Positions 1-64,000 of a DNA stretch of 64,000 nt are shown piece after piece. Both the position numbers and the translations under genes were made by a program. Under the pieces are notes generated by a model. The model searched no databases, was not told the origin of the DNA, and was given only the letters and a program-made list of their open reading frames with translations. Origin of the DNA: Planctomycetota bacterium (GTDB lineage: Bacteria > Planctomycetota > UBA1135 > GCA-002748355); contig NYZE01000058.1 in NCBI GenBank assembly GCA_002685965.1, forward strand, positions 3,458 through 67,457, in the 5' to 3' direction. Numbering within the stretch: position 1 is the first letter of the stretch; the number at the start of each line of letters is the position of its first letter.

Positions 1-2
1 CG

Positions 3-995
3 GAAGCCTATCGAGAGTCGGCCATCGAGGACCTGCTCCCGGTCGTCCTCAGCGACTTCGGCGACATCGAAGCACCCGCCAGCGTCGGCGAACGATTCGT
101 GCCGATGATGGAGAGCCCCCATTCGCCGCACCCGATCGTGCGGCTCCAGGACGACCTGGACGTCAACCGGCGTCTCTGGGAAGCAGGGCTCGAGGGCATG
201 AGCTGGTACCACCCCGTCCTGCGCGCCAAGGCCGGCGCGACGGTGCTACTGCGTCACCCGGTCGACGAGAACAAGTACGGCCGGCGCGTGCTCGCGGCGC
301 TGGCCCCGTATCCCCGCGGTCAGGTCTTCTACACGGCCATCGACGAGACCTGGCGTTGGCGCAAGTTCTACGGGGAGAAGTACCAGGACCGCTTCTGGCG
401 CAATATCGTTCGTGCCCTGGCCGAGAACAAGCTGCGCCAGATGGATGACCGCGTCGTGCTCGTCGTCGATCGCAACGAGGTCGACGTGGGCGACCGCGTG
501 CGCATCGAACTGAGCCTGCTCGACACGGACTACAACCCGGTGCTCGCGGAGACCGCGCGGATCCACTTGCGCTTGCCCTCCGGCGAACTGCAGTCCATTT
601 CGGTGCCAAGACTCCTCGGCGAACACGGTCGATTCGAGGGCGTTGTGCCCTTGAGCGACGCCGGCGTCTACTCGGTGCTCTACTACGAGAGCGGCAACCC
701 GAGCGGTCGTCCGCTGGCCCGCCAGGACGTCAGTGCCAGGGTGCCGGGCAAGGAGCTGAGCGAGACTAGCCTCAACGAAGCCGGACTCGTGAAGCTAGCC
801 GAGGCGGCAAAGGGTCGATATGTGCCGGTGTGGCGTATGGACAGTCTGCTCGACGGGTTCGCCGGCCGCGGCGCAGCCATCAAGACCGTCGACCGCAAGG
901 TCCGCGAAGCGTGGGACCACGCCTGGACCGTGCTCCTCGTCATCCTCCTACTCGCGGTCGAGTGGATCCTGCGCAAACGCTGGCGGCTCATATGA
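3..995 (+). CDS. C-terminal part of a membrane-anchored protein (5' end lies upstream of the window); possibly the amidotransferase-like/VWA-associated module found in Bat/MoxR-type envelope operons
   Basis: The frame is open from nt 3 with no stop before the listed GTG at 99, so the gene begins outside the window. It ends in a TM helix plus basic tail (WTVLLVILLLAVEWILRKRWRLI). Its TGA (993-995) overlaps ATG 992 of the next gene. The family guess rests only on remembered motif resemblance (YTAIDETWRWR...FW). Confidence 0.6.
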   Translation, partial: EAYRESAIEDLLPVVLSDFGDIEAPASVGERFVPMMESPHSPHPIVRLQDDLDVNRRLWEAGLEGMSWYHPVLRAKAGATVLLRHPVDENKYGRRVLAALAPYPRGQVFYTAIDETWRWRKFYGEKYQDRFWRNIVRALAENKLRQMDDRVVLVVDRNEVDVGDRVRIELSLLDTDYNPVLAETARIHLRLPSGELQSISVPRLLGEHGRFEGVVPLSDAGVYSVLYYESGNPSGRPLARQDVSARVPGKELSETSLNEAGLVKLAEAAKGRYVPVWRMDSLLDGFAGRGAAIKTVDRKVREAWDHAWTVLLVILLLAVEWILRKRWRLI

Positions 996-3900
996 GAGCC
1001 CTGTTGCCAGTCATTGCGCTCGCTCTTTGCGCCAGCCTGCCAGCTCAGCGGGGTAGCGCGCTCTTCAGCGTTCTGCGCGACGAGGCACGGGCGCACAAGT
1101 TGAGCCAGGCACGACTGCGGATCGCGAGTGCTGACTACCGCGCGGGCATCGAACTGTTGCTCGACGTGCTCGCATCGCCAGCAGCAGCCGTGTCACCACG
1201 CCGCGACAGGGCCGGCAACTGGAAGGGGCTGCGCGAGCAAGCTCGGAGTCTGCTTCGCTCTTTGCCCGAAGCAGGCCAACAAACCTACGACCGCCTCATC
1301 TTTGGCGAGGCGACCCCTCAACTGCGCGAAGCGCTGCGCGACAAGAACGCCACCGAGCTCGCACGACTGGCCATGCGCTGGCCGCACAGCACTGCTTCTG
1401 AGGCTGCGCGCGTCTCCGCCGGCGATCTCTTCCTCGAGCGGGGCCGCGTGCTGCGCGCCCTGCAGGAGTTCACCCTGGCTGGCATGCAGACACCGACCCT
1501 AGTCGCTCGGCGTTTGCTCTGCCGCGCCCTGCTCGGCCTCGACATTCGCACGCCCGGCCTGCCCGGCTCGACGCGCCTGCCGTTCGGCGAACAGGAGCTG
1601 CCGCTGTCCGAGTGGTTGCGCCGGGCCGGTGACATGGAAACGCTCACTGTCTCGGAGTCGCTGTGGCCGGCCTTCGGCGGCGGCCTCGATGGCACACGAA
1701 TCGCGGAAGCACCCGTGCGCCCCGGTCACATGTTCCAGTGGCAGCTGGCAGTCGAACGACTGACCACCGAGGCCTTCAATCAGAACATGCACGCGGTCGC
1801 CGATGGGCGCCGCCTCTTCGTCAACACGGGCACGCGTCTCTACGGCATCGAGCTGATCCGTGGCGAGCACCACTGGTACTCGCCGAGCTGGATCATGCAA
1901 CAGCGCAACAACTACCTTTATTCCGAGAGCATCAACCAGCACCAGGCGCATTCCGCCGCGCTGGCCGACGGCCTCGTCATTGCGCCGCTGCAGGTTCCGG
2001 TCACCCCGGACACCGCCAAGGCGCACCACACGTTCAACGGCATTCCGATCATGGTTCCGCTGGCCGTGCGCCGCCTGCATGCGTGGGAAAGCGAGACCGG
2101 CCGGCTCGTGTGGGCCCACTTCGACCCGACACAGCCCCTGGCCGAACACTTGCGCGGCCTGTCGCTGGACGTCAGCGGACCGCCGCTCGTCGTCGACGAC
2201 ACGGTCTACGTCCCAACACACCGCCAGGTCGGAACGATCGCGCTCTACATCTCGGCTTTTGAGGCCAAGACCGGCCGCTTGCGCTGGCGCACCCTCGTCT
2301 GCAGCTCACAGATCGAGGTCAACATGTTCGGCAACGCGCAGACCGAGTACGCAGCGTCGCCGCTCGCCTACTCCGACGGCGTCCTTTACGGTTCTTCCAA
2401 TCTCGGCGTGTGTTTCGCGGTGCGCGCCGATGACGGATCGGTCCGCTGGCTGCAGTCCTACCCGACCATCCCGATCCCGCGGGCGCGCATGCGCATCAGC
2501 AACCGCCCGGTCTACTGGGCCAACAATGCGCCGGTGGTCGCCGAAGGCATGCTCGTGACGACGCCGATCGATTCCCGCGACGCACTCGCGATGGACACAG
2601 CCACCGGCGAGCTCGCGTGGCGGCTCCCCTACCACATCAGAGACGGCGGGCGTACGCAGCGCTACAGCTTGCGCTGGCTGATCGGCGTGCGCGATCGGGC
2701 CGCCTGGTTCTCGGGCGAAGGCATCCTGGCGGTGCCGCTCGACGGACGAACTCCGGCCAAGACCATCGCGACTCCGGCGACACTCGGCGCGTACGGCGAC
2801 GGCAACCGCGCGCCGCGCGCCGTCATGACCAAGAACCACATCTACACGATGTCACCCAACGGCGGCCTGCGTGCCATCGACTATCGCGGCAACGTCCACG
2901 GCGAAGACCGACGCGTCCCGGAGCTCAACGAGGTCGGCAACCTGTGCTCCTCCGGTGGGGTCCTGTGCACGGTTCGCCCAGGCATGGTCACGGCCTACTA
3001 CGACATCGACCAGCTGTTGCGCCGGGCGCGCAACGCCGCACAACGCCAACCCGACGACCCACAACGGGCGCTCGCCTGGACCGAGTTGCTGGCCGCTCGA
3101 CGGGCGACAACGGCGGCCGACCTGGCGCAGATCGTCGAGCGCTTCGGCCGCGTCTTGGAGTTGTGCGTGCACGCCGGGAACGGGCCGAACTCCCCCACCA
3201 TGCTGAGGACCAAGAGCGGTTTGTTCCGCCATCTCCGCGATCTCGGTAATGCGCTGGAGACCACGCGACCCGACGTCGCAGCCGGACACCGCCGATACGC
3301 TGTGCAGATCGGCCAGCAGCTGTGGGCCGCTGGCGCGTTGGCCGCCAAGGACCTGGTGCGCTTTCACGTCGGCTTGTTCGACCACTACGAGGGCAACAAC
3401 CCCAGCATGTGCACCCTGCTGCTCGACCAACTCGAGCGGCACCACTCGGGCGTGTCTTACAAGTTCCGCGGCGGCGCGGAGACCCGCGTCGGCCTCTTCG
3501 TCGTGCAGAAGCGACTGAGCTCCCTCGGTCAGAGTCGCGCCACCGAACGCATCGCCCTTCTGCGACGGCTCATCGTGGACTTCAGCAACGACAGGATGCC
3601 TGGCCGCGACCAGCGCTGGACCGGTCGTGCCTTCGGCATCGCAGGTATCCGCGACCTGCTGCGACGCCACGGTCGTAAGCCGTACGCGCCTTACGAAGAG
3701 GAAGCCACACGCCTGTTGCACGCCGGCGGCTCGGATGAGTCACGCTTGCAGCTCATTCTCGACCACTATCCATGCAGCGAGACAGCGCCGCGAGCGCTCG
3801 GCAAGATGGCCGCACTGGCCGCTGAGCGTGGCGACTTGACCGCAGCACTGCGCGCCTATTCCTTCGCCGTGCGCCGCCTGCCAGAGGTGCCGACCACCTT

Positions 3901-5422
3901 CCTGAAGGCCATCGCCACGACCGCTGAGCGCGCCGGGAATACCGCGTTGGCGGCTGCGCTCGGCCGCTTGAGGGACAAGGCGGCGCCGGACAGCGCGTGC
4001 AAGAACCTGCTATCGACCCAAGGCCTCAACGCGGCACCGCTGCAACAGCTTCAGCATGGCCCGGCCGGGCGCACCGACCTCTACCCGGCCCAACTATCGC
4101 CGCGTTCGGTCAAGGGCTTCGCCGCGACGATGAAACCACCCCTGATGCTCAGAACGAGGGCCGGCCTCGTCGATGCCTTCAAGCCACACGCCGGCAAGAG
4201 CCGCTACCACTTCGAGAAGGCGGACTTCCAGTTCCACTACATGCCGCCTGCCCATTCCGTCGTCGAGGTTGCCATCTACGGCGACACCCTCGTGCTGCCC
4301 GACGAACGGGCCATCCGTGGCCTCTCACTGGCGGACGGTAGGCCGCGCTGGGAGGTCTCGACCAGCTCCGAGGACGACAGTGTCGTCCTCGCCGGCCCAC
4401 TCGCCAGTGGTCTCTACGGTGTCTGCGTGCAACCGCGCGACTTCGACCGCCGTGGCCTGCAGATGCTCACGATCGAGCCGCTCAGCGGGGTCATCGTCGG
4501 CAAGCGAACACTCAATAGCGACCGGCAGCCGTCGCTGTCTAACGGGCGTTGGTTCCGCTTCGCTCCCGGTGCCGACAGTACGCGCTCACTCATCCTCATG
4601 GACACGATCACGGCCCACGACGTAGCGACCCTGCCGCTCGATGGTTCGCTCGGCCCGGTGGCCTACCGAGACCTCGACGACAACATCCTGATCACGGCGA
4701 CGGAGGTGTTCGTCCTCGTCCCGGGGCATGCCGGCGGTCAGGCCCCACCCGGCCTCTTCTGCTTCCAGCGCACCGGCAACCAGCTCCTCAAGCGCTGGCA
4801 CAAGCTCGCCCCATTGCTGCGCGACAAGGACAGCTTCATCGCATCGGGACCCGAGGTGATCCTGACTCTCGGACTGCAGACCGCAGAACGTGGCCGCCTG
4901 TGGCGCCTCGACCGCCAGACCGGCACGCGGAAGAGCGAGATCAACTGCGGCCGTGACGCGCGCCTGCCACGCTACCCTTACTTCAGCGCGGTGGAGCAAC
5001 CGGCCGGACCGGTGCTCTTCGTTGGGGCCAGCGCACGCAACCATGCTCTCGTGACCCTGCTCGACACGCGCCACGGCGCCGCTTCCTGGCGCAAGGAAGT
5101 CAGCAGCGGGGAGGTGGAACGAGCGCTGCCGGAGGACCTGCCGCCGCCAGCCTACGGATCCGACTGCGTCGTACTCGGCAGCCCGGTGTGGCGCCGCAAC
5201 CGCCGCTACATCCACTTGCTCGTCTTCCGGCTGACCACCGGCGAACGCATCCCGGCATCAGCGCTCAGGAACAAACCCTGGCGAAACATTGCCCACATGA
5301 CGCCCTGGAACGGCGATTTGCTGCTCCGCAGCCAGCGCAACGCCTGGGTATTCACCGGTACAATGCAACGCCAGACTCCGAAGAAGGAGTCCCCTGACAA
5401 CAGTGGTCCCCGTAAGCGATGA
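992..5422 (+). CDS. Large secreted PQQ-like (BamB-like) beta-propeller repeat protein with N-terminal helical/TPR-like region, 1476 aa
   Basis: ATG 992 yields the signal peptide MRALLPVIALALCASLPAQ. The GTG-830 extension is Arg/Pro-rich and overlaps gene 1. Recurrent propeller-blade motifs are present: GRLVWAHF, KTGRLRWRT, DDGSVRWLQSY, ATGELAWRL, ADGRPRWEV. Confidence 0.85.
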   Translation: MRALLPVIALALCASLPAQRGSALFSVLRDEARAHKLSQARLRIASADYRAGIELLLDVLASPAAAVSPRRDRAGNWKGLREQARSLLRSLPEAGQQTYDRLIFGEATPQLREALRDKNATELARLAMRWPHSTASEAARVSAGDLFLERGRVLRALQEFTLAGMQTPTLVARRLLCRALLGLDIRTPGLPGSTRLPFGEQELPLSEWLRRAGDMETLTVSESLWPAFGGGLDGTRIAEAPVRPGHMFQWQLAVERLTTEAFNQNMHAVADGRRLFVNTGTRLYGIELIRGEHHWYSPSWIMQQRNNYLYSESINQHQAHSAALADGLVIAPLQVPVTPDTAKAHHTFNGIPIMVPLAVRRLHAWESETGRLVWAHFDPTQPLAEHLRGLSLDVSGPPLVVDDTVYVPTHRQVGTIALYISAFEAKTGRLRWRTLVCSSQIEVNMFGNAQTEYAASPLAYSDGVLYGSSNLGVCFAVRADDGSVRWLQSYPTIPIPRARMRISNRPVYWANNAPVVAEGMLVTTPIDSRDALAMDTATGELAWRLPYHIRDGGRTQRYSLRWLIGVRDRAAWFSGEGILAVPLDGRTPAKTIATPATLGAYGDGNRAPRAVMTKNHIYTMSPNGGLRAIDYRGNVHGEDRRVPELNEVGNLCSSGGVLCTVRPGMVTAYYDIDQLLRRARNAAQRQPDDPQRALAWTELLAARRATTAADLAQIVERFGRVLELCVHAGNGPNSPTMLRTKSGLFRHLRDLGNALETTRPDVAAGHRRYAVQIGQQLWAAGALAAKDLVRFHVGLFDHYEGNNPSMCTLLLDQLERHHSGVSYKFRGGAETRVGLFVVQKRLSSLGQSRATERIALLRRLIVDFSNDRMPGRDQRWTGRAFGIAGIRDLLRRHGRKPYAPYEEEATRLLHAGGSDESRLQLILDHYPCSETAPRALGKMAALAAERGDLTAALRAYSFAVRRLPEVPTTFLKAIATTAERAGNTALAAALGRLRDKAAPDSACKNLLSTQGLNAAPLQQLQHGPAGRTDLYPAQLSPRSVKGFAATMKPPLMLRTRAGLVDAFKPHAGKSRYHFEKADFQFHYMPPAHSVVEVAIYGDTLVLPDERAIRGLSLADGRPRWEVSTSSEDDSVVLAGPLASGLYGVCVQPRDFDRRGLQMLTIEPLSGVIVGKRTLNSDRQPSLSNGRWFRFAPGADSTRSLILMDTITAHDVATLPLDGSLGPVAYRDLDDNILITATEVFVLVPGHAGGQAPPGLFCFQRTGNQLLKRWHKLAPLLRDKDSFIASGPEVILTLGLQTAERGRLWRLDRQTGTRKSEINCGRDARLPRYPYFSAVEQPAGPVLFVGASARNHALVTLLDTRHGAASWRKEVSSGEVERALPEDLPPPAYGSDCVVLGSPVWRRNRRYIHLLVFRLTTGERIPASALRNKPWRNIAHMTPWNGDLLLRSQRNAWVFTGTMQRQTPKKESPDNSGPRKR

Positions 5423-5443
5423 CCCAGCACGACCAATGAAGCG

Positions 5444-6616
5444 ATGACTTCCCCCACCACATGGCTGCTTCTTGGTGCATCGCTGACGTGCGGCATGGCA
5501 GGGAGCTGCGCCGCCGAAGGACTTGTGCAGGACAAGAAGAAGAGGCAGCGGGTCGTCAAGCCAGTCGGCGGTGGAGCCCGCGAGCACGAGATCTCGGCAG
5601 ACGTGGAAGCGGCCACGCGCCGGGGCCTCGCCTACCTCGCCCGCAACCAGAGCAAGGACGGATTCTGGACCGGCGATGTCGGTTTCAAGGTCAACGCCAG
5701 TTACCGGATCACGCACGAGAATTCCGCGCACCCCGGCATAACAGGCCTGGCACTCATGGCCTTCCTCGCCTGCGGCGAGGTGCCGGGCAAGGGTCGTTAC
5801 GGGGCGGCCGTCGATCGCGCCGTCGACTACCTGCTGCGTTGCACCGAGGAAAACGGTTTCATCTGGAACAACGGAACCCGGATGTACAGCCACGCGTTCG
5901 CGACCCTGGCCCTGGCCGAGGTCTACGGCATGTCCACGCGCAAGGATGTGCGCACGGCCCTCGAGCGAAGTGTCAACCTGATCGCCGACAGCCAGAACAG
6001 CGAGGGGGGTTGGCGCTACAAGCCCTTCGCGCAGGAATCGGACATGTCGATCACGGTGTGCCAGGTCATGGCGCTACGTGCCGCCCGCAACTCGGGAATC
6101 CACGTGCCACGCAACGTGATCGACGATGCCGTCAAATACGTGCGGCTTTCCGCCCGCGCTCTCGGCGAGCAATCACATTGGCGACGCTTCCGCAGTCGCC
6201 GCTACGGCCTGTTCAACACCGGTGTGTTCAAGTACCAGATGCGGCCCGACGCGCGCGCCAGCTTCGCGCTGACGGCGGCCGGCGTCACGACGCTGTACGG
6301 CGCCGGGATTTATCAGGATCCGCTGCTCGAGCGCGGTCTCAACTTCATGTCGGCTCACTTCCAGGAGTACAACGACAACTTCCAGCAGCACTACTTCTTC
6401 TACTACGGCAACTACTACGCAGTGCAGGCGTTCTACATCGCCGGTGGTAACCGCTGGGCTCATTACCGGCGCAAGATCACGGCCTTCCTGCTCAGCGGTC
6501 AGAGCTCCGAAGGATCGTGGACCTGTCCCACCGGTCCCGGCAAAAACTTCGCCACATCGGTCTCCGTGCTGATCTTGGGCATTCCCTTCCAATACCTACC
6601 GATCTTCCAGAGATGA
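5444..6616 (+). CDS. Secreted prenyltransferase/squalene-oxidase-repeat (alpha/alpha-toroid, terpene-cyclase-like) protein, paralog 1
   Basis: Signal peptide WLLLGASLTCGMAGSCAAEG. Repeat motifs QSKDGFWTGD, QNSEGGWRYKP and QSSEGSWTC. It shares ESDMSITVCQVMALRAARNSG and the C-terminal FQYLPIFQR with the gene at 12596-13726. Confidence 0.85.
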   Translation: MTSPTTWLLLGASLTCGMAGSCAAEGLVQDKKKRQRVVKPVGGGAREHEISADVEAATRRGLAYLARNQSKDGFWTGDVGFKVNASYRITHENSAHPGITGLALMAFLACGEVPGKGRYGAAVDRAVDYLLRCTEENGFIWNNGTRMYSHAFATLALAEVYGMSTRKDVRTALERSVNLIADSQNSEGGWRYKPFAQESDMSITVCQVMALRAARNSGIHVPRNVIDDAVKYVRLSARALGEQSHWRRFRSRRYGLFNTGVFKYQMRPDARASFALTAAGVTTLYGAGIYQDPLLERGLNFMSAHFQEYNDNFQQHYFFYYGNYYAVQAFYIAGGNRWAHYRRKITAFLLSGQSSEGSWTCPTGPGKNFATSVSVLILGIPFQYLPIFQR

Positions 6617-8916
6617 CCGAGCCGCGGAACCCGAGCCACATCGCCGACGCCCTGGGGGTGCTACGCCAGCGCTTGCGGCGCCGCTTCATGGTGCACGGCG
6701 CGGGCTCGCTCCTCGCTGCTCTCATCGGCCTTCTCATCGCCCATTACGCCATCGACCGGCTGCTCGTGCTGCCATCGCCGATCAGGATCATCGCCCTCCT
6801 CGGTTTGGCCGTGCTCGCGGTCCAGGGCCTGCGCCGGCGCATCCTCTACCCCCTGCGACGTTCGCTCTCCACGGACGACATGGCCTTGCTGGTGGAACGC
6901 AATCACCCGCGCCTGCGCCAGGAGCTGATCTCGGCCGTCCAACTCGACGCTGGCGACGCGCGCGGCGACTCGACCCAGCTGATCGCCGAAGTTGCCGACC
7001 GCGCCGCCGCCTCGCTCCGGACCGTAGACCTGCGCTCGACGCTCGAGGCCAAGCGCACTGTGCGCGTCTGGGGCATGGCCGCCTTGTGCACGGCCTTGCT
7101 CGCCGGCGCCGCCATTGTCGGCCCCGAGAGCTTCAGCATCTGGTCGCAGCGACTCGTGGGCTTCAGTCCCACCTACCCGCGCCGCACCTTCCTCACGATC
7201 CAGATTCCGACCGATCAAGGCAGCAACTACCACGTGCGCAAGGACGGGGACGATCTCCGAGTTGCCATGGCCCGCGGCACGGACTTGCCCGTCAACGTCG
7301 ATGTCGAGGGCCTCGTCCCCAACATGGTGGAACTGGTGACGCGGGTGGGCAGCAGCGAGCGTCGCATCGCCATGGCCCGCCGCGGCAAGGGACACCACCG
7401 CTACGTGCTGCGTCGCCTCCTGCACCCCGTGGACCTCTGGGCCGAGGGAGGCGACGATCCGGGCACGTCCCACGTCGTGGTCGAGGTGCTCGATCCTCCG
7501 GTGGCGACCGACCTCGCCGTTCGCATCGAACCGCCCGAATACACGGGTCTGCCCAGCCTCGACCACGAAGGCGGCCTGGTGGAGGCGTTGCCCGCCAGTC
7601 GCATCACGATCAGTTTTCGTTCGACCGAACCACTCGCCTCCGGTCAGCTGCACTTCCAGGCCAGTGGCCTGCGCGTGCCGCTCACCATCGCGAGCGGCGG
7701 TGGTTCCGACGCCGGCCCGCGCTGGAAGGCCGAGTTCTCGATGCCGGAGAAGGCGGACCGCTACCGCATTCGGCTCATGGCCAAGAACGGTCTCGGGCAG
7801 CCAGCGCCGGGACTACACAGCCTCGTCCCGACGCCAGATCGAGCGCCGCGCCTTCGGGTCTACATGCCCGGCCCCAGCCTGCAGGCATTGACGCCAAAGG
7901 CCGCCTTCCCGCTGCGCTTGCTCGCCGAGGACGACTACGGCTTGACGTCGATCACGCTGCGCGCCCGCATCGGTAACAAGGACAAGCCGACGGAGCACTC
8001 ACTGTGGAAGCTCGAACCGAGCGCGACCGGAAGACCACCGCTGAAACACGGCTTCCTGCAACTGTTCGCCCCTAAGGACCTCATCGCCGGCACGGACCGG
8101 CCGCCGCGCGAGGGGGATCGTCTGACCTTCGACGTCGCCGCCTCGGACAACTGTCATCCCGATGCGCAGCAGGGCACGCCGCGAGCGTTCCGAATCGACC
8201 TGCTCGCCGTCGACGAGCTACGCCGCCGCTTGCAGGCCCGCCTACGCGGCACTCGCCGCACCGTCGAACGGGCGGTCAAGGTCCAGGAGGAACACGAGGC
8301 TCGTGTCGACGCTGTCATCGCGAGCCTCGACGATGGCGACGCCGCGCCATCGTCGAACCACAAGCACGCCTTGGCCGCGGCCGAGGCCGGGCAGCAACGG
8401 GTGCGTGGTTTCCTGATGCAGATCCGCACCGACCTGGCCGCAGTCCTCGATGCACACCTGTTCAACGGCCTCGATCCATCGCCGGCGCTGGCCGACGTGG
8501 TGCGGCTCTACATGAAGCACTTCGCCGACCACCCCACTGAGCCAGCCGGAGACCCGGCCTTCTACCTGGTTTTGGACGCCGGTCGCAAGAGCGGCGCGAT
8601 TGGACGACTGGATCTCATCGGTCGCATCGCCGACATGCACATGATCGCCCATCGCTCCCTCGAAGAGCGGCTGCGAGCCGCACTGCGCTCGCTCGCTGGG
8701 GCTTCGACGGCCTATACTCTGAGTAGATTCCGCCAGGCCCTGGTTGGTGTTCAGCAGCAGCAAAGCGCGGTCCTCGAGGATTTGCGGGAGCTTCTCCGCC
8801 TCCTCGAAGATTGGAACGACTACCAGGACGTGGTCCGGATGACCCGCCGCTTGCTCGGCGCCGAACGCGACCTGTTGGAACGCGTTCGTTCGGGCAACGG
8901 CAAGGAGCAGAAATGA
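6613..8916 (+). CDS. DUF4175-like multi-pass/anchored membrane protein, 767 aa
   Basis: ATG 6613 overlaps TGA 6614-6616 of the upstream gene (ATGA). There are two N-terminal TM helices (GSLLAALIGLLIAHYAI; IIALLGLAVLAVQGL). The motif LVERNHPRLRQELISAVQL resembles the DUF4175 N-terminal signature as I remember it. A third TM follows (VWGMAALCTALLAGAAIVG), then a large extracytoplasmic part. Confidence 0.75.
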   Translation: MTEPRNPSHIADALGVLRQRLRRRFMVHGAGSLLAALIGLLIAHYAIDRLLVLPSPIRIIALLGLAVLAVQGLRRRILYPLRRSLSTDDMALLVERNHPRLRQELISAVQLDAGDARGDSTQLIAEVADRAAASLRTVDLRSTLEAKRTVRVWGMAALCTALLAGAAIVGPESFSIWSQRLVGFSPTYPRRTFLTIQIPTDQGSNYHVRKDGDDLRVAMARGTDLPVNVDVEGLVPNMVELVTRVGSSERRIAMARRGKGHHRYVLRRLLHPVDLWAEGGDDPGTSHVVVEVLDPPVATDLAVRIEPPEYTGLPSLDHEGGLVEALPASRITISFRSTEPLASGQLHFQASGLRVPLTIASGGGSDAGPRWKAEFSMPEKADRYRIRLMAKNGLGQPAPGLHSLVPTPDRAPRLRVYMPGPSLQALTPKAAFPLRLLAEDDYGLTSITLRARIGNKDKPTEHSLWKLEPSATGRPPLKHGFLQLFAPKDLIAGTDRPPREGDRLTFDVAASDNCHPDAQQGTPRAFRIDLLAVDELRRRLQARLRGTRRTVERAVKVQEEHEARVDAVIASLDDGDAAPSSNHKHALAAAEAGQQRVRGFLMQIRTDLAAVLDAHLFNGLDPSPALADVVRLYMKHFADHPTEPAGDPAFYLVLDAGRKSGAIGRLDLIGRIADMHMIAHRSLEERLRAALRSLAGASTAYTLSRFRQALVGVQQQQSAVLEDLRELLRLLEDWNDYQDVVRMTRRLLGAERDLLERVRSGNGKEQK

Positions 8917-11900
8917 TGACTCGACGGCACTCAAGTATCGGCCACGCCATTGCCCTGGCCGCATGCGCGCTACTGGCCACCACCACCCCTGCTAGAACGA
9001 CGCCGGCGCAGGAGCTATCGACGGTCAAGGAGCAGCGTCTCCTGCTGCGCCGCGCCGAGCGACTCAGCAAGCTCATGAAGCAGCTCGAGCAGCGCTACAA
9101 GGCCGAGGGCCGCACCTACTTCGTCGGCCTGCTGCGCGAAGGCCTCGAACACCTCGAGCAGTCCGGTGTCCTCAAGAACATGAACGAGGCCAGCATCGCG
9201 CTGGAGAAGGCACTCACGAGCAAGGCGCTGCGGGCACAGACCGAGACCATCCAACACCTCGAGAAATTGCTCGGCATCCTGATGGACCGCCGCACCGTCG
9301 AAGACCTCGACGCGGACGCCAAGCGAGTCGCCGAGCAACTCAACGACCTGAAGAAGCTCTCGGATCGGGAGCGCAAGGTCCGCGAACGCATGCAAGCCTT
9401 GCGCGAAGAATCACGCACCGAAGAAGAACGCCGCTTGGTGCGCGAGCTGACCGAGCTGGCCTCTCGTCAACGCGTGCAAGCCCGCGACAACGCTTCGCGC
9501 TCCGACCCGCTGCAGGACGAGCTCGAACACGCACTGCGCCAGGTGAAGGCGCTGCAGAAGTCCCAGACCCAGCTGCGCGGCAAGCTGGAGCGTGACAAGA
9601 CCGATGCTTCCCAGCGCAGGAGCGTCCTCGACAAGTTGCAGGACCTCGTGCGCGGCACCGAGGCCAACCTCGAACGTCTGCGCGCGCAGAAGCAACTCGA
9701 AGACACCGCGCGCAACGTCGACCGACTAGCGAAACGCAACGACCGCGACGGCCTGGATCCACAGGAACAAAGAGACGCGGCAACCGCCTTGGCCGAGGCC
9801 GCCCGGAGGCTACGGGCGAACCCCAAACAGGAGGGGGACAGGAGCACAGACCTCGCCAGGGCACTCGATAAGACCGCCGAGCAACTGGCCGCCGCCAAGG
9901 ACCGGGACGCGGCACAGGAGCCCCTCGACGCCGCTTTGGCGGCGCTCGACGAGCGCATGAAGCAACTCGCAGCGAGGGCTTCCTCACAGAGCGAGAACAT
10001 GGCCCGGGGCGCCAGGGACCTGGCCACCAAGCTCGACGAAAAGGCGAAGGAGGCGCAGGCCGGCGACAAGCAAACCGCCGTAGGCCAAGAAGCCGCGCGG
10101 CAAAAGCAGCTCGACAAAGAGAGCGCCCAGGACCTCAGCAAGGCCGCCAAGAACCTCGAGAGCGCGCAGAAGGCCCTCGCAAAGTCGGACAACAAGGAGG
10201 ACTCCCGCGCCGCCGCTGACCGCGGCACCGAGGCAGCGTTGCGCCACCTGCAACAGGCCGAAGCGCTCCAGCGTGCACGCGAGCGGACCGCCGAGGCAGT
10301 CGCTCGCGACATCGCCGACCGCGCCCGTCGGGCCGCTGCCGACCTCAACGACGCCGCTGGCAGCGACAAGACCGGCAACGAAGCAGCCGAGAAGATGGCC
10401 GCCGCGGGGCAGGCCATGCAGAAGGCCGCCGAGGCCATGGCTAGGAACCGCGCGGACGACAAACAAGAGGCCTCGCCCAACGAGGCACGCGAGGCTGCGG
10501 CCAAAGCCCAGCGGGAGACCCAGGACGATCGCGATAGCGCCCGCGAGTCCCTGGCCCAGGCTGAGAAAACCCTGAGCAAAGAGGTCGCCCGCCGGCGCGC
10601 CGCCTCGAAGGCCAGGACCGGCAGCGCCGTGGCTCGCCAGGAACGACTGCAGAACGAAGCCAAGCAAGTTGCCGAACAGGCGCAACGTGCCGCTCAGCGC
10701 GGGCAAATCACTCCCGAGCAGAACGCGGCGGCGAAGCGTTCGCTGGACGGCGCACAGAAGGCCATGCAGCGGGCCAAGGAGCAACTCGCCAAGGGATCGC
10801 CACGGGCCGCAGCGCGGCAGCAAGCAGACGCCGCCAACAAGCTCGACGAAACCGCGCGCAAGATGCAGGACGCGCGCAAGCTCGGCCGTGAGCAGCAGAA
10901 GGCGCTAGCAGACCTGGCGCGCCGGCAAGAGGAGCTTGCCCGCGACATCCTCGAACTGGCCCGCCGTGTCGATCGGAAGAAGAACCGCGAGGCGCGCCAG
11001 TCGATGCAGGAGGCGCAGTCCGCCGCCGAAGACGCGGCCGAGCGGATGAACGAAGGCGAGGAAAACCGCGCCGAGGACGCGGCCAAGGAGGCCGAGCGCA
11101 AGCTCGACGAAGCACGCGAACAGCTCGAGAAAGAGCGCGACCGCTACATGCGGCTACGGCAAGAGGAACTGCTGTTCCGGATCGCCGAAGAAGTGCAGCT
11201 CTTGGTCGAGAAGCAGGATGGTATAGGCCAGCGCACCAGCCAACTGGCTGAGTCCCTGGGTGACAAGGAGCGGGTGCCACGGCGCCTGCGCAGCCGGCTC
11301 AAGAACCTCGGCCAGCAGGAGGGCGAACTCGCAGCCAGGGCGCGTTTCCTCGCCGAGCACCTCCAGAAGGAAGGGAGCCTCGTGTTCACCTACGTCCTGC
11401 AGGCGGTAGCCGAGGATCTCGACGAACTGCAGAACAACATGTCCGCGCGCCGACCTTCGGTAGGCGCCGACATGCTCGGTCAGCAGGACGAGGTGCTGAC
11501 CCGTCTGAACACACTACTGGGCGCGCTGCGCGCCGAGGTCAAGCGCAAGCGTAGTGATCGCAACAACGACCAGAAACCCGGCGAGCAGAGGGATCAGCAG
11601 GAGCCACCCAAGAACACCAACGAGGGCGACCGCAAGCGCAAGCTGGTCCCAGATGTGGCCGAGTTGCAGTTGCTCAAGCGGCTCGAGATCGACTCACGGG
11701 AACGCATCTCCGGCTTCCTCCGGCTCAACGAGGAGATCCCCGAGGGCATGGAGCAAGCTGCGCAGCGTTCGCTTCGGCGACTCGCCTTCCGGCACGCCAA
11801 GATCTCCGACCTGCTCAGCGAGTTCCTCGAGACTCGCGGTATCGGACAGGCGAAGGAAGGCGAAAAGAAGGACGCGTCAAAGAACGACCCCGGCAAGAAC

Positions 11901-11942
11901 GACCCCGGCAAGAAAGACAACGGCAAGAAGGAGGGGAAATGA
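8913..11942 (+). CDS. Secreted 1009-aa A/E/R/K/Q-rich coiled-coil protein
   Basis: AAGGAG lies 6 nt upstream of ATG 8913, which overlaps TGA 8914-8916 (ATGATG). Signal peptide IALAACALLATTTPARTTPAQE. The body is almost entirely charged heptad-like helix. The C-terminal tail is KNDPG-KNDPG-KKDNG-KKEGK. Confidence 0.8.
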   Translation: MMTRRHSSIGHAIALAACALLATTTPARTTPAQELSTVKEQRLLLRRAERLSKLMKQLEQRYKAEGRTYFVGLLREGLEHLEQSGVLKNMNEASIALEKALTSKALRAQTETIQHLEKLLGILMDRRTVEDLDADAKRVAEQLNDLKKLSDRERKVRERMQALREESRTEEERRLVRELTELASRQRVQARDNASRSDPLQDELEHALRQVKALQKSQTQLRGKLERDKTDASQRRSVLDKLQDLVRGTEANLERLRAQKQLEDTARNVDRLAKRNDRDGLDPQEQRDAATALAEAARRLRANPKQEGDRSTDLARALDKTAEQLAAAKDRDAAQEPLDAALAALDERMKQLAARASSQSENMARGARDLATKLDEKAKEAQAGDKQTAVGQEAARQKQLDKESAQDLSKAAKNLESAQKALAKSDNKEDSRAAADRGTEAALRHLQQAEALQRARERTAEAVARDIADRARRAAADLNDAAGSDKTGNEAAEKMAAAGQAMQKAAEAMARNRADDKQEASPNEAREAAAKAQRETQDDRDSARESLAQAEKTLSKEVARRRAASKARTGSAVARQERLQNEAKQVAEQAQRAAQRGQITPEQNAAAKRSLDGAQKAMQRAKEQLAKGSPRAAARQQADAANKLDETARKMQDARKLGREQQKALADLARRQEELARDILELARRVDRKKNREARQSMQEAQSAAEDAAERMNEGEENRAEDAAKEAERKLDEAREQLEKERDRYMRLRQEELLFRIAEEVQLLVEKQDGIGQRTSQLAESLGDKERVPRRLRSRLKNLGQQEGELAARARFLAEHLQKEGSLVFTYVLQAVAEDLDELQNNMSARRPSVGADMLGQQDEVLTRLNTLLGALRAEVKRKRSDRNNDQKPGEQRDQQEPPKNTNEGDRKRKLVPDVAELQLLKRLEIDSRERISGFLRLNEEIPEGMEQAAQRSLRRLAFRHAKISDLLSEFLETRGIGQAKEGEKKDASKNDPGKNDPGKKDNGKKEGK
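11880..11924 (+). repeat. Tandem 15-nt coding repeat, AAGAACGACCCCGGC x2 plus a degenerate third copy (encodes KNDPG KNDPG KKDNG)
   Basis: Read directly: exact copies at 11880-11894 and 11895-11909, degenerate copy at 11910-11924. Immediately followed by the SD/ATGA junction to the next gene. Confidence 0.9.
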
Positions 11943-12580
11943 AGTTCACACTCATCCTGCTCAGCTCACTTCTGCTCACTGGACCGGCGTTCACGCAGCG
12001 AGGCGGCAACCAACCCGATCCCCAGCAGATCATGGAGAAGATCCGCAAGGAGATGGAGCAGATCGACAAGCTCCTCAACGACGCTGCGCGCAAGCCTAAG
12101 GACCTCAAGAAGCTGTTGTCCTCGTCGATCGAGAAGAGCGTCACCGTCGAGAAAGAAATCGATCGTCTGCTGCAGCAGGCCAAGTCGCAGCAGCAGCAGA
12201 GTCGCGACAGGCAACGTCAACGTCAACGTCAACAGCAGCAGCGCAGGCAACAGCAGCGCAAGCCCGACGACCGGATGGATCAATCGCCTGACCACGTCAA
12301 TCAGCAGGACAAGCAGGGCGATCCAAAGAACCGCGAGGATCACAAGGCAGAGCGCAACAAGCCCGATCCACTGACCGGCCGCAACGTCAAGTCGGGCAAG
12401 CGCAAGGACGGCGCCACGGGCAAGAATGCCAAGGACTCCGCAGCTGGCGAATGGGGAGACCTGCCGGAATACCTGCGCATGCTCTTCAAGAAACGCGGCC
12501 AACCGTCCATCCCCTCGAAGTACAAGCGGTTCCGTGACGAGTTCCACCGGCGCGTCGACCGCGCCAGCAAGAAGCGCTAG
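11939..12580 (+). CDS. Small secreted Q/R/K/D-rich protein, 213 aa
   Basis: Strong SD AAGGAGG sits 5-6 nt before ATG 11939, which overlaps TGA 11940-11942. Signal peptide MKFTLILLSSLLLTGPAFTQ. Contains a low-complexity QQQQSRDRQRQRQRQQQQRRQQQRK block. Confidence 0.7.
   Translation: MKFTLILLSSLLLTGPAFTQRGGNQPDPQQIMEKIRKEMEQIDKLLNDAARKPKDLKKLLSSSIEKSVTVEKEIDRLLQQAKSQQQQSRDRQRQRQRQQQQRRQQQRKPDDRMDQSPDHVNQQDKQGDPKNREDHKAERNKPDPLTGRNVKSGKRKDGATGKNAKDSAAGEWGDLPEYLRMLFKKRGQPSIPSKYKRFRDEFHRRVDRASKKR
12212..12229 (+). repeat. Hexanucleotide microsatellite (CAACGT)x3 embedded in a CAG/CAA-rich tract
   Basis: Read directly: caacgtcaacgtcaacgt followed by caacagcagcagcgcaggcaacagcagcgc. Encodes QRQRQRQQQQRRQQQR. 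Confidence 0.9.
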
Positions 12581-12595
12581 CCAACCCTCGCTTGC

Positions 12596-13726
12596 ATGTT
12601 CGCTGCGCTCGTTTGCTGCACCTTGCTTGCCTCTCCCTCCTATCAGGGCAAGGTCAAGCGACCCGACGCGCCAGCGCAGCAGCACCGTAAGGCGGGCCTG
12701 ACCGACGCGACGACCCTCGCCGTGTCGCTGCAGCGCGAAGCGGAAGCGTTGTGTCGGCGCGGCGCTGCTGCGCTGGCGCGCTTGCAGAACGAGTCAGGGG
12801 ACTTTGATCTCGGACGAGACACGAGGAACCCCGCGCCGATCGCGGTCAGCGCCCTGGCAACACTTGCGCTCTTGAGTACGGGTGAGGTGCCCGCGCGGAC
12901 CCGCTTCGGCCGCAACGTCGAGCTCGGCGCGCTCTACCTGCTGCGTCACCAGGATCGTTCGAAGGGTGCCAAGCACGGCTATATCGGCATCGGGGACGAC
13001 AAGTACAGCAAGATGCACGGCCACGGCTACGCGACGCTTGCCCTCGCTCAGCTGGTCGGCATGCTGCCCGACCGGACCAGCGCCGTCGTGACCCAGAAGC
13101 AGGTCCGCACCGGTCTCCGGGACGCGGTGGCTCTGATCCAGCGCTGCCAGGATCCGCACACTGGCGGTTGGTCCTACGACCCTGTGGCCCGCGACCACGA
13201 GGGCTCGATGACCGTGTGCATGGTGCAGGCGCTGCGCGCGGCCAAGGACGCCGGTGTCCTCGTCGACTACGCCGTGATCAAGCGCGCGCTCGGCTACGTG
13301 TCCTCGTCGCAGAAGCCGGACGGTAGCTTTCGATACCAGCTCGGCAGCGAAAACAGCTCAACGGCTCTGACCGCAGCCGCAGTCATGACGCTGAACGCGA
13401 CCGGCGACTGGCAGAGCGATGTCCTGCGCAAGGGCATGGCCTACTTGACCGACCAAAGCAGCATCCTGCGCGACGGTTTGATGCGTCGCATCCCCGGTCG
13501 CTTCCCTTACTACGAGCGGCTGTACGTCGGTGAAGCGCTGTTCACCGCACCCGAGCAAGACACATTCAAGCGTTGGTTCGCGCGCCTCGTCCGCCAGATG
13601 AGCACGACGATCGAACCGCGGACCGGCACCTGGAAATCGGAGAGCTACGGCCGAGCCTATGCGACGGCGATGACCGTCTTGGTGCTGTCACTGCCGCTGC
13701 AGTACTTGCCAATCCACCAGCGCTAG
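12596..13726 (+). CDS. Prenyltransferase/squalene-oxidase-repeat (alpha/alpha-toroid) protein, paralog 2
   Basis: Motifs QNESGDFD, QDPHTGGWSYDP and QKPDGSFRYQ. HEGSMTVCMVQALRAAKDAG and the terminal LQYLPIHQR match paralog 1. Hydrophobic N-terminus MFAALVCCTLLASP. Confidence 0.85.
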   Translation: MFAALVCCTLLASPSYQGKVKRPDAPAQQHRKAGLTDATTLAVSLQREAEALCRRGAAALARLQNESGDFDLGRDTRNPAPIAVSALATLALLSTGEVPARTRFGRNVELGALYLLRHQDRSKGAKHGYIGIGDDKYSKMHGHGYATLALAQLVGMLPDRTSAVVTQKQVRTGLRDAVALIQRCQDPHTGGWSYDPVARDHEGSMTVCMVQALRAAKDAGVLVDYAVIKRALGYVSSSQKPDGSFRYQLGSENSSTALTAAAVMTLNATGDWQSDVLRKGMAYLTDQSSILRDGLMRRIPGRFPYYERLYVGEALFTAPEQDTFKRWFARLVRQMSTTIEPRTGTWKSESYGRAYATAMTVLVLSLPLQYLPIHQR

Positions 13727-14616
13727 CTCTCGTGGCTTGGCGTGCCCCGCTCACCTGTTGGGGCCAAACCTGTCCCTGATGGGCTCAGACGGCTACCAGG
13801 CACAGTACCCTCGTTCATCGACCCAGTGCGGAACCCCTGCAGGTCCAACGACACGTACACGTAGCCCAGTTCGCGCATGGCCTGCACGATGCCGACACGC
13901 TCCGGTCCAGCCGCACGATCGATCTCGACCCCATCCACCTCGATGCGGCACATCATCCCGTGGTGCCGCACACGAAACTGCCGGAAGCCGCGGTCGCGCA
14001 GGTAGCCTTCAGCACATTCCAGCTTGTAGAGCAGTCCCGCGTCGATGACCGTCCCATACGGGACGCGCGACGACAAGCAGGCGAACGACGGCTTCTCGGC
14101 GGTGGGCAGGCCTTGCTCGCGCGAGTAACGCCGCACTTCGTCCTTGCGAAGGCCCACCTCGGCGAGCGGTGCACGCACACCGTGCTCCGACGCCGCACGG
14201 TGACCCGGTCGATGATCGTCGGCATCTTCGGCGATCGCGCCGTAGAGCACCGGCCAATCCGGCAACCCAGCAGCGCGGACGAGCGACGCGACGCTCTCGA
14301 ACAGTTCGGTCTTGCAGAAGTAGCAGCGGTCATTGGCGTTCTGCCGATAGCCCTCTCGTTCTAGTTCGCTCGTCTGGAGCACGACGTGTCGCACCGCGAA
14401 ACGCTGCGCCAACTCGGACGCCTCCTTGAGTTCCGCGCGAGGGTAGGACGGGCTGTCTGCGGTCACCGCAACGACTCGCTCGCGGCCAAGCGCAACCACT
14501 GCCGCCCACAACAAGGCCGTCGAGTCGACACCGCCGGAGAAGGCCACCAGGCCGCCTGGCAACGTGCCGAGGACCTCGCCCAGCGCAGCGATTCGTTCGG
14601 CATACGTGGAGTTCAA
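13723..14616 (-). CDS. larE: LarE-type ATP-dependent sulfur transferase / PP-loop ATP pyrophosphatase (TIGR00268-like)
   Basis: PP-loop FSGGVDSTALL; motifs DRCYFCKTELF and PSFACLSSRVPYG. The TTG start at 14616 overlaps the TGA of the upstream amidohydrolase (TTGA). A ~30-aa low-complexity C-terminal tail overlaps the 3' end of the convergent gene by 4 nt. Confidence 0.85.
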   Translation of the reverse strand: MNSTYAERIAALGEVLGTLPGGLVAFSGGVDSTALLWAAVVALGRERVVAVTADSPSYPRAELKEASELAQRFAVRHVVLQTSELEREGYRQNANDRCYFCKTELFESVASLVRAAGLPDWPVLYGAIAEDADDHRPGHRAASEHGVRAPLAEVGLRKDEVRRYSREQGLPTAEKPSFACLSSRVPYGTVIDAGLLYKLECAEGYLRDRGFRQFRVRHHGMMCRIEVDGVEIDRAAGPERVGIVQAMRELGYVYVSLDLQGFRTGSMNEGTVPGSRLSPSGTGLAPTGERGTPSHES

Positions 14617-15950
14617 CGTCGCACCCCGGTCCGTCGCTGATAGACCCTCTCGCCCGCGACGATGGTCGCAAGAACACGCGTGCCGAGTAGCGCCCCATCG
14701 CCGAGCAGGTCCCGATCGACGACGGTCAGGTCGGCTTCGTACCCAGCGGCGATGCGCCCACGCACTGTTTCCTCGAAGGCCGCATACGCAGCGCCAGTCG
14801 TGAACGCCGCAACAGCCTCGCGGCGCGTCAGCGTTTGGTCCGGGCGGTAGGGCCCCTTCTCAGGCATCAGCGGCGGCCGAGTCGTCACAGCGGCAAAGAG
14901 CGCAGCGTAAGGATCTTCCGGCTCTTCGGCGGTGTTCGTCCCGAACGCCACCACCGTGCCGCGATCCAGCAACGTCCGCCACGCGTAGGCACCTTGGACC
15001 CTGTCATGGCCGAGCCGGGCCAGCGCCCAAGCCATCCCTGTCGTCAGCTGCCTCGGTTGCATCGACGCCACAACACCCAGTTCCGCCAAGCGAGGCAAGT
15101 CCGGCGCCGAGAAGACTTGCGCATGTTCGATGCGCGGGCGCAGCCGTTTGCGGTCCGCAAGGCTGAGCACCCCAGCCAGGACATCGAGCACGACGCGGTT
15201 GGCCCGATCACCGCTGGCATCGACGCACGGTTGGTAGCCCTTGTCCCGACACCAGGCGACTTGCTGGCGCAACAAGGCTGCGCTGGTCGTCATGCCCCCC
15301 GAGCCCGCCGCATCCGTGTAGTCGGCAAGCAAGGCAGCCGTGCGATCTGCGAGCCTGCCGTCTGCGCGGAGACGGACCGCGCGAAACCGCAAGCGCGCAC
15401 GTGGCCCCGCATCGTCCGCCGGTGGCAGGTCCTGCTCGGAGGCGGGCGCAGCCAAGGTCCCGTAGACGCCGATCTTCCAGCGTCCCTCGGCTGCGAGGTC
15501 CTTGACGATGGCGAGCGACGAGGGGTCCATGCCAAAGTCGTGGACCCGGGTCAGCCCCGCGCGAAGCATCGCGTCGTGTGCCGCGAGCAGCTGACGACGG
15601 GTAACGATCTTGACCGACTCCTCAGCCGCAAACTGCGCGACGTTGATGGCATCCACTCGTTTCCCTAGGCCGAGGATGTCCCCGTGTGCGTCGATCAAGC
15701 CGGGGAAGACATGCGCACCGTTGAGCCGCACCAGGCGAGTTTGCGCGCCGCGATAGCGCAGGACACCGATGCGCGTCGACACTGCCAGAATGCGGGTCCC
15801 GCGGATCGCCACCGCCACGCCATCTTTCGCCCCAGGCGCCATGACGTGCACCCGCTGGGCGAAGATGATCAGGTCGGCGGTGTCGGGTGGCGCCAGTTGC
15901 GCCGTTGCCGGTAGCGTCAGGCCACAGATGGCCAGGAACATCGTCCGCAT
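14613..15950 (-). CDS. Secreted amidohydrolase-family (Amidohydro_3-like) protein with degenerate metal-binding motifs
   Basis: Signal peptide MRTMFLAICGLTLPATAQ. The N-terminal motif PGLIDAHGDILGLG reads H-G-D where H-x-H is expected. Later motifs are RIEHAQV and FGTNTAEEP, where a G-S-D-type Asp is usual. Confidence 0.8.
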   Translation of the reverse strand: MRTMFLAICGLTLPATAQLAPPDTADLIIFAQRVHVMAPGAKDGVAVAIRGTRILAVSTRIGVLRYRGAQTRLVRLNGAHVFPGLIDAHGDILGLGKRVDAINVAQFAAEESVKIVTRRQLLAAHDAMLRAGLTRVHDFGMDPSSLAIVKDLAAEGRWKIGVYGTLAAPASEQDLPPADDAGPRARLRFRAVRLRADGRLADRTAALLADYTDAAGSGGMTTSAALLRQQVAWCRDKGYQPCVDASGDRANRVVLDVLAGVLSLADRKRLRPRIEHAQVFSAPDLPRLAELGVVASMQPRQLTTGMAWALARLGHDRVQGAYAWRTLLDRGTVVAFGTNTAEEPEDPYAALFAAVTTRPPLMPEKGPYRPDQTLTRREAVAAFTTGAAYAAFEETVRGRIAAGYEADLTVVDRDLLGDGALLGTRVLATIVAGERVYQRRTGVRR

Positions 15951-16022
15951 ACGGGGATCGTAACGAACAGGCCGTGCGTTCCGCTCGAGGTAGTCGCTGC
16001 TCGCAAGGCCGAAGACAGATTC

Positions 16023-16988
16023 TCAGGCGAACAGGCTCGCACAGGGGACTTCGTGGGTCGGCGTCAGGATCATCCGATCCACTTTGCCCGCACGCGAAAC
16101 GCGAGTGCCCGGGAGGATCAACGCCCGCTCGACCCGGACCGAGTGCTCGAACACGACGTCGTCCATCACCACCGCGTTGTGAATCGAAGTGCCGTCCGGC
16201 ATCTGTACGTTCTTGCCGACGATGTGGTCCAGGCCCTGCGACTCGAGGTAGTGCAGGTTCAACGACAGAAGGTCCGACGGAAACGACAGGTTGAGATCGT
16301 TTTTCACGACCTCCGCTGCTTCGACGCGCCAACCGTCATCGATGAAAATCTGGATCGAGTCGGTGATCTCGTACTCGTCACGCATCGCCGTACGCGGCGT
16401 ACGACGCACGGCGTCGAAGAACGCAAGGTCGAACAGGTACAGACCACAACCCTTCAAGTTCGTGCGCGGCCGACGTGGCTTCTCGATCACCCGCGTGACT
16501 GCGCCATCGCTCTCGACATGCACGACAAAATTGCGGCGGATCTTCTCCGCGTCCGACTCGCGCTTCACCGCCAGGACCCCAGCAGCGCCGTCGCGGTCGC
16601 CCTTGCCGAGCCGCCGCACCATGTCGCCGAGGTCCTCGGTCTCGAAGAAGATGTCACCGAGTAACAAGAAGAACGGTCGGTCAACGTGGCGCTCCAGCTG
16701 TCCGAGCGCGTGCGCAATGCCCAACGTCTCCTCTTGCTCGACGTACTGGATGCGCACATCGTGGTCGCTGCCATCGCCGAGCTCACGCACGATCTCGTAG
16801 CCAAGGTGGCCGATGACGACCAGAATGTCGCGTATCCCCAACTCGGCCAACGCCTCGATTTGATGAAGCAGCAGCGGTTTGCCGCCGATCGGCAGGATCG
16901 GCTTCGGCAAGCGCTCCGAGAACGGCAGCATGCGCGTGCCCTTGCCCGCGGCGAGGATCACGCCAAGGAGGTCAGAAGCCCTCGTCAT
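16023..16988 (-). CDS. Sugar-phosphate nucleotidyltransferase (glucose-1-phosphate thymidylyl/uridylyl-transferase-like) with C-terminal left-handed beta-helix
   Basis: The N-terminus GVILAAGKGTRMLPFSERLPKPILPIGGKPLL is the canonical NTP-transferase signature. LGDIFFE is present, and the C-terminus has hexapeptide-like repeats. Confidence 0.9.
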   Translation of the reverse strand: MTRASDLLGVILAAGKGTRMLPFSERLPKPILPIGGKPLLLHQIEALAELGIRDILVVIGHLGYEIVRELGDGSDHDVRIQYVEQEETLGIAHALGQLERHVDRPFFLLLGDIFFETEDLGDMVRRLGKGDRDGAAGVLAVKRESDAEKIRRNFVVHVESDGAVTRVIEKPRRPRTNLKGCGLYLFDLAFFDAVRRTPRTAMRDEYEITDSIQIFIDDGWRVEAAEVVKNDLNLSFPSDLLSLNLHYLESQGLDHIVGKNVQMPDGTSIHNAVVMDDVVFEHSVRVERALILPGTRVSRAGKVDRMILTPTHEVPCASLFA

Positions 16989-17007
16989 GTTCTGGTCAGC
17001 GTCTGGG

Positions 17008-19206
17008 TCACGGCCTGGAGCGGTTCAGACACAGGGTAATGCGGTTCGAGTACTGGTTTGTCAAGACGAGATCGTCGAGGCCATCACCATCGACATCGCC
17101 CAGTCCAGCGGAGACCACATCGTAGGTCCCAGCGAAGCGGAACACGGAACCGAAGCCGCCACTGCCGTCGCCCAGGACCACATGCAAGTCCGCGCTACAC
17201 GCACTCGCCACCACCAGATCCTGGTGACCATCGCGGTTGAAGTCGCCGACCCGTAGGGCAGTCGGCCCGAGGCCAACGGTCAGATTCTCACTGTCCCAGC
17301 CCTGCCCGGTACGTCGCACTACCGACAACCAGGACTCACCGAGGTTGCTGACCATCAACTCATCGCGACCGTCGTGGTCCAGGTCCATGGCCGTCACGTA
17401 GATCGGCTGGCGTCCGACCACGACATCCCCGATCCGGCTGAAGGTCCGTCCCTGACCGGCGAGAATGGTGACGTTCGCACCATCGAAACGCGTGACCGCG
17501 AGGTCGCGCTGCCCGTCGCCATCGAAGTCGCCAGCGGTGATCCCCGTTGGCCGACCGGGCAGCTGGATCTCCAGCCCGGGCGCTCTGAACGGCACCCCGC
17601 CGGCAGCACCATAGAAAACGCGAGCGAGGTCCCCGCCCTGGTCCAAGACGACCAGGTCCACCCGTCCGTCCCCGTCCAGATCGTCCAGGGCGGTCGAGAA
17701 CGGGCCAACGCCGCCTCCAAACGGGGCCGCTATGCGAGCCGGCACCAGGTTGAACTCGGTACGTGGGGACGCTGCGGCCAGGTTCATCAGGAAGCGCACG
17801 CCGCCCTTGACCGCAACGACGACATCGACGAAGCCGTCCTGGTTCAGGTCGGCAGCACTCATTGCGCCGGGTTCGATGCCGACGTCGATCTCGCCGTTCC
17901 GCGACAAAACGCCACCGACGCTGCGCATGATGGTGCATACACCGGCAACGCCGTCGGACACGATCGCGTCGGCGCGCCCGTCCTTGTCGAAATCCCCCAC
18001 GACCGCATAGCCCGGCGTGCTCCGCCCCGTGGCGAAGTCTTCCGATCCAGCGAGGCCACCGGCAACCGTGCCGCGCAACAGCGACAACACACCGGTGTTG
18101 AGGCCGGAGGACACGATGTCCATCCGCTCATCATGATCCACGTCGTGCACGGCACTCATCGTCGTCAGGCCTGAGGTCGGGTACTGCCGCTCCGGTCCGA
18201 AGCCAGGACCCGGCGGGTTCTCGACCACGCCCACGGCGGCGTGATTGACGTAGCTGACCACGAAGTGCTGCCTGCCATCGCCGTAGACATCACCTATGGT
18301 CAAATGGAAGGGGCTCCCATCCAGCGCGACGATGCTCGGCAGCTCGAAGTTACCGACGCCGTCGCCGGCGAAGACCGCCAACGACCTCGAAGCGTAGTTG
18401 GCGACCGCAAGGTCCAGGACTCCATCGCCGGTCACATCCGCGCCGATCAACGACAAGGGCTCCTTGCCACCGGCTGCCAGCAACTGGCGGGGTGCCTGGG
18501 CGAAACCGGTCGGCGTTTGGTACCAAACCACGACCTGGTCGTTGGCCCCATCGGTTGCTGCCAGATCGGGTCGTTTGTCGCCGTTGAGGTCGCCTGCCCA
18601 CAAACCTGTCAGGTCGCTGTCCTTGCTGCACGGCGCTTCTACCGGCTTGGCGAAGCCGAGCGCACCCAAGGAACGGAACACGAGGACCATGTGCCGCGCC
18701 CTGCTAGCGACGGCACAATCGACGAGGCCATCACCGTCGAAGTCCTCGGCCACGAAGTCAGCCACGGCGCCCGTAATGAGGCCTGGACCCGTCTCGGTGA
18801 ACCGTCCGATGCCATCGTTGTAAAAGGCTCGCAGACAACCGGCATGCGCGAAGGCAATGACGAGGTCAGGGTCACCATCCCCGTCCAAATCGGCGGCAAG
18901 CACGCCGCTCGGGGCAGCTTCGAACTGCTTTCGAAAGCCCCCTTTTTCGGACAGAACACCCGGAGAGCTCGCCACAAGCACCCGCACCTCTTGCTCTACC
19001 AGGGCCACAACGGCGATGTCGGTCATGCCATTGCCGGTGAAATCCGCGCACGCATGGGCTGCCGGGCTCTTCAGGCCAGTCTCGATCTCGTCCCGCGTCT
19101 CGAAGCAGACATTCGACAACAGGAGCGAACCCGCGTTGCCACCGGACGATGGCTTGCACGCGGCGAGCAGGAGCGGGAGTAGCAGAAGGGCTAGGCGGAG
19201 CTGCAT
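17008..19206 (-). CDS. FG-GAP/VCBS-repeat lipoprotein
   Basis: ATG 19206 gives MQLRLALLLLPLLLAAC, a lipobox; the listed 19215 start is TTG. There are more than 10 repeats of the D(x)DGDGxxDLVV / GDFNRDGHQDLVV type. Confidence 0.85.
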   Translation of the reverse strand: MQLRLALLLLPLLLAACKPSSGGNAGSLLLSNVCFETRDEIETGLKSPAAHACADFTGNGMTDIAVVALVEQEVRVLVASSPGVLSEKGGFRKQFEAAPSGVLAADLDGDGDPDLVIAFAHAGCLRAFYNDGIGRFTETGPGLITGAVADFVAEDFDGDGLVDCAVASRARHMVLVFRSLGALGFAKPVEAPCSKDSDLTGLWAGDLNGDKRPDLAATDGANDQVVVWYQTPTGFAQAPRQLLAAGGKEPLSLIGADVTGDGVLDLAVANYASRSLAVFAGDGVGNFELPSIVALDGSPFHLTIGDVYGDGRQHFVVSYVNHAAVGVVENPPGPGFGPERQYPTSGLTTMSAVHDVDHDERMDIVSSGLNTGVLSLLRGTVAGGLAGSEDFATGRSTPGYAVVGDFDKDGRADAIVSDGVAGVCTIMRSVGGVLSRNGEIDVGIEPGAMSAADLNQDGFVDVVVAVKGGVRFLMNLAAASPRTEFNLVPARIAAPFGGGVGPFSTALDDLDGDGRVDLVVLDQGGDLARVFYGAAGGVPFRAPGLEIQLPGRPTGITAGDFDGDGQRDLAVTRFDGANVTILAGQGRTFSRIGDVVVGRQPIYVTAMDLDHDGRDELMVSNLGESWLSVVRRTGQGWDSENLTVGLGPTALRVGDFNRDGHQDLVVASACSADLHVVLGDGSGGFGSVFRFAGTYDVVSAGLGDVDGDGLDDLVLTNQYSNRITLCLNRSRP

Positions 19207-19295
19207 AGATGGCAAGTGAGGCTAGCGAAGGGACAGATGGCGGGTGGCCCTCATCAAGCATACGCCTTTCCCAGCGGGCGGGTCGGGAGTAGTCC

Positions 19296-19862
19296 CTACT
19301 TCCCCCGAGAAGGGTCTTCCTCCCAAGAAACCAAGGACCGCGGCCTGCCGAGCAAGAGCATCGATTGCACGGCCAGGCGTGGCCCCATCCCACCCGGCAA
19401 GCCGACCGCAGGACTGCGCCTCACCGAGGCCGCAACAACCGGCTTCCCTCCGCTGGAAGCGGTCGGGTGGAGGGGCGCCAAGGTCTCCAAGGCCTCGCTC
19501 TGCAGCTGCCGTCGTTCTATAGGCTTCCGCGTCGCAACGACCGGCGGGCGCTCTTGCACAGGCTCCGCGCGGCCCGTCATCAACTCGCGGATGCGACGAT
19601 GCACGTCGCTCTCTTCTAGCTCTGCCTTCGCCTCGAGGTCTGGCGCCGCCTCCTGGGGCAGTTCCCACGGATCAGGCTCCGGCTCCCAGGCCTCGGACAG
19701 GTCGGGCTCGTCAAGGAGCACATCAGGGTCGTCTGGGGCCGGTCGGGCCGGCTGCTGGGTGGTCCGCTTGGCCGTTCTACCACCCAACTGACCCAGGATC
19801 CCGACGATCACGAGGAAGGCCAGCCATGGATTGTCGAGGAAGAACTGGAGGAGGTCTTGCAC
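19296..19862 (-). CDS. Single-pass membrane protein with acidic/proline-rich disordered tail, third gene of the flotillin operon (same position as Bacillus yqfB)
   Basis: The GTG start lies 6 nt after the floA stop. N-terminal TM WLAFLVIVGILGQLGG; the remainder is low complexity. No recognisable domain. Confidence 0.55.
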   Translation of the reverse strand: MQDLLQFFLDNPWLAFLVIVGILGQLGGRTAKRTTQQPARPAPDDPDVLLDEPDLSEAWEPEPDPWELPQEAAPDLEAKAELEESDVHRRIRELMTGRAEPVQERPPVVATRKPIERRQLQSEALETLAPLHPTASSGGKPVVAASVRRSPAVGLPGGMGPRLAVQSMLLLGRPRSLVSWEEDPSRGK

Positions 19863-19868
19863 GACCCG

Positions 19869-20936
19869 CTACTCCTTCGGAGCCTCCGGCTCACCACCGA
19901 AGGCCGTGCGCATCCCGGTGTCAGCCTCGATGTTCTTGATCTTCATGTAATCCATGATCCCGAGGTTGCCGCTGCGGAACGCCTCGGCCATGGCGTGCGG
20001 CACCTCGGCCTCCGCGAGCACGAGCTTGGCCCGGTTCGACATGACCTCGGCACTCATCTCCTGCTCACGCGCCACCGCCATGGCACGCCGCTCCTCAGCG
20101 CGCGCCTGGGCGATCTGTTTGTCGGCTTCGGCCTGGTCGGCCTGCAATCGCGCACCGATGTTCTGACCGATATCGACGTCTGCAATGTCGATCGACAGAA
20201 TCTCGTAGGCCGTGCCGGCATCTAAGCTCTTCGAGAGCACCGTCTTACTGATGTTGTCGGGGTTCTCGAGCACGTCCTTGTGTGTCGCCGACGAGCCGAT
20301 CGTCGACACGATGCCCTCACCCACGCGCGCGATGATCGTCTCCTCGGTCGCGCCGCCCACAAGGCGCGCGATGTTCGTACGGACCGTTACGCGCGCCTTC
20401 GCCAGCACCTGGATGCCGTCCTTGGCCATAGCCGCGACCTCGGTCTTGCCCTTGGCCGGATCCGGACAGTCGATGACCTTCGGGTTGACGCAGGTGCGCA
20501 CCGCCTCAAGCACGTCGCGGCCCGCCAAGTCGATCGCCGCTGCACGCACGAAGTTCAGGTCGATGCCGGCACGGTCGGAGGCGATCAGCGAACGCACCAC
20601 ATTGATGACATTACCCCCAGCCAGGAAGTGGGCTTCGAGGTCCGTCGTGTCGAGGTCAACCTTGGCCTGCACGCCGCTGATCTTCGCGCGCACGATCACG
20701 GTCGCATTCACACGCCGGAAGCTCATGCCGATCAGCTGCAAGAACGACACGTTCGCCTGCGAGAACTTCGCCTGTAGCCACAGGTTGATGTACTTGAACA
20801 GGATGATCGCGAGGATGAATAGGACGAAGATGAGGACGCCGAGAACCCAGTACATCAGCGTCCCGTCATCCGAGGGGCCTTGGAAGACCGTGACGGGCCG
20901 GAGCGAGGTCACCACTAACAGCGCAAAAGTCATCAC
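19869..20936 (-). CDS. floA: Flotillin-like protein FloA (UPF0365/YqfA, SPFH domain)
   Basis: Long near-identical stretches to B. subtilis FloA as remembered: [13 protein letters not shown]...[80 protein letters not shown] lies upstream of GTG 20936 / ATG 20933. Confidence 0.95.
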
Positions 20937-20958
20937 GAACGCTTCTCCATGTCAGTTT

Positions 20959-22998
20959 CTAGTCTGTATCTGTCGTGACAGTCGTCACTACGAGCTGTGC
21001 GAGCTCGACCTGCAGCACGCGTACCGGCGTGCCCGGGTCGATGATCTCGCCTCGCGTCATCGCGTCGAGCTTGCGCCCGTCGATTTCGATCGTGCCGGAG
21101 GGCCGCAGCGTCGTCGCGGCCAAACCAGCCATGCCGACGAAGTCGTCGAGATCCGCGTCACGCACATCCTTACCACTCGGCTGAAAGGTCGGGCCAGCCA
21201 ACAAGAGCTGCTTGCCCACGGCTGTCCTGGGGAGGATGCGAAAGGCCATGATGACCACCGTCGGCAGGGCGACGCCGACACCTACGAAGAACAACATGCC
21301 GGTCGTCGTGCCGTGCCCGAAGGCAAGGAAGACGCTGCTGATCGTCATGACCGCCGCGATCACCGAGAGCACGCCGAAGCTGGGAAAGAAGACCTCGGCG
21401 ACGGCAACCAACAAGCCGATGAACGCCATCAGCACGAGCCAGCCGACCCAGACGGCGCCGGACTCGCTGTCGCCTGGCCGCGCGCACTCGTCGACGATGA
21501 CACGGTTGCCCTCGACCTTGACCACCTCGATCAAGGCCCCCTTTTCCACGAACCCCAGGGCGACGACATCTACTACCGCGCCGTCGATCTCGATGCGGCC
21601 CGCGGGGCGCAGATCCGTTGCCGCGAGCACGCGCCGCCCGAGCAATGCCGAGAGCGTGCTTTCACTCGTCGCTGCCGTCGAAAAGGCCCCCTGCGGTCCC
21701 GCGCTATTGAGGACAAGGTGCCTGAAGAACGGCAAGTGCGGCAGGAACCGGGACAACACCACGCTCACCGCAATGATCGTCAAGATCACGATCAGCAGGT
21801 TGGTCAAGTTGTCCGTCATGAAGTTGCCTTCCATGACCGTCTCCGGCACATAGAACGGTTGCAACGCGAAGAACAAGGAGCCCACCACCAGCAGGAAGCC
21901 GACCCCGCCCGCGATGAAGGTCCCGGGAATCACGAACAACTCGACGAGGACCAGGGCGATCCCCGCAACGAAGAGCAGGATCTCGGTGATCTCCACCAGG
22001 CCGGACAGCCAGGTGCCCGCGAAGAACAGGATGAAACAGAGCAGGGCCAGCGCTTCCGGCACGCCGGTGCCGGGCACCTTGAGGGCGATCACGCCGATCA
22101 CGACGCCGCCCACCAACAGCACCAAGCGCAACCGGTAGAGGAAGGCGGCCAAGCCCTCCGACCAAGTGGGCGTCATCCGCCGCACTTCATCCTCGCCAAT
22201 CCCGAGTTGACTCAACAACTCCTCGAGCGAGTCAGCCCGACCCTCAACCAGCGGCACCTCGAGAGCAAGCGCTTCGCGCGCCGACAGCGTCAAAGGGCGC
22301 ACCGTCAACGGCGACTCTTCGATGACCTTGACACCCTGCTGCCGGCGTAGGGCCAATAAGCTCTGGTCTTCGACGATCTTGGTCTGCTGGACGCCGTCCT
22401 CACCCTTGTAGCGCACACGCACGAGGACGACCTCCCTGTCGACCATCGCTTCGGCGAGCAGGGCCACATCCGGCCCATGATGCTCAGCGATCGTTCGCAC
22501 GTTCTTGCGCGCAGCCGAGATGTACTTGGCGCGCTGCTCGTCCGGCATTGGGACACCCCCGATCCAGACAGGCGTCGCGGCACCGATGGTCGCGCCGTCC
22601 GCCATGAAGATCCGCTTGCACGCCAAGGCGATCACCGCACCGGCGCTGAGCCCCTCTCGCGTGATCCAGGCCACGGTGTCGACTCGCTCGCTGCGGAGCA
22701 TACGCAGCAGCGTCACGACCTGATCCATGCTCGTGACTAGGCCACCGGGAGTGTCAATCTCGAGGATCACCCGGCTCGCGCCCTGTCCCCGAGCCTCGTT
22801 GAGGCAGCGCCGCACCAGTGCGACCATGACGGGTTGAACCTCTCCCTTGATCGGCACCACCAGAGCCCCACCCGATCGACTCCCGGCCGTTCTGCGGCCT
22901 TGGCCCGGCAGCGGCCCGGTCAGCGAGGCCACGCAGAGCGTCGTCACCACCAGAGCACGGACTGTGGACAGGAGCATGGACGCCCTCGAAGCACGCAT
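20959..22998 (-). CDS. Membrane-bound ClpP-class serine protease NfeD (long form) with a second TM+OB (short-NfeD-like) module
   Basis: Signal/TM N-terminus, then a ClpP-like domain (RVILEIDTPGGLV...GLSAGAVIALAC) and a multi-TM block. An OB-fold follows (ATDLRPAGRIEIDGAVVDVVALGFVEKGALIEVVKVEG), then further TMs and a second OB-fold (ATTLRPSGTIEIDGRKLDAMTRGEIIDPGTPVRVLQVE). Confidence 0.9.
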   Translation of the reverse strand: MRASRASMLLSTVRALVVTTLCVASLTGPLPGQGRRTAGSRSGGALVVPIKGEVQPVMVALVRRCLNEARGQGASRVILEIDTPGGLVTSMDQVVTLLRMLRSERVDTVAWITREGLSAGAVIALACKRIFMADGATIGAATPVWIGGVPMPDEQRAKYISAARKNVRTIAEHHGPDVALLAEAMVDREVVLVRVRYKGEDGVQQTKIVEDQSLLALRRQQGVKVIEESPLTVRPLTLSAREALALEVPLVEGRADSLEELLSQLGIGEDEVRRMTPTWSEGLAAFLYRLRLVLLVGGVVIGVIALKVPGTGVPEALALLCFILFFAGTWLSGLVEITEILLFVAGIALVLVELFVIPGTFIAGGVGFLLVVGSLFFALQPFYVPETVMEGNFMTDNLTNLLIVILTIIAVSVVLSRFLPHLPFFRHLVLNSAGPQGAFSTAATSESTLSALLGRRVLAATDLRPAGRIEIDGAVVDVVALGFVEKGALIEVVKVEGNRVIVDECARPGDSESGAVWVGWLVLMAFIGLLVAVAEVFFPSFGVLSVIAAVMTISSVFLAFGHGTTTGMLFFVGVGVALPTVVIMAFRILPRTAVGKQLLLAGPTFQPSGKDVRDADLDDFVGMAGLAATTLRPSGTIEIDGRKLDAMTRGEIIDPGTPVRVLQVELAQLVVTTVTTDTD

Positions 22999-23057
22999 GC
23001 GATTGAGCTTAGCAGCCCATAGCAGCCGAACATCCGTATCAGCCGATAAGAACCGCA

Positions 23058-24617
23058 GTGACTCTCAAGGCGGACTACGACCAACAGACAGGGGTCCGGC
23101 ATTCGCTTGCCACATCCTGCCTTGCCGCGCTCCATGAAGCCGTGCGGTCGCTGGGGCTTGCAGGCGCCGAAAGCCGCAGCCGTCGTGAGTGCATGGTGGC
23201 CGACTGCCTCGCTCAACTGCGCCAGATCCTCGATGAGCACGGCGGGGTGTGGCTGCGTTTCGACCGCGGTAGCCTCGATTTCTGCGGCGTCAGGCTCAGC
23301 GACGGCAACGACACCAGGGAGCTGCGCAAGCTCCTGCAAAGAGGGCAGCTACGTTGCCTACACCTCGATGCGACGATCGATGACCGCGATCTAGGCACCC
23401 TCTTGCAGTTGTTGGGCACCTTCGCGTCCAAAGCGCTGTGGCGCGATGCGCCACTCTGGCATCGCCTTGGCGATGCGGCCCTGCCCGGGGTTCGTTTCGT
23501 CGGCAGCGCCGACCGCGACCCCCGACACACGCTCCTGGCAAGCGCCAGCCTCGAAGAGGACGCGCTCTGGGAGGGATGCTGGAACGAAGAAATTCAGCGG
23601 GAGAGCGAACGCGAACTGGCCCTCGACCTGACGCACGCCCTTGCGGCCGACCTCGCCGACCTGCCACAAGCCTCGCCGTTCCGCGAACGCGCCCTCGTGA
23701 TGTTCAAGCGGATCTTGCAGCGCTTGGTCGGATTGGGCCGCCTGTCAGCGGCGCTCAGCGTGATGGACACGGTCGGCTCGTTGCCGTTCCTCACCACCAT
23801 GGAACAGCGCCAGATCCTCGAGTGCTTGGCCGCCTTCCGAACCGACACCTTCCTGCGCCAGCTCTTGAGCGATCATCCGCCGGCAACGAACCCGGCCGTG
23901 GTCCCTTTCGTCACGAGGCTCGGCCCGCTCGCCACAGCGCTGCTCCTGGAAGAGACGCTGCAGTCGGCTTCGCCTGCGCTCGACGATTTGCTCGATTCCC
24001 TTGTCAAGCAAGACCCGTCGCCCTTCTTGGCAGCGCTCGAGAGCCAGCAAGCGAAGATCCGCGAGCGGGCGCTCGAGCACCTCGCAGATGCCGGCAGCGC
24101 CATTCCGGCACCCACCCTGGAGGGACTCCTCGATGCACCAGCGGCAGGCCTGCGCCTGCGTGCCATCACTCTCCTGCTCGACCAGCACCGCGAGCGCCTA
24201 CCCGATGAACGCTTGTGTGAACTACTCGAAGGCGAGGAGTCGCAGGCCATCCGGCTGATCTTGCTGCGACGCCTCGCGGTTTCCCCAAGACCGACCACGG
24301 CGCCACTTGTGCAGGTCTTCGGTCGCCTCATTGACTGGTTGGCCGCCCACCGCGCCAGCGTGACGCCACCACAGCGCCGACTCGCGTTGACCGCCATCGC
24401 GCGAAGCGGCACGGCCAAGAGCGTCGACTACCTGGTCCAACAGACACGGACCCATGAGTTCTGCGAGACTCGCAGCGCTGCGGTGCGGGCGCTGGCCTCC
24501 ATCAAGAACGCTGCTGCCATAGAGGCGCTCCAAGCCCTGGCGAGCGGCAGGGACGAGGAAGTGGCGGCGATGAGTCAAGAAGCGCTCGACGCAGTAGGCA
24601 CGGGCCAACCGGCCTGA
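23058..24617 (+). CDS. Cytoplasmic HEAT/ARM-like repeat protein
   Basis: Helical repeat composition; C-terminal HEAT-type repeat SAAVRALASIKNAAAIEALQALASGRDEEV. The start (GTG 23058) is uncertain. A stem-loop with T-rich tail follows the stop. Confidence 0.7.
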   Translation: MTLKADYDQQTGVRHSLATSCLAALHEAVRSLGLAGAESRSRRECMVADCLAQLRQILDEHGGVWLRFDRGSLDFCGVRLSDGNDTRELRKLLQRGQLRCLHLDATIDDRDLGTLLQLLGTFASKALWRDAPLWHRLGDAALPGVRFVGSADRDPRHTLLASASLEEDALWEGCWNEEIQRESERELALDLTHALAADLADLPQASPFRERALVMFKRILQRLVGLGRLSAALSVMDTVGSLPFLTTMEQRQILECLAAFRTDTFLRQLLSDHPPATNPAVVPFVTRLGPLATALLLEETLQSASPALDDLLDSLVKQDPSPFLAALESQQAKIRERALEHLADAGSAIPAPTLEGLLDAPAAGLRLRAITLLLDQHRERLPDERLCELLEGEESQAIRLILLRRLAVSPRPTTAPLVQVFGRLIDWLAAHRASVTPPQRRLALTAIARSGTAKSVDYLVQQTRTHEFCETRSAAVRALASIKNAAAIEALQALASGRDEEVAAMSQEALDAVGTGQPA

Positions 24618-24640
24618 TGGCCGGGGCTTTGTCCTTTCTT
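24609..24640 (+). terminator. Candidate intrinsic terminator after the HEAT-repeat gene
   Basis: CCGGCC-TGAT-GGCCGG is a 6-bp GC stem whose loop contains the stop codon. It is followed by the T-rich GGCTTTGTCCTTTCTT. Confidence 0.45.
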
Positions 24641-24693
24641 ACAAACGCGGTCACGCCACAATCTTTTCGCGCCCTTGTCGCACTCATGCCCGC

Positions 24694-25428
24694 ATGACCT
24701 CCACTGACGCTCCCTCCTCGCCAGCCGCCGACAGGGCCGAAAGGCCCCGCATCGATCGCATCATCATTCGACCCTGGCCGAAGGTGGTCTTCCTCTACCC
24801 AACGCTCGTCGTCGCGCTGGTTGGCTGGTTCGCAAGCTACCTGTCGAAGGCCGGCGAACTCGGGCACCCGACGATGGGCTGGATCTTCTGCACGGTCTTC
24901 TTCCTCAACCTCTTGGTCTTCGCGTTCGACTTCTCGCGAATGCAGTCGATCACGATCATCTTCGTGATCATCGCGGCCTTCTTCGGCTTGCTGTGGGCAC
25001 AGAGTCAGTTCGAGACCTTTGACTGGCTCAAGGGACTCCTCGCCAACGTGAACATCAAGATGAACATGCAGTTTTACATGTTCAACGCCTTGTTCCTGTC
25101 GCTGATGCTGTTCCTCGTGTTCATCGACACGCGCTTCCACTACTACGAGATCAATCGCAACGAGATCCTGCACCACCACGGCTACCTCGGTGATATCCAC
25201 CGCACGCCGACCGCCGCGATGCGCATGCAAAAGGAGATCTACGACCTGATGGAGTTCGCGCTTCTCAGGTCGGGCCGCTTGATCTTCTACCCAGCGACCG
25301 CACGGGAAGCGCTCGTGATCGACAACGTCATTGGCATCAACTCGGTCGAAGACCGGATCAAACACCTGCTGTCGAGCGTCTCGGTCCACGTGCGTCAGGA
25401 ACCGCCGGACCAGGGCCCCGTCGGGTAG
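24694..25428 (+). CDS. Integral membrane protein (about 4 TM) with a soluble C-terminal domain
   Basis: ATG start. TM helices VVFLYPTLVVALVGWF, WIFCTVFFLNLLVFAF, ITIIFVIIAAFFGLLW and FNALFLSLMLFLVFI. Coding-like codon usage; no family recognised. Confidence 0.75.
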   Translation: MTSTDAPSSPAADRAERPRIDRIIIRPWPKVVFLYPTLVVALVGWFASYLSKAGELGHPTMGWIFCTVFFLNLLVFAFDFSRMQSITIIFVIIAAFFGLLWAQSQFETFDWLKGLLANVNIKMNMQFYMFNALFLSLMLFLVFIDTRFHYYEINRNEILHHHGYLGDIHRTPTAAMRMQKEIYDLMEFALLRSGRLIFYPATAREALVIDNVIGINSVEDRIKHLLSSVSVHVRQEPPDQGPVG

Positions 25429-25614
25429 CCGTCCGACTCAAGAGCGCGGAGGTCTCGGCCGCGATTGCCGGGTCACCTGCCGCCTCGAGATCTTGGCTAG
25501 CAAGGCACCGCGAGACACAACGTTCTGGTCTGGGCGCCCGAACCCGGCCTACCATGGCAAGCTCACTGCCGGCCAGGCGCGACCGCCGTGGTACACTCTG
25601 GCCGACTGCCCCGG

Positions 25615-25630
25615 GGACGCTACGGCGTCC
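25615..25630 (+). other. Perfect 6-bp GC-rich hairpin with a UACG (UNCG-type) tetraloop inside a 373-nt intergenic region
   Basis: GGACGC-TACG-GCGTCC, read directly. It is followed by further potential pairing, CCAGGA (25635-25640) with TCCTGG (25674-25679). Confidence 0.4.
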
Positions 25631-25801
25631 GTCTCCAGGACATGGCTGCCCTCCGCCTGAAGGTCCGTCAAGTTCCTGGAAGTTTCGCCGGGGAAAACCG
25701 TCCGAACCCTGTTCTCGTGAGTTTTGCCCGGCCACCCTGGCCCCGGCACCGATCTCACGACTCCCTTTCCAGTTCCCTTCCCGAAGGACTGCCATCCGAC
25801 C

Positions 25802-27802
25802 ATGAAGACTTGGTACGTCATCCCGGTCACGATCTTCCTCCTACTCGCCGCAGGCGGCGCCTACTACGCCTTCTCGGGATCCAAGACCGACACCGACGCC
25901 CTCGAGGACCCGCTGACAAACATCGAGTCCTCCAAGGAGGGCGACGATGTGGCCAATACTGGTCCCGTCACGGAGGTTCCAGGCCGCACCGCACGCGTCG
26001 ACTCACCGACTCGCGTCGAAGTCAAGACACCGCAAAACACCTACCCGCAGGGCATCGAAGGGCACGTCGTCTCGAGCACCGGCGGCAACGTCAAGGGTGC
26101 CGAGGTCTACCTCCTGCACGGGGTCTCGCCGACCAACATGCTGCAGCAACTCGTCGCCTTGAGCCGCGCCGGCCGCAAGCTGCGAGCCCGCATCGCCGCC
26201 AACTGCACAACCGGAGACGCCGGGACGTTCAAACTCCAGGCTCCCGTGACGGAAGGCGCTGCGGGCTTCGAGTTGCGCATCCGCGCACCCCAGCACATCG
26301 TCCACAAGCACACCCTGCGCATCCTTCCTAACCGCTGGGAGAAGCTCGGGGTCATCAAGCTGCAACGCGGCCGCACCCTGACCGGCTCCGTCCGCGACGC
26401 CATCACCAAGGCCCCTATCGTCGGCGCGCTCGTCCGCGCGACGGTGGCCGGTTTCAGCATCGTCGTACCAACCCCAGGCAGGGAGGACGGCATCGAGACC
26501 ACGAGCAACGAGAGCGGCAGCTACACGCTTGCGGGCTTGCCCGACGGCGCAATCGAACTCTCCGCCTTCGCCAAGGAGTATGGGACGTTCCGCGAGCAGA
26601 ACATCGTCTTCGAGACGGGCACGCGGACGCAGACCAAGAACATCGAGTTGCCCAAGGGCTACTCGATCTCCGGCTGGGTCACCGACGCTGACGGTAACCC
26701 GATCTCCCGGTCGAGGGTCGAAGCGACGCCGATGATGGGCGCCGTGTCGACACCTGGCCACGCATACACTGACAAGGATGGTCAGTTCGACCTGCTCGGC
26801 CTCGCCATGGGCGAGTACATCGTGAGCGCACGCGCTGTCGGCTTTGCCCGCAACGAGGTCAAGCCGGTCAAAGCAGGTAAGCGCGAGGTGCACGTCGCAC
26901 TCGAGCGACAGGGCAAGATCAAGGTGCGAGTCCTCGCCCGGAGCGGACGCCCAGTCAAGAGCTACCGCGTCGAGGTGAAGACCTACTTCCCGGGCAAAGC
27001 CACCACCTACGGTCGCTCCACGGTTCCACCCATCGAGGTCCGCGGCGCCCCCAACGGTGAACGCCTGATCGCGGGCATCGATGCCGGCACCTACTTGTTG
27101 CAGGTCACGGCCATCCGCTTCGCGAAGACCTACAGCGACCACTTCACGGTCCCGGAAGGCCAGGTCGACCCCATCTCGGTTGCAGTGACCATGAACCAGG
27201 GAGGCATCATCTCGGGCGTCGTCACCGACGAGGCGGGCACTCCCATCCCAGGTGTCTCGGTCTACACGCTCGACGACGCCTATCAAGACAACCCGATCTT
27301 CGAGATCTTCAAGGGCTTGGCACCGCCCAAGGTGACCGAGACCACCACCGTCACGAAGAAGAGCGGGCAGTTTCGCATCGCGCTCCTGACGCCTGCGAAG
27401 TACCAGCTGCGCATCGACCATCCTTCGTTCGCGCGGACCTACAAGAAGAACATCGACGTCCGCGAAGGCCAGCAAGCCGACGTCGGACGCATCAAGCTGA
27501 CCACCGGCGGCCGCGTCCGCGGCGTCGTCTACGTCGATGGCCTGCCCAAGCCCGGCGCCAAGGTCACGATCAGCAGTAGCGCTGTCACCAACGGTCAGGG
27601 CGTCTACGAGACCACCTTCACCGGCAAGAAGGGGAAGTTCGAATTCGGCCGCATGCTGCCCGCCGGCCAATACGAAGTGCAAGCCACGCGCACCGACTAT
27701 CCCAACCCCCTGCTCGCCATCGCGGACATCCAGAAGAGCCGCAGGGTCATCACGGTAGGCAAGGGCGTACAGTCAGTGACCATCCAGCTCAAGTCCCGCT
27801 AG
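25802..27802 (+). CDS. Membrane-anchored protein with tandem carboxypeptidase-regulatory-like (CarboxypepD_reg) Ig-like domains
   Basis: ATG 25802 gives the MKTWYVIPVTIFLLLAAGGAYYAF anchor; the listed 25724 start is TTG. About 6 repeats of the G.V.D..G.P..GA.V....(Y.L..L..G.Y) type, e.g. ISGWVTDADGNPISRSRVEA, ISGVVTDEAGTPIPGVSVY, VRGVVYVDGLPKPGAKVTI. Confidence 0.85.
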   Translation: MKTWYVIPVTIFLLLAAGGAYYAFSGSKTDTDALEDPLTNIESSKEGDDVANTGPVTEVPGRTARVDSPTRVEVKTPQNTYPQGIEGHVVSSTGGNVKGAEVYLLHGVSPTNMLQQLVALSRAGRKLRARIAANCTTGDAGTFKLQAPVTEGAAGFELRIRAPQHIVHKHTLRILPNRWEKLGVIKLQRGRTLTGSVRDAITKAPIVGALVRATVAGFSIVVPTPGREDGIETTSNESGSYTLAGLPDGAIELSAFAKEYGTFREQNIVFETGTRTQTKNIELPKGYSISGWVTDADGNPISRSRVEATPMMGAVSTPGHAYTDKDGQFDLLGLAMGEYIVSARAVGFARNEVKPVKAGKREVHVALERQGKIKVRVLARSGRPVKSYRVEVKTYFPGKATTYGRSTVPPIEVRGAPNGERLIAGIDAGTYLLQVTAIRFAKTYSDHFTVPEGQVDPISVAVTMNQGGIISGVVTDEAGTPIPGVSVYTLDDAYQDNPIFEIFKGLAPPKVTETTTVTKKSGQFRIALLTPAKYQLRIDHPSFARTYKKNIDVREGQQADVGRIKLTTGGRVRGVVYVDGLPKPGAKVTISSSAVTNGQGVYETTFTGKKGKFEFGRMLPAGQYEVQATRTDYPNPLLAIADIQKSRRVITVGKGVQSVTIQLKSR

Positions 27803-27836
27803 CAGCAGCACCGCAGGGCACAAGCCTGGCCCTCCT

Positions 27837-29531
27837 TCACGCCAGCGGTGAATGCTCCTGCACTACCGGCGCCTTCGGCAGCCGCACAGCGAAGGTCGTG
27901 CCTTCGCCTACCGTGCTTTCCAGGTCGATGGCCCCGCCGTGACCACGCACCAGCTGATGGACGATGTAGAGGCCGAGTCCGGTGCCCGAGACGCCCTGCG
28001 TGTTGGCGCCCCGCTTGAACTTCTGCCAGATCGTGAGCTGGTCCGGCTCGGGGATGCCAATGCCGTTGTCGGCAACACGTAGCACCCAAGCACCGTGTTC
28101 TTCCCGCCCGGAGATCCTGATCAGCCCCTCCCTGTTCGGATCGCGGTAGTTCACGGCATTGCCGATCAGGTTCATGAAGACCTTCTGCAGCGCGCTCTCA
28201 TCGCCGCAGACCACTGGCAGCGGGTCGACGCGCACACGGACCGACTGATCTTCGAGGTGGTGACGCAGCCGGCGGACCAGCGCGCCGATGAGCAGCGTCA
28301 TGTCGACCTCCCGGAAGTCGAACTCCTGGCCGTCGTAGTCGAGCCGCGAGGAGTCGAGGATGTCCGAGATCAGGTCCTCCATGTAGCGCACGGACTCGGC
28401 GCAGTTCTGGACCGCGTCGGTCTGCTTGGCGTTGAGTTCGCCCAAGCGCCCCTGGTGCATGAGACTGATGACGGTCTTGAACACGGTGAGGGGCTTCTTG
28501 AGGTCGTGCGAGACCAACTGATTGACCTCGACCAGCTCTCGGTTCTTCTTCTCGAGCAGCTGCTTGTATGCGGCCAGCTCGGCATAGAGCTCCGCCAACT
28601 CGAGATTCGACGAGATGGCCTGACCGAGCAGGCCTGTTGCCTGCTCCTCGATGTCGTAGTCAACAGCCGCAGTCTCCTCGTCTCGATCGCACTGGATCGA
28701 GGCTTCCCTGTCCGGGGATTTCTGATCGACCGACTCCTGGTCGACTGTTTCCTTTGCCTCGAGCGTCGGCGCGCTCGCCTCGGTCAGCACCTCGACGGGC
28801 GCACTGGCATCCTCACCGACCGAGAGGGTCAACAGACCCTGCCCCTGCCAAGCGCCGGCCTCCTCGGCTCCCTGCTGCGCGCCTCGCAGTTTCTCCCGAG
28901 CCTCCTCGGCCACGGATTCTGCGGTGATCTCGCCACGATCAAGGCCGTACTGGCGGACCTTCTCCTCGACCATCGAACCAACGACGTCGACGAACGCGTC
29001 GAACACGCCATCGCCGCGCGTCGCGACACTCTGGTAGGCCGGCACGTCGCGGAACTTGAACAGGTCGCCAAGCTCGTCTGACGGAATCAGCCCCGGCAGA
29101 TCACGCTTGTTGTACTGAATGACCATCGGGATGCTCTTCCAGTCGAGGCCGTTCGCCTCGAGGTTGGCCTTGAGCTCCTCGATCGACTGCAGGTTCTCCT
29201 GGATGCGCTCGGTCCTGCTATCGACGACCAGCACGACCGCGTCCGCGCCTTGCAGCACGTACTTGCGCATGACGACGTACTTCTGCTGCCCGGGAACCGT
29301 GAAACCCTGCACACGGATCTTGAACCCCTCGACCTGGCCGATGTCGATGGGAAGGAAGTCGAAGAGCAGCGTCGAGTCCTGCTCGGTGTTGATCGAGACG
29401 AGCTTCACGTCGTCGCGGGGACACATCACCTGGTGGACGACCTTGAGACTGGTCGTCTTCCCGCCCAGGCCCACCCCGTAGTAGACCAGCTTGGCGTTGA
29501 TCGTCTTTTCGGCGAGGTTGATGAAGCCCAT
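27837..29531 (-). CDS. Fusion protein: MglA-type Ras-like small GTPase (aa 1-190) + acidic linker + coiled coil + histidine kinase core (HisKA + HATPase_c), 564 aa
   Basis: GGAG lies 5 nt before ATG 29531. The N-terminus MGFINLAEKTINAKLVYYGVGLGGKTT...STLLFDFLP...FTVPGQ...QYNKRDL...YQSVATRGDGVFD is collinear with M. xanthus MglA. H-box VSHDLKKPL (His codon 28506-28508), N-box NLIGNAVNY, G1 DNGIGI, G2 GTGLGLYIV. Confidence 0.9.
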   Translation of the reverse strand: MGFINLAEKTINAKLVYYGVGLGGKTTSLKVVHQVMCPRDDVKLVSINTEQDSTLLFDFLPIDIGQVEGFKIRVQGFTVPGQQKYVVMRKYVLQGADAVVLVVDSRTERIQENLQSIEELKANLEANGLDWKSIPMVIQYNKRDLPGLIPSDELGDLFKFRDVPAYQSVATRGDGVFDAFVDVVGSMVEEKVRQYGLDRGEITAESVAEEAREKLRGAQQGAEEAGAWQGQGLLTLSVGEDASAPVEVLTEASAPTLEAKETVDQESVDQKSPDREASIQCDRDEETAAVDYDIEEQATGLLGQAISSNLELAELYAELAAYKQLLEKKNRELVEVNQLVSHDLKKPLTVFKTVISLMHQGRLGELNAKQTDAVQNCAESVRYMEDLISDILDSSRLDYDGQEFDFREVDMTLLIGALVRRLRHHLEDQSVRVRVDPLPVVCGDESALQKVFMNLIGNAVNYRDPNREGLIRISGREEHGAWVLRVADNGIGIPEPDQLTIWQKFKRGANTQGVSGTGLGLYIVHQLVRGHGGAIDLESTVGEGTTFAVRLPKAPVVQEHSPLA

Positions 29532-29671
29532 GGATTCTCCGCGACTCCATGATCGACCAGGCGGGAGTGACAGGTTGAGCAGGCGCTGGGGCACATGAGC
29601 ACTCTGCGACGCTTGGCCCGGCCGGAAGGCGAACATGCCCCCGCGCCCCCGCCCAGAACGGGCCTATCCGA

Positions 29672-31330
29672 TCAGAAGAACTCCCAGAGGAAGTCGTTCA
29701 GCTGGCGCACGAACGCAGGATCCTGCCCCTTGACCTTGAGGAGTCGCTTGAGCTTCATCGCATCGTCCAGCGTCAGGGTTTGGTCGACGTAGGTCAGCAC
29801 CTGAACGCGATCCCGGGTCGGCGCCCCCGTATCAAAGACGATCGCAAGAAGGCGGGCCCTGATGCGCTCCAGCCGCGCCTGGCTCTCTGCATCCGCGCCA
29901 CCGGCGAAGGCGATGTTGGCCAGCGTCTTGAGCAGGTGACTGCGTCGCGCCATGTCCTTGCCGAGCCGCCCATAGGCCGCCCACAACTGCGGTTCGGACT
30001 CGACGATGTTCGCCAACAGCACGGCGGAGTAGGTCACCGAGTCGAACCGGTCGTGAATCATCACCGGCGGCGCGCAAAACTCAGCGATCAGCGCCTCGGT
30101 TGCCTCTGGGCGCCGGAGGCGACCGAGGGTCTGGAGAAACATGCGCCGCCCTCGCCCCTCGGCCCGGTCCAGTCGTGCGATCACCTTCGGCACCACCGCC
30201 GGTTCGCCGATTTCGATCAGCAGACTCAGCGTCGTCCGCAGTTGCGTGCCGACCGCGGTATCGACTGCGGCGACGAGGCGGTTCACTTCGCGGGAACTCC
30301 GGCCACGCAGGCCAACGAGTGCGGCTTGGCGCACGCCGAGGTCCCCGTCGCTTGCCAGGATCTCGAGCGTCGGCACGACCTGGCGCCCGGGGATCTTGGC
30401 AAGAAAGCCCGCGACAGCGAGACGCAGCGGGACGGCGTCCGAGCCGGCAAACTCCTCCACCTCCCTGCGCGACAGTTCCGGTCCGCGCTCGCCGAGCGCG
30501 CTGATCAACACGGCTTGCTGCGCCGGATCCTTTGCCGTTCGTAGGCGTCGCACGAGTTCCTTCCGGCCCTCTTCGCTGCCCGCGATGTGCAACTGCCTCG
30601 CGACGACTTCCTTCGGTCCAGCCGCCCGGGAGCCGAAGAGGTCCATCAATCCGTCGAGCGTGCCCCGAACGACGGCGGCCCGGGGGCGATCCTCGAACGC
30701 GACCAGCACCCGGTAACGCAAGTTGCCCAGATTCGTCGGTGTGACCTCGCCCTGTACGAGCTGCCGCAGGAAACTCGCCGCTGCGCGCGGGTCACCTCGC
30801 CGCGCGACGATCTTGATCACAAGAGCTTGCCGACGCAGATCGATCTCTGCGAACTGTCTCGTCAGGTCTTCGATACTCGCCTGGTCCGCACAACTCTCGA
30901 GCCCGCGCAGCGCCGCTTCGCGCACTGTTCGCTTGGGATGGCGCGAGGCGAGCATGAGCGAGGCAGCGTAGACCGTCTTGCCGGAGCGCTTCATGGCCTC
31001 GATGCAGTTGCGCGCCGGCGCCGTCTCCCCCTCCGACAGCAGTTGCTGCTGGAGATAGTCGATCAGTTCTTCAACGACCTCTTCGCCAGGCACTCGACCA
31101 AGCATGGTCTTCGCGAAGTGCCAAGCACGTCGCGTCGTCTGGCCGGGCAACTTATGCACGACACGGCGCAGCGCCTGCGACCTCGTGAACTGCCAGACCT
31201 TCTTTGCTGGCTGTGACGGATCGTCCAGCACGACCGGCGTCACCTCGCGAGCCCCGTCCTGGGCCGGGGCCGCCGAAGCACCTTGGGCAAGCAAGGCAAT
31301 CAGTAGTCCGATCGAGAATGTGGCTGACAT
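29672..31330 (-). CDS. Periplasmic/secreted HEAT-repeat protein
   Basis: ATG 31330 gives the MSATFSIGLLIALLAQGASAAPAQD signal peptide; the listed start is 31381. Repeated HEAT-like helices (e.g. DAVPLRLAVAGFLAKIPGRQVVPTLEILASDGDLGVRQAALVGL). Confidence 0.75.
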   Translation of the reverse strand: MSATFSIGLLIALLAQGASAAPAQDGAREVTPVVLDDPSQPAKKVWQFTRSQALRRVVHKLPGQTTRRAWHFAKTMLGRVPGEEVVEELIDYLQQQLLSEGETAPARNCIEAMKRSGKTVYAASLMLASRHPKRTVREAALRGLESCADQASIEDLTRQFAEIDLRRQALVIKIVARRGDPRAAASFLRQLVQGEVTPTNLGNLRYRVLVAFEDRPRAAVVRGTLDGLMDLFGSRAAGPKEVVARQLHIAGSEEGRKELVRRLRTAKDPAQQAVLISALGERGPELSRREVEEFAGSDAVPLRLAVAGFLAKIPGRQVVPTLEILASDGDLGVRQAALVGLRGRSSREVNRLVAAVDTAVGTQLRTTLSLLIEIGEPAVVPKVIARLDRAEGRGRRMFLQTLGRLRRPEATEALIAEFCAPPVMIHDRFDSVTYSAVLLANIVESEPQLWAAYGRLGKDMARRSHLLKTLANIAFAGGADAESQARLERIRARLLAIVFDTGAPTRDRVQVLTYVDQTLTLDDAMKLKRLLKVKGQDPAFVRQLNDFLWEFF

Positions 31331-31393
31331 GTTTCCGCCTGTATCCCTAACCGACGCCGCCGTCACGCAGACGGGGAGCACGGTCTTTTCCTC

Positions 31394-33097
31394 CTACTTC
31401 TTCGGCTTCTTCCCGCTGCCCGCCCGCGTCGACTCGGGAGCGCTCGTCGGAAGCTTCGACTCCGGCTCCATACGCCCCATCGCGGTGAGCAAATGGAACC
31501 AGGCCATGCGGTAGTCGAGCCGGTCACGAATCAAGCGAGTGCGCGCGTCCTCGAGTTCTTGGTTGCGACGCTGCACTTCGAACTGCGTCTGCGTACCAAG
31601 CTCGAGCCGCTTTTGTTCGGCGTCGAGGTTGCTGACAGCGAGCCGAACGCTCTCGCGCGTCGCGGCGATCCGCTTCTCGAGGGTGCGCAGCGCTCGAACG
31701 CCTTCGCGCACGCCCATGTGGATGTCGACGAGCAAGACCTGTAGACCGCTCTGGGCTTGCTCCACGGCGAGCTTCGACTTGCGGTAGCGGCTCTGCGCGG
31801 CCAGGTTTCCCAGTGGCAACGAGAAGCCGAGCCGGACGACGTAGGCCGGAAAGTCAGACTGCGTTAGATCGCGCTGAAGTTGACCGAACGTGTTGGCCTG
31901 CGCCGCCGAACTGTAGATCGCCGTCAGGTCAAGCCCGGGGAGGAGGTCCCGCCGACTCTGCAGCAGGTCCTGGGTGGCGCTCGCGACCCGCCGACGGCTC
32001 GCTTCCAGGTCTGGCCGATGCTTGCGCGCGTTCTCCAAGGCCTCCTCGAAGGGTGGAATGCGCAACGTAGGGTCCTGGCCCCCCAAATCGTCGGTCGGCA
32101 GGATCACGACGTCCCAGTCTTCGGCTTCTTTGAACGGCAGGACCAGACGTCGCAGCGCGTCCTCCGCGTCGAGGATGGCGACCTCGGCGGTGATCAGGTC
32201 CTCTTCCTTCTTCGAGACGTCCGCTTGATCGGCCACGATGTCGAGCGGCGCCAGATCGCCGAGCTCGATCTTCTTCTCGGTGTTGCGCAGCTGTTCGCGC
32301 GCCAGCTCGAGGCCCTGGTAACGAACCACCCAGTTCTCGCGCGCGAACACGAGCTCGTAGTAGGCGCTGACCACCTGCTCGAGCACCGTCTGCCGCGTGC
32401 GCAGTTGGTCGGAGCGCCGCGCCCGTTCCTCGTGCTTGGCGGCGCGCAAGTCCGCCAGCGTGTAATCGGTCCACGCGCCGCGTAAGAGCGGCTGGCTCAA
32501 CGTGAAGGACACGGCGCCCGAGTAGAACTTGGTAGGGAAGGCGAACGTACTGTTGACCTTCTGGTCCGTGTAACGCGGGTTGAACGCCAACTCGAGGGTG
32601 CCGCCGGTGACCACTCTCTTGCGCAACCCAATCGAGCCGCGGTAGATGGTCGACGTCACGCTCGGCTGAAAGGTGTTCCGCGGCGGCGACTCCGCACGGG
32701 CCCACTCAGCTTCAGCGAACAGCTCAGGTTCGAAGATCGCATCCGCTACGTTGACGTCTTGGGCCGCCTGCAGCACCTGCAGTCGACTCAGCCGCAGGTC
32801 GACGTTCGCCGTGTCTCCGAGCAGGAGACAGTCCGCCAGCCCCAAACGGAGCTTGTCACCATCGCGTCGGTCGGTCGGGATCTTTGGCCGGGCCTGCGCC
32901 GCCGGCGCCTTGCGACCCGCCTCAGGAGTCGGCGTAGCCCGATCCTGCGCCCTGGGAAGGACGGCAAGGGCGGCGCAACTCAGAGCGAGACGAACAGCGA
33001 GCAAGAACACCTCCAAGGGGTCCCTGAGGAAGGGGCCGAGCAGGATAGGGGTGACTCGTCCTGATACGAACTTGCGCCCGCGGTTCTTCCAGATCAT
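31394..33097 (-). CDS. TolC-family outer membrane efflux/channel protein
   Basis: ATG start; hydrophobic N-terminus VFLLAVRLALSCAALAVLPRAQD. Two OEP-type repeats with typical coiled-coil/beta pattern (LADCLLLGDTANVDLRLSRLQVLQAAQDV...; ...LEDARTRLIRDRLDYRMAWFHLLTAMG). Confidence 0.85.
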   Translation of the reverse strand: MIWKNRGRKFVSGRVTPILLGPFLRDPLEVFLLAVRLALSCAALAVLPRAQDRATPTPEAGRKAPAAQARPKIPTDRRDGDKLRLGLADCLLLGDTANVDLRLSRLQVLQAAQDVNVADAIFEPELFAEAEWARAESPPRNTFQPSVTSTIYRGSIGLRKRVVTGGTLELAFNPRYTDQKVNSTFAFPTKFYSGAVSFTLSQPLLRGAWTDYTLADLRAAKHEERARRSDQLRTRQTVLEQVVSAYYELVFARENWVVRYQGLELAREQLRNTEKKIELGDLAPLDIVADQADVSKKEEDLITAEVAILDAEDALRRLVLPFKEAEDWDVVILPTDDLGGQDPTLRIPPFEEALENARKHRPDLEASRRRVASATQDLLQSRRDLLPGLDLTAIYSSAAQANTFGQLQRDLTQSDFPAYVVRLGFSLPLGNLAAQSRYRKSKLAVEQAQSGLQVLLVDIHMGVREGVRALRTLEKRIAATRESVRLAVSNLDAEQKRLELGTQTQFEVQRRNQELEDARTRLIRDRLDYRMAWFHLLTAMGRMEPESKLPTSAPESTRAGSGKKPKK

Positions 33098-33123
33098 CGC
33101 CCGACCTTGCCCCCAAAGGCCTG

Positions 33124-34581
33124 CTAGAGCCCAGGAGCTGTGTAGAGCAACTGCACGAGCAGCAAGCCGGCGCGCTCGGCCGGCGTCTGATCCCGGTAGT
33201 TGGCGGCGAAGTAGCGCAGGCCCTGGTTGAACCGCGCCCAGCCGGCCCCGGGGAAGATACTCCAGGCCAGGAAGTGGACGGCGCGAATGTCGCGACCGAA
33301 CAGATCCGGCTGCAGTGCGTGCCCATGCAAGTTCGCGCGCAACGCGTCGCGGTCGGCGAGGTCCGAGAACGAGAACAGCATCGCTGCATCGGCCGCCACG
33401 CCGCGCGACCCTGGCTCCTTGGACCGCACTTCGTGCAGGTGGTCGTAGATCGCGTTGCGCACCAGAGCCGCCTCACGGGCCGATACACCCAGCGCAGGAG
33501 CGACGCGCAGCAGCAGACCGGCATCAGCGAGGGCACCCAACGGACACGCCCAACGGTTCATCGGCAGCGCCGCCTCGCGCCGCCTCGCCCACACATGCAC
33601 CGGCTCGGGATGGTTGATGACGCTGGCCTCGATCGCGCGCGGGGCCAGCACCGCCGTCGTCACGAGCAGGTGCGCCTGTGACTCGACCAGACGGGTCAGC
33701 TCGGCCGACAGCCGCTCCAAGCGTCCGCCACCGGTGACGTTGGCCACCTCGAGATATGCCGCCAGCGCAGTCGTGAGCTCCGCGCCTTCCAGGCGCGGCA
33801 GGATGCCCTCAAGCCTGCGGAGAGCCAATCGGACCGCCCGGCTATGACGGCCCCGCACCGTCGTCGAACCGGACGCAAGCAGCGCCCTCAACCCGAGCGA
33901 CAAGGCTTCGACACTCGCGTAGTCGGTGGTGACCGACGCCTTCTCCAGGTCCTCCGCCACAACGACAGCCAGCCCCTCGATACGCCGGCGCGTGCGGTCA
34001 TCGGCACCGCCGATGCGCAGCAATCGACGTCGCAACGCCACCTTGCCGCGCTCGTCGTAGAGCACGCGCAAGCGTTGCAGGTCGTTCTCCGATGCGAGCA
34101 CGGCCAGTCGTTCGGCGCGATCGGGCCGCGCCAACAGGGGCGAACTCACCGGCACATCCGGCAAGGGCAAGAAAGCGACACGCCGCTCCAAGGAGTCGTT
34201 CGAGTCGTTGGCCACCACCACGACCGCAGGCACGTTTGCCCGCGCCAGTGCCCGGCGCAGCAAGGGCAAACTGATCAGCAGCAACAATGCGAGCACACTG
34301 AGCGCTGCAAAGACACGGACCGGCCGTGAGTGGCGCAGCAGATACTTGAAGCGGACGGACAAGAGGACGAGCCCCTCGGCCAGGTTCCACGGTCGCAGCG
34401 ACTCGCGATAGCGCATGCGGTGGACGAGCCGGGCCCGCAGCACCGCAGCCGGACGATCGCTCGGCACCGGCGCCTCAAGCCCGCGCAGGCCCTCGAGCAA
34501 TCCACCCAGCGCCGCGAACGGGTCGTCCGTCCAAGCTGCGCTGTCGGTGTCGCTACCGCTGTGTCTTGGGGGCTGGGTCAT
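33124..34581 (-). CDS. Single-pass membrane protein immediately downstream of the ECF sigma gene (candidate anti-sigma/sensor; no recognisable zf-HC2)
   Basis: The ATG lies 6 nt after the sigma stop. A cytoplasmic N-terminus of about 95 aa is followed by a TM (VFAALSVLALLLLISLPLL) and a roughly 370-aa extracytoplasmic helical domain. The function is inferred from position and topology only. Confidence 0.65.
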   Translation of the reverse strand: MTQPPRHSGSDTDSAAWTDDPFAALGGLLEGLRGLEAPVPSDRPAAVLRARLVHRMRYRESLRPWNLAEGLVLLSVRFKYLLRHSRPVRVFAALSVLALLLLISLPLLRRALARANVPAVVVVANDSNDSLERRVAFLPLPDVPVSSPLLARPDRAERLAVLASENDLQRLRVLYDERGKVALRRRLLRIGGADDRTRRRIEGLAVVVAEDLEKASVTTDYASVEALSLGLRALLASGSTTVRGRHSRAVRLALRRLEGILPRLEGAELTTALAAYLEVANVTGGGRLERLSAELTRLVESQAHLLVTTAVLAPRAIEASVINHPEPVHVWARRREAALPMNRWACPLGALADAGLLLRVAPALGVSAREAALVRNAIYDHLHEVRSKEPGSRGVAADAAMLFSFSDLADRDALRANLHGHALQPDLFGRDIRAVHFLAWSIFPGAGWARFNQGLRYFAANYRDQTPAERAGLLLVQLLYTAPGL

Positions 34582-34587
34582 GATCGG

Positions 34588-35349
34588 TCAGGCCGAGAAC
34601 CTCTCGGGCAGGCTGCCTCCGCCTCGCTTCCGCTTGGGCGGTGGTCGTCCGTCGCGCTTGCGCGGACTCTCTTCCTCGTTCTCCTCGTGGTCCGCCGCCT
34701 GCTGCTCGTCCTGACACAGCAAGCGCTTCAATACCTTTGCTGCGTTGTGCATCCGTGATTTCACGGTGCCTTCCGGAATCGCGAGCAGGTCACTGATCTG
34801 CTGGTACGGCAGGTTCTGATAGACGGCCAGCTCGAACACCAATCGGTGCGGCAGCGACAGGCTCTGCAGGGCTTCGCGCAGGCGACGCTTCTCCAACTCC
34901 GCATCCAGCTGGCCGCCGACGTCGACCTCGTCCGCCGGAAGCCGATCGCGCAGCGGGGTCTCATCGTCGAGATCGCCTCGATCGATCGAGTAGAGCCGCG
35001 GCGGCGCCCTGAGGCTGCGATAGTGGTCAATCCACCGGTTGGTCGCGATGCGGAACAGGAAGGTCGACAGCTTGCCGCGTGGCTCATAGGTGGCGGCGCC
35101 GCGCACGACCTTGAGGAAGACGTCCTGGACGAAGTCCTCGGCCCGATCCTGATCCCAGCAGAGCCGGTAGAAGAAGCGGGTCAGGGGCCCTTGGTAGCGG
35201 CCGACGATGGCGTCGAAGGCCGCCCGGTCACCAAGCTGGAAGCTGAGCAGCAGGTCCTCGCTGACTTCCTCCGCGGCTACATGGCTATCCAGGTCCAGCG
35301 AGCGTGGTCTCGCCTGCGAGCCGAGCGCATCCTGCTGAGGTTCTTCCAT
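34588..35349 (-). CDS. ECF-type RNA polymerase sigma-70 family factor with charged C-terminal tail
   Basis: Region 2 (FDAIVGRYQGPLTRFFYRLCWDQDRAEDFVQDVFLKV...LSTFLFRIATNRWIDHYR) and region 4 (LPHRLVFELAVYQNLPYQQISDLLAIPEGTVKSRMHNA) are both present. A ~45-aa acidic-then-basic tail follows. Confidence 0.9.
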   Translation of the reverse strand: MEEPQQDALGSQARPRSLDLDSHVAAEEVSEDLLLSFQLGDRAAFDAIVGRYQGPLTRFFYRLCWDQDRAEDFVQDVFLKVVRGAATYEPRGKLSTFLFRIATNRWIDHYRSLRAPPRLYSIDRGDLDDETPLRDRLPADEVDVGGQLDAELEKRRLREALQSLSLPHRLVFELAVYQNLPYQQISDLLAIPEGTVKSRMHNAAKVLKRLLCQDEQQAADHEENEEESPRKRDGRPPPKRKRGGGSLPERFSA

Positions 35350-35374
35350 GTGCGACCCAGGCCAAAGGACTGAT

Positions 35375-35396
35375 CGTGGTCTACCGTGGTCTACCG
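35375..35396. repeat. Tandem direct 10-mer CGTGGTCTAC x2 (+CG) in the 86-nt leader/promoter region of the ECF sigma gene
   Basis: Read directly: copies at 35375-35384 and 35385-35394. On the sigma-gene strand it reads GTAGACCACG GTAGACCACG, 25-46 nt upstream of ATG 35349. Confidence 0.85.
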
Positions 35397-35435
35397 ACTA
35401 GCTTCGTGGGCGTAACGTCATTCCGGCCAAACGGT

Positions 35436-35921
35436 TCAGGATTGTCGCAGTAACTTCGTCACTTTGGGGCCCCAGATCCCCGGATCGCCCCGAAACCGCA
35501 CGGTCCGGCCGCCCTCGGGCAGATGAGCGAGTTCGACCTGGAGAAAGGCCTCGGGGAGGGTCATGCGCAGACGGTCAGCCCATTCGACCGCCAGAACGCC
35601 CCCCTCGACGAGGTAGGCCTCGCCACCATCGGCCAGGAGGTCCTGGCTGCGCTCGGCGAAGTAGGCGTCCATGTGCAGGAGCGGAGTCGGGCCCGGATGC
35701 TCGATCATCAGCAGGTAGGTGGGGCTGCGAATGTCCTCGGGATCGTCGATGCCGAGGCCACGTCCAAGGCCGCGCACGAAGACGGTCTTGCCGGCCCCGA
35801 GTTCACCCTTGAGGGCCACCCCATCGCCCGGCCCCAGCAGGCGCCCGACCTCGGCGCCGAGGCGCTCGGTGTCGGCGGCGCTGGCCGTCGTGGTTCGCCA
35901 GAGGACTTCAGGCGAGGTCAT
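35436..35921 (-). CDS. tsaE: tRNA threonylcarbamoyladenosine biosynthesis ATPase TsaE (YjeE)
   Basis: ATG 35921 gives MTSPEVLW.... Walker A LKGELGAGKTVFVRGL; SPTYLLMIEH...LLHMDAYF. The listed 239-aa ORF carries an implausible Arg/Cys-rich N-terminal extension that overlaps thiL. Confidence 0.9.
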   Translation of the reverse strand: MTSPEVLWRTTTASAADTERLGAEVGRLLGPGDGVALKGELGAGKTVFVRGLGRGLGIDDPEDIRSPTYLLMIEHPGPTPLLHMDAYFAERSQDLLADGGEAYLVEGGVLAVEWADRLRMTLPEAFLQVELAHLPEGGRTVRFRGDPGIWGPKVTKLLRQS

Positions 35922-36810
35922 GCTGCCACCCTGCGGGCTCGACACGCTGACGTTCAGCGCCGGGTCGGCACAGCCAGACTCCGGCTTCCTTCGTGACGCG
36001 GCCGATCGGTCGGCGCGCGATCGCTGGTAGCCCCCGGTCAGCGCGCAGCGCTGTGAGCCGCCGCGGCGGCACGGCGAACAGCAGTTCGTAGTCCTCGCCA
36101 TCGCCGAGCGCGGCCTCGAGGGACACGCCGCGCCGTCGGGGCACAGCGTCGGCATCCAGTTCGGCGCCGACCCCGCCGCTGGCAGTCAGCATCCGCGCGA
36201 GGTCCAGGGCCAACCCGTCGGATACGTCGATCATGGCGCGCACGCGGTGAGCGTTCGCCAGTCGCTCCCCGAACGCGACACGCGGCACGAAGTCCAGGTG
36301 GTGCCCACTGCGCAAGCTGCCACCGAGGGGACCGGTAACGCACAGTAGATCACCGCGCCGCAGGGCAGCACGGCCAACCACGCGTCGCGCCAAACCGAGG
36401 GCGCAGCACGAGAACACCGATGCACCCGGTGTCGAAGCCAGGTCGCCGCCCACCCAACGCGCGTCGAAGCGCTCGACCGCCGCCAGTGTCGCACGGTAGA
36501 GCGCGCGCCGCTGGCGTCGTAGCCACCCACTCCCGAAGCAGAAGGAAACGAGCACGGTCTTGGGGCGCGCGCCCATCGCAGCCAGGTCGGAAAAGCTCCG
36601 GTTGACGAGCTTGCGGCCAATGCGCGCGGGTGACGTGCCAGCGAGAAAGTGCTGCCCCTCGACCACCGGATCAATCGTGGCCAGGACCCGACCGCCAAGC
36701 TCCACGAGGGCGGCATCGTCGCCGGGCCCGCGCAGCCCATCGCCTCCGAGCAAGTCCCGCAGGTAGGCGTGATCTTCGTCCTCCGGGCGCCTGTGCTGCG
36801 GTCGCGACAT
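35908..36810 (-). CDS. thiL: Thiamine-monophosphate kinase ThiL
   Basis: AIR-synthase-like fold motifs GDDAALVELGGRVLATIDPVVEGQHF, SDLAAMGARP and DVSDGLALDLARM. Overlaps the tsaE start by 14 nt. Confidence 0.9.
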   Translation of the reverse strand: MSRPQHRRPEDEDHAYLRDLLGGDGLRGPGDDAALVELGGRVLATIDPVVEGQHFLAGTSPARIGRKLVNRSFSDLAAMGARPKTVLVSFCFGSGWLRRQRRALYRATLAAVERFDARWVGGDLASTPGASVFSCCALGLARRVVGRAALRRGDLLCVTGPLGGSLRSGHHLDFVPRVAFGERLANAHRVRAMIDVSDGLALDLARMLTASGGVGAELDADAVPRRRGVSLEAALGDGEDYELLFAVPPRRLTALRADRGLPAIARRPIGRVTKEAGVWLCRPGAERQRVEPAGWQHDLA

Positions 36811-36883
36811 GTGATAGGAGATTAGGCCACCCCAGGTCTCGTCCGCTGCTATCAGTCACCGAATCCTTGCAAGCCCGCCGCAG

Positions 36884-37858
36884 ATGTTTGAAGGTCTCGA
36901 TGACTTGGCCACACGCGTCGAGAAAGCCCACGCCCGCGAGTTCCGCAGGGATCTACTGGCGGGGCTGCACGAGCCGCAAAAGTGCATTCCCCCCAGGTAC
37001 TTCTATGACAAGGCCGGCTCGCTGCTCTTCGAGCGCATCTGCGAGACGGAGGAGTACTACCCGACCAGAACCGAGCTCTCGATCATGCAGGAGAGTGCTG
37101 CCGACATGGCGGCAGCCTGCGGCCCGGGCATCGTCCTGATCGAGTTCGGCAGTGGCAGTAGCCAAAAGACCCGTCTGTTGCTGGACAGCCTCGATGCCGC
37201 GGCCTACGTCCCGATCGACATCGCTGGCGAGCAACTGACGACCTCGGCAGCGAAGATCGCCCACGACTATCCGCGGCTGCGCGTGCTGCCGCTCTGCGCC
37301 GACTTCACGAAGGCGGTGCAACTGCCCGACGGTGTCCCTCCGGCGCGGCGAGTGGCCTACTTCCCCGGGTCCACCATCGGCAACTTCACCCCGGACCTGG
37401 CTGCCGCCTTCCTGGAAGGCACTGCGCACCTGTGCGGCGACGGCGCCGGCCTGCTGATCGGCATCGACATGGTCAAGGACCCTGCCGTGCTCGCCCGCGC
37501 CTACAACGACGGCGCCGGGATCACCGCGGCGTTCAATCGCAACATCCTGAACCATGCCAACGAGGTCGTCGGTACCGACTTCGACCTCGAGAGCTACACC
37601 CACCTCGCACGCTACGAGGAAGAACAGCATCGCATCGAGATGCACCTGGTCGCAAACAGTGCGCAGCGTGTCCACATCGGCAACGTCGAGATCGTGATCG
37701 CGGAAGGCGAGGCGATCCTGACCGAGTTCTCACACAAGTACGAGCTGGATCAGTTCGCGCGCCTCGCGGCGCGTGGCAGCTTCCAGGTCGACAAGGTCTG
37801 GACCGATCCGCAGACCTGGTTCAGCGTCCAGTACCTGACGGCACAGATCGACGACTAG
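36884..37858 (+). CDS. egtD: L-histidine N-alpha-methyltransferase family protein (EgtD-like, Methyltransf_33)
   Basis: [34 protein letters not shown] matches the EgtD N-terminal signature. SAM-binding [16 protein letters not shown]; FPGSTIGNF. Confidence 0.85.
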
Positions 37859-39146
37859 CGGCGCCTTCGCCGCAGAACTGCTCGGCTTCCGTCGATCCCT
37901 CGAGTGCGACGGTCGACGACTCACCACCGGACACCGCCTTCGACACTGCGTCGAAGTAGCCCGTGCCGACTTCGCGCTGGTGCCGCGTCGCCGTGTAACC
38001 ATCCTGCTCGCTCATGAACTCGCGCGTTTGCAGGTCAGCGTAGGCGGCCATACCGGACTCCCGGTAGCCGCTCGCCAGCTCGAACATCGAGTGGTTGAGC
38101 GAGTGGAAGCCAGCAAGCGTGACGAACTGGAACTTGTAGCCCATCGCGCCGAGCTCGCGCTGGAACTTGACGATCGTCTCGTCGTCGAGCTTCCTCTTCC
38201 AGTTGAACGAGGGCGAGCAGTTGTAGGCCAGCATCTTGCCCGGGAAGTCGGCGCGCACCGCCTCGGCGAAGCGCTTCGCCTCGACGAGACTCGGCTCGGA
38301 TGTTTCGCACCAGAGGAGGTCGGCATACGGAGCGTAGGCGAGGCCGCGCGCGATGGCTTGGTCGAGCCCGGACCGCACGTGGAAGAAACCCTCCGGCGTG
38401 CGTTCCCCGGTCAGGAAGGGCTGGTCGCGCTCGTCGATATCGCTCGTGACGAGCTTGGCCGCCTGTGCATCGGTGCGGGCCACGAGCACGGTGGGGACAC
38501 CCATGACGTCGGCAGCCAAACGGGCCGCGTTGAGGGTGCGCACGAAGGTCTGCGTCGGCACGAGGACCTTGCCACCCAAGTGCCCACACTTCTTTTCGGA
38601 AGCGAGCTGGTCCTCGAAGTGCACGCCAGCGGCGCCAGCCTCGACCATGCCCTTCATGAGCTCGAAGGCATTCAGCGGCCCACCGAAGCCGGCTTCGGCG
38701 TCGGCGATGATCGGCGCGAACCAGTGCCTGCCAGTCTTGCCCTCGAGGCGGTCGATCTGGTCGCAACGCATGAGCGTCCGGTTGATGCGGCGCACCACCG
38801 CCGGAACGCTGTCTGCGGGGTACAAGCTCTGGTCCGGGTACATCTGGCCTGCGACGTTCGCATCCGCCGCGACCTGCCAACCGCTCAGGTAGATGGCTTC
38901 GAGTCCCGCCTTGACCATCTGCATGGCCTGGTTTCCGGTCAGCGCGCCGAGCGCGTGCACATAGTCGCGTTCCTGCAGGAGCGTCCACAAGCGAGCAGCG
39001 CCGACTTCGGCCAACGTGTGGCGCACTTGCACGGTGCCGCGCAGTTTATCGACGTCGCCTGGTGAGTAGTCGCGTTGGATCCCGCTCCAGCGCTCAGGAG
39101 CGCTGCTGGCGGAGTCTGGCAGGAAGGCGTTCGACATGAGTGTCAC
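37821..39146 (-). CDS. aceA: Isocitrate lyase
   Basis: Signature [23 protein letters not shown]-type segment and GSTEAEQF near the C-terminus. The listed start is GTG 39146; ATG 39137 (MSNAFLPD) is an equally good start. A 17-aa extension follows the canonical ...EAEQF end. Confidence 0.95.
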
Positions 39147-40774
39147 CGTTGCGGCGTGTCAAGGATGTAGGGGTAGGCCTCGAGCGTCAGGAAGTCAGGT
39201 AACTCCTTGGCCAGAACCGAGGCAGTGAATATCTGCGCAGCACCCGCGAACCTGCCGGCATCGAAGTCGTCGCTGCCCACGGATGCGCGCAGCGTTTCGA
39301 GCAGGTCGGAGACGAGTTCTTCGACCAACTCGGCCGTCACCAGGATGCCCTCGTCCAGGAGCACGCCATGGCGCAGCCAGTGCCAGATCTGCGTGCGCGA
39401 GATCTCGGCCGTCGCGGCGTCCTCCATGAGCCCATCGATCGGCACACAGCCGGTGCCACCCAGCCATGAGGCCAGGTAGAGGATGCCGACACGCAGGTTC
39501 TGCTTGAACCCGACGAGGGTCTTCAGGCCGTCCGGAACGGCCAACAGGTCGTGCGCGTCGACTCGCACGTCGTCGCGGCGGCGCTCGATTTGATTCGGCG
39601 AGGGCATGACCGCGTCGAACTCCTCGCGCGCAACGGGGATGAGACCCGGGTGTGCGACCCATGTGCCGTCGTAACCCGCGCTCGCCTCGCGTCGCTTGTC
39701 AGCGCGAACGCGCTGCAAGGCAGCCTCGTTCTTGGCCGCGTCGCGCTTGTCCGGAATCTGCGCCGCCATGCCGCCGATCGCGTGCACCCCACGGCGATGG
39801 CAGGTCTTGACCAGGAGATCCGAATAGGAGTGCAGGAAGTGCTGCTCCATCGTCACGAGCGACCGGTCCGGCAACACGCAGCCGGGGTTCGCCTGCAGCT
39901 TCTTGATGAAGCTGAAGATGTAGTCCCACCGCCCGCAGTTGAGCCCTGCGGAGTGCTCGCGCAGCTGATACAGGATCTCGTCCATCTCGAACGCCGCGAC
40001 GATGGTCTCGATCAACACAGTGGCCTTGATCGTGCCGCGCGGGATACCGAGCAGGCCTTGTGCCTCGACGAAGACGCTGTTCCAGAGCCGTGCCTCGAGG
40101 AGGCTCTCGAGCTTGGGCAGGTAGAAATACGGGCCGCTACCGCGGGCCATCAGGGCCTGCGCGTTGTGAAACAGAAAGAGACCGAAATCGAACAAGGATG
40201 CCGACATCGGCACGCCGTCGACGCTCAGGTGGCGCTCGTCCATGTGCCAGCCACGCGGCCGCACCATCAGCGTCGCCACCTTGTCACCGAGCCGATAGGT
40301 CTTACCGGCCGGGCTCTGCCAGGTCAGCGTGCCTCGCACGGCGTCAGCCAGGTGCACTTGTCCCTCGACGAGGTTCCGCCACGACGGCGTCGTTGCATCC
40401 TCGAAGTCCGCCATGAACACGTTGGCACCGGAGTTCAGGGCGTTGATGACCATCTTGGCATCGACCGGCCCGGTGATCTCCACCCGCCTTTCCTGCAAGT
40501 CGTCGGGCACCGGGTCTACCGACCAGGCGCCGTCGCGGATCGGTTTGGTCTCGGGGAGGAAATCGAGCTGGAAGCCGTGTTGCAGACGGTCATCGGTTTC
40601 CTGCCGGAGCATGAGCAGGAAGTTCCGTTGGTGGCGGAAGCGCCGCTCGAGCGTGGCGATGAACGCCAACGCCTCAGCAGTCAGAATCTCGTCGTAGCGG
40701 GAATCGAGCGATCCGAGGACCTCAACGCCGTCTACGTCGATCGCGGTATGCAAACGCACTCTTGGCATGGGCAC
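39143..40774 (-). CDS. aceB: Malate synthase A
   Basis: [25 protein letters not shown] and [14 protein letters not shown]. About 540 aa, typical of the A form. Its stop overlaps or abuts the aceA start. Start is GTG 40774 or ATG 40768. Confidence 0.95.
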
Positions 40775-40866
40775 AGCTATGTGGCTCAGGTGTCCAACGC
40801 CGGAAGACTATCCCAGGCCTGGCCCCAGTGTCGGCACGGAGCGATCCGAAGCTGCGCCGGACGGGC

Positions 40867-43563
40867 TTACGCCTCGTCCCTCGACACCTCGATCGCCCGC
40901 ACCATCCCGGGCGCTTCATCGGCAGCCCGCAAACGGTCCAACAGGCGGGTCTTCAGGACCAAGCCGGCAACCGCGCCCAACACACGCAAGTGTGTCTGCC
41001 GCTCGCTCGGTGGACCGATCGTGACGAAGAATACGTCCACTGGTCGACCGTCGATCGCGTCGTATTCCATCGGCTCGAACAGCGAGAATACGCCGAGGTG
41101 CAGCCGATCCGCCTCCTGCAGTGTTGCGTGCGGCATGGCCACGCCATCGCCGACCGAGGTGTTCTGCGTGCGCTCCCGCTCCCACAAGGCGCTCACAACC
41201 GCACGCGGGGCAACACCCAGCGCCTCGGCAAACGTCGTCGCGAAGCGGTCGAACAGCGCGTCCTTCTTGGCGATCCGCAGCCGAGTCGCGAGGAAGCGTT
41301 CCTCGACGTAGTCGAGCAAGTCGAATCCCTCCTGGAGTTCGACACGCTGGCGAACGACGCTGTCGTCGCGGTGCCGCTGCCGCGGCGTACGCACCTCGAG
41401 CACCGAGCAGGCTGCATCCTCGTTGATCCTGTCGGTCACGGTGCGTCGAAGCGATGACAGCAACCGCTTCTCCGACGCGGCCCCGATCACGAGCAAGTCG
41501 TACGAGGCGCTCTCTTCGAGCACGGTCTCCGCCTCCGCGGTCCCCCGCAAGAGCCGGCACGAAGTCTTGACCGTCATGAGCCCACGCAGCTGATCGAGAT
41601 AGTCGGTCTGCGCCTGCGCGTACGGCAACTCGGTCCACTCGGGCACGAACCGCGCCAAGGTCAGGTGCGCGCCGTGCGTGGCGGCAAGGTGATCGGCAGT
41701 CGTCGCGACCAGGGCATCGTGAGGCCCCGGCGCGACCAGAGCGACAACCTCGCGGATGTAGCGCACTCCGGCGTCGTGAAAGACCGCGATGTTGCAACCG
41801 AGGCGCTGGGTGAGCCAGCCGAGCGGCAGCGTCGCCATCAACGAGCCGCGACTACGAGCCCGCCACCCCATCACGAGCCACGAGCACCCGGAGGCCTGGG
41901 TGCGTTCGTGCACGGTCCTGACCACGTCACGCGACGCCATGGCCTCGAACTCCAGCCGGTACTGCTTGTCCTCAGACATGGCCTGCACGCGCCGGCGCAA
42001 CGACCGCGTCGGCGCGTCGTCCTCGCGCACGGCTTCTGGCAGGGTCTGATCCGGCACCTCGGTCACGTGCAGCGTTCGCACTGGCTCACCATCGGCGAGG
42101 CTGGCGCCGACCTCGACCAGGGTCTCCGGAGAGCGCTCGTGGCCGAGCAGGACGACGAGTGACTCGACCCGACCGACCGCCGCCTGCTTGGCGGTCGCAC
42201 GCTCGCTCGGCACGGCGAAGTTCTGGCGCTTACCCAGCTTCCTCAGCACGCCGAGCCGCTCGGTGCGTCGACGACTGTAGAGGAAGAAGACCAACGCACC
42301 CGGGACTGCGATCCCCACCCCGGCGACCACCGCATAAAGGCCCATGATCCACAGCAAGGCCAATGTGCTGAGAATGCCTGCCAGCGGCACCAGCGGATAG
42401 AGCGGCAAGCGATAGCTGGGCTTGTACCACTGCACTCCCGTTTCGCGCAGGACGATGACTGCCAGGTTCTCGACCATGAAGATCATCAGAATGAACGCGC
42501 TGGCCAACTTGGCGATGCTGACCACGTCCAGACTCACCATCACGATCCCCATGACGAACCCGGTCAGCAGGATGCATCGCACCGGTGTCAAGAAGTTCGT
42601 GTGCAGGTGGCACAGCGCCTGCGGCAGCAGTCCGGCACGACTCATCGCGAACGGGAATCTCGACGCTGACAGCAAGCCCGCATTCGCCATCGCCGACATC
42701 GTCACGACGCCGAGCATTGCCGCTGCGACGGCGAGCGCCGGTCCGCCGACGACTCCCGCCAAGGTGTGCACAGGCCGGAGGTCTCCTGCCAACTCCTGCC
42801 ACGGCACGTTCCCCACCAGCACGAAGACAACAAACCCGTACATGCTCATCGCGATGAGCAGCGACAGCAGCATGCCCAGCGGCAGGTTGCGTGTCGGGTT
42901 GCGCACCTCCTCGGCGACTGCGGCGACGTTCGTGACGCCGGCATACGAGACGAACACGAACGCCGTCGCCATCGCGAGCCCCGCGAAGCCATGCGGCAAC
43001 AACGGCGTCAGGTTCTCGCTTTGAACAGTCCTTGCGCCGCTACTAGCCAGGACGATCAACCCCACCAGCGCAGTGAACACAACCAGGGTCTGCACCTTGC
43101 CGACCTTGCGCACGCCGAGCACGTTGAGACCGACGATGCCCCCGAGCATCAGGAGGCCGACGAGCTTGGCCGGCACATCGACGACCGCTTCGAGGTAGGC
43201 CTCTAACCCATCCAGGGCGAAGGCACTCTTGAGCAGCAGGCTCAGCCACAGCCCGAGGCCGACGATCGTCCCCGCCAGCGGACCAAAGGTCCGGTCGACG
43301 TAGACGTAGGTCCCCCCGGACGCGGGCATCGCTGTGGCCAGCTCAGCCTTCGACAGGCCGGCCGGCAGGACACACAACCCGGCCAGCAGGTATGCGATCC
43401 AGACCGACGGCCCGGCCATGCCGGCCGCAAGGCCTGGCAGCACGAAAACCCCACTGCCCAGCATCGCACTGACGCTGATCGCGATCACGGCCCGGAGGTC
43501 GAGACGCGCCTCGAGGCCTTTGACCTCGTTAGCCGCTACTGGCAAAGCTTCTTGGGATGTCAT
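40867..43563 (-). CDS. Fusion protein: APC-family amino-acid/polyamine permease (12 TM) + two Usp-like domains + PTS EIIA-type-2 (PtsN-like) domain, about 898 aa
   Basis: ATG 43563 gives MTSQEALPV...; the listed start is TTG 43602. The N-terminal half is a typical AA_permease_2 (AISVSAMLGSGVFVLPG...). The middle holds two alpha/beta Usp-like blocks (LVVLLGHERSP...; VVALVAPGPHD...LLVIGAAS). The C-terminus GDGVAMPHATL...VDVFFVTIGPP is the EIIA-2 active-site region. Confidence 0.9.
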   Translation of the reverse strand: MTSQEALPVAANEVKGLEARLDLRAVIAISVSAMLGSGVFVLPGLAAGMAGPSVWIAYLLAGLCVLPAGLSKAELATAMPASGGTYVYVDRTFGPLAGTIVGLGLWLSLLLKSAFALDGLEAYLEAVVDVPAKLVGLLMLGGIVGLNVLGVRKVGKVQTLVVFTALVGLIVLASSGARTVQSENLTPLLPHGFAGLAMATAFVFVSYAGVTNVAAVAEEVRNPTRNLPLGMLLSLLIAMSMYGFVVFVLVGNVPWQELAGDLRPVHTLAGVVGGPALAVAAAMLGVVTMSAMANAGLLSASRFPFAMSRAGLLPQALCHLHTNFLTPVRCILLTGFVMGIVMVSLDVVSIAKLASAFILMIFMVENLAVIVLRETGVQWYKPSYRLPLYPLVPLAGILSTLALLWIMGLYAVVAGVGIAVPGALVFFLYSRRRTERLGVLRKLGKRQNFAVPSERATAKQAAVGRVESLVVLLGHERSPETLVEVGASLADGEPVRTLHVTEVPDQTLPEAVREDDAPTRSLRRRVQAMSEDKQYRLEFEAMASRDVVRTVHERTQASGCSWLVMGWRARSRGSLMATLPLGWLTQRLGCNIAVFHDAGVRYIREVVALVAPGPHDALVATTADHLAATHGAHLTLARFVPEWTELPYAQAQTDYLDQLRGLMTVKTSCRLLRGTAEAETVLEESASYDLLVIGAASEKRLLSSLRRTVTDRINEDAACSVLEVRTPRQRHRDDSVVRQRVELQEGFDLLDYVEERFLATRLRIAKKDALFDRFATTFAEALGVAPRAVVSALWERERTQNTSVGDGVAMPHATLQEADRLHLGVFSLFEPMEYDAIDGRPVDVFFVTIGPPSERQTHLRVLGAVAGLVLKTRLLDRLRAADEAPGMVRAIEVSRDEA

Positions 43564-43672
43564 GCCGGCGGGGAGTTCCGCTAGTCCATGGCGCCAACGC
43601 AAGTGTTTCCATGATCAAGACCCCAAGCCCCCCGGCAAGACTCGCGAGCAAGCGCACGCGGGCTGCGAGGAC

Positions 43673-43921
43673 TCAACCCTGCTCAGACCACCGTGAGCGC
43701 GTGCTGCGCCAGCAATGGTGAACGAGGAGGAAGAGGAAGATCGCCGCCAGGCTGTACTGCCCCTCGGCATTAAGCCCGGCCAGCAGGCCGGCGACGTTGG
43801 CGACAATCCCGGTGGAACCCGGGAAGAGGATGTCGACCAGGGCGAGGACGAGCACCACAGAGGCGCCAAGGCCCCCCAGATCATCGAGCCAGCGCTGCAC
43901 CGTCCGGACGAGTTGGCTCAT
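43673..43921 (-). CDS. Small two-TM membrane protein (82 aa), paralog of 44028-44258
   Basis: GGAG lies 8 nt before the ATG. It shares VQ.W....GLG.S.V..L..V..LFPG..G.I..N...L with the neighbouring small ORF. Same strand as the permease fusion and directly upstream of it. Confidence 0.5.
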   Translation of the reverse strand: MSQLVRTVQRWLDDLGGLGASVVLVLALVDILFPGSTGIVANVAGLLAGLNAEGQYSLAAIFLFLLVHHCWRSTRSRWSEQG

Positions 43922-44027
43922 TCCAGCTCCAGCGGCTCAGGCACGCCGCCAGTGAACCTGGCGGCGTGCGATTTCAGTCCCGATACATGCGCGGAAGTGA
44001 CCTAGGTGATCACCTCCGCACCCGCCC

Positions 44028-44258
44028 TCAGGTTCCAGACCGGCCTGGGCTCATGATGGCCACCAGGACCAACAGAGTGATGAGCCCGCTCAGACCGCTG
44101 AACATCGCCACCAGGTCCTTGATGTTCCCGATGATGTCTATCCCGGCCCCCGGGAACAATACCTGCACAACCACCAGAGCCCCGACCAAGCTGACCCCTA
44201 ATCCCGTGGCCGCACGCGCCCAACCCTGTACAGAACCCATTGCTTCGTTAGCGTTCAT
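44028..44258 (-). CDS. Small two-TM membrane protein (76 aa), paralog of 43673-43921
   Basis: Strong SD AGGAGG 7 nt before the ATG. Two hydrophobic helices (GLGVSLVGALVVVQVLF; GLSGLITLLVLVAIM). Confidence 0.55.
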   Translation of the reverse strand: MNANEAMGSVQGWARAATGLGVSLVGALVVVQVLFPGAGIDIIGNIKDLVAMFSGLSGLITLLVLVAIMSPGRSGT

Positions 44259-44303
44259 CGTATCCCTCCTGATGAAAAGACCACCGCCCGCGGCCTACAG
44301 GCT

Positions 44304-44379
44304 CCCGGGCCCTAGCGGAACATTTTACCTGTGGGTATCCGGGCCCTTCCATGCGCTTACCCTAAATCCGGGCCCCTCC
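44304..44379. promoter_or_regulatory. Three CCGGGCCC-containing sites, including a 14-nt direct repeat ATCCGGGCCCYTCC, in a divergent intergenic region
   Basis: CCCGGGCCC at 44304-44312; ATCCGGGCCCTTCC at 44337-44350; ATCCGGGCCCCTCC at 44366-44379 (29-nt spacing). They lie between the small-membrane-protein/permease operon and the EF-hand lipoprotein gene. A regulatory role is inference. Confidence 0.35.
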
Positions 44380-44564
44380 TTCCTCGAATCGTGCCATTCT
44401 GTGGCCAGAAGATCTTGAAATCCCGGCTGAGGCTCCCCTCCCGTCATGGATCCTCGCTCTGTGCCGCCGATCGAGCCCTGCTGGGTCCGCGAGGTAGGAG
44501 GCCCCACAGGCGGGGCGCTAGAGTGCTTGACCCGCCCTTCACAGGGGGAGAGGACCAGCCCGAA

Positions 44565-45209
44565 ATGCCCCTGAAACTCACCCTCCTCGCAGTCCTCGCG
44601 GTCGCCTGGTTATGGGGTTGCGGGACGTCGTCCCCGCAACAGCCGCAAGAGGCGGCCGCCCCACTCGAGAGGAAGGCCTCTCTCCCCCCTCCAGCGACAG
44701 GGGAGCGGATCGCGGGATATACGCCCCGGCAGATTGTTGCCATGTTCGGCGCACGGCTGCGCGAGGGGGTCAGCGATCGCCAGGTGGCCAGCTACCGTCG
44801 CGTCTTCGGCTTCGGCGACACCAACCGTGACGGGCGGCACTCGAAGAGGGAATACATCGACGAGGGCCGCTACATGACCCGGCAGGCGCGCCAGGGGATC
44901 TTCCGGGCGGCCGACGTCGACAAGGACGGGTTCGTCTCCCGGGTGGAGTACGTGAACAACCGGATCATCACCGACGAAGCCAAGGAGATCTTCGACGACA
45001 TGAACACGGGCAGCGATCGTCGACTGACCCTCGACGAGATGCTCGACAGCGGCATGCTGGCAGACGAGGACCTGGCCAGACAGGTCTTCAAGGCCTTGGA
45101 CACCGACGGCAACGGAACGCTAGTCATCCCCGAGTACCTCCGCGTCTGGGGCCGCTGGGCGAGGACCAAGGCCCCTGAGAAGCGGCCCCGGACAGGCGAA
45201 GACAAGTAG
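44565..45209 (+). CDS. EF-hand calcium-binding lipoprotein
   Basis: ATG 44565 is preceded by GGGGAGAGG and gives MPLKLTLLAVLAVAWLWGC, a lipobox. Three EF-hand loops: DTNRDGRHSKREY, DVDKDGFVSRVEY, DTDGNGTLVIPEY. The listed 44331 start is GTG in the intergenic region. Confidence 0.8.
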   Translation: MPLKLTLLAVLAVAWLWGCGTSSPQQPQEAAAPLERKASLPPPATGERIAGYTPRQIVAMFGARLREGVSDRQVASYRRVFGFGDTNRDGRHSKREYIDEGRYMTRQARQGIFRAADVDKDGFVSRVEYVNNRIITDEAKEIFDDMNTGSDRRLTLDEMLDSGMLADEDLARQVFKALDTDGNGTLVIPEYLRVWGRWARTKAPEKRPRTGEDK

Positions 45210-45329
45210 GCCACCGCGCCGGCGGCTTGCACACGCGACCACGGGCTCGATCGGACGCCGTGGGGACCTTCAAGGCGGAGCCGCAAACACCCGATAGCAA
45301 GGGAGTTCTCTCGCTGGGGTAGGCCGCCG

Positions 45330-47108
45330 ATGAACGAGGATACGATCACCGAATACGACGACCTGGGCAGGCCCGTCGAGATCGATCGCAGCGACTGGCA
45401 AGACCAACTCCTGCCGCAACTGCTCGAGGAAGCCTGGGACAACGCCGACGAGCTGTACGAGCACATCGTGCGTGGCGTCGAGCAAGGCTTCGCCCCTTCC
45501 CTGGTCGAAGCGGCACAGCGCCTGACAAGGATCGATAATGACGCGGAACGATGCGCGGTCACCGACGCCGTCGTGCTGATGCACGCCAACGACCTCGAGG
45601 GAGCCGAAGAGGCCCTACAGAGCTTCGTTGCCCGCCACGGACGCAGCGCCATCGTCTTGAGCAACCTGGCCAGGGTCCGCTACGAAAAGGGCGACGTAGC
45701 AGGCGCCGAGCGCCTGCTACGCGAGGCTCTCGACCTCGACCCCAACCAGAACAACGGTCTCGATTGGTGGGGTGCCCTGTGTAGCGAAATCGGTGGACCA
45801 GAGGCCTATCTCGGTGGCCTGCGCGAAATCGCCGCCTTGCCCGGCGCCTGGCGGCCGCAGATCTGGATCGCGCAGCAACTACTCTGCGATGGCGAGATCG
45901 AAGAGGCACTGGATCTCTACCGCGAGATCCTCCCCGCCGCCGCCGCATGCGGCGATGCGCTGATGCAAATCACCGGCGACCTCGGCAATGCCGGGCTCTT
46001 GCCCGAGATGCTCGATCTCACACTCCCCGTCTATGAGCCCACTCAGCACGGTCCCTACGCGGGCCTCAACATGGCGCGGGGTCTCCTCGAGCTAGACCGC
46101 ATCGACGAAGCCCGCACCCTGCTCGACACCCTGCAAGGACTGCAAGCACCGCAGCTGACAGAGACGCTGAACCAGCTGGAGCTCGACATCGCTGATGCGG
46201 CCGGCGGACCGGCACCGTTGGACGAAGAGCCAACCCTCGTCATGGTCCGCGGTCCGGTGTGGCTGCAAGAGCACGCCGAGCACCTACTGCCCCGCCTCTC
46301 GCCGGCATCGGAACGCATCGTCTTCCTCTCCCTGAACGATGCAACGCGGGACCCCGAAGTCGAACAACTGGAACCGATCACTCCATTCGGCCGCTTCGCT
46401 CGCGCGCTGCCGCTCTACCTCGCCGAGCGACTTCGCATCACGACCGATGCAGATGCTCGGACCGTCGTCCCGATCGCGCGTGGGGCCGGCCCAATCCTGC
46501 CGGGCCTCCCTTGGGACGTGGAGTGGGTCGTCGACCAGATCGACCCCGCCGAGCGACCCGACGTGCTCGTGCACGGAGGGCTCGAGCCGACCGAGGACGG
46601 CAATCAACTCGTGCTCAGGCTCTTCGATCCGAACGAAGGCAAAGAACTACGCGCGATCATCCTGCCGCTCACCGACGATCACGCGAGCCATGTTCCGGAG
46701 ATCGAGGCAGCGGTGCTCGAGGCGCTCGAGAGCACGGGTCGTCTGCGACCAAGGCGCCCGCGCCGCGGCTTCACGATCCCGGCCGGAGATGCCCAAGCCG
46801 CCTATCTCCTGATGACGTCCTTCCTGTTCGCGCAGCTCTTGGTCGCGAACGACCTGATCCCGCGATCGGTCCTGACCAACGAGCGGAGCATCCTGACCGG
46901 CTACTTCCGCCTCGTCGAATGCCTGCCCGAGGCAGTACCGGCGCGGCTGTTGGCGATCCGTGGCGTGCTGGCAGCGAACCGCTACAGCTCTCCAGTCGCC
47001 GTGCACTTCCTGCGACCGCTGCTCGGCGTGATCGACGAACAAAGCGACAAGCTCGGTGACTTCCTGCCAGACGTGCGCGCATTGCTCGACGAACAGGGCG
47101 CAGGATGA
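45330..47108 (+). CDS. Cytoplasmic TPR-like repeat protein with uncharacterised C-terminal alpha/beta domain
   Basis: TPR-like helices (GDVAGAERLLREALDLDPNQNNGLDWW; GEIEEALDLYREILP). No signal peptide. The C-terminal half has no family I can name with confidence. Confidence 0.7.
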   Translation: MNEDTITEYDDLGRPVEIDRSDWQDQLLPQLLEEAWDNADELYEHIVRGVEQGFAPSLVEAAQRLTRIDNDAERCAVTDAVVLMHANDLEGAEEALQSFVARHGRSAIVLSNLARVRYEKGDVAGAERLLREALDLDPNQNNGLDWWGALCSEIGGPEAYLGGLREIAALPGAWRPQIWIAQQLLCDGEIEEALDLYREILPAAAACGDALMQITGDLGNAGLLPEMLDLTLPVYEPTQHGPYAGLNMARGLLELDRIDEARTLLDTLQGLQAPQLTETLNQLELDIADAAGGPAPLDEEPTLVMVRGPVWLQEHAEHLLPRLSPASERIVFLSLNDATRDPEVEQLEPITPFGRFARALPLYLAERLRITTDADARTVVPIARGAGPILPGLPWDVEWVVDQIDPAERPDVLVHGGLEPTEDGNQLVLRLFDPNEGKELRAIILPLTDDHASHVPEIEAAVLEALESTGRLRPRRPRRGFTIPAGDAQAAYLLMTSFLFAQLLVANDLIPRSVLTNERSILTGYFRLVECLPEAVPARLLAIRGVLAANRYSSPVAVHFLRPLLGVIDEQSDKLGDFLPDVRALLDEQGAG

Positions 47109-47156
47109 CCACGATGCACCGCAGCGACCTGGGCTCGCCGTCGCAAAGGTCGACCG

Positions 47157-48665
47157 TCAGTCCTTCTTGCCGCGCGCCTTAGGGCCCCTTCGGCGGGCAG
47201 GTCTGCGACGACGCGCCGCCTCGCTCTCGGATCTCGTGAAGGCGGCGAGCGCCTCCGGGGAGTCCCGGCGATCGAAGGCAGCCAGCGCTGGATCTTCTGT
47301 CTGCCGCATCCACTTGCGCAAGCGGTCACGCATGCGCATCTGCGCCTGCGCATGCTGCTCGCGCCCCGCGAGGTTGTCGAGCGCGTCCGGGTCGCGTTCT
47401 AGGTCGTAGAGTTCCTCGACCGTGCGGTGCAGGAACAGGTCGACGCGCCCGCGGATGCGTGAATCGGTCGACGCCGCTGCGCGCATCGCCCGCATCGTTC
47501 GACCGTTCTGGGATTCGTTGCGAAAGACGGTCTTGCCGTCGGCCCACGTGTTGAACACATAGAGGTAGCGTTCGGTGACCACGGCCCGCATCGGATAGGC
47601 ACGAGCTCCCGACGTCGCGTGGAACTGGGTAAAGACGGCGTCGCGCCCTGGCTCCTTCTCACCTTTGAGCAGCGTAGCGAAGGTTGTGCCATCGATTCCC
47701 TCAGGCACCGCCACGCCGGCGATCTCCAGGAGCGTCGGCAGTAGGTCGATCCCAGCCACGAAGTGATCGCGGTCTTCCTCCCCTGCCTTCACACGCTCCG
47801 GCCAGCGCACGATCAGCGGGGTCCGCGTGCTGTGCAGGTAGCAGTTGGTCTTGGCGAATGGCAGGGCCATCCCGTGGTCCGACAGGAAGACGACGACCGT
47901 CGACTCCGCAAGCCCGGAGTCCTCGAGCGCACCTAGCAACGCCCCAACCGTGTCGTCACACCGACGCACGGAGCTCATGTACTCGGCGATCTCGCGGCGT
48001 ACCGCCGGGAGGTCGGCGAGGAAGCCCGGCACCTTGATCTCCTCGGGCGAGAAGCCTCGCGACGGTCGCGCCGCGCCCTCGCCCTTGGCATAGACGATCT
48101 TGCGATCATTGCCGTTGAACGGGCGATGTGGATCGTGCGAGTTGGCCATCAGGAAGAACGGCCGCTTGGCCTGCGCCGCCCCCTTGAAGAACTTCCCAGC
48201 ACGCTCGGCGTAGAGCTTGGGGTTGCGACCTTGGCCGAGGTCCTTCTGGTCGTAGGCGTAGTCCCAGCGGAAGCTCGCGTAGGGAGTCGAGTGCTTCACC
48301 TTCCCGAGGATCCCGACGCGATAGCCGGCCTCGCGCAGCAGGCCCGGCAGGATCGGCACGTTCTTCTTGGTCAGCTTGTGGAACCCATGTCCGCCCGAGC
48401 GATGCGGGTAGCGGCCGGTCATCCACACAGCTCGACACGGCTGGCACACGGCAATCGTCACGTGAGCGCGAGTGAAACGCATCCCCTCTTTGGCGAGGCG
48501 GTCGATGTTCGGCGTCGTGCCGGCGACAGTGGACCCGAAGGCTCCAACCGAGTCGCAGTTGAGATCATCTGCCGTGATCAGCAGCAGGTTGGGGCGTTGC
48601 ACCCCCACCGTCTGCGCTGGCGCTGCTAGCACGGCGACGACGAAGAACCCGAGGAGCGAGTGCAT
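47157..48665 (-). CDS. Secreted sulfatase (formylglycine-dependent, arylsulfatase family)
   Basis: ATG 48665 gives the MHSLLGFFVVAVLAAPAQT signal. NLLLITADDL; C-x-P-x-R motif in VCQPCRAVWMTGRYPHRSG; LSDHGM. Confidence 0.9.
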   Translation of the reverse strand: MHSLLGFFVVAVLAAPAQTVGVQRPNLLLITADDLNCDSVGAFGSTVAGTTPNIDRLAKEGMRFTRAHVTIAVCQPCRAVWMTGRYPHRSGGHGFHKLTKKNVPILPGLLREAGYRVGILGKVKHSTPYASFRWDYAYDQKDLGQGRNPKLYAERAGKFFKGAAQAKRPFFLMANSHDPHRPFNGNDRKIVYAKGEGAARPSRGFSPEEIKVPGFLADLPAVRREIAEYMSSVRRCDDTVGALLGALEDSGLAESTVVVFLSDHGMALPFAKTNCYLHSTRTPLIVRWPERVKAGEEDRDHFVAGIDLLPTLLEIAGVAVPEGIDGTTFATLLKGEKEPGRDAVFTQFHATSGARAYPMRAVVTERYLYVFNTWADGKTVFRNESQNGRTMRAMRAAASTDSRIRGRVDLFLHRTVEELYDLERDPDALDNLAGREQHAQAQMRMRDRLRKWMRQTEDPALAAFDRRDSPEALAAFTRSESEAARRRRPARRRGPKARGKKD

Positions 48666-48699
48666 TGCGCTCAGTATCCCACGTCGCTGCAATGGCCGC

Positions 48700-50106
48700 A
48701 TGCGCATCTTGACGATCGCCGCCGCGCTGGCGCTCTCCGCCGCCGCCCAGGCACAGAGGCCCAACGTCGTCTACATCATGGCCGACGACCTCGGTTACCG
48801 GGAGCTCGGCAGCTACGGCCAGACCAAGATCAGGACACCCCACCTCGACAAGCTCGCCGCTGCTGGCATGCGCTTCATGCACCACTACACGAGCGCACCC
48901 GTCTGCGCGCCGGCTCGCTGCAGCCTGATGACCGGCGAGCACGGCGGGCACGCCCTCGTCCGCGACAACTTCCGCGTCGGAACCTGGGAGAGCCACGAGG
49001 GCCAGCTGCCGCTTGCAGCCGGGACACAAACCGTTGCCACGCTGTTCAAGGAACGCGACTACGCGACGGGTGCATTCGGCAAATGGGGCCTCGGCGGGCC
49101 AGAATCTACCGGCCATCCACTGCGCCAGGGCTTCGACCGCTTCTTCGGCTACCTCTGCCAGCGCCATGCCCACAACTACTACCCACGCTACCTGGTCGAT
49201 GACCACAGCAAGCACGTGCTCGAGGGCAACGACCGCGGCGTTACCGGCAAGCAGTACGCACCGGCGCTGATCGCCGACGAACTGCTCCGTTTCGTGCGCG
49301 CCCAGCACGAGGCGAAGAAGCCGTTCTTCGTCTACTACGCAGCGGTCATCCCGCACCTCGCGCTGCAGGTGCCTGACGCCGAACTGGCAGCCTATGACTT
49401 CGACGACAAGCCGTACACCGGCAAGTCCTACCAGCCACATCCACGACCGAAGGCGGCCTATGCGGCCATGATCACCTACCTCGACAAGCAGGTCGGCCGG
49501 CTCGTGGCCTTGCTCGAAGAACTGCATCTCACTGACGACACGCTCGTCGTGTTCACCTCGGACAACGGCACGACACACCTGGGCAAGCAAGTCGACTACG
49601 AGTTCTTCAAGAGCGTCGGCGAACTGCGCGGCCTCAAAGGGAGCGTCTACGAGGGCGGTATCCGCGTTCCGATGATCGCCACGTGGCCGGGGCACATCAA
49701 AGCGGGGACGAGCAGCGACCACCTGTCGGCCCACTACGACGTGCTCGCGACGGTCGCGGATCTGCTCGACGTCGACGCCAAACCGAATGACGGCGTCAGC
49801 TTCCTGCCGACCCTGCTCGACAAGGGCGAGCAAGAGTCACACAACGCCCTGGTCTGGGACTTCGCGGGTTACGGCGGCCAGATCGCGTTGCGGCGCGGTC
49901 GCTACAAGATCGTCCAGCGCAACCTGCGCAAGAGCAGGACGGCTCATGTCGAGCTCTTCGACTTGGACGAGGACCCTGGCGAAACGCGGGACCTGGCCAG
50001 CGAGCAGCCGGACCTCGCAAAGGAGCTACACGACCTGCTGATCCGGTCGCGGACCAAACCCACCACGGAGAAGTTCCGCTTCGGCCGCTATGCCCACCGG
50101 CGCTAA
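48700..50106 (+). CDS. Secreted sulfatase (formylglycine-dependent, arylsulfatase family)
   Basis: ATG 48700 gives the MRILTIAAALALSAAAQAQ signal. NVVYIMADDLG; C-x-P-x-R in VCAPARCSLMTGEHGGH; TSDNGT; GGIRVPMIATWPG. Confidence 0.9.
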   Translation: MRILTIAAALALSAAAQAQRPNVVYIMADDLGYRELGSYGQTKIRTPHLDKLAAAGMRFMHHYTSAPVCAPARCSLMTGEHGGHALVRDNFRVGTWESHEGQLPLAAGTQTVATLFKERDYATGAFGKWGLGGPESTGHPLRQGFDRFFGYLCQRHAHNYYPRYLVDDHSKHVLEGNDRGVTGKQYAPALIADELLRFVRAQHEAKKPFFVYYAAVIPHLALQVPDAELAAYDFDDKPYTGKSYQPHPRPKAAYAAMITYLDKQVGRLVALLEELHLTDDTLVVFTSDNGTTHLGKQVDYEFFKSVGELRGLKGSVYEGGIRVPMIATWPGHIKAGTSSDHLSAHYDVLATVADLLDVDAKPNDGVSFLPTLLDKGEQESHNALVWDFAGYGGQIALRRGRYKIVQRNLRKSRTAHVELFDLDEDPGETRDLASEQPDLAKELHDLLIRSRTKPTTEKFRFGRYAHRR

Positions 50107-50115
50107 CTTCTAGGA

Positions 50116-51114
50116 ATGGCCAACGAAGGGAAGGGCGCCGTCGTTCTCGCCGTGATCGGCAACGGTTTCCTGACAGTCGTCAAGTTCCTTGCCTTCTTGC
50201 TGTCGGGCTCGGGAGCCATGCTGTCGGAAGCGATCCACTCGTTTGCCGACACGAGCAACCAGCTGCTGCTTTGGATCGGCATCCAAAGAAGCGAGCGGCC
50301 GGCGACCCCCAACTTCCCCTACGGCTATGGCGTCGAGCGCTACCTGTTCGCGCTGTTGTCGGCGATCGGCATCTTCGTGCTCGGCTGCGGCGTCACGGTC
50401 TACCACGGCATCAGCAACCTGCTGCACCCACCCCAGCTGCACCTGAGCGGATGGACCTTCGGCGTGCTGGCGCTGTCGTTCGTGATCGAGGGCTTGGTCC
50501 TGCTCAAGGCGCTGCAAAGCGTCAATGCCAGCCGTGGCAAGCAACCGTTCTGGCGCTTCGTCCGGAGCTCGACGGACCCGACGGTTCTTGCCGTCTTGTT
50601 CGAAGACCTCGTCGCCTGCCTCGGCGTCCTCGTGGCGAGCCTCGGTCTTGGCCTGGCCGCCATGACCGGCGACCCGATGTGGGACGGGCTGAGTTCGGTC
50701 GTGATCGGTCTCATGCTCGGTGCGGTGGCCGTCTGGCTCGGCCTGCGCAACCGCGAACTCATCCTCGGACCGGCAATGCCGGCCGAGCTGCAGCAAGAGG
50801 TGCTCGACTTCCTGCTCGCTGAGGAATCAGTGAAGACCGTCCATGAGCTCAAGACCCGCGTCGTCGCAGCCGGTCGCTTCCGCCTCGTCGCCGAGATCGA
50901 ATACGACAGCGCTGTGCTGGCGAAACAACAGCTGCCTTGGCTACGCGAACGCCTCGACGCAGGCGGCGACCCGGTCACCGTCGCCGAGTCCTTCGGCGCC
51001 CACTGCCTCGACGAGCTTGCCCGGGAAGTCGACCGGATAGAGGAGGCCCTCGTCGCGCGCTTTCCCCGCCTGGGCTGGCTCGACCTCGAATCACACTGGG
51101 CCGGCGAACGGTGA
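50116..51114 (+). CDS. Cation diffusion facilitator (CDF) family metal efflux transporter
   Basis: AVIGNGFLTVVKFLAFLLSGSGAMLSEAIHSFADTSNQLLL is a typical CDF TM1-2 with the HSxxD metal site. Six TM, and a C-terminal cytoplasmic domain (VHELKTRVVAAGRFRLVAEIEY). Confidence 0.9.
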   Translation: MANEGKGAVVLAVIGNGFLTVVKFLAFLLSGSGAMLSEAIHSFADTSNQLLLWIGIQRSERPATPNFPYGYGVERYLFALLSAIGIFVLGCGVTVYHGISNLLHPPQLHLSGWTFGVLALSFVIEGLVLLKALQSVNASRGKQPFWRFVRSSTDPTVLAVLFEDLVACLGVLVASLGLGLAAMTGDPMWDGLSSVVIGLMLGAVAVWLGLRNRELILGPAMPAELQQEVLDFLLAEESVKTVHELKTRVVAAGRFRLVAEIEYDSAVLAKQQLPWLRERLDAGGDPVTVAESFGAHCLDELAREVDRIEEALVARFPRLGWLDLESHWAGER

Positions 51115-51278
51115 GACTCTCGCCTCTTGGGCGTTTCGCGGCTTCCTCACAACGGATGGCCCATGACAGGCGACGTCGAGAGCTCCGCGGCGGAGGCGCC
51201 GCGGGCTCTCGAGTTTGGTGGTGATTGACGGCTTGGCCGCCGTGCGACAAGCTTTCGCCTCCCATCCGGAGAACAGCC

Positions 51279-51743
51279 TTGACCAGCACCCGCCCAGAGC
51301 GCGAACCACACGAGCCCGAGGCGCTCAGCTCCTCGTGGGATGTTGGCCTTACTGAGCTCCGTTCTCAGTTCCCGGACGCACGTGAGGGTGTGTTGTTCTG
51401 CGTCTGGAAACTGCGCCAGAACCCCAAGCTCACGCTCAGAGACTTCCGTGCCGAGGCGGCCTTGCGCGGCATCGGGCTCAGCGGACGCTCCCTGCACTCG
51501 GCCAGGGTACTGCTCGGTTGGCAGGCGCCCAGCACGCGCCAGACGCCCAAGTCCTCGCCCGCCGCATCCCCGGTCCAGGAGCCGGCAAGCGCAGCGACCC
51601 GGCCGGGCGCGGGCAAGAGCCTCGAGGAACGCTTGCGGCACACCCTCACTCAGTTGCGCGAGGAGAGCAGCGCCGATGCAGACCGCCTGCGCGTCGCCAT
51701 CCGGAAGGCGATTGACGTCCTCGAGCAAGCGCTCGAGGACTGA
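51279..51743 (+). CDS. Hypothetical protein (helical; start uncertain)
   Basis: The only long ORF in a 640-nt gap. It has no ATG at all. TTG 51279 is preceded by GGAG 7 nt upstream; the listed start is TTG 51225. No family recognised. Confidence 0.35.
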   Translation: MTSTRPEREPHEPEALSSSWDVGLTELRSQFPDAREGVLFCVWKLRQNPKLTLRDFRAEAALRGIGLSGRSLHSARVLLGWQAPSTRQTPKSSPAASPVQEPASAATRPGAGKSLEERLRHTLTQLREESSADADRLRVAIRKAIDVLEQALED

Positions 51744-51752
51744 GTCTCGCCT

Positions 51753-52298
51753 TCAGTGGCGGAGCCGTCGCGGCACCGCCCGGGTGACCGAGGTAGCGGC
51801 CAACTTGAAGATCGACAGCACGTAGCCGTCCTCGCCCAGGTTCTCCGACACTTCGAAGCGACCGCGCACTCGGATCAGCTCGGTGCCGACGTATTCCCAC
51901 GATTCGCCCTTCTTACCGCGGACTTCGACGACGTCCTGCAGTCGTGGCACACCGCAACACCCCCAAGGATGCCTGGTCAAGACGAAGCTGAGCACGCGGT
52001 CCTCGTCCGACTCGTCCCATTCGATCGGGCGCATGAAGCCTTCGAGCGCCAGCGCGCGCCCGTGCAGGCCGCGTACCCGGCCCGGCAGGCCCCGGGTCGG
52101 CGGCGCCTTCGGGTCGAACTCCAGCGGGTCTTCCCAGGGCAGGTCGAAGTCCATCAGCCGTTCGAATGGGAAGGGCGGGTAGCCCTGCCAGGAAGCAACG
52201 GTGCGCTGCCACGCAAGGTCCTGGAGGCGGCTCGCCGATACGGCCGCCGCAAGAATGACGAAAACTAGAGCGACCAGGGCGAGCGAGCGGGTCCACAT
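51753..52298 (-). CDS. Membrane-anchored/secreted DUF3299-like protein
   Basis: ATG start; anchor LALVALVFVILAAAVSA. The segment LSFVLTRHPWGCCGVPRLQDVVEV resembles the DUF3299 core as I remember it. Confidence 0.65.
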   Translation of the reverse strand: MWTRSLALVALVFVILAAAVSASRLQDLAWQRTVASWQGYPPFPFERLMDFDLPWEDPLEFDPKAPPTRGLPGRVRGLHGRALALEGFMRPIEWDESDEDRVLSFVLTRHPWGCCGVPRLQDVVEVRGKKGESWEYVGTELIRVRGRFEVSENLGEDGYVLSIFKLAATSVTRAVPRRLRH

Positions 52299-52500
52299 CC
52301 GACCGCCCAGACTACAGCCCCGAGTCTCCGTCAGCGCGACGCCTCATCGCCCTTTTCCCACGCCTTCTCAGGCTCCGAGTGGAGAGCCCGCTGCAAGACA
52401 TCGTCGCAGTCATGATCGTGGTCAGGATGGCCTTACTTGGCCACGTGCTGTCAACAGCAGCGGCCGGGTCACACTCGACGCCAAGAAACAACAGTTGACG

Positions 52501-52683
52501 ATGGAACCGCTACCAAAGTTGACGGACGGCCAGATCGCCGCGATCCTCACCTGCACGCGCTGCGCTTGGGGACACCATGCCAACCCGGTCACCGCCGCCA
52601 CCGTGGAAGACGTGCGCGACGCAAGCAAGAGTCGAAAGTCCCCGTGGACACGAGCGGAACTCGCCAAGCTGAAGACACCATGA
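52501..52683 (+). CDS. 60-aa ORF resembling only the C-terminal tail of a PVC-type c-type cytochrome domain (no CxxCH); possible gene remnant or leader peptide
   Basis: MEPLPKLTDGQIAAILTCTRCAWGHHANPVTAATVEDVR...SPWTRAELAKL parallels the usual ...MP..LTDEQIAAVLTYVRNSWGN.A..VT...V..VR....PWT..EL ending. Its TGA (52681-52683) overlaps the pepN ATG 52680 (ATGA). Confidence 0.35.
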   Translation: MEPLPKLTDGQIAAILTCTRCAWGHHANPVTAATVEDVRDASKSRKSPWTRAELAKLKTP

Positions 52684-55298
52684 AGTCGATCGACAAGACG
52701 CCACAGCCCAAGTTTCGTAGGGACTATTGCGACCCCACCTTCTGGATCGACGAGGTGCGCCTCGAGTTCGACCTGGGCGAAGACGAGACCGTCGTGCGCG
52801 CGGCGCTAGCTGTGCATCAAAGCGAGGACCACGAAGACGCGTCACCATTCGTCCTGGATGGCGAGAGCCTGGACCTGCGTCGCGTTGCGATCGACGGCAC
52901 CGAACTGCCAGCCGACCGGTTCGTCGTCGATGACACCTCACTCACGGTGCGCGACGTTCCGAATCGCTTCACCCTCGAGACCACTGTGGCCATCAAGCCT
53001 CAGGACAACACCCAACTCATGGGGCTCTACAAGGTCGATGGCCTGTTCTGCACCCAGTGCGAGGCCGAGGGGTTTCGGCGCATCACCTACTTCCTCGACC
53101 GGCCCGACGTGATGGCGCGCTACCGCGTCAAGATCAACGCCGACAAGGAGCGCTACCCGGTGCTGTTGTCGAACGGCAACCGACTCGCGACCGGCGACGG
53201 GGATGACGGTCAACACTGGGTCGAGTGGGAAGATCCCTTTCCCAAGCCCGCCTACCTGTTCGCGCTCGTCGGCGGTGATCTGAAGTGTCACGACGGGACG
53301 CACCGCACGATGTCCGGCCGCGATGTCCGCCTCGAGATCTGGGTCGAAGCCCAGAACATCGACAAATGCGAGCACGCACTTGCCTCGCTGCGGAAGTCGA
53401 TGCACTGGGACGAGGAGACCTTCGGTCTCGAGTACGACCTCGACCTCTACATGATCGTCGCGACCAACGACTTCAACATGGGCGCGATGGAGAACAAGGG
53501 GTTGAACATCTTCAACTCCAAGTTCGTGCTCGCCCGTCCCGACACGGCGACGGATGACAACTACGAACAGATCGAAGGGGTCATCGCCCACGAGTACTTC
53601 CACAACTGGACTGGCAACCGCGTCACCTGCCGTGACTGGTTCCAGCTGACGCTCAAGGAAGGGCTCACCGTATTCCGCGACCAGCAGTTCTCGATGGACG
53701 TCCAGTCCGCGGCAGTCAAGCGCATCCAGGACGTCAAGACGCTGCGCATGCACCAGTTCCCGGAAGACGCCGGACCGATGGCACACCCGATCCGTCCCGA
53801 GTCGTACATCGAGATGAACAACTTCTACACAGCCACGGTGTACGAGAAGGGCGCCGAGGTCGTGCGGATGTACCAGACCCTGCTCGGGCGCGAGGGCTTC
53901 CGTAAGGGCATGAACCTCTACTTCGAGCGGCACGACGGCCAAGCCGTCACCTGCGACGACTTCCGCGCCGCCATGGCCGACGCCAATGGCGCCGACCTCG
54001 ATAAGTTCGAGCAGTGGTACCTGCAAGCCGGCACACCGACGATCAAGGCGGACGGACACTGGGACGAGGCGGCGGCCGAGTATCGACTCACGCTGCAGCA
54101 GTCCTTCCCGGCGATCGCGGACTCCGAGCAACGACCGGCACTCCTACCCGTAGCTCTCGCCCTGCTCGCGCCCGACGGCCAAGAACTGCAGGCGCCGCAT
54201 GTGCTGCAACTGCGCGACGCCGAGCAGAGCTTCACGATCAGCAATGTCACGACGCGACCGGTCGCATCGTTGTTGCGCAACTTTTCGGCGCCGGCGCACC
54301 TCGACTTCGAACGCAGTCGCGACGAACTGGCCTTCCTGCTCGCACACGACACGGATCCGTTCAACCGTTGGGACGCAGGCCAGACGCTCGCCGCGAGCCT
54401 GCTGCTCGACCTCGCTAACAAGCACCGCGCCGGCCAGGACCTCGTGCTCGACCCACTGCTGCCAGAGGCGCTGCGTCGAGTGTTGCTCGACGAGACCCTG
54501 GACGGATCGTTCAAGCAGTTAGCACTCGAGCTGCCCGAGGAGAGGATCCTCGTGCAGTCGCAAGGGACATGGGACGTCGACGCCGTGCACGCTGCCCGCG
54601 AGTTCGCACGCCGCGAGATCGCCAACCTCCTCCGCGATGACCTGCTGTCGGTCTACGAGTCCGCCCGCGTGCACGAGCCGTACGCCTTCGAACGCAGCCA
54701 GATCGATGCGCGGCGCCTGGCCAGGGCAACGCTCGGCTACCTCGCCGCCCTCGCCGAGCCCGACACCAACACGCTCCTCATCCAGCAGTTCGACAGCGCC
54801 GACAACATGACCAACCAATGGGCGGCACTCGAGCTCTTGACCGACATCGATTGCCCGGAGCGGCAACAGGCCATCGACGCCTTCTACGAGCGCTGGAAGG
54901 ACGAGCCGCTCGTCGTCGACAAGTGGTTCACGGTGCAGGCACTCTCGACCTTGCCCGGCGCCGCCACACGCGTGCGTGAGCTGACGACGCACCCCGACTT
55001 CACTCTCGACAATCCCAACCGCGCCCGGTCACTCCTCGGCGCGTTCGCCATACTCAACCAGGTGCGCTTCCACGAAGCCGACGGCACCGGCTACACTCTC
55101 GTCGTCGACCAGTTGCTAGACCTGGACTCAATCAACCCGCAGGTCGCGTCACGCCTCGTCTCCGCGTTCAACCACTGGAAGAAGCTGGACAGCGGACGAC
55201 AAGACCTCATGCGCGCGCAACTGGAACGGGTCGCGGCCAAGCCCAACCTCTCGAAGGACGTGTACGAGATCGTCGGCCGTGCGCTCGGGCGGGTGTAG
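52680..55298 (+). CDS. pepN: Aminopeptidase N (M1 family)
   Basis: ATG 52680 gives MKSIDKTPQPKFRRDY..., the canonical PepN N-terminus. GAMEN motif; HEYFHNWTGNRVT zinc site plus LTLKEGLTVFRDQ. The listed 52437 start adds an Arg-rich extension. Confidence 0.95.
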   Translation: MKSIDKTPQPKFRRDYCDPTFWIDEVRLEFDLGEDETVVRAALAVHQSEDHEDASPFVLDGESLDLRRVAIDGTELPADRFVVDDTSLTVRDVPNRFTLETTVAIKPQDNTQLMGLYKVDGLFCTQCEAEGFRRITYFLDRPDVMARYRVKINADKERYPVLLSNGNRLATGDGDDGQHWVEWEDPFPKPAYLFALVGGDLKCHDGTHRTMSGRDVRLEIWVEAQNIDKCEHALASLRKSMHWDEETFGLEYDLDLYMIVATNDFNMGAMENKGLNIFNSKFVLARPDTATDDNYEQIEGVIAHEYFHNWTGNRVTCRDWFQLTLKEGLTVFRDQQFSMDVQSAAVKRIQDVKTLRMHQFPEDAGPMAHPIRPESYIEMNNFYTATVYEKGAEVVRMYQTLLGREGFRKGMNLYFERHDGQAVTCDDFRAAMADANGADLDKFEQWYLQAGTPTIKADGHWDEAAAEYRLTLQQSFPAIADSEQRPALLPVALALLAPDGQELQAPHVLQLRDAEQSFTISNVTTRPVASLLRNFSAPAHLDFERSRDELAFLLAHDTDPFNRWDAGQTLAASLLLDLANKHRAGQDLVLDPLLPEALRRVLLDETLDGSFKQLALELPEERILVQSQGTWDVDAVHAAREFARREIANLLRDDLLSVYESARVHEPYAFERSQIDARRLARATLGYLAALAEPDTNTLLIQQFDSADNMTNQWAALELLTDIDCPERQQAIDAFYERWKDEPLVVDKWFTVQALSTLPGAATRVRELTTHPDFTLDNPNRARSLLGAFAILNQVRFHEADGTGYTLVVDQLLDLDSINPQVASRLVSAFNHWKKLDSGRQDLMRAQLERVAAKPNLSKDVYEIVGRALGRV

Positions 55299-56309
55299 CT
55301 AGCCCTGCAGCGGCTGCTGCGCGCGACCCACACGTTTCGACCACAAGCAGCGAGCCCTGATCCTCTCGCCAAAGCCATTCCCCGACCATCCCCCTGCCTG
55401 CCCGAGCAACAAGGCTGTGCCCCCGACCGCGACCAGAGTCCCGAGGATCGCCATGGGCCCCGGCCGCGCCCCGTAGGCGACGCGCGCGATCGGCAGCATG
55501 ATGACGGGAACGAGCGACAGCAGCGTCTGGGCGACAGCGACGTCTGCCTTCGCGAAGGCGACCTGACTGAGCCAGACGCCGACCGTCGGCCCGAGGACGA
55601 CCGCGACCAACACGAGTCGCATCGCCTGCCGGTCGCGCAACCCGGCGACGAGGGCGCGTCCCCGCCCGGCGACGACGCCGAGCACGAGCGCAGCCACCGC
55701 CGCGGCGCCGACTCGAATCACGGTCGCACCAAAGGCGTCGACCGCCTGGATGCTGCCTTCGTACATGCCGAGCTTCGACAGCACACCACCGCCGGCCTGG
55801 CCGAGCGCACCAAGGAGACCCGTGACGATCGCCAAGCGTCGCTGCTCGGGTGACAAGTCTGCTCGCCATTCGTCGCGGCCACGCCGCTCCTGAATGACGG
55901 CAACGACACCGGTCATCGTAACTGCCATCCCGGCCAAGGCAGCCGGCCCAAGCACCTCGCCGATGAAAAGCCAACCCAGAACTCCGGCCATGGCGGGCGA
56001 CGTCGCCATCAAGAGCGCCGCGAGTCGAGGTCCGATCGCGACGGAGCAGTGGAAGAGGCAGAGGTCGCCCAACGTCAGCCCGACGATGCCCGACGCTACG
56101 AGCAGCACCATTCCTCGGTCCGAGACCTCGGGGAAGGCGGTGCCCGCCACCCCAAGATGCAAGACGAGCAGAAGCACGGACGCGATCGAGAGCCGGATCT
56201 CGTTGACCGTCGCAGAACCGATGCGGCGCCCCGCGGTCGCGAACAACAAGCCACCGAACGCCCATAGCAGGGCCGCGCCAATCGCCGCAGCTTCTCCCTC
56301 GAACCTCAC
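55299..56309 (-). CDS. EamA/DMT-superfamily transporter (10 TM)
   Basis: Two EamA-like halves (AAIGAALLWAFGGLLFATAGRRIG...; LGALGQAGGGVLSKLG...). GTG 56309 is the proposed start, because the listed 434-aa ORF's first ~100 aa are non-membrane and overlap the divergent gene at 56443. Its stop abuts the pepN stop (TAGCTA). Confidence 0.8.
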   Translation of the reverse strand: MRFEGEAAAIGAALLWAFGGLLFATAGRRIGSATVNEIRLSIASVLLLVLHLGVAGTAFPEVSDRGMVLLVASGIVGLTLGDLCLFHCSVAIGPRLAALLMATSPAMAGVLGWLFIGEVLGPAALAGMAVTMTGVVAVIQERRGRDEWRADLSPEQRRLAIVTGLLGALGQAGGGVLSKLGMYEGSIQAVDAFGATVIRVGAAAVAALVLGVVAGRGRALVAGLRDRQAMRLVLVAVVLGPTVGVWLSQVAFAKADVAVAQTLLSLVPVIMLPIARVAYGARPGPMAILGTLVAVGGTALLLGQAGGWSGNGFGERIRARCLWSKRVGRAQQPLQG

Positions 56310-56442
56310 CGAGGGGTCATAGCGCGCTCGCCCCTCGCTTGCCCCGCAAGTTCCTGAAACGCCAAGCGCGGCTCCACGACACCGATCAGGCAAGCTGCTA
56401 TCATGCTTTTCCGTCTCTCTCCCACCCCAGCCAGGTGCCCCG

Positions 56443-58215
56443 ATGAGCGCAAGCCTCTCGCCGTCGATCGTCCTCTCGCTCCTCCTGACCGCCAGCGTCG
56501 TGGCGCAGGACCCGGTGATCGTCCAGGCCACGATCAACTCGACCACGAGCGAGCCGGAGGTGGCGCGCTCGATGCTGGCGAACCAGAAGGGGCTCGCCAT
56601 CACCGCCGATGGCCGGCTCTGGAGTCTCGTCTACTGGTCGGACGGTTCCTGGAAAGCCAGCAACCCCAACAAGCTGGACCCTCAGCGCAACCTGAGCCGC
56701 CACCTGCTCGTGTGCATGTCGAAAGACGGCGGCAAGTCGTGGAGCCGCATCAGCGAAGCACGCACGACGGGTGAAGGCTACGGGTCGCTCGTCGTCGACC
56801 CCGACGGCTACACACTGCACATCGTGTGGTATGCCTGGAACGGCAAGAAGACGACGGCGAACTGGTACAACAGCGTGTTTTATGCACCCTACGACACGCG
56901 CCGGGGCCAGTGGATCGGCAGCGACCAGGTGCTCGTGGCCGGCTCGGATCCGCGCACCCAAACATACTCGCTACCGGACATCGCGATCACGACCTCGGGC
57001 GTGATCGGCGTCGTCTTCGTCTGCGCGCGCGGCGTACCGACGGGTTGGGTCGGCGCCGGTGGCTCCTGGAACGCTGGCCTGCTCTGGTTCAAGAACTCCA
57101 AGTGGAGTGTGCCGCACCGTGTCAACGTTGGATCCACCGGCGTGTCGCCGAACATCCACGCACACGGTGACAACCTTCACCTGTCCTACCGCGTCGCGAT
57201 CGGCGGCTACGGAATCTGCTACCGCCGCTTCGACACGTTGACCGAGAAGTTCGGCGCCGAAGGCGAGCTCCCGGTCGTGCCAGATCCGAGCAACCCGAAG
57301 GCGAACATTCCCAACCTTCGCGCCAACAACGTCAGTCACTGCGCAGTGCAGCCGAACGGTGACGTCTACGTCTTCTATGTAACGGCGACGGCGGTGGCCT
57401 CCGGCGGCAGGCACTGGTTCGTCTACTCCAAGAGCGGCGCCAACAAGTTCAGCGCGCCGATGCAGATCGACGACGACACGGGGATGGGCTGGGGCAACAA
57501 CACCTATCGCTTCCACAACCTGGCCCGCACTGGCAGTGGCGTCGTGGTGGCCGTCTACAGCAAGCTCGTCGAGAAGAACCGTCACCTGTACGCACGCTTG
57601 CTGACCCCGACCGGAACGCTACCTCCCTACCCGGCGCCGGCGATCAAGCTGCAGACCGGGACCGCGGACAACCAGTTCCAACAACTGTCAGGCTACCGCG
57701 ACCAGCGCGGCCTCACGGATCAGTGGGTGACCTACTCCGACCTGCGGCCGTTCGGCCCGCTGACCGGCGGAGCGGCCCGCCTCAACGGTACGCTCTCGGG
57801 TGTCGGTGTCTTCAAGGGGATCGGCTGCGCCGGCAACCTCAAGGCCCAGCCAGAGCTGGTGGCGACTGCGCTACCAGCCATCGGCAAGAACCTCGGCATG
57901 CGCCTGCAGAGCCTGCCGGCGAACGCGCCAGGCATCCTGTTCCTGGGTCTCGACGACAAGAAGCTCTTGGGCGTGATCCCCCTGCCCTTCGAACTCGTGC
58001 CCTTTGGCATGCCGGGCTGCTTCCTGAGCCAGGACGTGCCGATCACCATCGGCTTTGCAGCCGACGCCTCGGGCACGCTCAACCTGGCAGCGCCACTGCC
58101 CAACGACCCGAACTTCATCGGTGTGCCGCTCTTCTGGCAGGCCTTCGTCATCGCGGTCGGCGCCAACGCCGGCAACGCCGTGCTGACGAACGGGCTCAGC
58201 CTCGTCGCCCGATGA
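56443..58215 (+). CDS. Secreted BNR/Asp-box (sialidase-like beta-propeller) protein with uncharacterised C-terminal domain
   Basis: Signal peptide MSASLSPSIVLSLLLTASVVAQDP. Asp-box SKDGGKSWSRI. The C-terminal ~130 aa (LPFELVPFGMPGCFLSQD...LPNDPNFIGVPLFWQAFVI..GANAGNAVLTNGLSLV) recur in my memory as a tail domain of secreted proteins of marine high-GC bacteria. Confidence 0.8.
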   Translation: MSASLSPSIVLSLLLTASVVAQDPVIVQATINSTTSEPEVARSMLANQKGLAITADGRLWSLVYWSDGSWKASNPNKLDPQRNLSRHLLVCMSKDGGKSWSRISEARTTGEGYGSLVVDPDGYTLHIVWYAWNGKKTTANWYNSVFYAPYDTRRGQWIGSDQVLVAGSDPRTQTYSLPDIAITTSGVIGVVFVCARGVPTGWVGAGGSWNAGLLWFKNSKWSVPHRVNVGSTGVSPNIHAHGDNLHLSYRVAIGGYGICYRRFDTLTEKFGAEGELPVVPDPSNPKANIPNLRANNVSHCAVQPNGDVYVFYVTATAVASGGRHWFVYSKSGANKFSAPMQIDDDTGMGWGNNTYRFHNLARTGSGVVVAVYSKLVEKNRHLYARLLTPTGTLPPYPAPAIKLQTGTADNQFQQLSGYRDQRGLTDQWVTYSDLRPFGPLTGGAARLNGTLSGVGVFKGIGCAGNLKAQPELVATALPAIGKNLGMRLQSLPANAPGILFLGLDDKKLLGVIPLPFELVPFGMPGCFLSQDVPITIGFAADASGTLNLAAPLPNDPNFIGVPLFWQAFVIAVGANAGNAVLTNGLSLVAR

Positions 58216-58306
58216 CGCACGGCTGACCAAACATCGCCTCCGTCAGCTCTCGATCGAGTCGCCGCAGGCCTGCTCGACGCGTCCGGTTCATGCTTCGGCA
58301 CCGAGG

Positions 58307-58609
58307 GTGATGGTCGATCCTTCCGCGGACGAGCACCCGGTCGGGTCATCAGCGCATTTTTGGGTGACGCTACTGGGCGCGTGCATCTTCTTGGCAGTGG
58401 CCTATCTGCATCCAAGAGGCAGGCAAGCGGGCTTGGCGACCGCGGCCTTCAGCCACGTCGTCAGAGGCATCCTCATTCTCACCTTCCTCATGGTGTGTTT
58501 GGCGATAGACGGGGTCGGGAGGCTCCGCCACGGTCCGCTCCGGCGCGAGCCTCAACCCCGGTCTCCCGAGGATGGACTTCGTCCACTTGGGGCAGGAAAG
58601 GGCAGTTGA
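58307..58609 (+). CDS. Possible small 2-TM membrane protein (weak call)
   Basis: The only ORF with hydrophobic helices (FWVTLLGACIFLAVAYL; GILILTFLMVCLAI) in a 431-nt gap between convergent genes. GTG 58307 / ATG 58310. No homology recognised. Confidence 0.25.
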   Translation: MMVDPSADEHPVGSSAHFWVTLLGACIFLAVAYLHPRGRQAGLATAAFSHVVRGILILTFLMVCLAIDGVGRLRHGPLRREPQPRSPEDGLRPLGAGKGS

Positions 58610-58646
58610 GGATCATCGCGCCCGCCAGCCTCAGGCGCGTCCTAGC

Positions 58647-59849
58647 TCACCGCGCGATCCGCTCGTAGACCTCGAGCGACCGGCGGGCGATCTCGACATC
58701 GGTGAGGTTCTCCTCGACGAAGCGCCGCGCCGAGGCACCGGTGCGTGCCCGCAGATCCGTATCGTCGAGCATGCGCTCGAGTGCCGCGACGAAGGCCGGT
58801 GCGTCGTCGTTGCGCGCCAACAGCCCCCGGTCGTCGTGCTCGATCAGCTCCGGCATGCCGCCGCAGTCCGACGACACGATCGCGCGGCCCGCCGACATCG
58901 CCTCGATGCACGAGTACGGACAGTTCTCCCACAGGCTCGGGATCAAGAAGATGTCGATGTGCTTCAACACCGCGCGCACCTCGGGCAGCGTCAGCTGACC
59001 TAGGTAGTGGAAACGGTCTTCCAGCCCGTTCTCCTTGATGAAGGGCAGGATCTCTCGCTCCATGTAGCCGAACAGATCGTTGCCAGCGATCACGAAGTGC
59101 GCGTTCGGGTACTTCGCCATGACCTCGAAACACATCTCTTTCAGCAGGTGCACGCCCTTGCGTTCCTCGAGGCGGTTGGCGAAGAACACCTTCGTGCCAC
59201 CGGGCTGCAGGTTGAAGCGCTCGCCCACGTCGATGCCGTCGTCACGATCGAAGAGATCCAGGTCGATGCCATTTCGCACCACGTCAATGTGCTCGTGCAC
59301 GGGCAGCTTGACGGTGACTTCGTCGGCCAGGAACTGACTACACGAGGTGCGCGCCGTCGCCTGCTTGATCGCGATCTGCTCGATGAAGGCCGTCAGCTCT
59401 CGGTCAAGCCGCGGCACCTGATACATCTCCATGATCAGCCGCGCCGGACTGTGGAACTTGACCACCGACGGCACATCACAGAGCGTCGACACGACCATGC
59501 CGTCAGCGCCGCACTCAGGGAACTCGACCACGTCGAGCTTCTCCTGCTGCAGCGCCTTGGCGAGCATGTGGTGCGAGTGATAGGCGGCCTGGATGCGGTT
59601 CGCGGCCCACCACGACTGGGTGCGCCGTAGCGGGTCGAGCATGCGGTCGAGCCAGCCCTCGCGCTTGTAGCGCGTGACGCGGACACCGTCGTGCTCGCTC
59701 TCGGAGCCGCCGTTCTCGGTCGACCCTGCGAACACGTGCACGTCGTGTCCGAGCTTGGCCAAACCACGGGCCTGGTACCAGGAGTAGGTGCCGATCCCGC
59801 CAAAGCCTGTCTCTGGCGGGTACTCGTAAGACAAAAGGCCTATTCTCAT
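58647..59849 (-). CDS. Glycosyltransferase family 4 (GT-B, retaining)
   Basis: MRIGLLSYEYPPETGFGGIGTYSWYQARGLAKLGHDVHVF is a classic GT4 N-terminus. The C-terminal E-x7-E region is PSLWENCPYSCIEAMSAGRAIV. Confidence 0.9.
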   Translation of the reverse strand: MRIGLLSYEYPPETGFGGIGTYSWYQARGLAKLGHDVHVFAGSTENGGSESEHDGVRVTRYKREGWLDRMLDPLRRTQSWWAANRIQAAYHSHHMLAKALQQEKLDVVEFPECGADGMVVSTLCDVPSVVKFHSPARLIMEMYQVPRLDRELTAFIEQIAIKQATARTSCSQFLADEVTVKLPVHEHIDVVRNGIDLDLFDRDDGIDVGERFNLQPGGTKVFFANRLEERKGVHLLKEMCFEVMAKYPNAHFVIAGNDLFGYMEREILPFIKENGLEDRFHYLGQLTLPEVRAVLKHIDIFLIPSLWENCPYSCIEAMSAGRAIVSSDCGGMPELIEHDDRGLLARNDDAPAFVAALERMLDDTDLRARTGASARRFVEENLTDVEIARRSLEVYERIAR

Positions 59850-59896
59850 CTGCTCGATACCATGCCGTTGGGGAACCTCCGCCCCAAGACGGAACT

Positions 59897-60922
59897 ATGG
59901 ACGCACACGCCCTACTCGAACCACTTGCCCGCCTGCATGACCTCATCGGCCAAGGTGTCGTCACAGCCTGCGCATCGCGCGAAACCCGCGATCTGGCCGC
60001 AGTCGCGAGCGATGAAGAAGGTGACACGATCTACGAGATCGACCGTGTCAGCGAGGCCGAACTGTTGGCCGGGGTCGCCGAACTGGCAGCACTGGCCCCC
60101 ATCGTGCTCGTCGCCGAAGGCATCGGCGAGCGCGTGCTTCCCGACGGCACGGCGCCGGATGCTGCCGTGTGGCGGGTCATCGTCGACCCGATCGACGGCA
60201 CGCGCGGCCTCATGTACCAGAAGCGCAGCGGCTGGATCCTGACAGCGGTGGCACCCGAGCGCGGCCCGGCGACGCGCCTGAGTGATGTTGTGCTCGCTGT
60301 ACAGACCGAGATCCCGCTCCTCAAGCAGCACCTCTACGACCGGCTGTGGGCAGTGCGCGGCGACGGCGCCCACGGCGAACGCCACAACCGTCTGACTGGC
60401 ACGTCGGAGGCGCTCGCGCTTCGCCCTTCCACGGCGACCGACCTCGCGCACGGTTTCGGCCAGGTCGCGCGCTTCTTTCCCGGCGGCCGCGACGTACTAG
60501 CTGCGATCGATGACGAGATCGCTGCCGTCACCGCTGGTGAGGCGGCACCAGGCAAGGCACGCTGCTACGAGGATCAGTACGTGTCGTCGGCCGGCCAACT
60601 CTACGAGTTGATCGTCGGCCACGATCGCTTCGTCGCCGACCTGCGGCCGCTGCTGCGCAAGGTGACAGCGGCGCGCGGCGAACATCCGGGCATCTGCAGC
60701 CATCCTTACGACCTCGCGACGGCGTTGATCGCCGAGGAAGCAGGCGTCGTCCTCACCGACCCGCGCGGCGGTGCGCTGGACTTTCCGCTCGACCTCGACA
60801 CAGACGTCGGCTGGGTCGGCTATGCGAACGATGCGCTACGCCGGCTGATCGAGCCGGTCCTTCACGACTCGCTCATCCGTCGAAACCTCCTGGGACCCCC
60901 AAGCAGCTCCCAAGAAGACTGA
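59897..60922 (+). CDS. Inositol-monophosphatase/FBPase-fold phosphatase family protein
   Basis: Metal-binding motif WRVIVDPIDGTRGLMY; later SHPYDLATALIAEEAGVV, a WD/YD-x-A-A type motif. Confidence 0.85.
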   Translation: MDAHALLEPLARLHDLIGQGVVTACASRETRDLAAVASDEEGDTIYEIDRVSEAELLAGVAELAALAPIVLVAEGIGERVLPDGTAPDAAVWRVIVDPIDGTRGLMYQKRSGWILTAVAPERGPATRLSDVVLAVQTEIPLLKQHLYDRLWAVRGDGAHGERHNRLTGTSEALALRPSTATDLAHGFGQVARFFPGGRDVLAAIDDEIAAVTAGEAAPGKARCYEDQYVSSAGQLYELIVGHDRFVADLRPLLRKVTAARGEHPGICSHPYDLATALIAEEAGVVLTDPRGGALDFPLDLDTDVGWVGYANDALRRLIEPVLHDSLIRRNLLGPPSSSQED

Positions 60923-60948
60923 GACCTCTGGACGTCGTCCCCGAGGTC
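60923..60948. terminator. Hairpin between convergent genes (IMPase-like / msrB), a possible bidirectional terminator
   Basis: GACCTC...GAGGTC forms a 6-bp outer stem, with an inner GGAC/GTCC pairing. It starts right after the TGA at 60920-60922. There is no clear U-tract. Confidence 0.3.
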
Positions 60949-60981
60949 CTCAAGTCGCGCCAGATGAAACGGCCGACGGTC

Positions 60982-61461
60982 TCACTCATCCTCGTCTTCT
61001 CGTCCTGACACGTCGCCCGCAGCGGCTCCTGGAGGCCGTGCTGAAGAACTTCTCTCCAGGCGGTGCTCCAACGCGACGGAGTTGATGCAGTATCGATCGC
61101 CCGACGGCGCCGGCCCATCTGGAAACACATGCCCCAAATGGGCATCGCAGCGAGCGCACCGGACCTCGGTCCGGACCATGCCCTGTGTCGAGTCGGACCT
61201 CAGCTTCACGTGGTCGGGGTCGAGCGGGGCCACGAAGCTCGGCCACCCGGAGCCCGAGTCGAACTTCTCCCCAGAGCCGAAGAGGGTCTGCCCGCAGCAG
61301 ACGCACAGGTAAGCGCCAACGGCCTTGTGATCGCAATAGTCACCGGAGAAGGGTCGCTCCGTCCCCCCGCGCCGAGTGACTTCGAACTGCTCAGGGGTCA
61401 GTTCGCGGCGCCACTCCTCATCACTTCGCTCGAGCTTGTCCACCAGTCCGCAAGTCACCAT
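60982..61461 (-). CDS. msrB: Peptide-methionine (R)-S-oxide reductase MsrB with ~25-aa C-terminal extension
   Basis: ATG 61461 is used; the listed start is TTG 61482. [11 protein letters not shown], zinc CxxC pairs (CVCCGQ...; [12 protein letters not shown]) and the catalytic RYCINS. Confidence 0.9.
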
Positions 61462-61559
61462 AGCGCCGAGGCGATCCGACAAGGGGACTCGCCCCTGCCA
61501 CCGGGCCGCGTAATCTCACCGATGCCTCGCTCGTCACCCCGCAGTAGCGGAAGAGCCAC

Positions 61560-63398
61560 CTATCGATTCTTGTGGCGTAGCACTTCGAGTGCCTTCAACT
61601 TCTCGTTGTAGGCGCGAGAAATCGCCCGGCGGGGCATCATGCCGAGCAAGTGTTGCGGGTCGTCGTCGGCGACGACGGGGAGTTCGTCGAGGTGCTTGAT
61701 ATTGAACGTCGTCAACGCGGTGTGCAGATCGTCGTCCGGGCTCAGAGTGATGGGCGTATCCACCATCAAGTCGGCGGCGATGGCGATCCCGTGGAGCGCA
61801 TCGTCGTACGTGTACTCCCGGACGTCGTGCGCCGAGAAGATGCCGACGAAACGGCCTTCCTGGTCGAGCACAGGGAAGTAGTCATCGTGGCTGCGAGCAA
61901 CGATCTTGACGATCTCGCTCAGCGGCGCGTTCTCGGCGACGGTAGTCATGAGACTCGCCGCTTCCTCCCGTTCGAACACATCGGAGACGAACATCTTCTC
62001 CAGCAACGGTGTCAGAAACTCGCCACGGTGCGCGCTTGATTGGGTGCGGTTGTCGACCTGCTTCTCGTAGATGGTCCAGCGCGAGCTCAAGATGAACGTG
62101 AGCGCGCAGACCCACATGGCAGGCAGCAGCAGCTCGTAGGATCCGGTCATCTCGCTGACCATGATGATGGTCGAGATCGGCGTCTTGGCCGCCCCGGCGA
62201 AGAAGCCGCACATCCCGACCACCATGAAGCACGCCGGATTGGTCACCCACCCGGCCTGCTGCCCAATGATGCCGACCGCGCCACCGACACCGCCGCCGAT
62301 CACCATGCTCGGGCCGAAGACCCCGCCCGAGCCGCCGCTCGAGATGGTCAGCGCCGTCGTCACGATCTTGCCGAGCGCCACCATCAGCAGCAGCTGCGCA
62401 CCGGCCGACCCCGTGATCTTGCCATCGAACGTCTCCTGCAGGACGCCGTAGCCGTAAGACAGGACCGAGAGCACGTTCTCGTCGCCGTTGTAGGACCAAA
62501 GCGCGAGAGCAACCGCGCCAGTCAGCCCACCGCCGATGGCAGCCTTCGCGGTGCGTGGCCCGGGCAGGCGCGCGAACAGACGCTCGACGCCGTAGAACAC
62601 CTTGATGTTCATGAAGACGGCGGGCACGAGCACGAGCGCAAGCACCGTGTATGGCAAGAGCTCCTCGACCCGCGTGAACGTGAAGCCCTCGGAGAGTCGA
62701 AACAACGTCCCGAAGTCGCCGTGCCACCCGCAGAACCCGCAGTAGGCCACGGCCGACGCGATGAAAGACGGCATCACGACGTCGGACTCGAACTCCGACT
62801 CGCGATACAGGATCTCCGCTGCGAACAACGCTCCGGCAAGCGGTGCACGGAAGATCGAACCCACTCCGGCACCCATCCCAGCGGCCAAGAGAATCCGGCG
62901 ATGACGCACTGTCAGATTCAGGACACGCCCGAGGAAGGAGCCGAAACCGGCGCCGATCTGGGCAATCGGCCCCTCGCGGCCGCCGCTGCCGCCCGTGCCG
63001 AGTGACAGCGCCGTGGCCAGCGCCTTGATGAACGGAACCCGCGTGCGCACGAGACCGTCCTTGTTGTGGTAGGCGTCGATGACCGCGTCGGTCCCGTGCC
63101 CGGCCGCTTCGGGGGCAAACCTCGCCAGCCACCCGCTGCAGAAACCACCGAGGGCCGGTACCAGGATGAGCGCAACTCCGACCCACAAGGTCAGGTCCAG
63201 CTGTTCGCCATGCACGAGGAACAGCGGCACCTCGCCCGCTGGCTCGGTCGCTTCGTAGCCAACGCCGACGGTGAGGGCGACATGAGCAACGATCCGGCTC
63301 AGATAGTCGAAAAGCACCGCGGCCATACCGGCAGCCAAGCCGACGATCGCGGCAAGGCCATACATGGACCCAGTGCTCTTCCAGACGACCCGTCCCAT
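61560..63398 (-). CDS. ClC-family chloride channel/H+-Cl- exchanger with C-terminal CBS pair
   Basis: Selectivity motifs GSGGREGPIAQIG and GGSGGVFGPSMVIG; the gating-Glu context is present. The C-terminus has two CBS-like units (VAENAPLSEIVKIV...FPVLDQEGRFVGIFS; ...LDELPVVADDD). Confidence 0.95.
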   Translation of the reverse strand: MGRVVWKSTGSMYGLAAIVGLAAGMAAVLFDYLSRIVAHVALTVGVGYEATEPAGEVPLFLVHGEQLDLTLWVGVALILVPALGGFCSGWLARFAPEAAGHGTDAVIDAYHNKDGLVRTRVPFIKALATALSLGTGGSGGREGPIAQIGAGFGSFLGRVLNLTVRHRRILLAAGMGAGVGSIFRAPLAGALFAAEILYRESEFESDVVMPSFIASAVAYCGFCGWHGDFGTLFRLSEGFTFTRVEELLPYTVLALVLVPAVFMNIKVFYGVERLFARLPGPRTAKAAIGGGLTGAVALALWSYNGDENVLSVLSYGYGVLQETFDGKITGSAGAQLLLMVALGKIVTTALTISSGGSGGVFGPSMVIGGGVGGAVGIIGQQAGWVTNPACFMVVGMCGFFAGAAKTPISTIIMVSEMTGSYELLLPAMWVCALTFILSSRWTIYEKQVDNRTQSSAHRGEFLTPLLEKMFVSDVFEREEAASLMTTVAENAPLSEIVKIVARSHDDYFPVLDQEGRFVGIFSAHDVREYTYDDALHGIAIAADLMVDTPITLSPDDDLHTALTTFNIKHLDELPVVADDDPQHLLGMMPRRAISRAYNEKLKALEVLRHKNR

Positions 63399-63477
63399 CC
63401 CGAGACGCTAGCGGGCTGTTGCGACGCGAGATACCGACAAGTCTCAAACCGCCACCAAGGTATGATCCACGCCAAGC

Positions 63478-64000
63478 ATGTCCCGGGTCGCTCTCGTTAC
63501 CGGCGGCGCGCGCGGGATCGGTCGCGCCACCGTCCGTGCACTCGCCGCCGACGGTTGGTCAGTGGCCTTCTCCTACCGCACGGCGGAGGACGAGGCGCGC
63601 CAGCTCCACGACGAGCTCCGGTCCCTGGACGCGCCGGTGCTGACCACCCGGTGCGATGCGTCGAGCCATGAAGCCTGTGCCGAGTTGGTCGAGCGAGTCG
63701 TTTCCGACCTCGGTCCGATCCACGCCCTCGTCAACTGCATTGGTGCCTATCGCAGCGTACCGCTGCTGGAGGAAACCGTTGCGGGCTGGCACGGCATGCT
63801 CGACCACAACCTGCACCCGGTCTTCTACCTTTGCCGGCTAGTCGTGCGACCCATGATCGAAGCCGGCGGCGGACGCATCATCAACTTCAGCATCGCGCAC
63901 GCCGACCGCGCCGCGGGTCAGACGCGGATCACGGCGCACTACGCGGCCAAGGTCGGGGTCCTCGTCCTGACGCGATCGTTTGCCAAGGAGGTCGCACGGC
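63478..64000 (+). CDS. Short-chain dehydrogenase/reductase (FabG-like), 3' end outside window
   Basis: Not in the ORF track because there is no stop before the window end. ATG 63478 translates to MSRVALVTGGARGIGRATVRALAADGW... with a TGxxxGIG Rossmann motif and a later YAAKVG (YxxxK) motif. Confidence 0.85.
   Translation, partial: MSRVALVTGGARGIGRATVRALAADGWSVAFSYRTAEDEARQLHDELRSLDAPVLTTRCDASSHEACAELVERVVSDLGPIHALVNCIGAYRSVPLLEETVAGWHGMLDHNLHPVFYLCRLVVRPMIEAGGGRIINFSIAHADRAAGQTRITAHYAAKVGVLVLTRSFAKEVAR

Follow-up and report, generated by a model that had tools for sequence, protein, structure and literature searches.

The two principal kinds of switch in eukaryotic and bacterial signalling are small Ras-like GTPases and two-component systems, and to our knowledge these meet in bacteria only via separate proteins, for example RomR/RomX and Frz with MglA, or the conservons. 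A Ras-like G domain that is covalently joined to a protein kinase occurs in the Roco protein LRRK2, where it is thought to regulate the kinase within the dimer; the arrangement there is Roc, COR and a kinase, which in LRRK2 is not a histidine kinase but a Ser/Thr kinase. The Group 1 MglA proteins, such as those of M. xanthus and T. thermophilus, are stand-alone GTPases of about 195 aa (class range about 150-240 aa), and their genes are paired with a gene for MglB, a GAP of the Roadblock/LC7 type. Their hallmark is the motif TVPGQ, as opposed to GTPGQ in Groups 2-5, and the arginine adjoining the G2 threonine is conserved in all Group 1 members and essential for their GTPase activity (PMC4316618). 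MglB acts via a repositioning of the Arg53/Thr54 loop (PMC6876712). The 2014 survey by Wuichet and Sogaard-Andersen left out proteins of more than 240 aa, so that fusions of MglA with a kinase are absent from its analysis (PMC4316618). The conservons combine a histidine kinase with a Roadblock protein and an MglA-like GTPase into a single signalling unit that has no response regulator (PMC4316618; PMC12236503), and a link between an MglA-type GTPase and a histidine kinase is in this form, in trans, already known. A paper describing a fusion of the two was not found in the full texts searched, which include few subscription journals; within that range, the view taken in the preliminary description of this DNA, that such a link is not known to have been characterised, holds.

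The window analysed here, i.e. the whole stretch of 64,000 nucleotides, carries a complete coding sequence on the minus strand (27837..29531; all features given below lie on this strand), in which both switch systems are joined in one polypeptide. It is a real, conserved gene of uncultured Planctomycetota, in which an MglA domain that lacks the built-in catalytic arginine provides the sole input to a complete, soluble histidine kinase. A single uninterrupted open reading frame (27837..29636) covers both halves, and the product has a length of 564 aa when counted from the ATG at 29531 to the stop codon at 27837-27839. The first in-frame ATG, at 29636 and 35 codons further 5', was rejected as the start, as the homologues begin at MGF, and the ATG at 29531 is where a near-identical database protein and 119 of the 120 homologues start. 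In addition, a Shine-Dalgarno-like GGAG (29537..29540), with a 5-nt spacer read from the sequence, precedes the ATG at 29531 and favours it over 29636. At least 120 full-length homologues with the same architecture and 44-65% identity were obtained from independent assemblies, and 156 species-level genomes encode a relative; the named sources of the homologues are all Planctomycetota MAGs, and all carriers found are uncultured. Besides the G domain and the kinase, no further sensor domain was detected in the protein with Pfam, and no transmembrane segment was found by hydropathy in 19-residue windows, the maximum being 1.27. The product is a soluble, cytoplasmic, orphan sensor histidine kinase, the sole non-kinase module of which is the N-terminal MglA-type G domain. 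Rfam and tRNA scans of the window gave no matches.

The G domain (aa 1-195; 28947..29531) belongs to the MglA family, as had been proposed from the sequence at first reading. When residues 1-200 were compared with the PDB using phmmer, M. xanthus MglA was matched with E=3.8e-53 and T. thermophilus MglA with 4.7e-44, the next match being Arf with 1e-5, and the fold predicted by AF2, with a pLDDT mostly above 90, agrees in Foldseek with the MglA-GTPgammaS/MglB structures 6izw_A and 6h5b_A (TM 0.92, rmsd 1.8-1.9 Å). The identity with characterised MglA is about 46%, and the gapless alignment to MglA, for which residues 1-190 had been given, runs up to about residue 183 and not beyond. With Group 1 MglA the domain has in common TVPGQ, NKxD, Thr54, Gln82 and the long switch-1 arginine finger loop. 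The motifs named in the preliminary description are all present: the P-loop G19-V-G21-L-G-G-K-T-T27 (29451..29477) with GVGLGGKT at residues 19-26 and Gly21 kept, T54, the G3/switch 2 motif TVPGQ (aa 78-82; 29286..29300) with the catalytic Gln82, the G4 motif NKRD for guanine specificity (aa 141-144; 29100..29111), and YQSVA..GVFD. Thr54 and Gln82 are invariant in the family together with the G1, G3 and G4 motifs; TVPGQ is found in 120/120 homologues, N141, K142 and D144 do not vary, and G19, G21, G23, G24, K25 and T26 are kept in 119/120. Residues specific to the family are V20, C37, E41, V42, L56, P83, K84 and M88. The mean pairwise identity across the homologues is 0.75 in the G domain, the highest of the protein, with 0.92 in the switch loop, compared with 0.57 in the kinase and 0.22 in the linker; the G domain is thus the most conserved part and therefore under strong selection.

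The family differs from Group 1 MglA in the arginine finger, in the fusion itself, and in the genes next to it. Group 1 proteins have the intrinsic Arg53 in all members, whereas the window family never has arginine here. The arginine-finger loop with switch 1 (aa 44-61, LVSINTEQDSTLLFDFLP; 29349..29402) reads D52-S53-T54 in the window protein, with Ser in place of Arg53 and Thr54 kept. This serine (codon TCG, 29373-29375) had already been pointed out and proved to be a trait of the family, as position 53 is occupied by Ser in 84, Ala in 35, Gln in one and Arg in none of the 120 homologues. The loop 44-61 is otherwise nearly invariant in the family; AF2 models residues 54-57 with low confidence. 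The possibility that another arginine compensates in cis was considered and rejected, since the G domain contains no family-specific invariant Arg, and R73, R89 and R109 are common to ordinary MglA. R507 lies in the kinase part, in the stretch from the G1 box to the G2 box, in which an Arg is common among kinases. Furthermore, Group 1 MglA stands alone and is paired with an mglB gene, whereas the window domain forms the N-terminus of a 564-aa kinase and no mglB adjoins its gene. The G domain appears, from the residues kept, to have everything needed for the binding of guanine nucleotide and Mg2+ and for the MglA-type rearrangement of switch 1. It would accordingly be read as a GTP-binding domain, in which hydrolysis is probably slow, or takes place only with an arginine given in trans. 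The family offers a natural experiment on the arginine finger, in which the finger was dropped and the rest of the switch is under very strong selection.

The G domain is followed by a conserved extension (aa 196-240; 28812..28946), which consists of the Y195-G-L motif, a helix at 204-224 with an AF2 pLDDT of about 95, and a short strand at 234-238; as Y-[GR]-[LIV], the motif is common to the sister kinase fusions discussed below. Next comes a variable acidic linker of about 55 aa (aa 241-295; 28647..28811), which is predicted to be disordered (pLDDT below 50 at 242-295, identity 0.22). Window residues 226-300 contain 19 Asp+Glu versus 4 Lys+Arg, and in the homologues 58-231 aa lie between the alignment columns that hold window residues 225 and 300. 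An acidic linker of about 110 aa had been described originally; the acidic disordered segment does exist, but it is restricted to about 241-295, as 196-240 are conserved and helical. The signalling-helix head (aa 296-335, motif LLGQAISSNLELAELY; 28527..28646) follows; in the AF2 model, one long helix, 294-359, leads into the DHp domain. The helix-head motif LLxxAVxSN[ILM]E[LV]A is present in kinase fusions with and without a GAF domain, and in 1/133 non-kinase relatives. The full-length AF2 model has a pTM of 0.51, so the domain arrangement is not confidently predicted. A kinase-less model of residues 1-335 has a pTM of 0.62, with a pLDDT of 73-91 in the helix head and likewise a high pLDDT in the extension helix.

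The DHp domain, i.e. the HisKA dimerisation and phosphoacceptor domain (aa 336-400; 28332..28526), was matched by Pfam HisKA with 2.6e-10 and 40.7 bits versus a cutoff of 26.9, and forms a helical hairpin in the AF2 model, the helices of which end at 359 and span 368-399. Its H-box VSHDLKKPL contains His342 (codon 28506-28508), and H342, D343 and P347 are invariant in the family. The catalytic ATP-binding domain (aa 401-552; 27876..28331; Pfam HATPase_c 1.5e-26) has the N, G1, F and G2 boxes, with the N-box NLIGNAVNY, G1 DNGIGI and G2 GTGLGLYIV, and N454, N458, D488, G490, G492, F505, G516, G518 and G520 do not vary within the family. The kinase core, as stated from the outset, is complete, with all residues for phosphotransfer kept. 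HK853 from Thermotoga maritima has the DHp and CA fold in common with the C-terminal 230 residues (Foldseek E=1.8e-17, TM 0.72-0.73) as well as all catalytic boxes; however, HK853 has a periplasmic sensor anchored in the membrane, with its cognate regulator RR468 adjacent, and the window kinase has no counterpart to either. The protein ends in a family-specific C-terminal tail (aa 553-564; 27840..27875), which reads APVVQEHSPLA in the window and P-V-Q-P-x-H-S-P in the family consensus; P552 and P555 never vary, and the conservation of H560 and S561 is 90% or more. The H-box reads H-D-L-K-K-P here and H-D-L-N-R-P in the family consensus, with Lys/Arg four residues after the His, where many HisKA kinases have Thr or Asn; an effect of this residue on phosphatase activity is speculative.

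In a neighbour-joining tree drawn without support values, the closest relatives of the G domain are MglA-GAF-HisKA-HATPase_c proteins of the Planctomycetota and Acidobacteriota, which are uncharacterised (e.g. MCE9637339.1, ‘GAF domain-containing protein’). A representative of this sister architecture matched 529 further proteins (E<=1e-20). The order of the parts is the same, namely G domain, Y-[GR]-[LIV] extension, linker, helix-head motif and kinase, but a GAF domain, of which the window family has none, lies between helix head and kinase, and the C-terminal P-x-P-x-Q-x-x-H-S-P tail of the window family is missing. In the G domain, the sister proteins keep Arg53 in 106/106 cases, but have exchanged Gly21 for Ala (89) or Pro (16). 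Both residues together are kept in 2/240 kinase-fused domains versus 103/131 long non-kinase relatives, a contrast that represents a few large clades and not many independent events. Gly21 is the equivalent of Ras Gly12, and the effect of Ala or Pro at this position is our extrapolation from Ras Gly12 and MglA G21V. The MglA of Bdellovibrio bacteriovorus is said to be impaired in hydrolysis by a substitution at position 21. Bdellovibrio MglA and M. xanthus SofG belong to the MglA family and, like the window protein, work without a linked MglB (PMC4316618), but they are small GTPases, stand-alone or extension-bearing, without a kinase domain, and SofG retains the arginine. A second G-domain copy at one locus (L075) was dismissed, being one frameshifted copy that is broken within the G domain and not between the domains.

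The loss of Arg53 had been taken as a hint at a slow or GAP-independent GTPase, and this suggestion gains support from the sister family, which keeps Arg53 and would have blocked the same catalytic site differently, by Gly21 to Ala or Pro. The pair thereby lends itself to testing MglA-type domains as sensors versus timers. A wider claim, which we advance as a conjecture of rather low probability, is that kinase-fused MglA domains are a distinct and widespread class of G-protein-gated two-component sensors, in which the GTPase was turned, independently in two ways (Arg53 lost, or Gly21 replaced by Ala/Pro), into a sensor of guanine nucleotides that does not hydrolyse them, and in which the kinase output reports the GTP/GDP pool, possibly (p)ppGpp, or a ligand of the G domain. 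If true, the state of the guanine nucleotides would be wired directly to a phosphorelay, and prokaryotes would have a counterpart of kinases that a G domain regulates, LRRK2 being one of these. Compared with LRRK2, the G domain here is of the MglA type and the kinase a two-component histidine kinase; the window protein has no COR domain, and its Pfam Roc match of 16.5-19.2 bits lies under the cutoff of 27.

The absence of an MglB or response-regulator gene from the window, reported in the preliminary description, was borne out. Neither Response_reg nor Robl_LC7 was matched by Pfam in the 41 called ORFs of the window, and a six-frame phmmer search with M. xanthus MglB gave no match at E<=10 in the window or in 87 related loci, 80 of them from a genome scan, which were searched within +/-10 kb of the homologous gene (1.49 Mb including the window). 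A six-frame search with a receiver-domain HMM was without a match in the window and gave three clear matches and one marginal one (E=0.14) within +/-10 kb of the 87 related genes, on account of which the kinase is regarded as an orphan. A 135-aa receiver-like neighbour (cluster 16) was discarded, as it has no Pfam match and lies near the gene in 7 places only. No neighbour conserved throughout the family was found at these loci, and a conserved operon partner was therefore rejected. In close relatives the gene order is ECF sigma, a protein of about 490 aa without a Pfam match, OEP, HEAT and then the kinase, and in distant relatives a double ABC ATPase and a 439-aa protein without a Pfam match are located upstream of the kinase. 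The kinase and HEAT genes are separated by a 140-nt gap, and in one locus (L003) by an inserted PALP gene. Since none of the neighbours is universal, they represent the synteny of clades and not a functional unit.

The reading we prefer, to which we would give an even chance, is that of a cytoplasmic orphan kinase, gated by a G domain that binds GTP but is impaired in its hydrolysis, with transfer of the phosphoryl group to an unlinked response regulator. The G domain would bind GTP and act as a long-lived, nucleotide- or partner-dependent switch, rather than as a timer driven by MglB, while being tethered by the flexible acidic linker of variable length. In one state, the G domain, together with the helical extension at its C-terminus, would dock on the conserved helix-head motif; this docking would shift the packing or register of the coiled coil that runs into the DHp domain, and the altered coiled coil would gate autophosphorylation of His342. 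His342 would then hand the phosphoryl group on to a response regulator whose gene lies at another place in the genome. We infer the docking step from the co-occurrence of the motifs and from pLDDT, and the truncated model of residues 1-335 is compatible with it without being decisive. A linker that is disordered and varies in length speaks against a rigid mechanical coupling, and it fits a simple tether equally well. Since both systems reside in one polypeptide, one purified protein is enough to study how they are coupled.

A tether is also at the centre of a second reading, in which a mostly GTP-bound, hydrolysis-impaired G domain binds a landmark or effector and thus brings the kinase, which is constitutively active, to a particular site or complex, with no allosteric control. 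The flexible acidic linker, with its segment length of 58-231 aa, would permit this, the extreme conservation of the switch surface suggests an external binding partner, and in Myxococcus MglA-GTP is a localisation and recruitment switch that binds polar and motility proteins (PMC6876712). We nevertheless consider this unlikely, as conservation of the helix-head motif is specific to kinase-fused MglA and suggests a partner within the same molecule, and no candidate partner is conserved in the neighbourhood.

Next in order stands a normal GTPase cycle, in which the missing arginine would be supplied by an unlinked Roadblock/MglB-like protein or by the partner protomer, in the manner of Ras GAPs, and a GEF/GAP pair would switch the kinase. 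The active site could accept an external finger, because Gln82, Thr54 and Gly21 are retained, and histidine kinases are dimers, in which two G domains would be brought close to each other. MglA proteins of Groups 2-5 lack the intrinsic Arg and are yet paired with MglB homologues (PMC4316618), and the genome could contain an unlinked gene for MglB or for some other GAP that provides an arginine in trans. However, the 1.49 Mb searched in six frames contain no MglB-like ORF, the G domain offers no family-specific invariant Arg, and the Ala/Pro at position 21 of the sister family blocks the finger site, which points to a relaxed need for hydrolysis in kinase-fused domains. All in all, this explanation appears improbable to us.

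The reverse direction of signalling, with the kinase upstream and the G domain as the output acting on effectors, would follow the proposal for CvnA/CvnD; for example, the phosphorylation state or ATP binding of the kinase would control nucleotide exchange on the G domain. The conservon unit contains no response regulator (PMC4316618; PMC12236503), and none is linked to the MglA-kinase gene either. As in the window protein, they combine an MglA-family GTPase without the intrinsic arginine with a histidine kinase and have no dedicated response regulator. On the other hand, they are four separate proteins acting in trans (CvnA kinase, CvnB Roadblock, CvnC and CvnD) and belong to the Actinomycetota, whereas the planctomycetotal gene encodes one soluble polypeptide, with no CvnB or CvnC homologue nearby according to the six-frame MglB search and Pfam. 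Moreover, the conservon GTPase is of Group 2, with GTPGQ and Thr at the Arg position, and the kinase there is as a rule anchored in the membrane, has HAMP and carries an LPxR motif at the C-terminus, while the G domain here is Group 1-like with TVPGQ. With no sensor domain of its own, the fused kinase would have nothing to feed it, and every phosphotransfer residue is kept, which makes this direction very improbable.

The remaining explanation, that separate mglA and kinase genes were joined by a frameshift or an assembly error in the contig, has a negligible probability, as the reading frame is continuous, GC3 is uniformly high, a protein from an independent assembly differs at two linker residues only, at least 120 homologues (44-65% identity) have the same architecture, and 156 species-level genomes encode a relative. 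GC3 ranges from 0.75 to 0.97 across all 40-codon blocks, the linker included, which indicates one coding frame, and the check for a frameshift or join did not split the gene, so that the in-frame fusion reported earlier stands. In current pipelines, the proteins of this and of the sister architecture go under the labels ‘hypothetical’, ‘ATP-binding protein’ or ‘histidine kinase/SRP receptor beta’.

The fusion is encoded by an uninterrupted open reading frame on the minus strand of the window (27837..29636), in which the ATG at 29531, already chosen in the preliminary description, is the better start. A GGAG lies at 29540-29537, ahead of this ATG with a 5-nt spacer, the product comprises 564 aa, and the MGFIN N-terminus is common to nearly all homologues. 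The third-codon-position GC is 0.75-0.97 in each block of 40 codons, linker included, which indicates a single coding frame throughout, and P0001, a database protein from an independent assembly, differs from the window protein at two positions, both in the linker (L257P and E285K). The in-frame fusion claimed earlier is borne out by the continuous frame, the uniform GC and this near-identical protein, and all motifs listed for it were found in place, including the codons of Ser53 (29373-29375) and His342 (28506-28508).

The assignment of the N-terminal domain to MglA was confirmed by sequence and predicted fold, as residues 1-200 match MglA of Myxococcus xanthus with an E-value of 3.8e-53 and that of Thermus thermophilus with 4.7e-44, while the next-best PDB families, Arf and Ras, reach about 1e-5. 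Pfam, which holds no MglA model, returned only weak matches to Arf, Ras, Gtr1 and Roc. In the AlphaFold2 model, computed with 119 homologues as input (mean pLDDT 82.5), the G domain superimposes on the structures of MglA-GTPgammaS with MglB with a TM-score of 0.92 and an rmsd of 1.8-1.9 Å, whereas the GDP forms of MglA fit more poorly (TM 0.81-0.84). The C-terminal half is, as proposed, a complete kinase core (Pfam HisKA 2.6e-10, HATPase_c 1.5e-26) with NCBIfam matches to PhoR, PnpS and WalK-type kinases and a predicted fold similar to HK853 (TM 0.72-0.73). Pfam found no further sensor domain in the window protein, and its hydrophobic segments are all too short to form a membrane helix (hydropathy over 19 residues peaks at 1.27).

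This architecture is that of a family and no chance product. Of 5.8 billion proteins searched, 1499 matched; the best 120 are all full-length, share 44-65% identity and have the identical architecture, and where a source names an organism, it belongs to the Planctomycetes or Planctomycetota. Relatives are encoded in 156 genomes of a set with one genome for each GTDB species, and the 80 of these that were listed are all MAGs, with no isolate among them and with named taxa that are all planctomycete. Sequences that carry the gene include OZ245006.1 (an 8.07-Mb chromosome), JADJWQ010000006.1, JAXMCA010000001.1 and JBKAGP010000001.1. The doubt that an assembly join or a frameshift had created the fusion is met by this recurrence in the best 120 of 1499 homologues and in 156 genomes. 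The architecture is already present in databases but unnamed, since its members carry pipeline labels such as ‘signal transduction histidine kinase/signal recognition particle receptor subunit beta’, ‘ATP-binding protein’ or ‘hypothetical protein’. One homologue, on a long-read-style contig (locus L075, 9903-11966), is frameshifted within the G domain and not split into two genes, most likely owing to a sequencing error.

The replacement of Arg53 by Ser, noted at the outset for the window protein, extends to the whole family: among the best 120 homologues, position 53 is Ser in 84, Ala in 35 and Gln in one, and Arg in none. The same 120 sequences show little or no variation at G19, G21, K25, T26, T54, TVPGQ (including Q82) and N141/K142/D144. 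With a mean pairwise identity of 0.75, as opposed to 0.57-0.58 for the kinase domains, the G domain is under tighter constraint than any other part of the protein, and the loop that holds position 53 (residues 44-61) reaches 0.92. The catalytic arginine alone has been removed from the G domain, in which no family-specific invariant arginine was found as a replacement. Group 1 MglA proteins are defined by TVPGQ together with this arginine, which is kept in all members and essential for GTPase activity, while Groups 2-5 have GTPGQ and Thr (Wuichet and Søgaard-Andersen, PMC4316618); MglB acts by bringing the loop with Arg53 and Thr54 into the active site (Galicia et al., PMC6876712). With its motifs kept and Arg53 lost, the window protein is therefore Group 1-like save for the defining catalytic residue.

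An exhaustive HMMER search with residues 1-195 against 1.84 billion cluster representatives (E<=1e-3) resulted in 5859 matches. Nearly all of the best 150 are long (about 300-936 aa) and carry the G domain N-terminally, and the relatives outside the family among them retain Arg53 in 136 of 148 cases and TVPGQ in 147 of 148. Pfam analysis of 102 relatives revealed a second kinase architecture of about 700-760 aa, MglA-GAF-HisKA-HATPase_c; most of the others have proline-rich tails without a known domain. Within the database set P0136-P0268, most proteins have 300-936 aa, a canonical N-terminal MglA domain with Gly21 and Arg53 and such a tail without a Pfam domain, and TIR, pentapeptide, ion-channel or PAS domains occur in single cases. 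In a neighbour-joining tree, calculated without support values, the Arg-less family is monophyletic and the GAF-kinase fusions are its nearest neighbours. A search with one GAF-kinase protein gave 529 matches at E<=1e-20, from Planctomycetota and Acidobacteriota (Thermoanaerobaculum, Thermoanaerobaculales).

All 106 informative GAF-kinase members (drawn from P0127, P0132, P0134, P0138, P0145 and P0274-P0378) retain Arg53, yet position 21, the equivalent of Ras Gly12, is Ala in 89 and Pro in 16 of them (105 of 106). Side chains at the Ras Gly12 site block finger-assisted hydrolysis, with MglA G21V and Ras G12 as precedents. Gly21 and Arg53 are both kept in 2/240 kinase-fused domains compared with 103/131 long non-kinase relatives, all sequences being pooled and coming from few clades, so that the counts are not independent events. 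Loss of Arg53 and exchange of Gly21 for Ala or Pro are thus predicted to be two routes to one outcome, a domain that would bind GTP and hydrolyse it poorly in the GAP-type manner.

The region between the two halves had been described as an acidic linker of ~110 aa. An acidic disordered stretch is indeed present (19 Asp and Glu as opposed to 4 Lys and Arg in residues 226-300); however, the region consists of three distinct parts, of which only residues ~241-295 are of this type. Residues 196-240 form a conserved extension with a Y195-G-L motif and a confidently predicted helix (204-224), followed by the poorly conserved, length-variable acidic linker (~241-295; pLDDT below 50, mean pairwise identity 0.22) and a helix predicted to continue into the H-box (294-359). 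The stretch that homologues have between the alignment columns of residues 225 and 300 of the window protein is 58-231 aa long. The long helix of the window protein is headed by LLGQAISSNLELAELY, and both kinase-fusion types, with or without GAF, carry LLxxAVxSN[ILM]E[LV]A immediately C-terminal to the variable linker. A deliberately strict pattern detected this motif in 9/15 kinase-fused representatives as opposed to 1/133 non-kinase representatives, the latter probably a truncated fusion, and in none of 2660 shuffled tails. When residues 1-335 were modelled alone, the helix head and the helix at 204-232 held a pLDDT of about 73-93, which at most hints at a possible packing of the G domain, or of its extension, against the helix head. 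The tail after the kinase (window 27840-27875, minus strand) is family-specific with the consensus P-V-Q-P-x-H-S-P; P552 and P555 are invariant, H560 and S561 near-invariant, and the sister fusions lack this tail.

The statement that the window contains no MglB-like or response-regulator gene holds for Pfam on its 41 called ORFs (no Robl_LC7, no Response_reg) and for six-frame searches. A phmmer search with M. xanthus MglB, whose sequence was verified against the PDB, yielded nothing at E<=10 in the six-frame window and 87 related loci (1.49 Mb), and a receiver-domain HMM gave no match in the window and three clear and one marginal match in the 87 loci. Four genes upstream of the kinase are tightly packed on the minus strand (29672-35349; gaps of 6, 26 and 12 nt) and encode an ECF sigma factor, a protein of 485 aa without a Pfam match, an OEP/TolC-like and a HEAT-repeat protein. 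Relatives at 55-60% identity keep this block in synteny, which more distant ones do not; close relatives show the order ECF sigma, ~490-aa protein without a Pfam match, OEP, HEAT and kinase, with a convergent CarboxypepD_reg gene, while in distant ones a double ABC ATPase lies upstream together with a 439-aa protein, again without a Pfam match. As neighbourhoods vary by clade and no receiver or MglB is linked in the window, the kinase is an orphan without a universal neighbour. A FloA flotillin-like gene adjoining an NfeD membrane protease-like gene (19869-22998, minus strand) is kept near the kinase locus in the relatives' loci L003, L005 and L007.

Compared with known systems, the G domain appears MglA-like, yet the protein lacks the intrinsic arginine, the single-domain size and the linked MglB of Group 1, and its kinase part is ordinary for a HisKA kinase but without a linked regulator. 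As a precedent in function, the actinobacterial conservon comes nearest; its MglA-like GTPase, which is also Arg-less, acts with a Roadblock protein and a kinase as separate proteins. In concept, the nearest precedent is the G-domain-kinase fusion of Roco/LRRK2, from which the window protein differs in having no COR domain and a Roc match below threshold. Proteins over 240 aa had been left out of the survey of small prokaryotic GTPases published in 2014 (PMC4316618). No paper on MglA-kinase fusions was found in a full-text literature search, and since most subscription journals lie outside its reach, the fusion is regarded as undescribed only provisionally. The family for which we infer the functions discussed here is large, conserved and testable, and the history of its catalytic site is unusual.

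We give about an even chance to a soluble orphan histidine kinase gated by the tethered MglA-type domain, whose nucleotide or partner state would be the input. GTP hydrolysis would be slow or dependent on an arginine in trans, the G domain would probably act on the conserved signalling-helix head and so gate autophosphorylation of His342, and the phosphoryl group would pass from there to an unlinked regulator. Our confidence goes no further because the variable, disordered linker fits equally well a G domain that serves purely as a localisation tether, although we consider this rather unlikely overall. A conventional GTPase cycle with an unlinked GAP seems slightly less probable still, and it is very improbable that signals run the other way, from the kinase to the GTPase, as has been suggested for conservons.

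Elsewhere in the window, a gene at 8811-11942 (plus strand) encodes a protein of ~1000 aa without a Pfam match, in which an N-terminal hydrophobic segment precedes a coiled-coil-like region rich in Ala, Glu, Lys, Arg and Gln, and which accounts for a spike in AT skew (0.44 at 10001-12000). The glyoxylate shunt pair of isocitrate lyase and malate synthase is encoded by adjacent genes on the minus strand (37821-40774); an EgtD-like histidine-specific methyltransferase is encoded at 36884-37858 (plus strand). In a 911-aa protein (40867-43602, minus strand), an amino-acid permease and a Usp-like region are joined to a PTS EIIA-2 domain at the C-terminus.
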